Notes under the pieces: generated by a model | Databases searched by the model: none | Told to the model about the DNA's origin: nothing | Seen by the model: only the letters and a program-made list of their open reading frames with translations | Shown: piece by piece, positions 1 to 32,000 of the stretch | How the letters are laid out: every line of letters starts with the position of its first letter | Position numbering within the stretch: position 1 is the first letter of the stretch | Source: Candidatus Saccharimonadota bacterium | Lineage (GTDB): Bacteria > Patescibacteriota > Patescibacteriia > 2-12-FULL-60-25 | NCBI GenBank assembly: GCA_023898425.1 | Contig: CP060222.1 | Location: forward strand, 330,001-362,000 | Length of the DNA: 32,000 bases | Direction of reading: 5' to 3' | Program-made: the position numbers and the translations under genes

Positions 1-1120
1 AGGCACAGCGATTGAGGCATTGATTCTTGAAGCAAACCTCATTAAACACTATTGGCCTAAGTACAATGTCTTACTAAAAGACAATAAGAGCTTTATGTAT
101 TTGGTCATTACGGATGAAGAATATCCACGACCAATTCTTAAGCGCGCAACGGATCTACTTCCAGAAGAAGAAAAAACTTCGCTGGCCATTTTTGGACCGT
201 ATCTTTCAGCGCGCTCATTGCGCGTGGCGTTGGATTTGGTGCGTAAGGTTTTTCCGTGGTCGACTTGTGTGCCACCAAAACCCCCTTCCACAAATGTGGG
301 AAGGGGGCAGGGGGTAGGGGTTGCGAAGGCCTGTTTTGATTATCAAATAGGTCGTTGTCCCGGCGTATGCATTCGTAAAATTGATGCAAAGACGTATAAA
401 GCAACCATACGTCATCTGATAAAGTTTTTTGAAGGCAAAAAAGAAGACATTGTAAAAGGTTTGACCAAAGAAATGACAAAGCTCGCCAAAGCAGAAAGGT
501 TTGAAGAGGCAGCAAAGATTCGTAATCAACTTTTCTCGTTAGAACATATACAAGATATCGCACTTCTTATGCGTGATGAGCCTGAAGCGCGTACCATTAA
601 GCGTTCAGAAGGGGAGATTGATATTTATGGACGTATTGAAGGATATGATATTTCGCATATTAGTGGCACATCACAAGTGGCGAGTATGGTGGTCTTTCAA
701 AATGGCGCACCTGCTAAAGCGCAGTATCGTAAGTTTAAAATCAAAACTGTAGAGGGTTCCAATGACGTTGGTTCGTTAAAAGAAGTGCTTACACGTCGTT
801 TAAAGCATGACGAATGGCCGCTTCCGCAACTATTATTGATTGATGGTGGCAAGCCTCAAGTGCATGCTGTAGAGGAGGTGGTTCGTGAACTTGGCGTACA
901 GGTGCCTGTTGTTGGGATGGCAAAAGGGCCAGAGCGTAAACGTACGGATCTTATCTGCTCAGATCGGAGTCCAAGTTTATGTACATTATTAGAACCGCAT
1001 ATTGATTTGTTGACGCAAGTACGTGATGAATCGCATCGTTTTGCTATTACGTTTCATCGTAAAGTAAGGAGCGCCGCATTTATTGGTAAAAAATCATCTA
1101 CCAAAACGAAGCGTAAATAG
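1..1120 (+). CDS. uvrC: Excinuclease ABC subunit C (UvrC), 5'-truncated by the window edge; no C-terminal (HhH)2 domain
   Basis: The frame is open to nt 2 (GTAIEALILEANLIKHYWPKYN, the end of the GIY-YIG domain). It has a UVR-type helix (KEMTKLAKAERFEEAAKIRNQL) and RNase H-like endonuclease motifs (IEGYDISHISG, YRKFKIK, LLLIDGGKPQ, RDESHRFAITFHR). The stop comes about 20 aa after the HRFAITFHR motif. Confidence 0.9.
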   Translation, partial: GTAIEALILEANLIKHYWPKYNVLLKDNKSFMYLVITDEEYPRPILKRATDLLPEEEKTSLAIFGPYLSARSLRVALDLVRKVFPWSTCVPPKPPSTNVGRGQGVGVAKACFDYQIGRCPGVCIRKIDAKTYKATIRHLIKFFEGKKEDIVKGLTKEMTKLAKAERFEEAAKIRNQLFSLEHIQDIALLMRDEPEARTIKRSEGEIDIYGRIEGYDISHISGTSQVASMVVFQNGAPAKAQYRKFKIKTVEGSNDVGSLKEVLTRRLKHDEWPLPQLLLIDGGKPQVHAVEEVVRELGVQVPVVGMAKGPERKRTDLICSDRSPSLCTLLEPHIDLLTQVRDESHRFAITFHRKVRSAAFIGKKSSTKTKRK

Positions 1121-2228
1121 TGTATACTGTCGGCATGATCGCGGTATCGCTCTTTTTGTGTTGGACGCTCGGAACAATGGCGGTGCTTCTTGTTGTTTTA
1201 GCACTCTATTTGTATTTCTTTTCCTATCATCCAAAAACTGTAGAAGATTGCGCAATTATATCTGATGCAAAAGAAAAAAAACTTCCAAAGGGTAAAGTGT
1301 TAAAAATCATGACGTGGAATCAAGAATTCTTTGGTGGGAGAAATCACGTCTATTTTTTGATCTTCCGCTAAACGAGGGTAAGCGTATTACCGTAGAAGAG
1401 TCAGAGCTACGACGTAATAAAAACCATCTCGTAAAAATTGTTAAAGCTGAAGACCCAGATATTTTGCTTCTGCAAGAAGTTGACGAACGTTCTTCGCGGA
1501 CACGCATGCATGATCAAGAAGAAGAATTAGCAGAAAAGCTCAAAGAGTACCCGTATCGCACTTCTGCTTATTACATAAAGTCTGGATTTCATCCACATCG
1601 TCATATCTTGAGACCGTGGAGAATGAAGCTTGTTATTTTTTCAAAATATTCGATCAATGAGGCGAAACGATATCAGCTTAGTATCAAGCCGGCACTCTGG
1701 ATCGTTAGACTATTTTATTTAAAGCGTTGTGTATTAGAAGCGCGTATTCCTTTCGCAGATGGCGGCCATTTTTCTGTTATGAATACGCATTTAGATGCTT
1801 ATGCGCAGGGATCAAATACGATGGCAAAACAGGTTAAAGAAATTAAAGCTTTGCTGACAGAGAGGACAGATCAAAAAATTCCGTGGGTCATTGGAGGTGA
1901 TTTCAATTTGCTACCTAATGACCAGGCGAGAGCATCTTTAGCAGATGACCAAGCAGAGTATTATAACCCACATACAGAACTCCATTATCTCACAAAATCA
2001 TTTGCTCTATTGCCAAAAAAGAGCGAAACGAGAGGGAAGCAAAAAAAGCGCTGGTATACTTATGCTCCAAATCGTAAGGATCTTTTTAAGCTCGATAGAA
2101 CGACGGATTATTTCTTTTATTCAAGCTTACTAATGGCAAAAAATCACAAAGTTCGTTCGCGTGATACTCAAGATATTAGTGATCATGTACCACTGATTGG
2201 GGAGTTTAAATGCAAAAGTGGGAGATAA
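1120..2228 (+). pseudogene. Membrane-anchored endonuclease/exonuclease/phosphatase (EEP) family protein, split by one frameshift as assembled
   Basis: ORF 1120-1371 encodes a TM helix followed by LKIMTWNQEFFGG, a typical EEP N-terminus. ORF 1314-2228 carries the rest (DPDILLLQEVD, NTHLDA, GGDFN, SDHVPL). Adding one T to the T6 run at 1353-1358 joins them as ...HVYFFDLPLNEGK.... Confidence 0.75.
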
Positions 2229-2261
2229 CTTATACACAAGAACAAGAACAGAACGCAATAA

Positions 2262-2284
2262 CTCGCTAAGGTAGCGGGTTTTTT
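2262..2284 (+). terminator. Rho-independent terminator after the EEP gene
   Basis: Stem ctcgct (2262-2267) pairs with agcggg (2273-2278), including one G-U pair, around a 5-nt loop. A T6 run follows at 2279-2284. Confidence 0.6.
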
Positions 2285-2298
2285 GTTCGTGACGCTTT

Positions 2299-2326
2299 TT
2301 GTACAAAAGGAGCAAAGTGGTATAAA
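2299..2326 (+). promoter_or_regulatory. Candidate sigma70-type promoter of the mraZ operon (extended -10)
   Basis: TTGTAC (2299-2304), a 16-nt spacer, TGg at 2318-2320 and TATAAA at 2321-2326. Confidence 0.5.
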
Positions 2327-2352
2327 ATGGGAATACGTGGGATGAAGTGGGA
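2317..2352 (+). promoter_or_regulatory. Candidate MraZ operator: four direct hexamer repeats with exact 10-bp phasing
   Basis: GTGGTA at 2317, ATGGGA at 2327, GTGGGA at 2337 and GTGGGA at 2347. They overlap and follow the -10 box and sit just upstream of the mraZ ATG. Confidence 0.6.
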
Positions 2353-2379
2353 ACATTTCAAAACACGAATTATACGCGC

Positions 2380-2811
2380 ATGTTTATCGGAGAATTTCAT
2401 CATAGTCTCGATGAAAAAGGCCGAATGTCTATTCCGGCGAAGTTTCGTGCTGCCCTCGCGGAGGGTGTCGTCGTCACTCGTGGTTTAGATCGCAGTCTCT
2501 TTCTTTATCCTAAACAGGAATGGGAAGTGCTTGCTGCAAAACTTGCTGCGCTTCCACTTGGTCAGGCTGATACTCGTGCTTTTGCACGTTTGATGCTAGC
2601 CGGTGCAATGGAAGCAGAAATCGATAAAGCGGGTCGCGTATTATTGCCAGAATATCTGCGTACCTATTCAGGGTTGCAGAAAAACGTTGTTGTTGCTGGT
2701 TTGTATAATCGTCTCGAAATTTGGGACGAAGATGCTTACGAAGCCTATGCTCGTCAAACCGAAGAGCAAGGTAATGCCATTGCAGAACGATTAACCGATC
2801 TAGGAGTATGA
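2380..2811 (+). CDS. mraZ: Transcriptional regulator MraZ
   Basis: MFIGEFHHSLDEKGRMSIPAKFR plus a second SpoVT/AbrB-like half (DKAGRVLLPEYLR). I chose ATG 2380 over the track start at 2347, which lies inside the repeat array. Confidence 0.93.
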   Translation: MFIGEFHHSLDEKGRMSIPAKFRAALAEGVVVTRGLDRSLFLYPKQEWEVLAAKLAALPLGQADTRAFARLMLAGAMEAEIDKAGRVLLPEYLRTYSGLQKNVVVAGLYNRLEIWDEDAYEAYARQTEEQGNAIAERLTDLGV

Positions 2812-3713
2812 GCCAATCCATCCATATCGCTGTGATGCTCGAGGAAACCATGCTTGGCCTCGAACCACATGATGGCGGTGTCTATGTTGACGGTACTCTT
2901 GGTGGCGCCACGCATACGCGTGAGTTGTTAAAGCGTTCAGCACCAACAGGTCGTGTCTATTCGTTTGATGTTGATCCACAAGCTCTTTTGAGAGCAAAGG
3001 AGACGCTCACTGAATACGGCGACCGATGGCAGGGGATAGAAGCAAACTTTCGCGCCATGGCAGATAGCCTACGTGAAAGAGGTGTGAACTCGGTAGACGG
3101 TATTCTGTTAGATCTCGGTTTCTCCTCTGATGAGATCTCAGATCCGAAAAAAGGTCTGTCTTTTCAGCTCGAAGGTCCACTCGATATGAGGCTTGGTCCA
3201 AAAGCAAATGAAGACGGCTTAACTGCTGCAGACATTGTAAATACGTGGAAGGTGACAGAGTTAACTGAAATGATCCGCAACTTTGGCGAAGAAAAGTTCG
3301 CCTTCAGAATTGCTACGGCTATTGCCGACGCGCGTCGCGTGTCCCGCATTACTCGTACGATTGAGCTCGCGGGGATTATCAAAGCTGCTGTCCCAGCCAA
3401 TTATGAACAAGGTCGCATTCACCCAGCTACAAGAACCTTTCAGGCCTTACGCATGGCAGTTAATGATGAGATTCAGTCGCTAAAACAGGCTATCGAGAGT
3501 GCTTATAGCATTCTCGCCCCTAATGGCCGTTTGGCGATCATCTCCTTTCACTCCATCGAAGATCGCGTAGTAAAACTCGCGCTCAAAGATGAAGAAAAAT
3601 GGTCAAATCTCTACAAAAGACCTTTGACACCAGGTGAGCAAGAACTCACCGAAAACCCGCGTTCACGTAGTGCAAAGCTGCGTATCGCATCAAAAAACGA
3701 ACCTTCACTATGA
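2808..3713 (+). CDS. rsmH: 16S rRNA (cytosine1402-N4)-methyltransferase RsmH
   Basis: HIAVMLEE...GVYVDGTLGG, LLDLGFSS, FHSIEDR and NPRSRSAKLR motifs. Its start overlaps the mraZ stop in an ATGA. Confidence 0.93.
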   Translation: MSQSIHIAVMLEETMLGLEPHDGGVYVDGTLGGATHTRELLKRSAPTGRVYSFDVDPQALLRAKETLTEYGDRWQGIEANFRAMADSLRERGVNSVDGILLDLGFSSDEISDPKKGLSFQLEGPLDMRLGPKANEDGLTAADIVNTWKVTELTEMIRNFGEEKFAFRIATAIADARRVSRITRTIELAGIIKAAVPANYEQGRIHPATRTFQALRMAVNDEIQSLKQAIESAYSILAPNGRLAIISFHSIEDRVVKLALKDEEKWSNLYKRPLTPGEQELTENPRSRSAKLRIASKNEPSL

Positions 3714-4090
3714 TACAAAATACACGTGCGCATTACGCCTATAGCCTACGCTCGCCACAGCAAGCGCTTGGTTTAGCATTGCCTTTAGGTAAGCGTCTCG
3801 CGCATGTTGCAGAACGTTCATGGGTATATTTACTCATTGGGCTTTCTGTTATTGGTATGGTCTCTTACGTGTTTCAGATGAATCACACAGCAACAAAAGG
3901 ATTTGCTTTACGTGATGAAGAATATCGTCTCGATCGCTTGCGTATGACCGTGGCTTCACTTGAAGACCAGGTCGCGCAAAAGCGCGCTATTCGAAGCATT
4001 GAGTCACGTGTAAGCGGTCTTGGGTATGTTGCTGCAGAACGTATGGAATTTGTTGATATCAATCGTGAAGGTGTAGCTGTCGCACGGTAA
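3710..4090 (+). CDS. FtsL-like bitopic cell-division protein (single TM plus coiled coil)
   Basis: Sits immediately after rsmH with an ATGA overlap. It has one TM helix (WVYLLIGLSVIGMVSYVF) followed by a heptad-like segment. The call rests on position and architecture only. Confidence 0.55.
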   Translation: MIQNTRAHYAYSLRSPQQALGLALPLGKRLAHVAERSWVYLLIGLSVIGMVSYVFQMNHTATKGFALRDEEYRLDRLRMTVASLEDQVAQKRAIRSIESRVSGLGYVAAERMEFVDINREGVAVAR

Positions 4091-4164
4091 CTTCGGGCAT
4101 GAGTTTGTCACTGTTCATTGATAGTGGCGCCCTCATGCCGGTAGTTACAATCGTAATCACCGAG

Positions 4165-4198
4165 ATAATCCTCCCTCATAGCGTGTAGGGAGGATTAT
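4165..4198 (+). terminator. Strong stem-loop after the ftsL-like gene (possible terminator or processing site)
   Basis: Perfect 12-bp stem, ataatcctccct (4165-4176) with agggaggattat (4187-4198), and a 10-nt loop. The tail is only tgtt, so it is not a textbook intrinsic terminator. Confidence 0.45.
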
Positions 4199-4207
4199 TG
4201 TTATAAT
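4199..4207 (+). promoter_or_regulatory. Extended -10 promoter (TGtTATAAT) positioned for a leaderless mRNA starting at ATG 4214
   Basis: TG at 4199-4200 and TATAAT at 4202-4207. Six nt separate the -10 from the A of ATG 4214. There is no SD sequence. Confidence 0.45.
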
Positions 4208-4213
4208 CAGCGT

Positions 4214-4600
4214 ATGTCAGCGCCACTTACATCTTCTTTCGGTATTATTCTTTCAGAGTTATTTGGCGTTATACCAAAAACGTTTTTTTGGTGGTATTCG
4301 GATGGGCTTACGCGCATTCTTGCATGGTCACAACAACGACTTTCGTTTCGTTGGCGTTCGCTTGCAGTACGTTCTTGGTCCAAGCACTTATTTCAGCCAA
4401 TGTATGGTCAATATGATTTTACGGGTAGAGCGATAAGTGTGGTGATGCGTTTTCTTGTTTTGTTGTGGAGATTGTTCGTACTGTTTTTCACGATATTACT
4501 CTACTTTATTGTCATCTTGCTCTGGTTTTTTGTCCCTGCTTTCGTCGTTGCATTGCTCGTTTTAAATAGTATGGCGGCACTTGGCTTTATTCGAATTTGA
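4214..4600 (+). CDS. Hypothetical small membrane protein (soluble N-terminal half, two C-terminal TM helices)
   Basis: 128-aa ORF ending 4 nt before the Clp-like gene. The C-terminus is hydrophobic (VVMRFLVLLWRLFVLFFTILLYFIVILLWFFVPAFVVALLVL). I recognise no family. Confidence 0.6.
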   Translation: MSAPLTSSFGIILSELFGVIPKTFFWWYSDGLTRILAWSQQRLSFRWRSLAVRSWSKHLFQPMYGQYDFTGRAISVVMRFLVLLWRLFVLFFTILLYFIVILLWFFVPAFVVALLVLNSMAALGFIRI

Positions 4601-4603
4601 TCT

Positions 4604-7267
4604 ATGGATATTCAACACATTCCTTGCGAAAACTGTCCTACCGATGAAGTAGGGAGCCTTTGTCAGCATTGCCAAGGGGCAAAGTTTGCATTGCTCGTTG
4701 ATAATACTGAGCAACTTGTTTGGTCAAAGGCTATTGAGCCATCACTCTTTGCAACAAGGCGCGTTCAAGCTATTGCTCGAAAAATAAGTGTCGCATTGAT
4801 TGTATTAAGTATTTTTGCTTGTCTTATTGGCCTTGTTTGGGTATTGGCAATGCCGTCAACACTTTTTTCATTAGGTCTCATTGTTTCTGGATCGACGTTT
4901 GGTTTTTTGTTCTGTGGTGTGCTAATTGCCTCGTTGTTGTTAGTCTTCCGTGCAGTGACGTGGTCTGATACGCAAAAGCTCATCCCACCGCTTGCAGTAA
5001 ATATTCCGGCAACGCCCTATATCCGAGAGGTTTCGCAATACCTCGATACGAGCGGTTGGCAAATATTACAGCTCGCCTATGACTTATCCTCAAAGCAAGA
5101 GCGTGCATTTCTCTCGCCGATACATGTATTTGCAGCGGCACTCACTTCTTCGCAGGGCGGCACGCTTCTATCTCGTCTCGGCACAACGTTTGAAGCTTGG
5201 AAGGCGCAACTCAGTCAGTTATTGGCGCGTATAGAATACGCGGATCATGGAAAGCCTGTTTTGTCGGACAATACACGTGAGGTTTTACTACGCGCCTATC
5301 TTTTTGCCAGAGAAAATCAACGACGCACGATTGGTGTATTAGATCTATTTCAAGCTGCGGTAGAGGTTGATGGTTCGATTCGAGATGCATTAGATGTTGT
5401 AGGTGTTCCTCCTGAAAGACTTTCGCAAGTAGCTCATTGGTTACGATTACAAGAGCAACTTATCGAAGATCATCGCGCTTTTCAGCAGCTCGCGCAATTA
5501 AAGCCAGATGCATCAATGGATCGTGCAATGCTTGCACATGCAACGCCACTCTTGGATCAGTATGGTGAAGATTTAACGCGCTCTGCACGTCATGATTATC
5601 TCTTTCCGCTCATTGGAAGAGACAAGGACATGGATCAGCTATTAAGAGGTTTTGAAAGCGGTCATCGCGCGATGACGATTATCGCTGATGCGGGTATTGG
5701 CAAACGAGCGCTTGTCGAAGGCCTCGCTCAAAGAATGGTCATCGAAGATGTGCCAGCTGTTTTATTTGATAAGAGAATGGTTGTTGTGGATGTTGCGCAT
5801 GTTCTTGCGGGGGGTGATCCTGCATATGCGCCGCAACGATTGCTAGAGCTTATTCGAGAAGCAGAAAGCTCTGGCAATATTTTGCTTGTTTTACAACAAA
5901 TTGATGCGTTATTACGTGCGTCTACAAATGGCATAGATCTTGCAGATATCTTGGCTTCTGATCTATCACAAGGGCGTTTAATGTTGCTCGCGACGACAAC
6001 GCCTGGTGCCTGGACCGAGATTATTGAGCCAAATGCGCTCAGCGCACAAATGAGTAAGCTTCTATTAGCCGAGCCAGAACAAGCAGAAGTTATGGAGTTA
6101 TTAATGGCAAAAGCAGGTGGTATAGAATATAAAACTCAAGTCTTTTTTACCTACGGCGCCTTAGAGCAGGCCTATACTTCAGCAAAGCGCTATATCAAAG
6201 ATGTACGTTTACCTAAAAGCGCGCTTCAGCTTATGACGGAGGCGGCTTCTTCTGTGCAACGCAAACGCAGTACAGGTGCCCTTGTTACTGAAGAAGATAT
6301 CGCGCAAATCATCCACGAAAAGACGCGCATTCCTGTAGAATCAATCAACTCAAACGAAAAAGAAAAGCTTCTCGGTTTAGAGGACCGTTTAAAGAAACGT
6401 GTAATTGGACAAGGAGAGGCGGTAAAAGCCGTATCTCAAGCGATGCGTCGTGCACGTGTTGATGTGCGTGAGGCGCGTCGTCCAATGGCAACATTCTTAT
6501 TCTTAGGACCTACAGGTATAGGTAAAACCGAGCTCGCAAAAGCATTAGCCTCAGAATATATTGGTGATGAAGCGTTTTTAGTACGTCTTGATATGTCCGA
6601 ATATCAACTCGCCTCATCGGTCTCTCGTCTCATTGGAGCTCCTGGCGACAATAAAGGCGGACTCTTAACAGAGGCGATTCGAAAACAACCCTTTTCTATT
6701 GTCTTGCTTGATGAGCTCGAAAAAGCACATCCAGATATACTCTCCTTATTTTTACAGGTGCTTGATGATGGTCGATTAACGGATGGTATTGGTAGAACGG
6801 TAGATTTTACAAATACGATTATTATCGCTACATCAAATGCTGGCGCAAGTTATATTCAGCAAGCCGTCAGAGAAGAAAAGTCTCTGGATATTATTAAGCG
6901 TGAACTATTAGAACGCGAATTACAAACCGTCTATCGCCCAGAATTTTTAAATCGTTTTGATGGGGTGATTGTATTCCGTCCACTTACATTAGACGAAGTA
7001 GAACAAATTACCTGGCTTCAAATTAATCGCTTAGCAAAAAACCTACAGACAAAGGGTATTGGGTTTACAGCAGATGACGAAGCAGTGCAGTGGCTCGCTC
7101 GCGAAGGCTTTGATCCGCAGTTTGGCGTAAGACCGCTTAAACGTCTTATTCAAGATAAGGTCGAAACAGAAATTGCGGACGTATTACTTCGTGGTGAGGT
7201 ATCACGTAAAGACACGCTTGTACTCGAAGAGGGTGGACACTTGCGTGTAGATAAATGGCAGGGTTAG
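4604..7267 (+). CDS. Membrane-anchored Clp/Hsp100-family AAA+ ATPase (zinc ribbon, TM helices, Clp_N repeats, degenerate D1, intact D2)
   Basis: N-terminal CENC-x8-CQHC and two hydrophobic helices (about aa 60-115), followed by Clp_N-like repeats. D1 aligns to ClpB/C (TPLLDQYGEDLT, LIGRD, EGLAQR) but reads ADAGIGKR at Walker A and LVLQQID at Walker B. D2 is canonical: GPTGIGKT, VLLDELEKAH, IIIATSN, RPEFLNRFD, GVRPLKR. Confidence 0.85.
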   Translation: MDIQHIPCENCPTDEVGSLCQHCQGAKFALLVDNTEQLVWSKAIEPSLFATRRVQAIARKISVALIVLSIFACLIGLVWVLAMPSTLFSLGLIVSGSTFGFLFCGVLIASLLLVFRAVTWSDTQKLIPPLAVNIPATPYIREVSQYLDTSGWQILQLAYDLSSKQERAFLSPIHVFAAALTSSQGGTLLSRLGTTFEAWKAQLSQLLARIEYADHGKPVLSDNTREVLLRAYLFARENQRRTIGVLDLFQAAVEVDGSIRDALDVVGVPPERLSQVAHWLRLQEQLIEDHRAFQQLAQLKPDASMDRAMLAHATPLLDQYGEDLTRSARHDYLFPLIGRDKDMDQLLRGFESGHRAMTIIADAGIGKRALVEGLAQRMVIEDVPAVLFDKRMVVVDVAHVLAGGDPAYAPQRLLELIREAESSGNILLVLQQIDALLRASTNGIDLADILASDLSQGRLMLLATTTPGAWTEIIEPNALSAQMSKLLLAEPEQAEVMELLMAKAGGIEYKTQVFFTYGALEQAYTSAKRYIKDVRLPKSALQLMTEAASSVQRKRSTGALVTEEDIAQIIHEKTRIPVESINSNEKEKLLGLEDRLKKRVIGQGEAVKAVSQAMRRARVDVREARRPMATFLFLGPTGIGKTELAKALASEYIGDEAFLVRLDMSEYQLASSVSRLIGAPGDNKGGLLTEAIRKQPFSIVLLDELEKAHPDILSLFLQVLDDGRLTDGIGRTVDFTNTIIIATSNAGASYIQQAVREEKSLDIIKRELLERELQTVYRPEFLNRFDGVIVFRPLTLDEVEQITWLQINRLAKNLQTKGIGFTADDEAVQWLAREGFDPQFGVRPLKRLIQDKVETEIADVLLRGEVSRKDTLVLEEGGHLRVDKWQG

Positions 7268-8337
7268 ATAAGACTATGAATCGCGAAACCCTTTATTTGA
7301 TTCTAGCTCTCGTGGGAGGTGCGAGCGCGCTTTTGTCTTGGTCGTTGGCTTTTGCAACACAGCGATTCGCTCGTCGTATTGAAGCGATAGATTATCCAAA
7401 GGGTGGGCGCAAAATCCATACCGTACCAACGCCCCTCTTAGGAGGGCTGGGGATAGGTCTTATTATTTTGATAGCATTTGGGGCTTTGTCGCTTTTTGTA
7501 AATGTTCCGCATTGGTCTATAACCGGGTTAATGATAGCGATGGTCATCCTATTGATCGGTGGTGCACTTGATGACCGGTATGACTTGCCGGCTAAGTATC
7601 AAATCATCTTTCCGGTTGCTGCGAGTGCTATTGCTGTATTTTTTGGGCTATCTATTCAATATATCACGAATCCTATTGGCGGTTCTATTTCGTTAGAGTA
7701 TCTCGTTGTTGGTGGGATAGCATTATTACCGAGTCTTCTGGCATTTTTTTGGTTATTAGGCGTGACCTATGCCACGAAAGTTATGGATGGTCTTGATGGT
7801 CTTGTTACGGGCCAAGTCGTTATTGGCGCATCACTTATTATTGCCTTGTCGCTAACGCAACGTTATTACCAGCCGAGTATGGCAATCCTTGCCGCGGTTG
7901 TCTGTGGTGCCTTTATCGGTTTCTTGCCTCATAACGTAAACCCAGCAAAACAATTTTTAGGTGAATCTGGGAGTACGCTCGCTGGTTTTTTGCTTGGTTC
8001 ACTCGCGATATTAAGTGGTGCAAAGCTTGCTACGGCACTTATGGTACTTGGCTTACCAATCGCCGATCTCTTTTTTGTCCTATTTGGAAGATTAAGGCGA
8101 GGCGTTTCTCTATTTAAGGGCGATGATTCTCACTTGCACCACAAGCTTATTAAGGCAGGACTTGATAAACGACACGCGGTCTATCTGTTGTGGTCGTTAA
8201 CGGCTCTTGCAGGTGCTGCGGGGCTTTTTGTGCAAACTCGAGGTAAGGCCCTTCTGTTTATCTTTTTGTGTGCTGTGACCGCAGGACTTTCTGCTTGGGC
8301 AGATGCAAGTTATAAGCAAAGACAAAAATCACTATGA
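7255..8337 (+). CDS. Glycosyltransferase family 4 polyprenyl-phosphate sugar-1-phosphate transferase (WecA/TagO-like MraY paralogue)
   Basis: Polytopic membrane protein with DDRYDL, KVMDGLDGLVTG, NVNPAKQFLGESGS and DSHLHHKL motifs. The start may be ATG 7255 (13-nt overlap with the Clp gene) or ATG 7276. Confidence 0.8.
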   Translation: MAGLDKTMNRETLYLILALVGGASALLSWSLAFATQRFARRIEAIDYPKGGRKIHTVPTPLLGGLGIGLIILIAFGALSLFVNVPHWSITGLMIAMVILLIGGALDDRYDLPAKYQIIFPVAASAIAVFFGLSIQYITNPIGGSISLEYLVVGGIALLPSLLAFFWLLGVTYATKVMDGLDGLVTGQVVIGASLIIALSLTQRYYQPSMAILAAVVCGAFIGFLPHNVNPAKQFLGESGSTLAGFLLGSLAILSGAKLATALMVLGLPIADLFFVLFGRLRRGVSLFKGDDSHLHHKLIKAGLDKRHAVYLLWSLTALAGAAGLFVQTRGKALLFIFLCAVTAGLSAWADASYKQRQKSL

Positions 8338-8801
8338 GCAAAAAATTATTACAAACGACAAGTATTGTATCAATAGCAATCATTATCTGTATCGGTACCT
8401 GGTATGCATCAAAACCGGCATCCGTACAAATGAGGCATGACAAAGAAGTCACGATCAATGGTGAATCGCTAAAGCTAGAAATAGCACAATCACCATCAGC
8501 AATCACGAGGGGATTAAGTGGGCGTAAAAAGATGGAAGAGGATGAAGGGATGCTCTTTATCATGCCAAATGTAGAAACGCAGACCTTTTGGATGAAAGAA
8601 ATGCAGTTTCCATTAGATATTGTCTTTTTAAGAGAGGGTCGAGTAGTGGACTTGGTGACATTGCAAAAACCAAGTCTGGTATCGATACCTACGCATCAGT
8701 CAAAAGAAATGGCAGACATGGTGCTAGAACTCAATGCAGGGAGGGCGACCGAGCTAAAACTTGAAGAGGGGACAAAGACAACATTAAACGAGCTAAGATA
8801 G
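8334..8801 (+). CDS. DUF192 domain protein with N-terminal membrane anchor
   Basis: GLSGRKKMEEDEGMLFIMP...FWMKEMQFPLDIVFL is the DUF192 signature. Its start overlaps the upstream stop in an ATGA. Confidence 0.8.
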   Translation: MSKKLLQTTSIVSIAIIICIGTWYASKPASVQMRHDKEVTINGESLKLEIAQSPSAITRGLSGRKKMEEDEGMLFIMPNVETQTFWMKEMQFPLDIVFLREGRVVDLVTLQKPSLVSIPTHQSKEMADMVLELNAGRATELKLEEGTKTTLNELR

Positions 8802-8816
8802 CTTGTTTAATGTTGT
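8778..8816 (+). terminator. Long hairpin spanning the DUF192 stop codon (possible operon terminator)
   Basis: A 17-bp stem, 8778-8794 with 8800-8816 (acaacattaaacgagct / agcttgtttaatgttgt, one G-U pair), and a 5-nt loop. The U-tail is weak (tgttatc). Confidence 0.4.
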
Positions 8817-8975
8817 TGTTATCAAGCCAATGGTGAAAGAGCGTAGGGAAACATAGCTGCAGGTATTAGCCCGTATTTACAGATGTATTGAAATTCAGTA
8901 CTGCAGATAAGATTAGTAGGTAATTTATTACTATTCTAGTGTTTTTAGGGCAAACCTTAGCCAAGAGCTCTTTTA

Positions 8976-9004
8976 TTGACAGCCGGGCTCAAAACCGCTA
9001 TTAT
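8976..9004 (+). promoter_or_regulatory. Near-consensus sigma70 promoter for rplU
   Basis: TTGACA (8976-8981), a 17-nt spacer, TATTAT (8999-9004). It lies about 20 nt upstream of ATG 9026. Confidence 0.6.
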
Positions 9005-9025
9005 ACGGCCAATCCCAAAAATTCT

Positions 9026-9328
9026 ATGATTGCAGTTATCTCTACTGGCGGCAAACAATACCTCGTAAGCGAGGGCGACGTCATCAAAATCGAAAAGCTC
9101 GAAACAGAAGCAGGCAAGCCCGTTTCTTTTGAGACACTCCTTACCGCTGAGGGCGATAACCTCAATCTCGGTACGCCATCACTTGGCGAAAAGGTGACAG
9201 CAGAAGTTATTCGTCATGCACGTCATCCAAAAATCGAAGTTGTTAAATACAAAGCAAAAAGCCGCTACGTACGTCGTAATGGCTACCGCCAACACTTCAC
9301 AGAAGTGAAAATCACAAAGATCGCGTAA
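9026..9328 (+). CDS. rplU: 50S ribosomal protein L21
   Basis: MIAVISTGGKQYLVSEGDVIKIEKL...YKAKSRYVRRNGYRQHFTEVKI. The internal ATG was chosen because the longer track ORF (from 8939) would contain the promoter. Confidence 0.93.
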   Translation: MIAVISTGGKQYLVSEGDVIKIEKLETEAGKPVSFETLLTAEGDNLNLGTPSLGEKVTAEVIRHARHPKIEVVKYKAKSRYVRRNGYRQHFTEVKITKIA

Positions 9329-9365
9329 TCCCTCGACGTTGCTCGGGATGACAGGGGTTCAAAAA

Positions 9366-9387
9366 CCCTCCGATCGGAGGGGTTTTT
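9366..9387 (+). terminator. Rho-independent terminator after rplU
   Basis: Stem ccctcc (9366-9371) with ggaggg (9376-9381), loop gatc, then a T5 run at 9383-9387. Confidence 0.7.
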
Positions 9388-9474
9388 GTTTATTATTACC
9401 TAGGCTGTACATGGTGTCATGTACTATAATATGGTACGTTAGTATCAGTACTTACTTATCATTTAAAAAAAATT

Positions 9475-10128
9475 ATGGACGGCAAACACTTTTCTCTTAT
9501 CACCATCGCGATGGTTATCCTGCTCGGTATCGTAGGCCTTGGTTTCATGCAAATGAACACGAATAACACGCTTAGCACGATCTCTAATCGTCTTGTTGTC
9601 GTTGAGCAACAAATAAAACAAGAGCCTGTTAAGACTGAAGAGGTTACTGCTGCTGAAGAAGCAACCACGCCATGCAAAGGTGATTGTGATGCGGGAATCG
9701 TTGAATACAAGGATTACCAATGGGACTTTTCATTGCAGTATCCAGAGGATTATACGGTGGCTTTGGTAGATGACGGGTTTTACTCAGGTCAAAAGAACCT
9801 TCGTCTCACAAGCAAGCCTGGCACACTCTTTCTTGCTGGTGGAGGATCAGCTAAACCAATGGCTGGTGAATTTGTCGAAGGTATTCAGTTAGATATTCGT
9901 GAGCTTGGCGAAGGTCAGATTCACTTCTCAGGAGAAGAAACGTTTGTTGACACAAAAAATCCTCTCGTAAAAGAATTTATTTCTGCTTGTGATGGTCCTG
10001 GATGTGATACGACACGAATTTTCTACATCAGCACCAGAAAAGGTAGTTATGTGATGGATGTAAATTTTAGCAAAGGATATCCATACACAAGTGATATCGA
10101 CGGCATCATTGCATCGATCAAAGAGTAG
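9475..10128 (+). CDS. Hypothetical membrane-anchored or exported protein
   Basis: N-terminal TM/signal anchor (FSLITIAMVILLGIVGLGF), an acidic linker and a Cys-containing globular part. No family recognised. A terminator follows it. Confidence 0.55.
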   Translation: MDGKHFSLITIAMVILLGIVGLGFMQMNTNNTLSTISNRLVVVEQQIKQEPVKTEEVTAAEEATTPCKGDCDAGIVEYKDYQWDFSLQYPEDYTVALVDDGFYSGQKNLRLTSKPGTLFLAGGGSAKPMAGEFVEGIQLDIRELGEGQIHFSGEETFVDTKNPLVKEFISACDGPGCDTTRIFYISTRKGSYVMDVNFSKGYPYTSDIDGIIASIKE

Positions 10129-10133
10129 TCAAA

Positions 10134-10160
10134 ATCCCACCTTTTGGTGGGATTTTTCTT
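10134..10160 (+). terminator. Rho-independent terminator
   Basis: Stem atcccacc (10134-10141) with ggtgggat (10146-10153), loop tttt, followed by a T-rich tail. Confidence 0.7.
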
Positions 10161-10187
10161 TATTGTTTTGCATGCTAGCCTTGGTCT

Positions 10188-10637
10188 ATGTTGTACAAAA
10201 TCGCCAACACCTTCCGTCGTCTCTATTGGTGGATTCGTCGCCCGATCACTATCGGTGCTCGCGCTATCGTTACGGACGGGAAGAGTGTTTTATTGGTGAA
10301 TCATTCGTATCTAAAGAATTGGTATTTACCCGGTGGGGGAGTTGGTCGTGGTGAGACGCTGCAAGATGTAGTGCGTCGTGAGCTTAAAGAAGAGGTGGGT
10401 TTTGTTTATGATGGTGCTTTGAACTTGCTCGCTACCCATTCAAATTTTGGTGAGTATAAGAATGATCACATCGTACTTTTTGAAGTGAAGACCTCGGTTT
10501 TTGAGCCAAAGGGAGGTGGAGAAGTGAAGGAGGCGAAGTTTTTTGCTTTCGATCATTTGCCGGTTGATATTTCACCAGCGACAAAAAGACGTATTGAAGA
10601 GTATCTAAAGATGAAGCCACGGGAAGAGATGTGGTAA
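10188..10637 (+). CDS. NUDIX hydrolase
   Basis: Canonical Nudix box GGGVGRGETLQDVVRRELKEEVGF. Confidence 0.85.
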   Translation: MLYKIANTFRRLYWWIRRPITIGARAIVTDGKSVLLVNHSYLKNWYLPGGGVGRGETLQDVVRRELKEEVGFVYDGALNLLATHSNFGEYKNDHIVLFEVKTSVFEPKGGGEVKEAKFFAFDHLPVDISPATKRRIEEYLKMKPREEMW

Positions 10638-10638
10638 C

Positions 10639-10670
10639 AAAAAATCAGCCCATAAGGCTGACTTCTTTTT
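10639..10670. terminator. Bidirectional terminator between the convergent NUDIX and recR genes
   Basis: Stem tcagcc (10645-10650) with ggctga (10656-10661). An A6 run precedes it and a T-rich run follows, so each strand sees a U-tail. Confidence 0.6.
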
Positions 10671-10724
10671 CCCTGTCCACGAAGTGGAAAGGGATACCCC
10701 AGCAAAGCGCAGGGAGGGTAAAGT

Positions 10725-11327
10725 CTATGATTCACTCCTATGCTGAAACGCGTCATTTAACGTATGCGCATCCGCATATTCAAGTGCTGCACCCGTCGGT
10801 AAGCCACGTGCGAGACGTGTAACGCGCACATTCATCGAGCTCAAGTGCTTTTTCAAATACATCGCGGTTACATCACCAGGGATATTTGCGTCTAAGGCGA
10901 GAATCACTTCTTTGATAGGTGAATCTGCATGAGAGAGGCGATTGATGAGTTTGGCGATATTAAGCGTTTCAGGTGTGCGACCTTCGATAGGGTCGATGGT
11001 GCCACCAAGAACGAGATAGCGTCCTTTAAAGATACCTGCGTCTTCGATTACACGAATATCTGGGCTGGTCGCGATAACACAAAGCACGGATTGATCACGG
11101 CGTGAGTCAGAGCAAATGCTGCAAGGGGAGGATTCGGACCACATTCCACACGTATCACAGAGATGCATGCGCTCGGCGAGCTGGGTGAGAGCGCGTGAGA
11201 ATTGGTCGACGACGTTTTTTGGTTGGTTCACGAGCCAATAGGCATAACGCAAAGCCGCCCTCGGACCAACGCCGGGGAGGCTGTCGAAGGCGGCTGCAGC
11301 TTGCCGTAATGGCTCAGGTAGGGACAT
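10725..11327 (-). CDS. recR: Recombination protein RecR
   Basis: LPGVGPRAALRYAYWL (HhH), a C4 zinc finger (CDTCGMWSESSPCSIC) and a Toprim region (VLCVIATSPDIRVIE). Confidence 0.93.
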   Translation of the reverse strand: MSLPEPLRQAAAAFDSLPGVGPRAALRYAYWLVNQPKNVVDQFSRALTQLAERMHLCDTCGMWSESSPCSICSDSRRDQSVLCVIATSPDIRVIEDAGIFKGRYLVLGGTIDPIEGRTPETLNIAKLINRLSHADSPIKEVILALDANIPGDVTAMYLKKHLSSMNVRVTRLARGLPTGAALEYADAHTLNDAFQHRSES

Positions 11328-11330
11328 TGA

Positions 11331-11645
11331 TTATTGTTTCATCAAATCACCAAGTTCATTGGCGAGATCCATTCCACCCATATCTTTGAGCTTGGTTGCC
11401 ATCGTCTTTTGGAGATTCTTCATGGCGTCGTTTGCGGCATCTTTCACCATTGATTGAAGTTTTTCACGGTCATCCATGGCAGAAGCGTCGATTTCGACAT
11501 TGGTCACTTCTTGTGTGCCATTAATTGTGATTTTTACTTTGTCACCCCAACCAGAAGTGCCGGTAACAAATTCTTTGCTAAGGGATTCTTGGAGGACTTT
11601 TGCTTTGGAACGAAGATCGTTGATCTGTTTGAGTTTGTTGAACAT
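11331..11645 (-). CDS. ybaB: YbaB/EbfC nucleoid-associated protein
   Basis: 104 aa with GWGDKVKITINGTQEVTNVEID...VKDAANDA, the typical YbaB pattern. It lies 3 nt upstream of recR. Confidence 0.9.
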   Translation of the reverse strand: MFNKLKQINDLRSKAKVLQESLSKEFVTGTSGWGDKVKITINGTQEVTNVEIDASAMDDREKLQSMVKDAANDAMKNLQKTMATKLKDMGGMDLANELGDLMKQ

Positions 11646-11666
11646 AGGGCTATAGGGTAAAGGGTT

Positions 11667-13121
11667 TTAGAAAGGAACGCCAGTGCCGACCATCGGGTTT
11701 GATGGATTCTGCGACGATTGACCATCAGAAGGTGGGGGATTTTGTTGAGGGGCACCGCCAAACTGGTCTTTGGAGATATTTTTAAAGCTAGCACGTGCGG
11801 CGTCAAAGTAGAGTTTTACCATACCAGTTGGACCATTACGGTGTTTGGCGATATGGATCTCGGCGGTATTGAGTTCTTCTGGCGAAAGCTCTTCTGGACG
11901 GTAGTTTTTGTCAGCGGCCTTACGATAGATAAAGAGAACAATATCGGCATCCTGCTCAATCGAACCAGATTCACGCAAGTGAGCAAGACGAGGGATAGCA
12001 GGCTTCTGCAGTTCTACAGAACGTGATAGCTGCGAGAGGGCAAGTACCGGTACATTGAGCTCACGAGCAAGTGATTTAAGACCACGCGTAATCTCAGCAA
12101 CTTCGTTCACACGATTATCTGATGATTTGCCACGCGATTCCATGAGCTGCAAGTAATCGATCACTACCATACCGAGGCCATGTTCCATTTGCAAACGGCG
12201 GCACTTGGTTCGAATCTCCATGATATTTGCTGACGCAGAATCATCAATATAGATAGGCGCTTCTGACAAAATACCGAGAGCGTGACCGATACGAGAGAAT
12301 TCATCGTGTTCGCCACCTTCTTGTAGACGACCCGTACGCATACGCCAAAGATCAACGTTTGCCTCAGAACAAAGCATACGATCAACAAGTTGTTCCTTAG
12401 ACATTTCGAGCGAAAAGAGACCTACGGGCACTTTATGTTTAACGGCAGCATGACGAGCAATATCAAGGGCAAAAGATGTTTTACCACAAGCAGGACGAGC
12501 AGCGAGAATCACGAGATCGCTTTTTTGCAAACCACCAAGAATATTATCGAGATCGTTATAGCCAGAAGGCACACCGCGTAACTTTCCTTTTTCGCGATGA
12601 AGCTCATCAATACGATCAAAAGCATCTGTTAGAACGTCACGAATAATTGTAAACGAACGTTTGAGAAACTTTTGCGAAACATTAAAGAGTTTGCTTTCTG
12701 CTGTATCAAGCAAGACCTCTACATCTTCGGCAGTATCATATCCAAGAGCGGTGATTTCTTGTGCGGCAACTAGCAGGCGGCGCAAGGTCGATTTCTTTTG
12801 AATGATTTCTGCGTAATGCACGACATGAGCTGCGGTCGGTGTGGCATTTGCGAGACTCATGAGCTCAGCGCGTCCACCAATACCTTCGAGTTCGCCTTTG
12901 TCCGTGAGACGATTACCCAAAGAAAGCAGATCGATAGGCATCGAACGGCGATACAAATCAAGCATCGCTTCAAAGACACGACGATGTTTGTCGAGGTAAA
13001 AGTCATCAGGAGTGAGTTGATCAGCTACCTTGACCATGGCGTCTTTGTCGAGAAGCAGAGATCCTAAAAAAGACTGTTCCGCTTCTATATTATGGGGAGT
13101 CAGTTTTTCAATCGAGCTCAT
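11667..13121 (-). CDS. dnaB: Replicative DNA helicase DnaB
   Basis: PHNIEAEQSFLGSLLL, Walker A ARPACGKTSF, FSLEMS, VVIDYLQLM. Start set at MSSIEK (13121); the ORF is open to 13163. The C-terminus is an unusual P/Q/S/G-rich tail. Confidence 0.93.
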   Translation of the reverse strand: MSSIEKLTPHNIEAEQSFLGSLLLDKDAMVKVADQLTPDDFYLDKHRRVFEAMLDLYRRSMPIDLLSLGNRLTDKGELEGIGGRAELMSLANATPTAAHVVHYAEIIQKKSTLRRLLVAAQEITALGYDTAEDVEVLLDTAESKLFNVSQKFLKRSFTIIRDVLTDAFDRIDELHREKGKLRGVPSGYNDLDNILGGLQKSDLVILAARPACGKTSFALDIARHAAVKHKVPVGLFSLEMSKEQLVDRMLCSEANVDLWRMRTGRLQEGGEHDEFSRIGHALGILSEAPIYIDDSASANIMEIRTKCRRLQMEHGLGMVVIDYLQLMESRGKSSDNRVNEVAEITRGLKSLARELNVPVLALSQLSRSVELQKPAIPRLAHLRESGSIEQDADIVLFIYRKAADKNYRPEELSPEELNTAEIHIAKHRNGPTGMVKLYFDAARASFKNISKDQFGGAPQQNPPPSDGQSSQNPSNPMVGTGVPF

Positions 13122-13263
13122 ATATTTGGATCTTAGGGGCGCGGCAAGGCGATGGCAATGCAAGAAGAAACAAAAGAGGGGAGAAGGTGGGTTTGGATTG
13201 TGGATAACTCACCAAATATACGATCAAAACGTTTTACGACGCAAGATCTTTTGTATAATAATG

Positions 13264-13272
13264 TGCTATAAT
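13264..13272 (+). promoter_or_regulatory. Extended -10 promoter (TGcTATAAT), 7 nt before ATG 13280; leaderless or near-leaderless
   Basis: TG at 13264-13265 and TATAAT at 13267-13272. A second tgtataat lies about 12 nt upstream. There is no SD sequence. Confidence 0.4.
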
Positions 13273-13279
13273 CCGCGTT

Positions 13280-14404
13280 ATGAAACTCGCGCATGCGTGG
13301 ACAAAGTCTGTACTTTCGATGATGGGGACGATTATGGGAGCTGGTTTATTTGCTTTGCCGGCGGCTTTTTCTTATATCGGACTAGGTTGGGGTACCTTGC
13401 TCTTTTGGTTACTGGCATTTGGAGCGCTGGCGACGCATCTAGCCTTAGCAAGAGAAATCCTTATCACGGGCGGTAAACACCGGTTGAGTTTTTTTGTGAA
13501 GAAATATTTCGGGCCGGTTATCGGAAGGTTGCCAGATATTACTTATCCTTTGCACTTGCTTTCAACGAGTTATGCTTATTTATTGCTCGGTGGAGGGTTT
13601 TTAGCAGCGCTTTTTTATCTTTTTTCTTTGCGCTTACCCGAAACAATTGCCATTGTCTTTTTTTGGGCGTTATTTAGCGTCGTCTCAGCAGCTGGTAATG
13701 GAGCGATTGCACGTGTAGAAACCTATGTTACCGCCGCCATGGTTGCAGCATTATTGATGTTGAGCGCCTTGCAATGGAAGGTCCTTTCTTTTGAGGTTTT
13801 ATACGCAACACATCCGAGCGTTGTAGCGGCAATCGGTATTTTTCTTTTTGCTGTTTCTGGTTTTTCTGGTGTAGGAGAAGTGGTTGAGATAGTTGGCAGA
13901 AAAAAGAAAGCGTCCTATTCGTCTGTCATTGTCGGCACAATGATTTCTGCTTTTCTTACATGGATTTTTGGTGTGATTTTTTTCTTGGCATCACGCGGAA
14001 CATTAGGCGAGAGAGTTATTGAGTTCAATTCTTATGTTCCAAGTAACTATATGTGGTTGCTGCCGGTCTTAGGCTTAACGGGTATTGCAACGTCTTATAT
14101 TACAACATCAGCAGAGCTCAAATCCGTTTTTCGTGGTGATTTTGGATTAACAAAAATGGCGGCGGCAGTGCTCGCATACTGTTTGCCAATTTCATTGCTC
14201 CTTGTTGCATCGCATGAATTTGTACGAGTGATCTCATTTATTGGCGCGGTGTTTATTGGGTTAAATGCCTCAATGATTTGTTGGATTGCCGTTATAAAAA
14301 TAAAACCATCGTCTATGACGAAGGTTTTTATCAAGATAGCTTACGCATTACTCACAGCTACGTATATTGGTTTTGCTCTATATACCGTCTACAAAGCATT
14401 TTGA
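13280..14404 (+). CDS. Amino-acid-permease-like transporter (about 11 TM helices)
   Basis: N-terminal GTIMGAGLFALPAAF motif typical of Aa_trans/HAAAP-type carriers. Uniformly polytopic. Confidence 0.7.
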   Translation: MKLAHAWTKSVLSMMGTIMGAGLFALPAAFSYIGLGWGTLLFWLLAFGALATHLALAREILITGGKHRLSFFVKKYFGPVIGRLPDITYPLHLLSTSYAYLLLGGGFLAALFYLFSLRLPETIAIVFFWALFSVVSAAGNGAIARVETYVTAAMVAALLMLSALQWKVLSFEVLYATHPSVVAAIGIFLFAVSGFSGVGEVVEIVGRKKKASYSSVIVGTMISAFLTWIFGVIFFLASRGTLGERVIEFNSYVPSNYMWLLPVLGLTGIATSYITTSAELKSVFRGDFGLTKMAAAVLAYCLPISLLLVASHEFVRVISFIGAVFIGLNASMICWIAVIKIKPSSMTKVFIKIAYALLTATYIGFALYTVYKAF

Positions 14405-15222
14405 GTTTTTGTCAGTTTTGCAAGATTGTTTAATGCGAGAGCAACGGTTACAGGTCCAACGCCACCAGGGACAGGGGTAATCCAATGATCAGCATCCAAA
14501 AACGCTTGTGTATCAGCGTCTCCGACCGTTTTACCTTGTTCTTTATTAATCCCCACATCAATAATAATAGCTTTTTCGCTTGTGAGTGAAGGATGTAAAA
14601 ATTGAGCTCGACCAATAGCGATAATTACGATGTCTGATTCTTTTAGCTTAAAGGAGTCTAGCTCATCAGGGCGATTGATCGTAACGATGCATCCAGCTGT
14701 TTGTAAAAGTTGTGAGAGGGGATTTGCAAAGGTGTCAGTATTTGTAATGAGCACCGCAATAGCGCCGGCGAGCTTTACCGGGGTTTCATTTAGTAATCGT
14801 AAACATGCTTCATGTACAGGAGAGATGATAATGGGGTTCTTTTCTGCGAGGCGTTTTGCATTTTCTGGATGAAATGCGTCTACATCTTTTAGCGGATCGA
14901 TAGAAGCGATAAGCGCGTCAGTATTGTGTTCGCCCTTTAAGGGGAGTTGAACGAGAATTCCGTTTACGAGGGGATTCTCATTCCATTTTTTCAGTATTTC
15001 TAAAAGCTCAGGATCTGGAGTATCGGCGGAGACTTTTTCGAGTACAGCTTTTGCACCAATACGTTCGGCGGCTTTCATTTTATTACGAATATAAATATCG
15101 GACGCTGAATCATCACCTACTTGCAATATGGCTAATGTTGGTGCGATTTTTAGTGCTTCTATTTGTTGTTTTGTTTCTTGTTCGAGGCGCTGAGCCAAGG
15201 CTTTTCCGTCTATAATAGGCAT
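14389..15222 (-). CDS. folD: Bifunctional methylenetetrahydrofolate dehydrogenase/cyclohydrolase FolD
   Basis: MPIIDGKALA..., ILVQLPL, DVDAFHP, ITPVPGGVGPVTVA. The start was set at the internal ATG (15222) because the ORF's 58-aa extension overlaps uppS. The usual GRSxxVGxP dinucleotide loop reads TNTDTFANP here. Confidence 0.88.
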   Translation of the reverse strand: MPIIDGKALAQRLEQETKQQIEALKIAPTLAILQVGDDSASDIYIRNKMKAAERIGAKAVLEKVSADTPDPELLEILKKWNENPLVNGILVQLPLKGEHNTDALIASIDPLKDVDAFHPENAKRLAEKNPIIISPVHEACLRLLNETPVKLAGAIAVLITNTDTFANPLSQLLQTAGCIVTINRPDELDSFKLKESDIVIIAIGRAQFLHPSLTSEKAIIIDVGINKEQGKTVGDADTQAFLDADHWITPVPGGVGPVTVALALNNLAKLTKTQNAL

Positions 15223-15306
15223 AAGCCAAGCATAAAGCTTGTTGGCCTCAAAGTCGAGAGCGTTTGACCAAGAAGGGTAAAATCGGCTATTCTCAAGCCC
15301 ACTAAT

Positions 15307-15993
15307 ATGACCCAGGGACCACACCACGTAGCCATGATTATGGATGGCAATCGCCGCTGGGCAAAAGAACGCGGTCTTTCGACGATTGACGGTCATAAGG
15401 CCGGTTACGAAACAATGAAAAAGGTAGGGGATTGGTGTATCGATCGTGGAGTCAAAGTCCTTACCGTTTATGCGTTTTCTACAGAAAACTGGAAACGCTC
15501 AGAGACCGAAGTAAACTTTTTGATGCTCTTACTCGAAACAGCGCTCGAAAAAGAAATCGAATATTTTCTTACGCGACAAATTCGTTTGAGAATTATCGGT
15601 AGACGTGAAGGTTTTTCAAAAAAGATTCTTGATCTTATTGATAATGCAGAAAAAGAGACTGAGCATTTTCAAGATTTTACGTTCTGTATTTGTTTGAACT
15701 ATGGCGGACGTCAAGAAATTACTGATGCTGTAAAGGCTATTGTTACCTCGGGTATTTCTGTTGATGAAATTACCGAAGATACCGTAGCATCACATCTTTA
15801 CTGGTCTAATATGCCAGGTCCTGATCTCATTATTCGGACTTCAGGTGAAGAGCGCTTGAGTGGATTTTTGCTTTGGCAAGCAGCATATAGTGAGCTCATG
15901 TGGATGAAAAAGTATTGGCCAGATCTCGAAGAACGAGATGTTGATGCGTCTTTTGAACGGTTCGCAGAACGGTCGCGTCGATTTGGTAAATAG
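15307..15993 (+). CDS. uppS: Undecaprenyl (isoprenyl) diphosphate synthase
   Basis: HVAMIMDGNRRWA, YAFSTENWKR, IRTSGEERLSGFLLWQ. Confidence 0.93.
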   Translation: MTQGPHHVAMIMDGNRRWAKERGLSTIDGHKAGYETMKKVGDWCIDRGVKVLTVYAFSTENWKRSETEVNFLMLLLETALEKEIEYFLTRQIRLRIIGRREGFSKKILDLIDNAEKETEHFQDFTFCICLNYGGRQEITDAVKAIVTSGISVDEITEDTVASHLYWSNMPGPDLIIRTSGEERLSGFLLWQAAYSELMWMKKYWPDLEERDVDASFERFAERSRRFGK

Positions 15994-16014
15994 CACTCTT
16001 TACAGTCAAAAAAA

Positions 16015-16040
16015 GAAGCGATATCATTCGCTTCCTTTTT
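16015..16040 (+). terminator. Rho-independent terminator after uppS
   Basis: Stem gaagcga (16015-16021) with tcgcttc (16028-16034), then cttttt. Confidence 0.65.
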
Positions 16041-16079
16041 GTTTAATGACAAAAAGCGCACATTGAAAGGCTACGACAC

Positions 16080-16643
16080 ATGTCTGAACAAGAGTTAGAT
16101 CATCAGAGCGTAGGGGTGATTATTGCCTGCCCAGGGCTATATAAATTTCTTTTTCAGGTAAACGATGAAGGTCATCCTGACCCTCGTTGTAGAGGAAGAA
16201 TGCAACTCTGGGGTGGTCATATGAAGGAAGAGGATGACAACAATCCTTTTCTCGCGCTGAAGCGCGAACTCTCAGAAGAGTGGTGTGATCAAAGCGTTGT
16301 AGAAGAAGTGTCTCGATGCGTAAGTCGACAGACTCCGCGACGATTTATTCTTCAATCTAACGGAGGCTCACCTCATCCATACAGGTATAGTTTAGATGTA
16401 TTTCTTGCCCTGGCCCCTAGAGAACTCTTTATGGATTGGTTTATTCGCCTCGAGCATCAGGGGTTCAACGAAGGGCGTATGGTATTTCTTACGCGGGAGA
16501 TGATTAAGTACTATATCTCTGATAAAGACTTGCAGAGGCTTTTCTTGGGTAATCTACATGAGGTCATGAAGTATTACTTTGAAAGCGAAGAGTCTTTGAG
16601 CGGTCTTCAGACATTTGCGCGCTCTAGTCGTCCACATGTCTGA
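16080..16643 (+). CDS. Hypothetical protein with a divergent NUDIX-like box
   Basis: WGGHMKEEDDNNPFLALKRELSEEW resembles GX5EX7REUXEEXGU, but with three extra residues before the RE. Confidence 0.5.
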   Translation: MSEQELDHQSVGVIIACPGLYKFLFQVNDEGHPDPRCRGRMQLWGGHMKEEDDNNPFLALKRELSEEWCDQSVVEEVSRCVSRQTPRRFILQSNGGSPHPYRYSLDVFLALAPRELFMDWFIRLEHQGFNEGRMVFLTREMIKYYISDKDLQRLFLGNLHEVMKYYFESEESLSGLQTFARSSRPHV

Positions 16644-16666
16644 TAGTGTCCGAATCGTTTCTACTG

Positions 16667-16692
16667 AAAAAGCACCCGACTGGGTGCTTTTA
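16667..16692. terminator. Bidirectional terminator between the 16080 ORF and rpmA
   Basis: Stem agcaccc (16671-16677) with gggtgct (16682-16688), flanked by aaaa on the 5' side and tttt on the 3' side. Confidence 0.65.
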
Positions 16693-16708
16693 TCATACCG
16701 TTAAGCGA

Positions 16709-17062
16709 TTACGCTTTTTTGGTTGTTTTGCGGCTTGCTTTTTTAGGAGCAGCTTTTCTTACCACAGGAGCTTTTTGAGCTACGTCTGTAGGAACGACGT
16801 TTGCGTACTTAGCCATTTTGAGCTGGCCAGTAAAGCGACGTACGCGCTTATTCGTAAAGGATACAAGTCCTGTTGCTACCGCGAATAATGTGTCGTCACT
16901 GCCTTTCATGACATTGAGACCCGGGCGGATAGCTGTTCCGCGTTGGCGGACAATGATGTTGCCTGGTTTTACGTATTCACCTGCATAGCGTTTAACGCCG
17001 AGACGCTGACCTTGAGAATCTCGCAGGTTTTGGGTAGAACCACCGGCCTTTTTTGATGCCAT
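16709..17062 (-). CDS. rpmA: 50S ribosomal protein L27 with a basic C-terminal extension
   Basis: [44 protein letters not shown] tail of about 30 aa rich in K, A and P follows. Confidence 0.93.
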
Positions 17063-17118
17063 AAAAGGGTGCTAATAATTAATAATGATGGGCAGAATGA
17101 TACTGAAGTAGCAAAAAC

Positions 17119-17146
17119 TTGTCAAGAAAGCCAAAATCAGTAAAAT
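17119..17146 (+). promoter_or_regulatory. Candidate promoter for the NifU-like gene
   Basis: TTGTCA (17119-17124), a 16-nt spacer, TAAAAT (17141-17146). ATG 17158 lies 11 nt downstream, giving a very short leader. Confidence 0.45.
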
Positions 17147-17157
17147 TAGCTATATCT

Positions 17158-17433
17158 ATGATAAAAACCCAAGAACAGTTTAAAGAAGAGGTTGAAGGTG
17201 TCCTTGAGGTTGTTCGCCAGGGCTTGGCGTTTCACAACGGCAGTGTAGAACTTGTTGATGCTGATCCTGTCACGGGACGGGTAGAAGTGCGTTTTCAGGG
17301 TAACTGCGTCGGTTGTTCGATGGCAGATTTTACCTTCAAAGCCGGTGTAGAAGAGGTGCTATATGAGATGATTCCAGAAGTGAGAGAAGTTGTCTTAGCG
17401 CCCCCAGAAGAATCTATTGAAAAGAGTGCGTAA
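17158..17433 (+). CDS. NifU C-terminal-domain (Nfu-type) Fe-S cluster protein
   Basis: HNGSVELVD...VRFQGNCVGCSM is the CxxC NifU_C signature. The start was moved to ATG 17158 because the track start (TTG 17119) coincides with the -35 box. Confidence 0.8.
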   Translation: MIKTQEQFKEEVEGVLEVVRQGLAFHNGSVELVDADPVTGRVEVRFQGNCVGCSMADFTFKAGVEEVLYEMIPEVREVVLAPPEESIEKSA

Positions 17434-17451
17434 TACCCTTAGAATAGCAGC

Positions 17452-17829
17452 ATGAATTGGAGCACTTGGTTGCTATCCGCAAAGCTCGCGTGGGGAAAGC
17501 CTTTTTTGCGTTGGTCAACAATTATTTCGGTAGCATTATGCTTGGTGACGAGTGGCTTGTTTATCGCAACCGTTCTACCAGAAGCGATTCAAAATAACGC
17601 TTTTGCTTTTCATTATAACGTCTATTTTGGAATCGATGAGGTAAAGACTTGGCTCTGGGTCTTTTTCTTTCCGGGTATTTGGTTTGTGCTCACAATGCTA
17701 GATAGCTTGGTCGCCTACGGCTTTTATCGAACGGATGCTGTACTTGCGAATACAAGTGCGGCGTTAGCACTCGTCTGGGCTTTACCTTGGATGAGTTTTC
17801 TTTTTTATCTCTCTTTACTTAATACATAA
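17452..17829 (+). CDS. Hypothetical integral membrane protein (3-4 TM helices)
   Basis: 125-aa hydrophobic ORF closely followed by mraY. No family recognised. Confidence 0.5.
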   Translation: MNWSTWLLSAKLAWGKPFLRWSTIISVALCLVTSGLFIATVLPEAIQNNAFAFHYNVYFGIDEVKTWLWVFFFPGIWFVLTMLDSLVAYGFYRTDAVLANTSAALALVWALPWMSFLFYLSLLNT

Positions 17830-17852
17830 ACAATCACGCTATCCCGATTACT

Positions 17853-18908
17853 ATGACTATTGAACCTATTTTGCTTGCGCGTACTCTTGTAATTACTGGA
17901 GCGGCTTTTCTTATCTCGGTTATTTCGATGCCGCTCTTAATTAAGTTATTACGCAAGTATAAAATGGGTAAGTCTATTCGTGCAGCAGAGAATGCTCCGA
18001 TCATGGCATCGATGCATAAGGCAAAGGCCGGCACACCTACCATGGGTGGTATTGTGATTTGGGCAACGGTGCTTGTCCTTGTGCTTGGTTTAGCTGGCGC
18101 CTGTTCATTATTTGGCGAAAACTCACTCGCTTGCCAAATGAACTTTTTGTCTCGTGGTCAAACCTGGTTGCCGCTTGGTTTAATGTTTGGTGCAGCACTC
18201 ATTGGCTTGGTGGATGACTATCTAAACATTTTACGCATTGGTTCTAAAGGAGGTGGTTTACGCGAACGCGAACGCATCATTTCCTATGGTCTTATTGCTG
18301 TTGTTGGTGCTTTATGGTTTTTCTTAAAGCTCGGTTGGGATTATTTTCATATTCCGTTTATTGGAACGTTTGAGATTGGTTGGTACTACGTGCCATTCTT
18401 TATTCTTGTTATTATCTCTACATCACACTCGGTCAATGTTACAGACGGTCTTGATGGTTTAGCGGGTGGAATTTTGCTTTCATCTTTTGGTGCTTTTTCT
18501 ATCATTGCTTGGTCACAAGGACTCTATGATATTGCCACGTTATGTGGTGCGATTTGTGGAGCTCTCTTAGGCTTTCTTTGGTACAATATCAACCCTGCCG
18601 ATGTCTTTATGGGGGATACAGGTGCCATGTCACTAGGAACAACACTTGGTGTGATTGCCTTACTCACGAATCAGCCGTTGCTTTTACTTGTTATTGGACT
18701 TCCGTATGTTGTTGAGAGTTTGTCTGTTATCATTCAGCTTACGAGCAAAAAACTTCGTAATGGCAAAAAAGTATTTAAAGTAGCTCCTATTCATCATCAT
18801 TTTGAAGCTATTGGTTGGAGTGAACCTCGTGTCGTGATGAGGTTTTGGATGATCTCATTTGTGATGGCAGGTATCGGTATTATTTTAGGTCTCCTCGATA
18901 AAACGTAA
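17853..18908 (+). CDS. mraY: Phospho-N-acetylmuramoyl-pentapeptide transferase MraY
   Basis: GTPTMGG, VDDYLNI, NVTDGLDGLAGG, NPADVFMGDTGAMSLG, APIHHHFE. Confidence 0.93.
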   Translation: MTIEPILLARTLVITGAAFLISVISMPLLIKLLRKYKMGKSIRAAENAPIMASMHKAKAGTPTMGGIVIWATVLVLVLGLAGACSLFGENSLACQMNFLSRGQTWLPLGLMFGAALIGLVDDYLNILRIGSKGGGLRERERIISYGLIAVVGALWFFLKLGWDYFHIPFIGTFEIGWYYVPFFILVIISTSHSVNVTDGLDGLAGGILLSSFGAFSIIAWSQGLYDIATLCGAICGALLGFLWYNINPADVFMGDTGAMSLGTTLGVIALLTNQPLLLLVIGLPYVVESLSVIIQLTSKKLRNGKKVFKVAPIHHHFEAIGWSEPRVVMRFWMISFVMAGIGIILGLLDKT

Positions 18909-18913
18909 TTTAC

Positions 18914-20062
18914 ATGAGAACACCGTCGTTACTTGATCGTTTACGATCTCTAGACCCGATCATCGTCGGAGCGACGGCGTTTTTGTTGATTGTCGGTTTA
19001 GCAATCCTCATGTCTGCTACAGGTCCAATCGCTTTTCAGCGCTGGCAAGATAGCTTGCATATGGTGAAGCGTCAGCTTGTACTGGGTGTCTTTCCGGGAA
19101 TACTTGCTTTCTTGTTATTTTCTCTCATTGATTTTCGTATTTGGAAGCGGCTCGCTGTTTTTGGTTTTATAGGCAGCCTTGTATTGTTGCTCGCTGTCTA
19201 TACGCCGCTTGGTGTAAGGGTAGGTGGATCATTAAGTTGGCTTAATATTGCTGGTATCCAATTTCAACCGTCGGAGTTTGTAAAATTTGGTCTGCTCCTT
19301 TACTTCGCCGCATGGTTATCGTCGCGCACAGCTAAACAAGTCAAAGATTTACACGAGGGACTTCTGCCGTTTATCGGTTCATTGGGCGCTATTGTGTTGT
19401 TGCTTATCGTGCAGCCTGATACAGGTTCTATGGTGGTGATTGCAGGGATGTCAGGCATGATGTACCTCTTGTCTGGTGCGCCACTCTGGTGGTTTGGAGC
19501 ACTCGGTACTTCTGGCGTTGGTTTAGTTTGGTTATTGATCAAAACATCCGAGTATCGTGCAGCGCGTTTTATGACGTTTTTGCATCCGGAGCTTGATCCT
19601 CAAGGCATTGGTTATCACATCAATCAAGCCATGCTGGCTATCGGCTCTGGTGGATGGTTTGGTCTAGGTTACGGCAAGTCACGTCAAAAGTTTCTTTATT
19701 TACCAGCTGTTGAATCGGACTCCATCTTTGCTGTGATGGCTGAGGAGTTGGGGCTCATTTTTTGCAGCGTTGTGCTTGCGGTTATTGGTGTATTGGTGTG
19801 GCGTTGTTTTCAAATTTCGAAACAATCGAATGATAGTTTTGCAAAATATCTTTCTGCTGGAGTTGGTATTTGGATTGCCCTACAAACAGTCATTAATATT
19901 TTTTCGATGCTTGGATTAATGCCGATGACAGGTGTTACGCTTCCTTTTATCTCTTACGGTGGTACTTCTTTGACGGTTTTACTTGCTGCTATCGGCTTGG
20001 TAGCTTCTTTGCCAAGAAACGCCTCTTCAAGAGGAGTTGATCTGTTAAAAAAACGACTATGA
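18914..20062 (+). CDS. ftsW: SEDS-family peptidoglycan glycosyltransferase FtsW
   Basis: FQPSEFVK, QPDTGS, GYGKSRQKFLYLPAVESDSIFAV and PFISYGGTS motifs. It sits between mraY and murG. Confidence 0.9.
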   Translation: MRTPSLLDRLRSLDPIIVGATAFLLIVGLAILMSATGPIAFQRWQDSLHMVKRQLVLGVFPGILAFLLFSLIDFRIWKRLAVFGFIGSLVLLLAVYTPLGVRVGGSLSWLNIAGIQFQPSEFVKFGLLLYFAAWLSSRTAKQVKDLHEGLLPFIGSLGAIVLLLIVQPDTGSMVVIAGMSGMMYLLSGAPLWWFGALGTSGVGLVWLLIKTSEYRAARFMTFLHPELDPQGIGYHINQAMLAIGSGGWFGLGYGKSRQKFLYLPAVESDSIFAVMAEELGLIFCSVVLAVIGVLVWRCFQISKQSNDSFAKYLSAGVGIWIALQTVINIFSMLGLMPMTGVTLPFISYGGTSLTVLLAAIGLVASLPRNASSRGVDLLKKRL

Positions 20063-21171
20063 AATACGCATTTGTAGGAGGGGGGACGATGGGACCGGTT
20101 ACGCCACTCATCGCCGTATACCAAACGCTTAAGTCGCGTGAGGCTCAAGCAGAGTTCTGTTGGTTTGGCACCCCAAACGGCCCAGAAAAGCCCGTAATTT
20201 TGGCGCACAGCATCCCATTTTATGCTATTTCTGTGGCAAAATTTCCTAGGTATCCTTCAAAGCAATGGCTAACATGGCCATTTGATCTGTATCGCGCCTA
20301 TTCTGAAGCCAAAAAATATTTAAAAAATGAACGACCAAGTATCGTTATCGGTGCTGGTGGCTTTACGGCTTTTCCTGTTTCATTGGCGGCTCGTTCATTA
20401 AAGATTCCGGTCTTCTTACATCAACTTGATGTACATCCTAGCTTAACCAATAAGCTTATCGCTCCGTTTGCTTCTCGGATCACCACTTCGTTTTCCTATA
20501 AAAAATCGCCTTTCTTTACGAAGGCTTCTATTCACACAATCGCAACTCCCGTTCGTGATATGGGAGAAGAGATGTCTAAAGAGGTGGCTGCAACGTATTT
20601 TGCTTTAGATGCAACAAGGCCTACTGTATTGATTATTGGAGGCGGTACGGGTGCACAAGCAATAAACGACGCTTTTTTACAAAAAAAAGATACTTGGTTT
20701 AAAGATATGCAAGTAATACATGTTGCTGGCAAAGGAAAAAAAGCCGACGACTCATCTTATGAGTTTTTAGATGCTGAACGCATGCTTGCTGCTTATACAC
20801 TAGCCGATGTGGTTGTGACTCGTGCTGGTATGGGTTCTTTGTCAGAAATTGTTTCGTTGCAAAAGCCCAGTGTTATTGTGCCGATACCGTCTTCTCAACA
20901 AGAGGCAAATGCTCAGGTATTTGCAGACGCTGACGCGGCTATTGTTTTACATCAACAAGATGAGGGTTTTGCTTCTTTGTTGCATGCTTGTGTTTTAGCT
21001 CTTATTCAACAACCAAAAGATGCAAAGATGCTTACCGATCAATATTCAAAAGTCATGAAAGCTGATCACGGTGAGGCTTTTGTTCAGCAGCTAGAGACTT
21101 TTTACAATAACCTATGCATACACTATCAACGTTCAAAGATGTTTTTGATACGAGACTTGAGAAATATCTAG
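20059..21171 (+). CDS. murG: UDP-GlcNAc:lipid I N-acetylglucosaminyltransferase MurG
   Basis: GGGTMGPVTPLIAV, IGAGGFTAFPV, GGGTGAQAIN, TRAGMGSLSE. Its start overlaps the ftsW stop in an ATGA. The last 58 nt overlap the next gene. Confidence 0.88.
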   Translation: MKYAFVGGGTMGPVTPLIAVYQTLKSREAQAEFCWFGTPNGPEKPVILAHSIPFYAISVAKFPRYPSKQWLTWPFDLYRAYSEAKKYLKNERPSIVIGAGGFTAFPVSLAARSLKIPVFLHQLDVHPSLTNKLIAPFASRITTSFSYKKSPFFTKASIHTIATPVRDMGEEMSKEVAATYFALDATRPTVLIIGGGTGAQAINDAFLQKKDTWFKDMQVIHVAGKGKKADDSSYEFLDAERMLAAYTLADVVVTRAGMGSLSEIVSLQKPSVIVPIPSSQQEANAQVFADADAAIVLHQQDEGFASLLHACVLALIQQPKDAKMLTDQYSKVMKADHGEAFVQQLETFYNNLCIHYQRSKMFLIRDLRNI

Positions 21172-22178
21172 ACAGTAAATTAGCGCAACTCAAAAAACAG
21201 GTTGATGATAAAACGATTAATGACCTCTTTTCTCATACAAAAAGATCGTGATGAATGGTGGTAAGCGTGTACGACCTTACATGGCCGCCTTAAGCTTTGA
21301 AGCCTATGGCGGCAAATTAAATGAGTCTGTCTGGAGAGTGTTGTTAGGCATTGAGTTATTTCATGCTTTCGCTCTTGTGCATGATGATATTATGGATTTA
21401 GGCACGGATAGACATGGGACGCCAACCATTCATGAATTTGCAAAACAAACCTTTAAGAAACAAAAACGTATTGGTGATCTTCAGCATATTAGTCAGTCAC
21501 ATGGGATTTTGATCGGTGATATGCTTTTCGTTTGGGCCAATGAATGTATTTTTAATCAATCAAAACTTGATCGAAATATTTTGATTGCATTACAACAAAT
21601 TTATACCGAAATGAATCAAGAGGTAATGCTTGGGCAAATGCTTGATGTAGATGGTATGGCTCGAGCAACAGTAGATGACTCGCATGTCTTGCTAAAAACC
21701 TCAATGAAAACAGCCGGATATACCTTCGTCCAACCTTTAAGAATGGGATGGGCATTGGCAGGATCTCCGAAAAAATTCGCGTCATTTGCAGAGTCATTTG
21801 GTCGACCACTAGGCATTGCTTTTCAGATTCAAGATGACTTGCTCGATCTTATAGGGACGGCTGAAGAGCTGGGTAAGCAGCCATTCTCCGATTTGCGCGA
21901 TGGCCAACATACGCTTTTTTTCGCAATACATTTTTACAAACGGAACAAAGAAACAGAAAGAAACCTTGCGAAGCTTCATGCGCTCATCCATTGATAAAAA
22001 GAACGCTGAGAGTGTTTTTGCTCTTTTTGAGGAAAGTGGGGCATTTGAGATGATTACAAAAAAGATGAATGATTATTTTAAAAAAGCAGAAAAAGCAATT
22101 CGTCTTTCTGGATTGAGTATAGAAAAACAAAAAGGATTCATTGAGCTCTATGAGAAAATCTGTTCTCGTATAAGTTAA
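21114..22178 (+). pseudogene. trans-Polyprenyl diphosphate synthase (GGPP/FPP synthase, CrtE-like), two frameshifts as assembled
   Basis: Three pieces. Piece 1 is MHTLSTFKDVFDTRLEKYL... (21114-21251, frame 0). Piece 2 is ORF 21248-21994 (GGKRVRP, FARM LVHDDIMDLGTDRHG, SARM FQIQDDLLD). Piece 3 is ORF 21900-22178. Lengthening the A5 run at 21239-21243 to A6 and shortening the T7 run at 21915-21921 to T6 restores one protein of about 354 aa. Confidence 0.8.
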
Positions 22179-22179
22179 T

Positions 22180-23037
22180 ATGACGTTAGAGCAAGCCTAT
22201 AAAGAGTGTTCACGCATTCAAAAAAAACACGGCAAAAGTTATTTTTTTGCTACGCTCTTTTTTCAAAAAAAGCAAAGAAAGGCGGTGAACGCGCTCTATG
22301 CTTTTTTTCGCTTGCCAGATGAGATGGTAGACACAGAGACGCCAGAAAAAGCAGATGTTCTCCTCGAGCAATGGGAAGCTGATTGGATGGCGTGCATGAA
22401 TGGGGCTGAGACAACGCATCCTGTCTTGATGGCAACAAGAGATGTTTTTTTTAAGTATGATATTCCAATGCAATACGCTTCGGATTTTTTAGCGGCCATG
22501 CGACAAGATCTTACTAAGACGCGCTACGAAGACTATCCTTCGTTACAGGGCTATATGTATGGGTCTGCGGTCGTTGTGGGGCTTATGATGGTCTATATTA
22601 TTGGTTGGATAAAAGACACGACCTTTGATCAAGTGCAACAGCCCGCTGCTGCATTAGGTGAGGCGATGCAATTAACCAATTTTATTCGCGATATTGGCGA
22701 AGATTTTCGCTTGCGTGGACGTATTTATATGCCGCTAGATGAGCTGCGGACATTTCATCTAACAGAGAAAGACATTGAGCAAGCGTCTATGAGTCAAAAT
22801 ATGGTAGAATTTTTACAATGGCAAATCGCTCGTGCGGATGAGTTGTATGAAGAGGCGAATAAGGGGATTGCTCTATTGAATAAAGAAGGGAGACTACCAG
22901 TAAGGCTGGCCAGTGACCTTTATCGGTTTATTTTACGTAAGATTGAGCAAAATCAGTACGATGTTTTTACAAAGCGCGCAAAAACATCATTAACAGAAAA
23001 AATAAAAACGATTCCGTTATCAATGCTTTATGTCTAA
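22180..23037 (+). CDS. crtB: Phytoene/dehydrosqualene synthase family protein (CrtB/CrtM-like)
   Basis: SYFFATLFF, YAFFRLPDEMVD (first Asp-rich motif) and QLTNFIRDIGEDFRLRGRIYMP (second motif). Confidence 0.85.
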   Translation: MTLEQAYKECSRIQKKHGKSYFFATLFFQKKQRKAVNALYAFFRLPDEMVDTETPEKADVLLEQWEADWMACMNGAETTHPVLMATRDVFFKYDIPMQYASDFLAAMRQDLTKTRYEDYPSLQGYMYGSAVVVGLMMVYIIGWIKDTTFDQVQQPAAALGEAMQLTNFIRDIGEDFRLRGRIYMPLDELRTFHLTEKDIEQASMSQNMVEFLQWQIARADELYEEANKGIALLNKEGRLPVRLASDLYRFILRKIEQNQYDVFTKRAKTSLTEKIKTIPLSMLYV

Positions 23038-24553
23038 ACATGTTGTTATTATCGGTTCTGGATTAGGTGGTCTTGCGACAGCTGCCTTATTAGCAAAGTC
23101 CGGTTTACGCGTAACGGTTCTCGAAAAAAACGAGCAACTAGGAGGTCGTGCAAGTATTCTTGAAAAAGAAGGGTTTCGATTTGATATGGGACCATCTTGG
23201 TACCTCATGCCCGATATTTTTGAGCATACTTTTTCGTTACTTGGCGAAAAACTCGAAGACTATCTAGATCTTGTGCGATTAGACCCGTCTTATCGCGTGT
23301 ATTTTAAAGATGAGGCTGTCGCGCCTGTTGATTTACGCTCTATCGTAGAAGAAGACAAAAAGATTTACGAACAACTTGAGTCAGGGTCTTCGTCAAAGTT
23401 AGATGAGTATCTCAAAAGATCAAAATATCAATACGAAGTGTCCAAAAAAGATTTTTTGTATGGAAATATTGATTCACCTTTGGATTTTTTTACCCCACAA
23501 CTATTGTTAGAGGGTACAAAGCTTTCAGTATTCCAGACCATGGATACGTATGTGAAGCGTTGGTTTTCGTCACCATTTGTTCAAAAGCTCTTGCAATATC
23601 CGCTCGTCTTTTTAGGTAATTCACCGTTTAATGCTCCTGCTATCTACAGCATGATGACGCATATCGATACGGAGTTAGGAGTATTTTATCCAAAAGGCGG
23701 TATCTATGAGATCACGAAATCACTCGTGGCTATCGGCAAAAAATATGGCGTTGAATACCGTGTGAACACAGCAGTAAAACGGATTCTGGTAGAAGGACGT
23801 GAAGCGAAGGGTGTACAACTAGAAGATGGTTCAGAGATTGCAGCTGATATGGTTGTCTCTAATGCGGATCTTGAGTTTACGGACAGAGTTTTACTTGGAG
23901 AAGAGCACCGTCAACACTCTGACCGCTACTGGAACAAGCGTACACTGGCTCCTTCGGCGTTTATTGCTTATTTAGGTATCAATGGTCGTGTAAAAGGACT
24001 TGAGCACCACACGCTCGTTTTCGCTAAAGACTGGAAAGAAAACTTTCGTCAGATCTTTGATCAACCGGTATGGCCTACGGATCCTTCTTTTTATGTATGC
24101 ACGCCATCAAAGACTGATGATACGGTTGCACCTCCTGATCACGAAAATATGTTCCTCCTCGTTCCTGTTGCGGCTGGCTTAGAGGATACACTCGAAATAC
24201 GTGAAGCCTATCTACAAAAGATACTTGCGACGATTGAAGAGCAAACGGGAGAAACACATTTAGCAGAACGAATAGTTGTAAAAGAACTTTTTAGTATTCG
24301 TGATTTTGAAAAACGTTACAATAGCTATCGTGGAACAGCGCTAGGACTTGCGCATACCTTGCTTCAGACAGCTTGGTTCCGTCCCAAAACAAAACATTCA
24401 AAGATTGATAATCTTTACTTTGTCGGTGCTGGTGCACAACCGGGTATCGGAATGCCGATGGTACTTATTAGCGCTGAGTTGATTGTAAAGCGCTTAATGA
24501 AAGATACGTCCATGCAGGCACTCACAAAGCTACCGGATTTATCAAATCTCTAA
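23030..24553 (+). CDS. crtI: Phytoene desaturase family protein (CrtI/CrtN-like)
   Basis: FAD fingerprint VVIIGSGLGGLATAALLAKSGLRVTVLEKNEQLGGRA and C-terminal YFVGAGAQPGIGMPMV. It overlaps crtB by 8 nt. Confidence 0.88.
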   Translation: MSKHVVIIGSGLGGLATAALLAKSGLRVTVLEKNEQLGGRASILEKEGFRFDMGPSWYLMPDIFEHTFSLLGEKLEDYLDLVRLDPSYRVYFKDEAVAPVDLRSIVEEDKKIYEQLESGSSSKLDEYLKRSKYQYEVSKKDFLYGNIDSPLDFFTPQLLLEGTKLSVFQTMDTYVKRWFSSPFVQKLLQYPLVFLGNSPFNAPAIYSMMTHIDTELGVFYPKGGIYEITKSLVAIGKKYGVEYRVNTAVKRILVEGREAKGVQLEDGSEIAADMVVSNADLEFTDRVLLGEEHRQHSDRYWNKRTLAPSAFIAYLGINGRVKGLEHHTLVFAKDWKENFRQIFDQPVWPTDPSFYVCTPSKTDDTVAPPDHENMFLLVPVAAGLEDTLEIREAYLQKILATIEEQTGETHLAERIVVKELFSIRDFEKRYNSYRGTALGLAHTLLQTAWFRPKTKHSKIDNLYFVGAGAQPGIGMPMVLISAELIVKRLMKDTSMQALTKLPDLSNL

Positions 24554-25380
24554 CGAAGAAAAGCGGCGACAAAAAATAGGAGCGCTCCAAAAAGAGTATT
24601 AATGATCGGAAAATAGCGATAGTTTTTTGTGAGTAATAGGTCACCGTCTTTATAGCTCTTCGCCATCATAAAGACATAAGCTATTCCAGCAACAAAGCCG
24701 AATAGCGGACTCAAAGGAATGATGAGTAGCGCGGCCATCGCATAAAGAAAAAGACAAAAAAGGACGGTATATCTCCAGCCAAGCTTGGTTGCGATGGTTT
24801 GTAATCCTGCTTTTGTATCAGCTTCAATATCAGGAGCAGCGCTATAGGCATGCATCGCCATACACCAAAGCGTTGCCGCGATAAGAATCGAAGAGTTCCA
24901 AAGAGTACCTCCTCCAAGCGCGTAGGCAAAAAAGCCTGGCAAAGCGTAGAGAATATTAGAGGCGCTATCAAAGAATGGGCGTACTTTAAAGCGTAGTGGC
25001 GGTGACGAGTAAAAGAGACCCAAAAAGAGAAAGCTAAGAATGAGAGCAAGAGGTAATGCCGATAATCCAAGAAAAAGAAGGAAGAAGGGGAGATGCGCGA
25101 TAGCAATGAGAGTGCCTATAAAATTTCGTCTATCTGGCGGGACAAGTGCTTCGTAATCTTGTTTTTTTGCATTTAAAACATCCGTTTCATAATCAAAGCA
25201 GTCATTAAATCCATAAATAAAGATATTTGCTGGATAGGTAAAATAAAGGAGCCAGGGCCAGAGTTGCCAAGGAATGACGCCCGTTTGTCGATAGAGGAGC
25301 GCTGCACCAATAAGAAAAGGGCCAAGAAGATAAATCCAAAATCTCGGTCTTGATACTTTGAGCCAAAAGGGGAGCTTCAT
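24550..25380 (-). CDS. UbiA-superfamily prenyltransferase, lycopene-elongase-like by context
   Basis: About 8 TM helices. The Asp-rich motifs are NDCFDYETD and PDIEAD. Its stop codon overlaps the crtI stop by 4 nt on the opposite strand. The start is probably ATG 25380; the track uses TTG 25386. Confidence 0.8.
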   Translation of the reverse strand: MKLPFWLKVSRPRFWIYLLGPFLIGAALLYRQTGVIPWQLWPWLLYFTYPANIFIYGFNDCFDYETDVLNAKKQDYEALVPPDRRNFIGTLIAIAHLPFFLLFLGLSALPLALILSFLFLGLFYSSPPLRFKVRPFFDSASNILYALPGFFAYALGGGTLWNSSILIAATLWCMAMHAYSAAPDIEADTKAGLQTIATKLGWRYTVLFCLFLYAMAALLIIPLSPLFGFVAGIAYVFMMAKSYKDGDLLLTKNYRYFPIINTLFGALLFFVAAFLR

Positions 25381-25416
25381 GGTCAAAGCGTAGCATGTTG
25401 GCTATCATTTTGTCTT

Positions 25417-26761
25417 ATGAGCTTAGATCCTAGACGTACACGCACGTTGAGTCATCACCCCTATCAAAAAGGAGCAATCGCTTATTGGATGAATCGCGAA
25501 ATGCGCCTCAAAGATAATTGGGCTTTGCTTGCTGCTCAGGATTGGGCAATTCGTGAACAGGTGGCTTTAAAAATCGCGTATAATCTTGATCCTGGATTTT
25601 TAGGCGGAGGTCGTCGTCAATTTACATTTAAGTTAGACGCACTTAAGGAAATCTTTACGGACTGCCAGAAAAAAGGGATAAGCTTTTCGTTGATGATTGG
25701 ATCAAAAACAGAAGTAGATTTGATCAAGTGGGTAAAGAAAGAACAGATAGGTGGACTTGTGACGGATTTTGCACCTTTACGTTTGCAACGAAAGTGGCTA
25801 AAGACTGTAGTAAATGCTATTGAGATTCCTGTTATTGAAGTTGATGCGCATAATATTGTTCCGTGTTGGATTGCTTCGGAAAAGCCTGAGTATGGTGCGT
25901 ATACGTTACGTACAAAGATCAATAAGATGTTAAAAGAATTTCTTGTTGAATATCCTGAGCTAAAAAAACATCCGATTAGTACGTCGTCGTCTACCATTAA
26001 CTGGAGTGCTCTTGAAAAGAGCTTTAATGGTAAAGAAATCGCTCCTGTGACTTGGATCAAAGCAGGGGAGAAAGAAGCGTTAAAAAGCTCTACGAGGATT
26101 TATTGAGCATGAATTAAATGGGTACGATGAAGGTCGTAATGATCCTAATGCACAAGCACAGTCTGATTTATCTCCCTACTTTCATTATGGGATGCTGAGT
26201 CCGCAAAGAGCTGCCTTAGAAGTGATGAAATCAAAAGCATCAACAAAAGATAAAGACGCCTACTTAGAAGAGCTTATTATACGTCGAGAATTAGCGGATA
26301 ATTTTTGTTACTATCATCCAAGTGATTATGATACGGTTGGTTGTTTTCCTGACTGGTCAAAACAAGATATTGCAAAACATCGTAAAGACAAAAGAGACTA
26401 TCTTTATACGTTAAAGCAATTTGCGTTAGCAAAAACCCATGACTCATTATGGAATGCTGCTCAACAAGAGATGGTGAAGCAAGGAAGGATGCATGGTTAT
26501 ATGCGCATGTATTGGGCAAAAAAGATTTTAGAGTGGAGCGCCTCAGTAGAAGAAGCGATGAACATTGCTATTACATTAAACGATCGTTATGAATTAGATG
26601 GTCGTGATCCAAATGGCTATGCTGGAATCGCATGGTCAATGGGTGGTGTTCACGATCGACCATGGAGCCGACGTCCAATTTTTGGAAGAGTGCGTTATAT
26701 GAATGATCGCGGATGTGCAAGAAAATTTGATGTTGAGGCCTATTGTAAGCGTTGGCTCTAG
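25417..26761 (+). pseudogene. phr: Class II CPD photolyase (deoxyribodipyrimidine photolyase), one frameshift as assembled
   Basis: N-terminal half: YWMNREMRLKDNWALLAAQ. C-terminal half: SDLSPYFHYGMLSPQR, GRMHGYMRMYWAKKILEW, GYAGIAWSMGG. Shortening the A5 run at 26082-26086 to A4 joins them as ...EALKALRGFIEHELNGYDEGRNDP.... Confidence 0.88.
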
Positions 26762-26789
26762 GTATAGGAGAAGGTAGCTTTTTTGTGTA

Positions 26790-26817
26790 TTGCCTTTTTT
26801 GTTCAATTCAGTATAAT
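26790..26817 (+). promoter_or_regulatory. Candidate promoter for tRNA-Lys
   Basis: TTGCCT (26790-26795), a 16-nt spacer, TATAAT (26812-26817). It lies about 20 nt upstream of the tRNA 5' end. Confidence 0.5.
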
Positions 26818-26836
26818 ACCCGCCATCAAAACACTT

Positions 26837-26912
<76 letters not shown>

Positions 26913-26920
26913 TACAATTA

Positions 26921-26942
26921 CCCCTGCGTAAGCAGGGGTTTT
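26921..26942 (+). terminator. Rho-independent terminator after tRNA-Lys
   Basis: Stem cccctgc (26921-26927) with gcagggg (26932-26938), loop gtaa, then tttt. Confidence 0.7.
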
Positions 26943-26978
26943 GGTTTATTTGCCGTCCTGTAACTGTCCAGGTGACTA

Positions 26979-27007
26979 TTGACAAAAGCGTGATATGTTG
27001 CTACTAT
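26979..27007 (+). promoter_or_regulatory. Candidate sigma70 promoter
   Basis: TTGACA (26979-26984), a 17-nt spacer, TACTAT (27002-27007). Confidence 0.45.
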
Positions 27008-27033
27008 TAATCTACGTCGTGCACTTTTGTCCT

Positions 27034-27056
27034 CCGCTAATATTAGCGGTTTTTTT
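27034..27056 (+). terminator. Intrinsic terminator or attenuator hairpin about 30-45 nt downstream of the preceding promoter
   Basis: Perfect palindrome ccgctaatattagcgg (27034-27049) followed by a T7 run at 27050-27056. Confidence 0.6.
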
Positions 27057-27115
27057 AATGCCAAAAGACGAAAAGTGACGTTTTTTTGCTATTTAGGTAC
27101 AATACAGACAATTCC

Positions 27116-28234
27116 ATGCGTATCTATATCATAGGCTCTAAAGGCATACCTTCGGCATCAATACAGGGCTCTGGTGGTGTTGAAAGGCATGTTGAGCAAA
27201 TTGCAACGCGTCTTGTTGATCGCGGGCATGAGGTATTTGTCTATGTGAGAAACTCGTCTCACTATGCTGCACAAGAATGGAATGGCGTTAAGCTTATACG
27301 CGTGCCTTTTTTACCCGGTAAGAATACGGCAACGATTACACATGTTTTTTTATCTACATTGCATGTGCTTTTTCAGAGAGCGGATATCATTCATTTTCAT
27401 GGGGTAGGTTCTTCTACGCTTGCATGGATTCCACGGTTGCTAAAATGGAAATCAAAAATTGTTGCCACGTTTCATAGCCGTGATTGGTTTGATACGAAAT
27501 GGTCTCGGTTTGCTCGATGGTATTTACAGTTCGGTGAATGGTCGGCCGTGCATTTTCCGCACAAAACAATTGCGGTATCACATGTGATCCAGGTGTTTTG
27601 TCGCAAGTCCTACAATAAACAAGTTGCTTATATCCCAAATGGAGCAGATATCCCAGCACCTCAAGGTGTTGAGTTACTTTCTGCTTTTAACCTAAAAGCA
27701 AATGAGTATCTATTAGGCGTTGGTAGATTAGTCCCAAATAAAGCTTATGATATTGCTATCGAGGCATTTCGTGATGTCGTTACTGATAAAAAGCTCGTGA
27801 TTGTTGGTGAAGCATTTCACTCAAGTCACTACGATCAAAAGTTACGTCTTTTAGCAGAGAAAGATCCACGCGTGATATTACTCGGTTACCAAAGTGGCGA
27901 GCCGCTTAAACAAGTATTAGCGCATGCTTATGCTTTCGTTCATCCATCAAGAGCCGAGGGACTTTCGGTAGCTATCATTGAGGCGATGGCAAATGCCAAG
28001 CTTGTTATTATGTCAGATATTAAAGAAAATTTAGAGCTTGTAGATCATAGCGGTCTTGCCTATACAACCGATGATGTAAAAGCGTTAACGGTAGCAATGC
28101 AACTTGTTGTGGATGACCCAGAGATGACAAGGCAGCGAGGCTTACGTGCCCGCGAGGTTGTGCGCAAAGAGTATTCTTGGGATTCGGTGATACTGCGTCT
28201 CGAAGAGCTATACAAAGAGCTGCTGGCTCACTAA
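27116..28234 (+). CDS. GT4-family glycosyltransferase (DUF1972-like N-terminus plus Glycos_transf_1 C-terminus)
   Basis: MRIYIIGSKGIPSASIQGSGGVERHVEQIA resembles the N-terminus of WchF/RgpA-type enzymes. The C-terminal HPSRAEGLSVAIIEAMA is the EX7E region. Start set at ATG 27116. Confidence 0.85.
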   Translation: MRIYIIGSKGIPSASIQGSGGVERHVEQIATRLVDRGHEVFVYVRNSSHYAAQEWNGVKLIRVPFLPGKNTATITHVFLSTLHVLFQRADIIHFHGVGSSTLAWIPRLLKWKSKIVATFHSRDWFDTKWSRFARWYLQFGEWSAVHFPHKTIAVSHVIQVFCRKSYNKQVAYIPNGADIPAPQGVELLSAFNLKANEYLLGVGRLVPNKAYDIAIEAFRDVVTDKKLVIVGEAFHSSHYDQKLRLLAEKDPRVILLGYQSGEPLKQVLAHAYAFVHPSRAEGLSVAIIEAMANAKLVIMSDIKENLELVDHSGLAYTTDDVKALTVAMQLVVDDPEMTRQRGLRAREVVRKEYSWDSVILRLEELYKELLAH

Positions 28235-28244
28235 GATAGATACT

Positions 28245-29581
28245 ATGAACGTAGTAATATTGAAGCAGGCCAATACGCAAAGGGGAGTGGTGTATCCGCA
28301 GCATTATACTTCGCTAAACAAGGCGATGATGTTTGCGTGACGGACTTAAAAACAGAGGCTGAACTTGCAAGTAATGTTAAGCAGTTAAAAAATATAAAAC
28401 GTACGTTTTACCTTTGGAAAACACGATCTAAAAGATATTCGTTGGGCAGATCTTATTGTGCGTGGTCCACGAGTTCGTAAAGACTCTCCAGAGATGAAAG
28501 AGGCAGCAAAAAGAATATTCAAACAACCTCTGATATTGCGCTTTTTCTTTCTCGCTGTCCTGCACCAGTGGTGGGTATTACGGGTACACGAGGTAAAAGC
28601 ACGACAACCATGATGACGTATGAGATTGCGCAAGCTGCAAAGCGTTGGCGTAAGGTTTGGTTAGGTGGAAATATTCTTGTTTCACCACTCACCTTTTTAT
28701 CGCAAGTAAAATCGAATGATTTGGTTGTGCTTGAATTATCAAGCTTTCAATTAGAGGGTACGGGTGATGCTGGACTCTCTCCGCAAATTGCTGTTTGGAC
28801 TAACTTGATGCGAGATCACCAAGACGCCTATCCTGACATGGATTCATACGCTGAGGCTAAGGCACAGATATTCCGTCATCAAAAGCCTGAAGACGTTGTT
28901 TTGTTGCCGTCTGACAAATTCTATAACGAATATGCAAGCGAAGCTCCTGGTCACGTCTATCGTTTTGGCAAAAAAAAATAGCGAAGAAGTGAGTCTTGTC
29001 GCAGGGACGAAATTACGTGTACCAGGTGAACACAATAAGCGTAATGCAGAAATTGCAGCAGCTATTGCGTTTGAGCTTGGGATCAAACCCACGGTTATTA
29101 AAAAAGCCCTCAAAGATTTTAAAGGGCTTGAGAACCGTATTGAAACCATCGCTACGATAAAAGGTATTGAATATATCAATGATACTACAGCGACAACACC
29201 TGATGGCGCGATGGCCGCAGTAAATGCCTTGCAAAAAGCAAAGCGCATGGTGAATATTTTGTTTGGTGGCGCAAATAAAGAGCTTGATTTTACTGAAGTC
29301 TCAAAGCTTTTTAAGAAGCGTAAAAGATATTCGCGTCTTTTTGTTGCCAGGTACCGCAAAAGAAGAAATTATCAAAGCCTTTAATAAAGCAAAAGTCTCT
29401 TTTGAAGAAGTGGCTGATTTAGCGCATGGCGTAGAACGCGCACAAGAAGAAGCAAAAAAAAGGTGACATCGTGCTTTTATCACCGGGTTGTGCGAGTTTT
29501 GGATTTTTTCTCAATGAGTTTGATCGCGGCGAACAATTTGTAAAGATCGTCAAAGAAACTTGCAAAACAACAATAGTATGA
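28245..29581 (+). pseudogene. murD: UDP-N-acetylmuramoylalanine--D-glutamate ligase MurD, about 6 frameshifts as assembled
   Basis: The pieces read MNVVI.. / EAGQYAKGSGVSAALYFAKQGDDVCVTDLK / VRFTFGKHDLKDIRWADLIVRGPRV / SDIALFLSRCPAPVVGITGTRGKSTTT...NLMRDHQD / LRVPGEHNKRNAEIAAAIA...NDTTATTPD...LFGGANKELDF / DIRVFLLPGT / [26 protein letters not shown]. Frame changes occur near 28259-28261 and at A4 28396-28399, A5 28508-28512, A9 28970-28978, T5 29308-29312 and A8 29454-29461. Confidence 0.85.
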
Positions 29582-30304
29582 TGGCGTGGATTTTTGGTTT
29601 GCCTATCGAGGGACTTCATCGAGATACTATTATCGATATTATTCGTCATAGCACAACATCGCAGTGGCTTGTAACAGCTAATCCAGAAATTCTTTTAGAA
29701 ACAAAAAGAAATTCGCTTTATTCTAGCGCAGTGAAGAAAGCATCATTTCGACTTGTTGATGGGATGGGTTTGGCGCTCGCCTGTCGTTTGAAGGGATCAA
29801 AGGTAACGCGTGTCACCGGCGTTGAGTTATCCGAGTCATTATTGCAGTTAGCGCAAGAGATGCGTTGGCGCGTTGCTTTGGTTGGCTCACAATCCCAAGA
29901 GGCAATGCAAAAGCTTCTTCGTGATGTTCGAGCAGCATATCCTGATATTTCGGTGATGGGGAGCTAGCTGGTAAGGTGGATGAGAAAGGCATTGGTGATC
30001 TTGCAAACGAAGAAGCCTCGATGAGATTGTCGCAATTTGATCCGCAGATTGTCCTTGTTGCTTTTGGACATCCCAAGCAAGAGCTATGGATCGAACAACA
30101 CAAAACGGACTATCCTTCGCTAAAAGCGATCATGGGTGTTGGTGGAACATTCGACTATTGGTCAGGTGCGGTAAAACGAGCACCAAGATGGATGAGGCAA
30201 GTAGGGCTTGAGTGGCTTTGGCGTGTATTTATTGAGCCAAAACGCATTAAACGTATTTTGATGCGGTGATTTTGTTTCCCATTCATGTTTTATTGTCAAA
30301 ATAG
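29578..30304 (+). pseudogene. WecB/TagA/CpsF-family glycosyltransferase, 1-2 frameshifts as assembled
   Basis: VTANPEILLE, RLVDGMGLALA, VLVAFGHPKQELWI, GVGGTFDYWSGAVKRAP, GLEWLWRVFIEPKR. Lengthening the G4 run at 29958-29961 to G5 joins the two ORFs. A second +1 in the T4 run at 30256-30259 would extend the C-terminus to a stop at 30302-30304 (less certain). Its start overlaps the murD stop in an ATGA. Confidence 0.75.
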
Positions 30305-30329
30305 CGTTTTTCGCTTAAATTAGCTGTCT

Positions 30330-31809
30330 ATGGCCACATCAAAATCCGGTACGCGTACGTCTTTGCTCCAAGCCCTACGGGCTATGTGCATATCGGTACC
30401 CTGCGACAGCGCTTTATAACTGGTTTTTAGCTCGTAATATGGGTGGGACGTTTTTATTGCGTGTAGAAGATACCGACCGCGCTCGTTATGTTGAGGGAAG
30501 TATTGAAAACCCTAATAAAGGTGATGAAACAATGCGATCTTGAAGCTGATGAGGGTTTGATTCTTACTTCGACGGGAGAACTTGAAGATAAAGGCGACTA
30601 TGGTCCTTATTTGCAAAGCAAACGCAAAGAGCGTCATCTCGCCTATGCCTATGAGCTCATTGAAAAGGGTCTCGCGTACTATTGTTTTTGTACAAAAGAA
30701 CGTCTAGAAGAGATTGCGCAAAAACAAAAGGAGCTCAAACAGCCATTTATGTATGATCGTTGCTGTCGTGACTTGCCTCGAGAAAAAGCAGAGAATCGTG
30801 CAGCTGTTGGTGATGAGCATGTGATTCGCTTGGCTGTTCCACTCGAGGGCTCTATCACCATGAATGATTTGATTCGTGGAAAGGTAACGATTCCATGGTC
30901 ACAAATTGATGATCAGGTTTTGATTAAATCTGATGGGTATCCTACGTATCATCTTGCGGCAACCTGTGACGATCATGATATGGGGATCACCCATGTTGTG
31001 CGTGGTGAAGAATGGCTCTCCTCATTGCCAAAGCATATTTTCATTGCTCAATCTTTTGGTTGGGACGTGCCAGAATATGCACATCTACCATTATTGTTGA
31101 ACGCTGATCGCTCAAAGCTTTCAAAACGCCAAGGGATGTTGCTGTTGAGGATTATCTTGCAAAGGGGTACTTGCCAGAGGCGTTAGTTAATTTTGTTGGC
31201 ATTGCTCGGTTGGAATCCAACAGCTGATCGTGAAATATTTACCAAAGAAGAATTAGCTGAGCTTTTTGATATCACTAAGGTAAACAAAGCTGGAGCGGTC
31301 TTTAATATCGAAAAAACTTGATTGGTTAAATGCGCATTATCTCAAGCAGCTTTCTGAAGAGGAATTTTGAAAAAATCCACACCCTTCATTAAAGATGTGC
31401 CAGGTGATGCAAAATGATTCAACGTGCAACGGTCATCTCACGTGAGCGTGTGAGTGTTTTGTCGCAGTTACCTGAGCTTGTGAACGAAGCTCTCGAAGCT
31501 CCAGCGCCAACAGCAGAAAGTCTCGTTTGGAAGAAATCCACCAAAGAAGAGGCGGTTACTCGTTTGCAGGGCGTACGTGCATTTGTCTCTGGATTAAGTG
31601 ATGATGATTTTACATCTGTTGCAAAACTCGAAGAAGCGATGAAGGCATTTATTGCAGAAAAGAGTTGGGGCAACGGTGATACGCTTTGGCCAACGCGTGT
31701 AGCGTTATCTGGTCGCGAAAAATCCCCAAGCCCATTTGAGTTGTTATACGTCTATCAAAAAGCGCTTTCATTGACACGTATCGACGAAGCACTCGCTCTT
31801 CTGGCATAA
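30330..31809 (+). pseudogene. gltX: Glutamyl-tRNA synthetase GltX, about 8 frameshifts as assembled
   Basis: The reconstructed reading contains [21 protein letters not shown] (HIGH region), LLRVEDTDRAR, YGPYLQSKR, AYYCFCTKERLE, SDGYPTYHLAATCDDHDMGITHVVRGEEWL, KLSKRQG (KMSKS), NFVALLGWNP and a C-terminal anticodon-binding part (ORF 31414-31809). Frame changes are listed in the findings. Confidence 0.88.
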
Positions 31810-31817
31810 TAGAGAGG

Positions 31818-32000
31818 ATGAAATTAGGACAAGGACTCGTACTTTCGTATGCGATTATCGCCCTCCTCGTTGGTGGGCCGATAGCTTTTGCGGCAACCTC
31901 TACAGATACAGGCACAAAAGCAGAGGTTGATGAGCTACAAAGCGCCGTTAAAGACAAGCAAAATCGCATTAAAGAGCTCGAAGATGTTATCTCAAAATAT
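31818..32000 (+). CDS. Secreted coiled-coil protein, 3'-truncated by the window edge (possibly the N-terminus of an EnvC/M23-type peptidase)
   Basis: ATG 31818 opens a frame that runs to the last base. It begins with a signal peptide (MKLGQGLVLSYAIIALLVGGPIAFA), then AEVDELQSAVKDKQNRIKELEDVI. The function is a guess from architecture. Confidence 0.45.
   Translation, partial: MKLGQGLVLSYAIIALLVGGPIAFAATSTDTGTKAEVDELQSAVKDKQNRIKELEDVISKY

Follow-up and report, generated by a model that had tools for sequence, protein, structure and literature searches.

A two-gene module encoding a 128-aa membrane protein and an 887-aa relative of the Clp/Hsp100 ATPases was found in the window, the whole 32,000-nt stretch of DNA analysed here. 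Tentatively, and as nearly an even call, the pair is read as a ClpP-independent, membrane-anchored Hsp100 variant with its second ATPase module (D2) as the only motor, which would remodel a membrane or envelope complex and not thread proteins. Textbooks illustrate pore-loop threading with the Clp/Hsp100 enzymes. Patescibacteria are ultra-small groundwater bacteria, and to our knowledge very little work has been done on how they build their envelope and divide. The module is specific to one Patescibacteria lineage, namely Uhrbacteria, Magasanikbacteria and relatives. Its architecture recurs in 75 non-identical relatives and its gene order in 78 of 78 species loci, which is beyond chance. It appears as a lineage-specific core module adjoining ftsL and the first lipid-linked glycopolymer enzymes, and as a large conserved branch in which the catalytic ring is kept, the gripping tyrosines are lost, and the ATPase is predicted to be bolted to the membrane beside an obligate partner. 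It could be a tractable prokaryotic system for studying how a Clp-type ring works without threading, a question shared with the Torsins.

Gene layout and neighbourhood

The pair and the neighbouring genes were assigned as follows.

2347-2811, + strand: mraZ (Pfam MraZ, 1.2e-40)
2808-3713, + strand: rsmH (Pfam Methyltransf_5, 2.5e-94)
3710-4090, + strand: 126-aa FtsL-like bitopic protein (NCBIfam FtsL_Actino, 23.7 bits, under the cut-off)
4214-4600, + strand: 128-aa membrane protein gene (ORF)
4604-7267, + strand: 887-aa Clp/Hsp100-like ATPase gene, predicted to be membrane-anchored (ORF, Pfam, NCBIfam, alignments, AlphaFold2, Foldseek)
7255-8337, + strand: WecA/TagO-type polyprenyl-phosphate HexNAc-1-P transferase, GT4 family (Pfam Glycos_transf_4, 4.6e-26)
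8334-8801, + strand: DUF192 protein (Pfam DUF192, 1.8e-27)
17853-18908: true mraY (246.6 bits, over its cut-off)

The genes of the pair are separated by 3 nt, the 887-aa gene overlaps the GT4 gene by 13 nt and GT4 overlaps DUF192 by 4 nt. By hydropathy the FtsL-like protein has one transmembrane segment (residues 37-57), and the DUF192 protein carries a hydrophobic anchor or signal at its N-terminus (residues 4-23). The GT4 gene is of the wecA type, with 104 bits for NCBIfam wecA versus 43 for mraY; this score difference and the true mraY elsewhere in the window ruled it out as MraY. Pfam and NCBIfam agreed with the original prediction that the block follows mraZ-rsmH-ftsL-like and that ftsI, murE and murF are missing: none of the three was present within the 32,000 nt, where, of such genes, only a split murD was found.

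Gene order was compared over 78 species loci, and motifs were counted in 75 non-identical locus homologues. A Clp homologue lay 3' of the small gene in 78/78 loci; the two usually overlap at the stop and start codons or lie a few nucleotides apart. In 51 of 55 testable loci the mraZ-rsmH-ftsL-like trio stood 5' of the pair, which thereby kept the dcw-cluster slot after ftsL. Of 60 loci, 52-53 had GT4 after the Clp gene and 51 had DUF192; retention of the neighbours in homologues, on which the original prediction depended, was thus observed. A WecG/TagA transferase occupied the GT4 slot in four species, and a Mur ligase and MurB stood 3' of DUF192 in L001 and L007. These flanks are usual and not obligatory. 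Several lineages (L082, L086 and the L029/L083 context) have the pair but no GT4, TagA or DUF192 beside it, and in L029, L082, L083 and L086 it is kept although the flanks are wholly different. The neighbourhood suggests that the pair is probably linked to the envelope or to division.

Some relatives carry insertions of unrelated genes between the ftsL-like and small genes. It was considered that ftsI might be hidden in these gaps of 1-3 kb. Ten inserts were scanned and gave no penicillin-binding or transpeptidase match; they consisted of a HAD hydrolase, an OTCase, two pentapeptide-repeat proteins and six ORFs without a Pfam match. A role as a defence system was also rejected. The PADLOC profiles DolB and PDC-M37B matched D2 at E ~1e-31 as generic AAA_2 similarity only, the 128-aa partner had no PADLOC match, and the housekeeping context is conserved.

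Promoter and hairpins upstream of the pair

Three elements were located between the ftsL-like gene and the pair.

4087-4148, + strand: imperfect hairpin with 26-nt arms (77% complementarity), right after the ftsL-like stop codon
4165-4176 / 4187-4198, + strand: perfect 12-bp hairpin ATAATCCTCCCT-(10 nt)-AGGGAGGATTAT, loop motif AGCGTG
4199-4207, + strand: extended -10 box TGtTATAAT, 6 nt upstream of the ATG at 4214

The intergenic region including the 26-nt-arm hairpin had a fold z-score of -7.1; this hairpin was found in L010 and is missing in L009. The 12-bp hairpin is terminator-like, abuts the promoter and is nearly identical in L009 and L010, where the proteins are only 64-76% identical. 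Comparable GC-rich hairpins with T-runs and the loop (C/A)GCGTG were seen in many relatives. Rfam at the gathering threshold gave one tRNA only in the whole window; the upstream hairpins matched none of its RNA families.

The promoter has no -35 box and was missed by a simple promoter/terminator scan for that reason. It was recognised by direct reading and cross-locus comparison: of 79 species loci, 61 had TGnTAnnnT with its end 5-8 nt ahead of the start codon, and in 51 of these the distance was exactly 6 nt, against a background rate of 0.26% per position. Because the -10 box ends 6 nt before the ATG, the mRNA of the 128-aa gene is probably leaderless. With a promoter of its own downstream of a terminator-like hairpin, the block is predicted to be separate from the mraZ operon. 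Placement in an envelope operon, as first proposed, stood as to the conserved neighbourhood and was weakened as to any link with the mraZ operon. Similarly, the 12-bp hairpin and extended -10 box were confirmed, but the 17-bp hairpin described 3' of the block was not found; a repeat search there showed only a 10-nt palindrome, and region 8799-8940 had a fold z-score of 0.01. The pair's own promoter and the insertion hot-spot at the ftsL boundary weaken the division link, and count against the favoured reading.

The 128-aa membrane protein

The 128-aa protein has a hydrophobic C-terminal half and was modelled by AlphaFold2 at pLDDT 92 with helices at residues 5-49 and 69-122. The second helix is strongly hydrophobic and is therefore predicted to be transmembrane. 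Invariant residues in the family include W26, W27, Y28, G31, W55 and P62-M63-Y64-G65, together with G71, R72, S75, R79 and R86. No match was obtained in Pfam, NCBIfam or PADLOC, and Foldseek gave no significant structural match to the model. An ESCRT-III/PspA-like hairpin was considered and not supported, since Asgard ESCRT-IIIB, Vipp1 and PspA were hit by Foldseek only at E = 6-9 with a probability of <= 0.2; the hydrophobicity of the second helix further opposes it. The protein has 685 homologues, of which the majority are nameless and the others are called just 'hypothetical protein', and a relative is encoded in 225 species genomes. Gene adjacency points to the 128-aa protein as the likeliest direct partner of the Clp-like ATPase. 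The family merits its own family entry.

Extent of the family

Word-indexed Clp searches returned only 13-15 family members amid ordinary ClpB/ClpC. The size of the family was revealed by an N-terminal phmmer search together with a genome scan for the small protein. Exhaustive phmmer with the N-terminal 330 residues gave 193 clusters at 50% identity, and 85 full-length representatives were 805-1231 aa long, most of them 850-940 aa. In keeping with a distinct family, from its members to ordinary ClpB/ClpC bit scores dropped from 768 to 421, and with a query of the N-terminal part plus the first ATPase module (D1) from 316 to 147. No NCBIfam cut-off was reached, neither for ClpB (TIGR03346, 528/1232 bits) nor for ClpA (TIGR02639, 449/993) or any other family. 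A literature search on the family and on DUF192 found no paper describing a membrane-anchored Clp variant. The unmet cut-offs and this search are in line with the earlier view that the architecture has no characterised precedent.

N-terminal half of the 887-aa protein

The following features were assigned within the 887-aa gene.

4625-4672, + strand: zinc ribbon C8xxC11-x8-C20xxC23 (direct sequence reading)
4784-4957, + strand: transmembrane hairpin, TM1 at residues ~61-83 and TM2 at ~98-118 (hydropathy, AlphaFold2)
5030-5401, + strand: Clp_N-like double four-helix repeat, residues 143-266 (Pfam Clp_N)
5543-6343, + strand: degenerate D1, residues 314-580 (alignments to ClpC/ClpB)
5684-5707, + strand: D1 Walker A, ADAGIGKR
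5882-5905, + strand: D1 Walker B equivalent, LLVLQQID
6344-7267, + strand: D2 with intact catalytic motifs, residues 581-887 (Pfam, alignments)
6629-6676, + strand: truncated D2 pore-1 loop LIGAPGDNKGGLLTEA (alignment to ClpB/ClpC)

Sequence, Pfam and AlphaFold2 all reproduced the predicted order of CxxC-x8-CxxC ribbon, two hydrophobic helices, Clp_N, D1 and D2. Of 75 relatives, 63 have two CxxC motifs ahead of the transmembrane region, and AlphaFold2 placed strands at residues 2-5, 28-32 and 36-39 of the ribbon region. The hydrophobic segments had been taken as transmembrane, and this was supported by Kyte-Doolittle 19-residue means of 2.3-3.0 and by helices at residues 46-82 and 98-119 in the AlphaFold2 model. 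Arg and Lys residues (R52, R53, R59, K60 and R116) flank the helices on the cytoplasmic sides. All 75 locus homologues have the hairpin, as do 83 of the 85 library representatives, whereas the ClpB/ClpC references had no comparable segment. The large subunit is thus predicted to be held at the cytoplasmic face of the membrane by this hairpin. The Pfam Clp_N match is marginal (21.6 bits versus a cut-off of 20.7), and PF02861 is precomputed for all relatives. AlphaFold2 gave seven helices of at least four residues at 149-266, with pLDDT 83-91 and one dip to ~71.

The two ATPase modules

Compared with ClpC/ClpB, GEPGVGKT is changed to ADAGIGKR in D1, FIDE to LQQI and ALERRFQ to ALSAQMS. The Walker B glutamate was found in 0/75 relatives and the arginine pair is replaced by S/A/T plus K, in accordance with the claim that D1 is inactive and lacks an arginine finger. 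Judged by its motifs, D1 was dead in all members looked at, also where the flanks have diverged. The D1 tier is accordingly predicted to be incapable of ATP hydrolysis. The Walker A lysine is present in 74 of 75 relatives and the adjoining Thr/Ser in just 39, and D1 may still bind nucleotide in roughly half of the members. Mean identity between relatives was 54-58% for D1 and 73% for D2-large, and both are therefore under selection.

The 887-aa protein matched Pfam AAA_lid_9, AAA_2 (2.8e-50) and ClpB_D2-small (3.2e-22). Walker A GPTGxGKT was found in 74 of 75 relatives, and Walker B LDE-EKA, RPEFLNRFD and GARPLRR show virtually no variation, leaving the arginine finger and sensor 2 intact. D2 had been described as fully canonical; this applies to its catalytic motifs but not to its pore-1 loop, where GAPPGYVG is changed to GAPGD by a four-residue deletion (PGYV) that takes out the tyrosine. 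The loop is altered in 75/75 relatives, of which one retains GYTG, and is shortened in nearly all, in this clade to a short charged GD(E/N)(R/K)GG turn. In D1 the pore loop KYR is replaced by GDP, again with loss of the tyrosine.

Two other features of Clp proteins were missing, as first described. The long middle domain is absent: past residues 554-559 the protein lacks a match to 116 residues of ClpB, and the 57-aa ClpC block is likewise lacking. The 12-aa ClpC block that forms the ClpP-docking loop after IIIATSN is also missing, and none was seen in any of the 75 relatives. This holds for the alignment with ClpB/ClpC, in which no extra loop follows IIIATSN. A UVR motif gave no Pfam match in the 887-aa protein. 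From these alignments the protein is predicted to be ClpP-independent, unable to dock ClpP, and without the Hsp70-coupling M-domain.

It is highly improbable that the protein is an ordinary ClpC/ClpB chaperone or Clp protease subunit that diverged fast in a reduced genome. Databases do label it and its relatives 'ATP-dependent Clp protease ATP-binding subunit (ClpC)', its D2 aligns with ClpC/ClpB at E ~1e-90, and the predicted protomer resembles ClpC1/ClpB protomers with TM-scores up to 0.85 and Foldseek E-values down to 5e-55. Clp_N, two AAA+ modules and D2-small are shared with the class I enzymes ClpC, ClpB and ClpA; the M-domain is absent as in ClpA and the ClpP loop as in ClpB. Nevertheless, it differs from class I Clp by the added zinc ribbon, transmembrane hairpin and obligate partner gene, by a dead D1 without Walker B glutamate, arginine finger or pore tyrosine, by the truncated D2 loop, by the missing UVR motif and by the unmet curated cut-offs. 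These differences are conserved over ~200 sequence clusters, which indicates a stable derived state and not drift. The tested features already contradict this reading, and the 'ClpC / Clp protease ATP-binding subunit' label is misleading. ClpA aligned colinearly (307-866 versus 159-725), with an IGL loop and both D1 and D2 active in ClpA, whereas D1 is dead here.

Mode of action

Canonical polypeptide threading is doubtful in this clade because neither ring keeps an aromatic pore-1 loop. A threading unfoldase or membrane-protein extractor like FtsH or Msp1, which would pull clients through the D2 pore with non-aromatic loops, is considered rather unlikely. Candidate clients would be proteins of the divisome or envelope, or the 128-aa protein, which looks tail-anchored. 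In favour of this reading, every catalytic motif of D2 is invariant, the substrate/adaptor domain Clp_N is retained, and in the model the N-domain/D1 face, which is the entry side in ClpB/ClpC, adjoins the membrane. L083 and some distant members also keep an aromatic pore residue. However, the aromatic is missing in 68 of 75 D2 loops (73 of 85 representatives) and in 70 of 75 D1 loops, and the D2 loop is charged (GDERGG) and not hydrophobic. In characterised Clp/Hsp100 enzymes aromatic pore loops are critical for processive unfolding (PMC5425593). Remodelling of a membrane or envelope complex is therefore more likely than threading. Of the original prediction, a membrane-localised, ClpP-independent protein was upheld, and a function as unfoldase or extractor was weakened by the loss of aromatic pore-1 loops.

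L083 retains the loop GAPVGYTGG, and about 12 of the 85 representatives retain an aromatic after GAP. These loops count against the favoured reading. The ancestor was probably a threading motor, and threading with non-aromatic loops may still take place in this clade. The family offers an evolutionary series of D2 pore loops, ranging from an intact loop in L083 to complete erosion in this clade.

In the preferred remodelling model, the 128-aa and 887-aa proteins would form a two-component membrane-embedded AAA+ machine with a ClpB/ClpC-like ring, in which D1 would be the structural or assembly tier and D2 the sole motor. ATP turnover in D2 would take a membrane complex through conformational change, or through assembly and disassembly, in place of processive threading, because both pore-1 loops have lost their aromatics and the D2 loop is shortened. 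The 128-aa protein would be the likeliest direct partner, as anchor, adaptor or client. Judged by the neighbourhood, the target would probably be the divisome or the earliest membrane-bound steps in making a lipid-linked wall polymer (WecA/TagO, TagA).

Another possibility is a nucleotide-gated scaffold or regulator, which would do little mechanical work: by binding ATP and hydrolysing it slowly, D2 would switch the oligomeric state and so steer the activity or placement of the GT4 enzyme or of divisome proteins. In the window the GT4 reading frame starts ahead of the Clp stop codon, the gene follows in most loci, TagA substitutes for it in four species, and loss of the pore loops would fit a switch rather than a motor. 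It is regarded as quite improbable, as several lineages have the pair with no GT4, TagA or DUF192 next to it and the full catalytic set, including arginine finger and sensor 2, is strictly conserved, which suggests real turnover. This reading overlaps the remodelling model and is hard to tell apart from it computationally.

The logic of the remodelling model would be Torsin-like, with membrane cofactors. Torsins are Clp/Hsp100-related, lack aromatic pore loops, need membrane cofactors and have been proposed to act by remodelling rather than threading (PMC5425593). Torsin with LAP1/LULL1 resembles the present pair in combining a membrane protein with a degenerate AAA-like module and in lacking aromatic pore loops. 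In the 887-aa protein, however, the degenerate module is D1 and belongs to the ATPase chain itself. Torsin has a single, ClpB-D2-like module and is eukaryotic, ER-lumenal and without an arginine finger of its own; the intact arginine finger and sensor 2 of D2 speak against the likeness. No Torsin chain was retrieved at E <= 1e-20 in a PDB search with the 887-aa protein. A more specific version, in which the protein is a Torsin-like, non-threading core envelope/division factor that remodels or gates the divisome or a wall-polymer-initiating complex from the ftsI slot after ftsL, is unlikely.

Comparison with other AAA+ proteins

FtsH, Msp1/ATAD1 and Bcs1 are hexameric rings acting on membrane proteins, and FtsH and Msp1 keep aromatic pore loops; FtsH also has a protease domain. 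As is predicted for the 887-aa protein, an N-terminal transmembrane anchor sets their AAA+ ring at the membrane, but they belong to other AAA+ clades with one ATPase module and without Clp_N or D2-small. In NSF (D2) and PEX1/PEX6 (D1) one tier is nucleotide-binding or degenerate and serves assembly while the other is the motor. These proteins are of unrelated clades, soluble and, unlike the 887-aa protein, retain the pore loops of the motor ring. ClpE and ClpX carry an N-terminal Cys4 zinc-binding module ahead of the AAA+ part, are soluble, dock ClpP by a loop and keep their pore tyrosines. The zinc module is shared with the 887-aa protein, in which two predicted transmembrane helices separate the ribbon from the ATPase. 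ClpE (PDB 29hb) matched in two stretches, best in D2.

Gene organization of the block

By fold and domain order the 887-aa protein belongs to the Clp/Hsp100 superfamily, and the 128-aa protein represents a new family of putative partners. A literature search found no paper describing the 887-aa family. ORF reading located the four genes of the block where the original prediction had placed them, downstream of mraZ and rsmH:

2347-2811, + strand, mraZ (upstream of the block)
2808-3713, + strand, rsmH (upstream of the block)
4214-4600, + strand, 128-aa ORF
4604-7267, + strand, 887-aa ORF
7255-8337, + strand, GT4-family transferase
8334-8801, + strand, DUF192 protein

A 3-nt gap between the first two ORFs of the block is followed by overlaps of 13 nt and 4 nt. 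A 126-aa single-pass protein encoded upstream of the block gave a weak, sub-threshold match to FtsL (23.7 bits). The transferase had been described as WecA/MraY-family; it is a GT4 enzyme, but the window copy is the WecA/TagO paralogue and not MraY, the true mraY being followed further downstream by ftsW and murG. Some 9 kb downstream from the block there is thus a second piece of the division/cell-wall cluster (uppS 15307-15993, mraY 17853-18908, ftsW 18914-20062, murG 20059-21171), with small unannotated ORFs at 16080-16643, 17119-17433 and 17452-17829 among its genes.

The small membrane protein and conservation of the gene pair

No Pfam match was obtained for the 128-aa protein. Its family comprises at least 685 proteins, likewise without a Pfam match, and the few named in their source are called 'hypothetical protein'. 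Invariant residues of the family include WWY, PMYG, GR, S and R. The predicted structure (pLDDT 92) consists of two long helices, the C-terminal half being hydrophobic, and no significant structural neighbours of this model were found.

A profile scan using one genome per species identified relatives of the 128-aa protein in 225 genomes, and 80 of these loci were examined for gene order. The neighbourhood survey suggested in the original prediction revealed a Clp homologue directly after the small gene in 78/78 testable loci; the adjacent small membrane-protein gene is an obligate one. GT4 came next in 52-53 of 60 loci and DUF192 was present in 51/60, while mraZ-rsmH-ftsL-like was found upstream in 51/55. 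The same order was observed in contigs reached via the Clp protein and via the small protein. In four loci (L029, L082, L083, L086) the pair was intact despite other flanks, namely tRNA-guanine transglycosylase, DUF11 proteins, glycerol-3-phosphate dehydrogenase and FtsW. The GT4 position is held in four species by a WecG/TagA-family glycosyltransferase (L018, 10597-11328; also L030, L041, L056), with an aminotransferase next. WecG/TagA is the enzyme acting directly after TagO/WecA in wall teichoic acid and ECA synthesis.

The wider synteny is also conserved, since only a few genes separate mraZ from an upstream uvrC in the window (20-1120) and in L001, L002, L004, L006, L007 and L008, and L21, recR, ybaB and dnaB are found on the other side in L008 (in L004 the same minus dnaB, where the locus ends first). 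In locus L001 (9448-9848, on a 1.0-Mb contig) the small-gene homologue is frameshifted into ORFs 9448-9816 and 9681-9848 with a called product of only 53 aa, the cause being a sequencing error or pseudogenization. Many assemblies bearing the locus (L013, L018, L020, L021 and others) are titled 'uncultured Gammaproteobacteria bacterium', and L070 'Candidatus Methylomirabilis sp.'; the locus is of Patescibacteria type, and mislabelling or mis-binning of these MAGs is the probable cause.

Domain structure of the 887-aa protein

Domains, topology and structure of the 887-aa and 128-aa proteins, which the original prediction had proposed to check, were analyzed by Pfam, hydropathy and AlphaFold2, and the domains and the hairpin were seen. 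Pfam matches to the 887-aa protein were Clp_N (marginal), AAA_lid_9, AAA_2 and ClpB_D2-small, and no NCBIfam model reached its cut-off (ClpB 528/1232 bits, ClpA 449/993 bits). The expected N-terminal ribbon, C8xxC11-x8-C20xxC23, is present, as are two hydrophobic helices at residues ~61-83 and 98-118, with Kyte-Doolittle 19-residue means of up to 3.0. In the AlphaFold2 model (mean pLDDT 79.8) these segments form helices 46-82 and 98-119. Arg/Lys residues border the transmembrane hairpin on the sides that are necessarily cytoplasmic; this puts both the ribbon and the ATPase in the cytoplasm and leaves only a short loop of the hairpin outside. Helices between residues 149 and 266 correspond to the anticipated Clp_N double repeat and are followed by a long conserved helix, 270-299. 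Superposition of the modelled protomer on chains of ClpC1 and ClpB gave TM-scores, normalised to the target, of up to 0.85.

Alignment to ClpB/ClpC agreed with the predicted inactivity of D1, in which Walker A carries GKR, Walker B QQ and the arginine pair is replaced. The M-domain and the ClpP-docking loop are missing, also as predicted. The 887-aa protein is a Clp/Hsp100 derivative anchored in the membrane, lacking both elements, in which D1 is dead for hydrolysis and D2 is catalytically complete. The description of D2 as fully canonical held for the catalytic motifs, namely GPTGIGKT (Walker A), LLDELEKA (Walker B), YRPEFLNRFD (containing the arginine finger) and GVRPLKR (containing sensor 2), but not for the pore-1 loop, from which PGYV is deleted. 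No aromatic residue is present between S672 and F697.

Table. Motifs in ClpB/ClpC and in the 887-aa protein
Motif; ClpB/ClpC; 887-aa protein
D1 Walker A; GEPGVGKT; ADAGIGKR
D1 Walker B; ILFIDE; LLVLQQ
D1 arginine pair; ALERRFQ; ALSAQMS
D1 pore loop; AKYRGEFE; GDPAYAPQ
M-domain; 116 aa in ClpB, 57 aa in ClpC; absent after residues 554-559
ClpP loop; 12 aa in ClpC; absent after residue 758
D2 pore-1 loop; GAPPGYVGYEEGG; GAPGDNKGG

The family of Clp homologues

Full-length homologues form a discrete group, with bit scores dropping from 768 to 421 at the border with ordinary ClpB/ClpC. Assemblies of Magasanikbacteria, Uhrbacteria or the 'Patescibacteria group' are the source of the named homologues, which are labelled 'ATP-dependent Clp protease ATP-binding subunit' or 'ClpC'. 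Motifs were counted in 75 non-identical full-length homologues from the examined loci, aligned with four ClpB/ClpC references.

Table. Motif counts among the 75 homologues
Hydrophobic hairpin; 75/75 (0 of the references)
Two CxxC motifs ahead of the hairpin; 63/75
D1 Walker A Lys; 74/75
D1 Walker A Thr/Ser; 39/75
D1 Walker B Glu; 0/75
D1 pore loop without aromatic residue; 70/75
D2 Walker A GPTGxGKT; 74/75
D2 pore loop without aromatic residue; 68/75

D2 Walker B, arginine finger and sensor 2 were essentially invariant, the D2 pore loop was four residues shorter in almost all homologues, and a ClpC-type ClpP loop was aligned in none of the 75. Mean pairwise identity was 57% for D1-large compared to 73% for D2-large, showing that the dead D1 is still conserved. 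Residues 1-330, used as the query of an exhaustive phmmer search, gave 193 clusters at 50% identity (E <= 1e-3). Among 85 full-length representatives of these clusters, a transmembrane segment was found in 83 and the ribbon in 56, and neither a D1 Walker B Asp-Glu pair nor GYVG occurred in any. The D2 loop was of variable length, mostly shortened, and free of aromatic residues in 73/85.

D1 was dead in every member inspected, and the state of the D2 pore loop ranged from intact to fully eroded. We infer from this distribution that D1 was probably inactivated first and that erosion of the D2 pore loop followed. In this range the clade of the window stands at the eroded extreme, and it has no aromatic pore-1 loops. 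An Uhrbacteria homologue paired with the small gene (L083, 6028-8757) has a D2 pore loop of canonical length with the tyrosine kept (GAPVGYTGG), combined with a D1 that is already dead (FLDN, ATVF). This protein is a natural intermediate for probing the meaning of pore-loop loss.

Proposed mode of action and comparison with known systems

The sequence features suggest a ClpB/ClpC-like ring in which D1 would be a structural tier and D2 the sole motor, with the 128-aa protein as putative membrane partner. The main rival explanation is that threading persists, using non-aromatic loops, as could be argued from the tyrosine in L083 and from the invariant D2 catalytic set. Processive unfolding by Clp/Hsp100 proteins depends critically on aromatic pore loops, and the Clp-related Torsins, which lack them, work in a non-threading manner with membrane cofactors (PMC5425593). 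On these grounds, the most likely mode would be ATP-driven remodelling of a membrane complex, or its assembly and disassembly. The neighbourhood points tentatively to the divisome or to the initiating enzymes of a lipid-linked wall polymer as the target of such remodelling.

Unlike ClpB and ClpC, the 887-aa protein has no M-domain, and it also lacks the ClpP loop of ClpC. ClpA has an active D1, whereas that of the 887-aa protein is dead, and no added ClpP loop was seen in the alignment with ClpB/ClpC. ClpE is soluble and has a ClpP loop; neither applies here. Torsin/LAP1, FtsH/Msp1 and NSF/PEX1-PEX6 resemble the system in design logic only.

Promoter and hairpins

The intergenic region 4091-4213 folds as two hairpins (z = -7.1), the second being the perfect 12-bp hairpin noted earlier. 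It is directly followed by the predicted extended -10, TGtTATAAT (4199-4207), with the ATG six nt on. Hairpin, -10 box and ATG are near-identical in relatives with a protein identity of only 64-76%. The extended -10 ended 5-8 nt ahead of the start codon in 61/79 species loci, and exactly 6 nt in 51, against a background rate for the motif of 0.26% per position. The small gene probably has its own promoter and a leaderless mRNA, and the terminator-like hairpin upstream would end the mraZ unit. Unrelated genes inserted at the ftsL-like/small-gene boundary in some relatives support this reading. A 17-bp hairpin claimed after DUF192 was not recovered by repeat search and folding.

The boundary is an insertion hot-spot (L012, L024, L037, L047, L006, L060), inserts including HAD hydrolase, ornithine/aspartate carbamoyltransferase, pentapeptide-repeat proteins and ORFs of no assigned family; no ftsI-type gene was found among inserts with a Pfam match. 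In the terminator-like hairpin (window 4165-4213; L009-L088) a (C/A)GCGTG loop recurs in distant relatives with variable -10 spacing (for example L011, L013, L022, L026, L035, L040, L048, L051 and L054), and may make it a protein- or RNA-recognition element instead of a plain terminator.

Other features of the window

A 229-aa ORF (25417-26106) has an N-terminal DNA photolyase domain only, the FAD-binding C-terminal domain not being detected. Within 28568-31809, three adjacent genes are broken into two ORFs apiece, which could be assembly frameshift errors or real pseudogenes:

28568-28981 and 28896-29384, murD
29560-29967 and 29976-30269, TagA/TarA/WecG transferase
30488-31186 and 31414-31809, glutamyl-tRNA synthetase

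Directly after murG, an isoprenoid/carotenoid-type cluster (21248-25386), unexpected for a reduced Patescibacteria genome, was observed:

21248-21994, polyprenyl synthetase
22180-23037, squalene/phytoene synthase
23030-24553, amine-oxidase-type desaturase
24550-25386, minus strand, UbiA prenyltransferase

Follow-up and report, generated by a model that had tools for sequence, protein, structure and literature searches.

What a set of carotenoid genes and a DNA photolyase are doing directly behind the cell-wall genes of a patescibacterium, whether they are intact and from where they came are the questions raised by a locus of Candidatus Saccharimonadota, followed here in a window of 32,000 nucleotides (the whole stretch of DNA that was analysed). 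The gene order, read from open reading frame lists, the sequence and HMM searches, runs from mraY-ftsW-murG through a polyprenyl diphosphate synthase, crtB, crtI, a UbiA prenyltransferase and a photolyase to tRNA-Lys, a GT4 gene and murD (Table 1). The junctions described in an earlier, sequence-only reading were borne out: synthase and crtB are 1 nt apart (stop at 22178, crtB from 22180), crtB and crtI overlap by 8 nt, the UbiA gene converges on crtI with its TAG stop (24550-24552) overlapping the TAA stop of crtI (24551-24553), and the photolyase gene, which starts at 25417, diverges across 36 nt from the UbiA gene, whose ATG is at 25380. The tRNA-Lys, GT4 and murD genes follow downstream as described, with murD starting about 7.1 kb past the end of murG. 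Identity to the counterparts in the relative L001 is 92% for uppS, 89% for mraY and 82-87% for the GT4 gene; with uppS, another enzyme that draws on short-chain prenyl diphosphate is encoded near the synthase.

Table 1. Features of the locus, with single-base length differences from the short-read contig L091 (window positions)
Feature	Position	Strand	Evidence or location
uppS (undecaprenyl-PP synthase)	15307..15993	+	PF01255, 273.6 bits
mraY	17853..18908	+	PF00953 plus MraY signature
ftsW	18914..20062	+	ORF; PF01098 on L091 orthologue
murG, as assembled	20059..21171	+	PF03033 and PF04101; TIGR01133, 216 bits
Indel, T5 (window) vs T6 (L091)	21099		murG 3' end
Polyprenyl diphosphate synthase, short-chain trans	21114..22178	+	PF00348; start ATG 21114
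Indel, A5 (window) vs A6 (L091)	21239		synthase
Indel, T7 (window) vs T6 (L091)	21915		synthase
crtB	22180..23037	+	PF00494, 229.5 bits
crtI, CrtI/CrtD type	23030..24553	+	NF058655, TIGR02734
lyeJ-like UbiA prenyltransferase (lycopene elongase/hydratase family)	24550..25380	-	NF009516
Divergent lyeJ/photolyase intergenic region, 36 nt	25381..25416		
Class II CPD photolyase	25417..26761	+	TIGR00591 on repaired protein
Indel, A5 (window) vs A4 (L091)	26082		photolyase
tRNA-Lys(UUU)	26837..26912	+	ARAGORN; Rfam RF00005
GT4-family glycosyltransferase	27086..28234	+	PF13439 and PF00534
murD	28268..29566	+	tblastn with intact 443-aa L001 MurD; TIGR01087 on one fragment

All functional steps are assigned from homology and context, and on this basis the locus quite probably encodes a complete, and probably functional, bacterioruberin-type C50 pathway together with a class II CPD photolyase, directly behind mraY-ftsW-murG. 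The bacterioruberin type is proposed because the elongase passes the LyeJ model and CrtI reaches the CrtI/CrtD model. The synthase would first supply GGPP, two molecules of which would be joined to phytoene by CrtB; a single CrtI-type enzyme would then convert phytoene to lycopene and carry out the 3,4-desaturations, and the LyeJ-like UbiA protein would add a C5 unit and water to each chain end. As cruF was not found in the neighbourhood (about 32 kb searched here, 11-21 kb in relatives), the predicted end product is bisanhydrobacterioruberin, unless cruF stands elsewhere in the genome. No source of IPP/DMAPP is visible in the window. With blue or near-UV light, the photolyase would repair cyclobutane pyrimidine dimers.

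Transcription of synthase-crtB-crtI would probably occur by read-through from mraY-ftsW-murG, since the genes follow one another at 3 nt, 1 nt and -8 nt, with no convincing terminator between them. A consensus scan gave no notable terminator-like match from 20.0 to 24.5 kb, and a strong hairpin of this type at 26920-26939, directly after tRNA-Lys; promoter-like consensus matches numbered 15, fewer than in shuffled sequence (mean 24.6). From their shared 36-nt region, which is well conserved in an alignment of four related assemblies and holds a weak sigma-70-like consensus match (25380-25408, 9/12), lyeJ and the photolyase gene would be read in opposite directions.

CrtI scored 640.9 bits on NF058655, the model of bifunctional CrtI/CrtD enzymes, and so passed its cut-off of 640 by 0.9 bit; the orthologues of L002 and L007 fell just below (633 and 619 bits), and for calibration the CrtI of a haloarchaeal crtI-lyeJ-cruF cluster reached 749.5 bits. 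Bifunctional enzymes of this kind, with 3,4-desaturation included, are the haloarchaeal C0507 and D1086 (PMC11946383). On TIGR02734 the protein scored 510.8 bits, and its matches in the PDB were 4rep and 4dgk. Reaching the bifunctional model excludes an HpnCDE reading of the synthase/desaturase pair, for which HpnE gave no more than 44 bits, confined to the N-terminus. For crtB, of the phytoene synthase family, the best NCBIfam match was cyanobacterial CrtB (209 bits), under its cut-off.

The synthase, of 354 aa once two one-nucleotide homopolymer errors (21239, 21915) are repaired, is CrtE-like and probably a GGPP synthase, with DDIMD as its FARM and DDLLD as its SARM. Its FARM had been likened to that of archaeal type I GGPP synthases; the pattern itself held (DDIMD, Phe at -5, Ala at -4, no insertion), but the scores did not indicate an archaeal affinity. 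The best PDB match was 3lk5 with 143 bits, versus 117 bits for 1wy0, and among the NCBIfam models one for encapsulin cargo came first at 167.5 bits and one of mycobacterial type second at 160, with methanogen IdsA behind them at 136. No NCBIfam model reached its equivalog cut-off on the synthase, and the CrtE equivalog NF045685 gave 66 bits on its largest fragment. With both CrtB and the synthase below all equivalog cut-offs, the C40 specificity and the GGPP chain length rest on context and the FARM rule.

It is worth weighing, as a tentative and less likely alternative, that the synthase is mainly a housekeeping FPP/GGPP synthase feeding UppS and the lipid II carrier, to which the carotenoid genes are merely attached; it would then stand behind murG because it supplies UppS. 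The position of uppS, 5 kb upstream within the same conserved block, fits this, as do the missing CrtE equivalog match, the best models being those of general short-chain synthases, and a murG junction that is close in each of three assemblies, at 3 nt, at 4 nt and with an overlapping ATGA. The synthase nevertheless travels with crtB-crtI-lyeJ in unrelated Patescibacteria contexts (L002, L083 and a JGI contig), and in L058 about 800 nt lie between it and murG. A housekeeping role would be compatible with the main explanation and would change what is "fused" to what.

The proposal of a carotenoid set with a UbiA-family C5-elongase was supported, and could be sharpened to the LyeJ (bacterioruberin) type by NF009516, on which the protein scored 251.4 bits (cut-off 205), the calibrating LyeJ of Halocatena, from a clustered crtI-lyeJ-cruF, reaching 426. 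Across 26 homologues neither of the two Asp-rich motifs, N59-D60-x2-D63-x3-D67 and D184-x3-D188, varies. The models of MenA, UbiA and chlorophyll synthase gave 32 bits or less. Judged by these models, the elongase belongs to the LyeJ type, and CrtEb is not the identity shown. A protein outside this type, either a CrtEb-like elongase with a different C45/C50 product or a MenA, UbiA or DGGGP synthase, would leave the pathway ending at lycopene or another carotenoid. This is rather improbable. In its favour, the characterised bacterial members of the clade are confined to Actinobacteria, haloarchaeal LyeJ is just about 36% identical and cruF is missing at the locus; yet the protein passed NF009516 while failing two sister prenyltransferase models (144.6 vs 248 and 127.7 vs 217 bits), neither of them identified as that of CrtEb, scored low on the three models just named, is in every case encoded together with crtI and crtB, and as a rule with cruF too, and has homologues labelled lycopene elongase/hydratase by JGI.

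The LyeJ-type pathway can be set beside two known systems. In the haloarchaeal cluster of Haloarcula japonica (crtB, crtI-crtD as C0507, lyeJ as C0506, cruF as C0505), also seen on plasmids of Halocatena salina and Halarchaeum (L087, L089), the enzyme families are the same, with LyeJ passing NF009516 and CrtI reaching the CrtID model, crtB and crtI adjoin lyeJ, and the chemistry proposed here follows that described in PMC11946383. There, however, crtI-lyeJ-cruF are co-directional, whereas here lyeJ converges on crtI, a photolyase replaces the absent cruF, a prenyl diphosphate synthase belongs to the block, and LyeJ identity is low. The actinobacterial C50 operon for decaprenoxanthin in Corynebacterium glutamicum (crtE-crtB-crtI-crtYe/Yf-crtEb; PMC3598387) is likewise a single compact locus for CrtE, CrtB, CrtI and a UbiA-type lycopene elongase; unlike it, the locus in the window is without the C50 cyclase genes crtYe/Yf, and its elongase is the one recognised by the LyeJ-type model.

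As assembled, the synthase is split into three frames (21114-21251, 21248-21994, 21900-22178) and the photolyase into two (25417-26106, 26192-26761). Over 11,459 bp the window is 97.84% identical to the short-read contig L091, from which it differs by only four indels, all of one base in homopolymers, and in L091 every gene is intact (synthase 354 aa, photolyase 447 aa). Intact photolyases of 447 aa were seen at 95-96% identity, and a LyeJ of 276 aa at 99%. Downstream, murD, wecG and gltX are likewise frame-broken, murD being read across four frames with breaks at runs of A9, A4 and A8, which argues for assembly error rather than gene decay; the essential genes murD and gltX have more breaks than the carotenoid/photolyase module. 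On this comparison, the two breaks in the synthase and the one in the photolyase are homopolymer assembly errors.

The same holds for the 58-nt overlap of murG and the synthase reported from the window as assembled, which the L091 indel makes almost certainly an artefact: the last 61 nt of the murG frame are due to a T5/T6 miscall at 21099-21103, and with T6 the frame ends at a TAA (21108-21110) 3 nt ahead of the synthase ATG. This TAA is most likely the true stop, and the murG ends of L001 and L003 were compared as further evidence. The argument that the overlap leaves no room for a promoter of the synthase loses its basis in the assembly, but the two genes still lie 3 nt apart. That the module is decaying, with real frameshifts and a strain without pigment or photolyase, is very improbable. 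The three breaks and the extended murG tail of the assembled window speak for it; against it, L091 is intact and its four differences in length are all of a single base in a homopolymer, murD, wecG and gltX have even more breaks, at A8 and A9 runs, and L001 has breaks of its own in different genes (murG, GT4, synthase).

The photolyase, 447 aa after repair of the A-run error at 26082, was confirmed as a class II CPD photolyase: it scored 576.4 bits on TIGR00591 (cut-off 550), its best PDB matches were 8oet/2xry at about 450 bits, and it aligned end to end with the solved class II enzymes. It shares conserved motif regions, among them MYWAKKILEW and LNDRYELDGRDPNGYAGIAWS, with the enzymes of Methanosarcina mazei (2xry/8oet) and rice (3umv), although the host here is bacterial (Patescibacteria). 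The proteins closest to it, at 55-96% identity, come from Patescibacteria and environmental sequences. It occupies the slot held by cruF in most other genomes, and in this lineage the photolyase took the position of cruF. The linkage of pigment and photorepair noted earlier recurs in other contigs (L065, L083 and one from JGI, where a cruF-photolyase pair is co-directional). Carotenoid genes combined with photolyase or UV-repair genes are known from Znf-heliorhodopsin neighbourhoods (PMC8612252), which resemble this locus in having carotenoid synthesis genes beside a DNA photolyase; unlike in those neighbourhoods, no rhodopsin, sensor or regulator gene was detected in the window. We infer only that the module may be linked to light regulation.

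The suggestion that the module was acquired horizontally, perhaps from archaea, was not supported. In GC, GC3 and tetranucleotide profile the module stays inside the range shown by its flanking genes, so that the compositional island once considered is absent: GC is 0.412 versus 0.442 elsewhere, a difference of about 1 SD of the variation among genes, with tetranucleotide z-scores of 0.1-1.2. The order uppS...mraY-ftsW-murG-synthase-crtB-crtI-lyeJ-photolyase is common to L001/L004, L003 and L091/L092, the synteny persists in relatives down to 71% MraY identity, and the more distant L058 keeps the murG linkage with cruF in place of the photolyase. For LyeJ and CrtI the nearest relatives come from bacteria (45-59% identity); for LyeJ, identity is 32-36% to haloarchaea versus 45-52% to bacteria, and for CrtI the distances are 0.88 and 0.59-0.67. 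The trees built were neighbour-joining and did not resolve the deep nodes. Least probable of all is the recent arrival of a light-protection island from archaea. In its favour stand the archaea as best-known holders of bacterioruberin and class II photolyases, the FARM pattern, the slightly lower GC and the tRNA gene at one edge, and against it the small compositional difference, the shared synteny, the bacterial origin of all of the best 80 of 434 genome matches, the closer bacterial relatives of LyeJ and CrtI, and close photolyase relatives that, where named, are Patescibacteria. Recent archaeal transfer is not supported, because there is no island, the synteny extends over four assemblies, the best 80 matches are bacterial and LyeJ identity to haloarchaea is only 36%; at the sampling used, the family as a whole may have crossed between domains in the distant past.

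In GTDB, 434 species encode a relative, and the best 80 of these, whose loci were examined, are all bacterial and include about 24 Patescibacteria, so that the view of the set as unexpected in a reduced genome is not supported; a 2023 publication had already described the bacterioruberin genes lyeJ, crtD and cruF from Patescibacteria (PMC9948471). Bacterial bacterioruberin gene sets are described from Arthrobacter agilis, A. bussei and Lake Baikal Patescibacteria (PMC9948471, PMC9122864). The Baikal set shares with this locus the phylum-level host and the markers lyeJ and a crtD-type desaturase, and the same cassette occurs in those roughly 24 species of the best 80; there, however, lyeJ, crtD and cruF are sometimes unlinked, whereas here crtB and the synthase are linked, the block stands behind murG, a class II photolyase is attached and cruF was not found. 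In nearly all of the best 80 loci crtB precedes crtI and crtI converges on lyeJ, and in about 70 of 82 loci cruF is divergent from lyeJ. The gene set is genuine, but its kind was already on record for Patescibacteria. The cassette in which crtB-crtI converge on lyeJ and cruF diverges from it is widespread in bacteria, and the module is inherited within this lineage.

The gene order of the window, which was compiled from the ORF listing, a tRNA scan and profile searches (see the table), bore out that of the sequence-only reading from murG to murD, as well as its claim that murD lies about 7 kb from mraY-ftsW-murG, since murD was found to start 7.1 kb past the end of murG. The canonical dcw order mraY-murD-ftsW-murG does not occur here: the window has mraY-ftsW-murG, a 5.6-kb module (polyprenyl synthase, crtB, crtI, a UbiA-family gene and a class II photolyase), tRNA-Lys, GT4 and murD, and the same order was seen in the related assembly L001 and, as far as the contigs extend, in L091 and L003. 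With mraZ and rsmH far upstream and murD so long after murG, the dcw genes are therefore scattered. A search for riboswitches or other known RNAs with Rfam at gathering thresholds returned the tRNA alone in the window.

Features of the window in window coordinates, with the basis of the call or the position relative to neighbouring genes
Feature	Position	Strand	Basis or arrangement
mraZ + rsmH	2347-3713		14 kb upstream of mraY-ftsW-murG
uppS	15307-15993	+	ORF list and profile search
mraY	17853-18908		profile search
ftsW	18914-20062		ORF list
murG	20059-21171 (as assembled)		ORF list and profile search
polyprenyl diphosphate synthase	starts 21114		
crtB	22180-23037		1-nt gap after synthase
crtI	23030-24553		8-nt overlap with crtB
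UbiA-family gene	24550-25380	-	stop overlaps crtI stop
photolyase	starts 25417		divergent from UbiA gene, 36 nt between
tRNA-Lys(UUU)	26837-26912		tRNA scan
GT4 glycosyltransferase	27086-28234		
murD	~28268 to 29566		after GT4

Two genes of the Glycos_transf_4 (MraY/WecA) family are present in the window, at 7255-8337 and 17853-18908. Only the second has the MraY signature and the company of ftsW-murG, and the first, which follows clpB, probably encodes a WecA/TagO-type enzyme. The folD ORF as listed (14389-15396, minus strand) overlaps the start of uppS head to head by 90 nt; because the FolD domains begin at residue 62, its real start is probably downstream and the overlap an artefact of ORF calling.

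The assembled sequence splits the synthase over three frames and the photolyase over two. Frame breaks also affect murD, wecG and gltX, and the breaks coincide with runs of A or T. L091, a short-read contig with all genes intact, was aligned with window positions 15426-26882 at 97.84% identity over 11,459 bp, and the two differ by four indels, each a single homopolymer base (window/L091: T5/T6 at 21099, A5/A6 at 21239, T7/T6 at 21915 and A5/A4 at 26082). These are exactly the sites at which the frame changes in the window, and repair of the window there gave protein lengths equal to those of L091 (synthase 354 aa, CrtB 285, CrtI 507, UbiA protein 276, photolyase 447). The photolyase frame, which the A-run at 26082 interrupts in the window, is whole in L091 and in the homologues P0121 and P0122 (95-96% identity), and this break was judged to be an assembly error. 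From these alignments we conclude that the carotenoid/photolyase module is intact in nature. They also bear on the 58-nt overlap between murG and the synthase gene, which had been taken to leave no room for a promoter: MurG of L091 is 340 aa long, with its stop 3 nt ahead of the synthase start, and the overlap is almost certainly a miscalled T-run, while the lack of intergenic promoter space stands, owing to the 3-nt spacing. Assembly L001 also contains frame breaks, which fall in other genes. At window positions 28268-31809, each of murD, wecG/tagA and gltX is spread over three or four reading frames, the junctions in murD being A9, A4 and A8 runs. Comparison of L091 with the window shows no indel in the 15.4-21.0 kb interval and just four between 21.1 and 26.1 kb, so the density of apparent indel errors is much higher over the final 4 kb of the window.

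The UbiA protein is of the LyeJ type. It scored 251.4 bits on the model NF009516 (cut-off 205) and stayed below the cut-offs of two sister prenyltransferase models (144.6 vs 248 and 127.7 vs 217); the models for MenA, UbiA and chlorophyll synthase failed as well. The models were calibrated with haloarchaeal plasmid loci that contain annotated crtB-crtI-prenyltransferase-cruF clusters, and the clustered LyeJ of Halocatena reached 426 bits on NF009516, which therefore represents the LyeJ-type family. The Asp-rich UbiA motifs (N59, D60, D63 and D67, with D184 and D188) are invariant in an alignment of 26 sequences, some homologues carry the JGI label lycopene elongase/hydratase, and a match without annotation on an Arthrobacter plasmid is 35% identical. 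The predicted activity of this LyeJ-like protein is the C5 addition to, and 1,2-hydration of, lycopene-type ends.

CrtI scored 640.9 on NF058655, the model for bifunctional CrtI/CrtD enzymes, and so barely passed the cut-off of 640 (749.5 for the CrtI of Halocatena; 633 and 619, just below the cut-off, for the orthologues at loci L002 and L007), and 511 bits on the general crtI family model. It is the only crtI-type gene seen in the window and in L091, and both desaturase activities in one enzyme have been shown only for Haloarcula C0507 and D1086 (PMC11946383). A reading of these genes as the squalene enzymes HpnC/D/E was ruled out by the desaturase, which gave 44 bits on HpnE, at the N-terminus only. 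CrtB belongs to PF00494 (SQS_PSY family) and reached no NCBIfam equivalog cut-off, the best equivalog being cyanobacterial CrtB (209 vs 550; HpnD, 184 vs 279), and its best PDB matches are CrtM-type enzymes. HpnD was even the top-scoring model for a genuine haloarchaeal CrtB, so the models do not separate C40 from other specificities; the context, with LyeJ and CrtID, favours the C40 type.

The FARM of the polyprenyl diphosphate synthase, LFHAFALVHDDIMD, includes DDIMD, preceded by F (position -5) and A (position -4), and is free of the two-residue insertion, and the SARM is DDLLD. The relation of the FARM to chain length in type I GGPP synthases is an established rule, and the archaeal type I pattern that had been recognized by eye (DDxxD, no insertion, Phe at -5) is indeed in the sequence. 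The archaeal affinity read into it was not borne out, as the best PDB and NCBIfam matches are not specifically archaeal: 3lk5 from Corynebacterium gave 143 bits vs 117 for 1wy0 from Pyrococcus, and the encapsulin-cargo, mycobacterial and methanogen IdsA models gave 167.5, 160 and 136 bits, all below cut-off, with no NCBIfam equivalog cut-off reached. UppS, whose gene lies 5 kb upstream, may also be supplied by this synthase, which, if true, would explain in functional terms why the synthase gene is placed behind murG.

The photolyase, once repaired, can be aligned over its full length with class II enzymes of known structure and scored 576.4 on TIGR00591 (phr2; cut-off 550.05), in agreement with its initial assignment to class II; on this model the two fragments as assembled gave 193.8 and 307.8.

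To follow the distribution of the cassette, GTDB species, each represented by one genome, were scanned with the UbiA protein as query; 434 species had a relative. The best 80 of these 434 are all bacterial, with about 44 Acidobacteriota and about 24 Patescibacteria (Uhrbacteria, Paceibacteria, Parcubacteria, Saccharibacteria and Peribacteria), besides Armatimonadota, Actinomycetota and others. In nearly all of these 80 loci the UbiA gene faces a convergent crtI-type gene, which crtB precedes, a polyprenyl synthase being added mainly in Patescibacteria. In about 70 of 82 loci a Caroten_synth (CruF-family) gene is divergent from the UbiA gene. The lineage of the window is an exception to this lyeJ-cruF pairing. 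A tblastn search (E up to 5) whose queries were eight CruF proteins of Acidobacteriota, Actinomycetota and Patescibacteria detected no cruF in the window, L001, L003, L083 or L091, and none is within reach (E=5) in the window or in the related assemblies L001/L004, L003 and L091/L092; the exact cruF position is occupied in this lineage by the class II photolyase. Patescibacteria from Lake Baikal, in which bacterioruberin genes were described in 2023, have lyeJ, crtD and cruF (PMC9948471), whereas in the window the photolyase is found in place of cruF. That report and the roughly 24 Patescibacteria among the best 80 do not support the earlier view that such a gene set is unexpected in a reduced genome.

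In L058, a more distant relative (MraY 71% and GT4 66% identical to the window), the order mraY-ftsW-murG ... synthase-crtB-crtI-lyeJ is also found, with about 800 nt between murG and the synthase, cruF in the slot and no photolyase. A JGI contig carries synthase-crtB-crtI and lyeJ, then a co-directional cruF-photolyase pair, which also occurs in L065, and in L083 lyeJ is followed after 590 bp by a photolyase. A photolyase within 10 kb was seen in only 3 of the best 80 of the 434 species loci (L003, L004 and L065), and the carotenoid-photolyase pairing is thus a recurrent yet minority arrangement. The MAGs L053, L058 and L065 are titled "uncultured Gammaproteobacteria", labels that look unreliable, most clearly for L058 with its Patescibacteria-like synteny; L053 and L065 group loosely among Patescibacteria-type sequences in poorly resolved NJ trees.

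Nine loci from Paceibacteria, Parcubacteria and Saccharibacteria (L008, L016-L018, L022, L026, L028, L034 and L035) have cruF-lyeJ-crtI(D), with no crtB or polyprenyl synthase within 10 kb on either side of lyeJ (less at contig ends); phytoene synthesis might be encoded elsewhere, or the C40 substrate might possibly be host-derived. On the Halocatena salina plasmid (L087, 1063-1404), the gene for a pyrimidine-dimer DNA glycosylase (endonuclease V) is located 2 kb ahead of crtI-lyeJ-cruF, so that there, too, UV repair is encoded beside bacterioruberin genes. In a Pyrinomonadaceae locus (L007, 8670-9959) a 429-aa protein joins the CruF-family domain to a NUDIX hydrolase domain at its C-terminus. 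Genes adjoining the carotenoid/photolyase block in L001 (7668-8576, 302 aa) and L002 (8649-9536, 295 aa) matched no Pfam or NCBIfam model; the former has no counterpart in the window, where the photolyase-GT4 interval holds tRNA-Lys alone.

Of the 36 nt that separate lyeJ from the photolyase (25381-25416), 32-33 are identical in L001 and L003, where the proteins are about 80% identical, and the consensus of four assemblies (window, L091, L001 and L003), GGyCAAAGCGTAGCATGTyGGnTATynTTTTGTCTT, is nearly invariant. A weak -35/-10 match, with its end 8 nt ahead of the photolyase ATG, overlaps the spacer. In this small sample of four assemblies the conservation hints at a shared control region; the spacer may serve both genes as an operator, or it may hold the promoter of an almost leaderless mRNA.

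The sequence-only reading had also proposed that the module was acquired horizontally, perhaps from archaea, and had suggested a search for a compositional island. No such island was found at the module, whose GC of 0.412 and GC3 of 0.354 (other genes 0.442, SD 0.027, and 0.390, SD 0.044) and tetranucleotide distances (z-scores 0.1-1.2 in 3-kb windows) are not unusual; the sole outlier is at 10-13 kb, around recR/dnaB. Haloarchaeal LyeJ homologues are 32-36% identical, as against 45-52% for bacteria, and NJ trees of LyeJ and CrtI placed the window, L003 and L004 in one clade (100% bootstrap) inside the bacterial sequences with the haloarchaea outside, the deeper nodes having bootstraps <50, for which reason no sister group is claimed. 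Named close relatives of the photolyase are from Patescibacteria (79% and 55% identity), with one Aenigmarchaeota protein at 53%; a cluster look-up of ten proteins gave a single extra taxon name, Patescibacteria. Composition, identities, trees and photolyase relatives together leave a recent archaeal transfer unsupported; this sampling bears on recent transfer and not on the ancient inter-domain history of these families.

With the identities, arrangement and conservation of the genes and their integrity in a near-identical strain in hand, a pathway can be proposed by reference to that of haloarchaea and the bifunctional C0507 and D1086 (PMC11946383). It would lead from GGPP via phytoene to lycopene, after which elongation/hydration by LyeJ, alternating with 3,4-desaturation by CrtI/CrtD, would yield bisanhydrobacterioruberin, a dihydroxy C50 carotenoid of formula C50H72O2 that has 13 conjugated double bonds; for bacterioruberin itself, a cruF elsewhere would be needed. 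The synthase, crtB and crtI are presumably co-transcribed with mraY-ftsW-murG, given the spacings of 3, 1 and -8 nt and no notable terminator-like site between them; the terminator scan placed a strong terminator-like site after tRNA-Lys. Tentatively, and with more doubt than confidence, one may picture a CruF-less pathway that ends at bisanhydrobacterioruberin and is transcribed as the tail of the lipid II operon mraY-ftsW-murG, so that synthesis of a C50 pigment that spans the membrane would keep pace with envelope growth and draw on a prenyl-diphosphate pool common with the lipid carrier; the photolyase would have taken the place of cruF, under a bidirectional control region of 36 conserved nt.

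Arthrobacter and others are established bacterial producers of bacterioruberin (PMC9122864), and carotenoid-plus-photolyase neighbourhoods are a recognised theme of photoprotection (PMC8612252). The gene families, the pathway and its presence in Patescibacteria are thus already published, and current knowledge is not overturned; what sets this case apart is that the block is embedded behind murG, that synthase and crtB are linked in it, and that a photolyase replaces cruF. Patescibacteria are usually described as unable to make most of their own lipids, and the pathway pictured here would, if true, mean that an ultra-small bacterium, lipid-dependent in other respects, carries out the whole of carotenoid synthesis de novo. 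The occurrence of the cassette across Acidobacteriota, Patescibacteria, Armatimonadota and Actinomycetota means that bacterioruberin-type pigments should not be taken as a haloarchaeal signature in metagenomes. The linked synthase-crtB-crtI-lyeJ implies that some Patescibacteria can probably convert IPP into a C50 pigment that spans the bilayer, and its placement behind murG and beside a photolyase marks this lineage as light-exposed.
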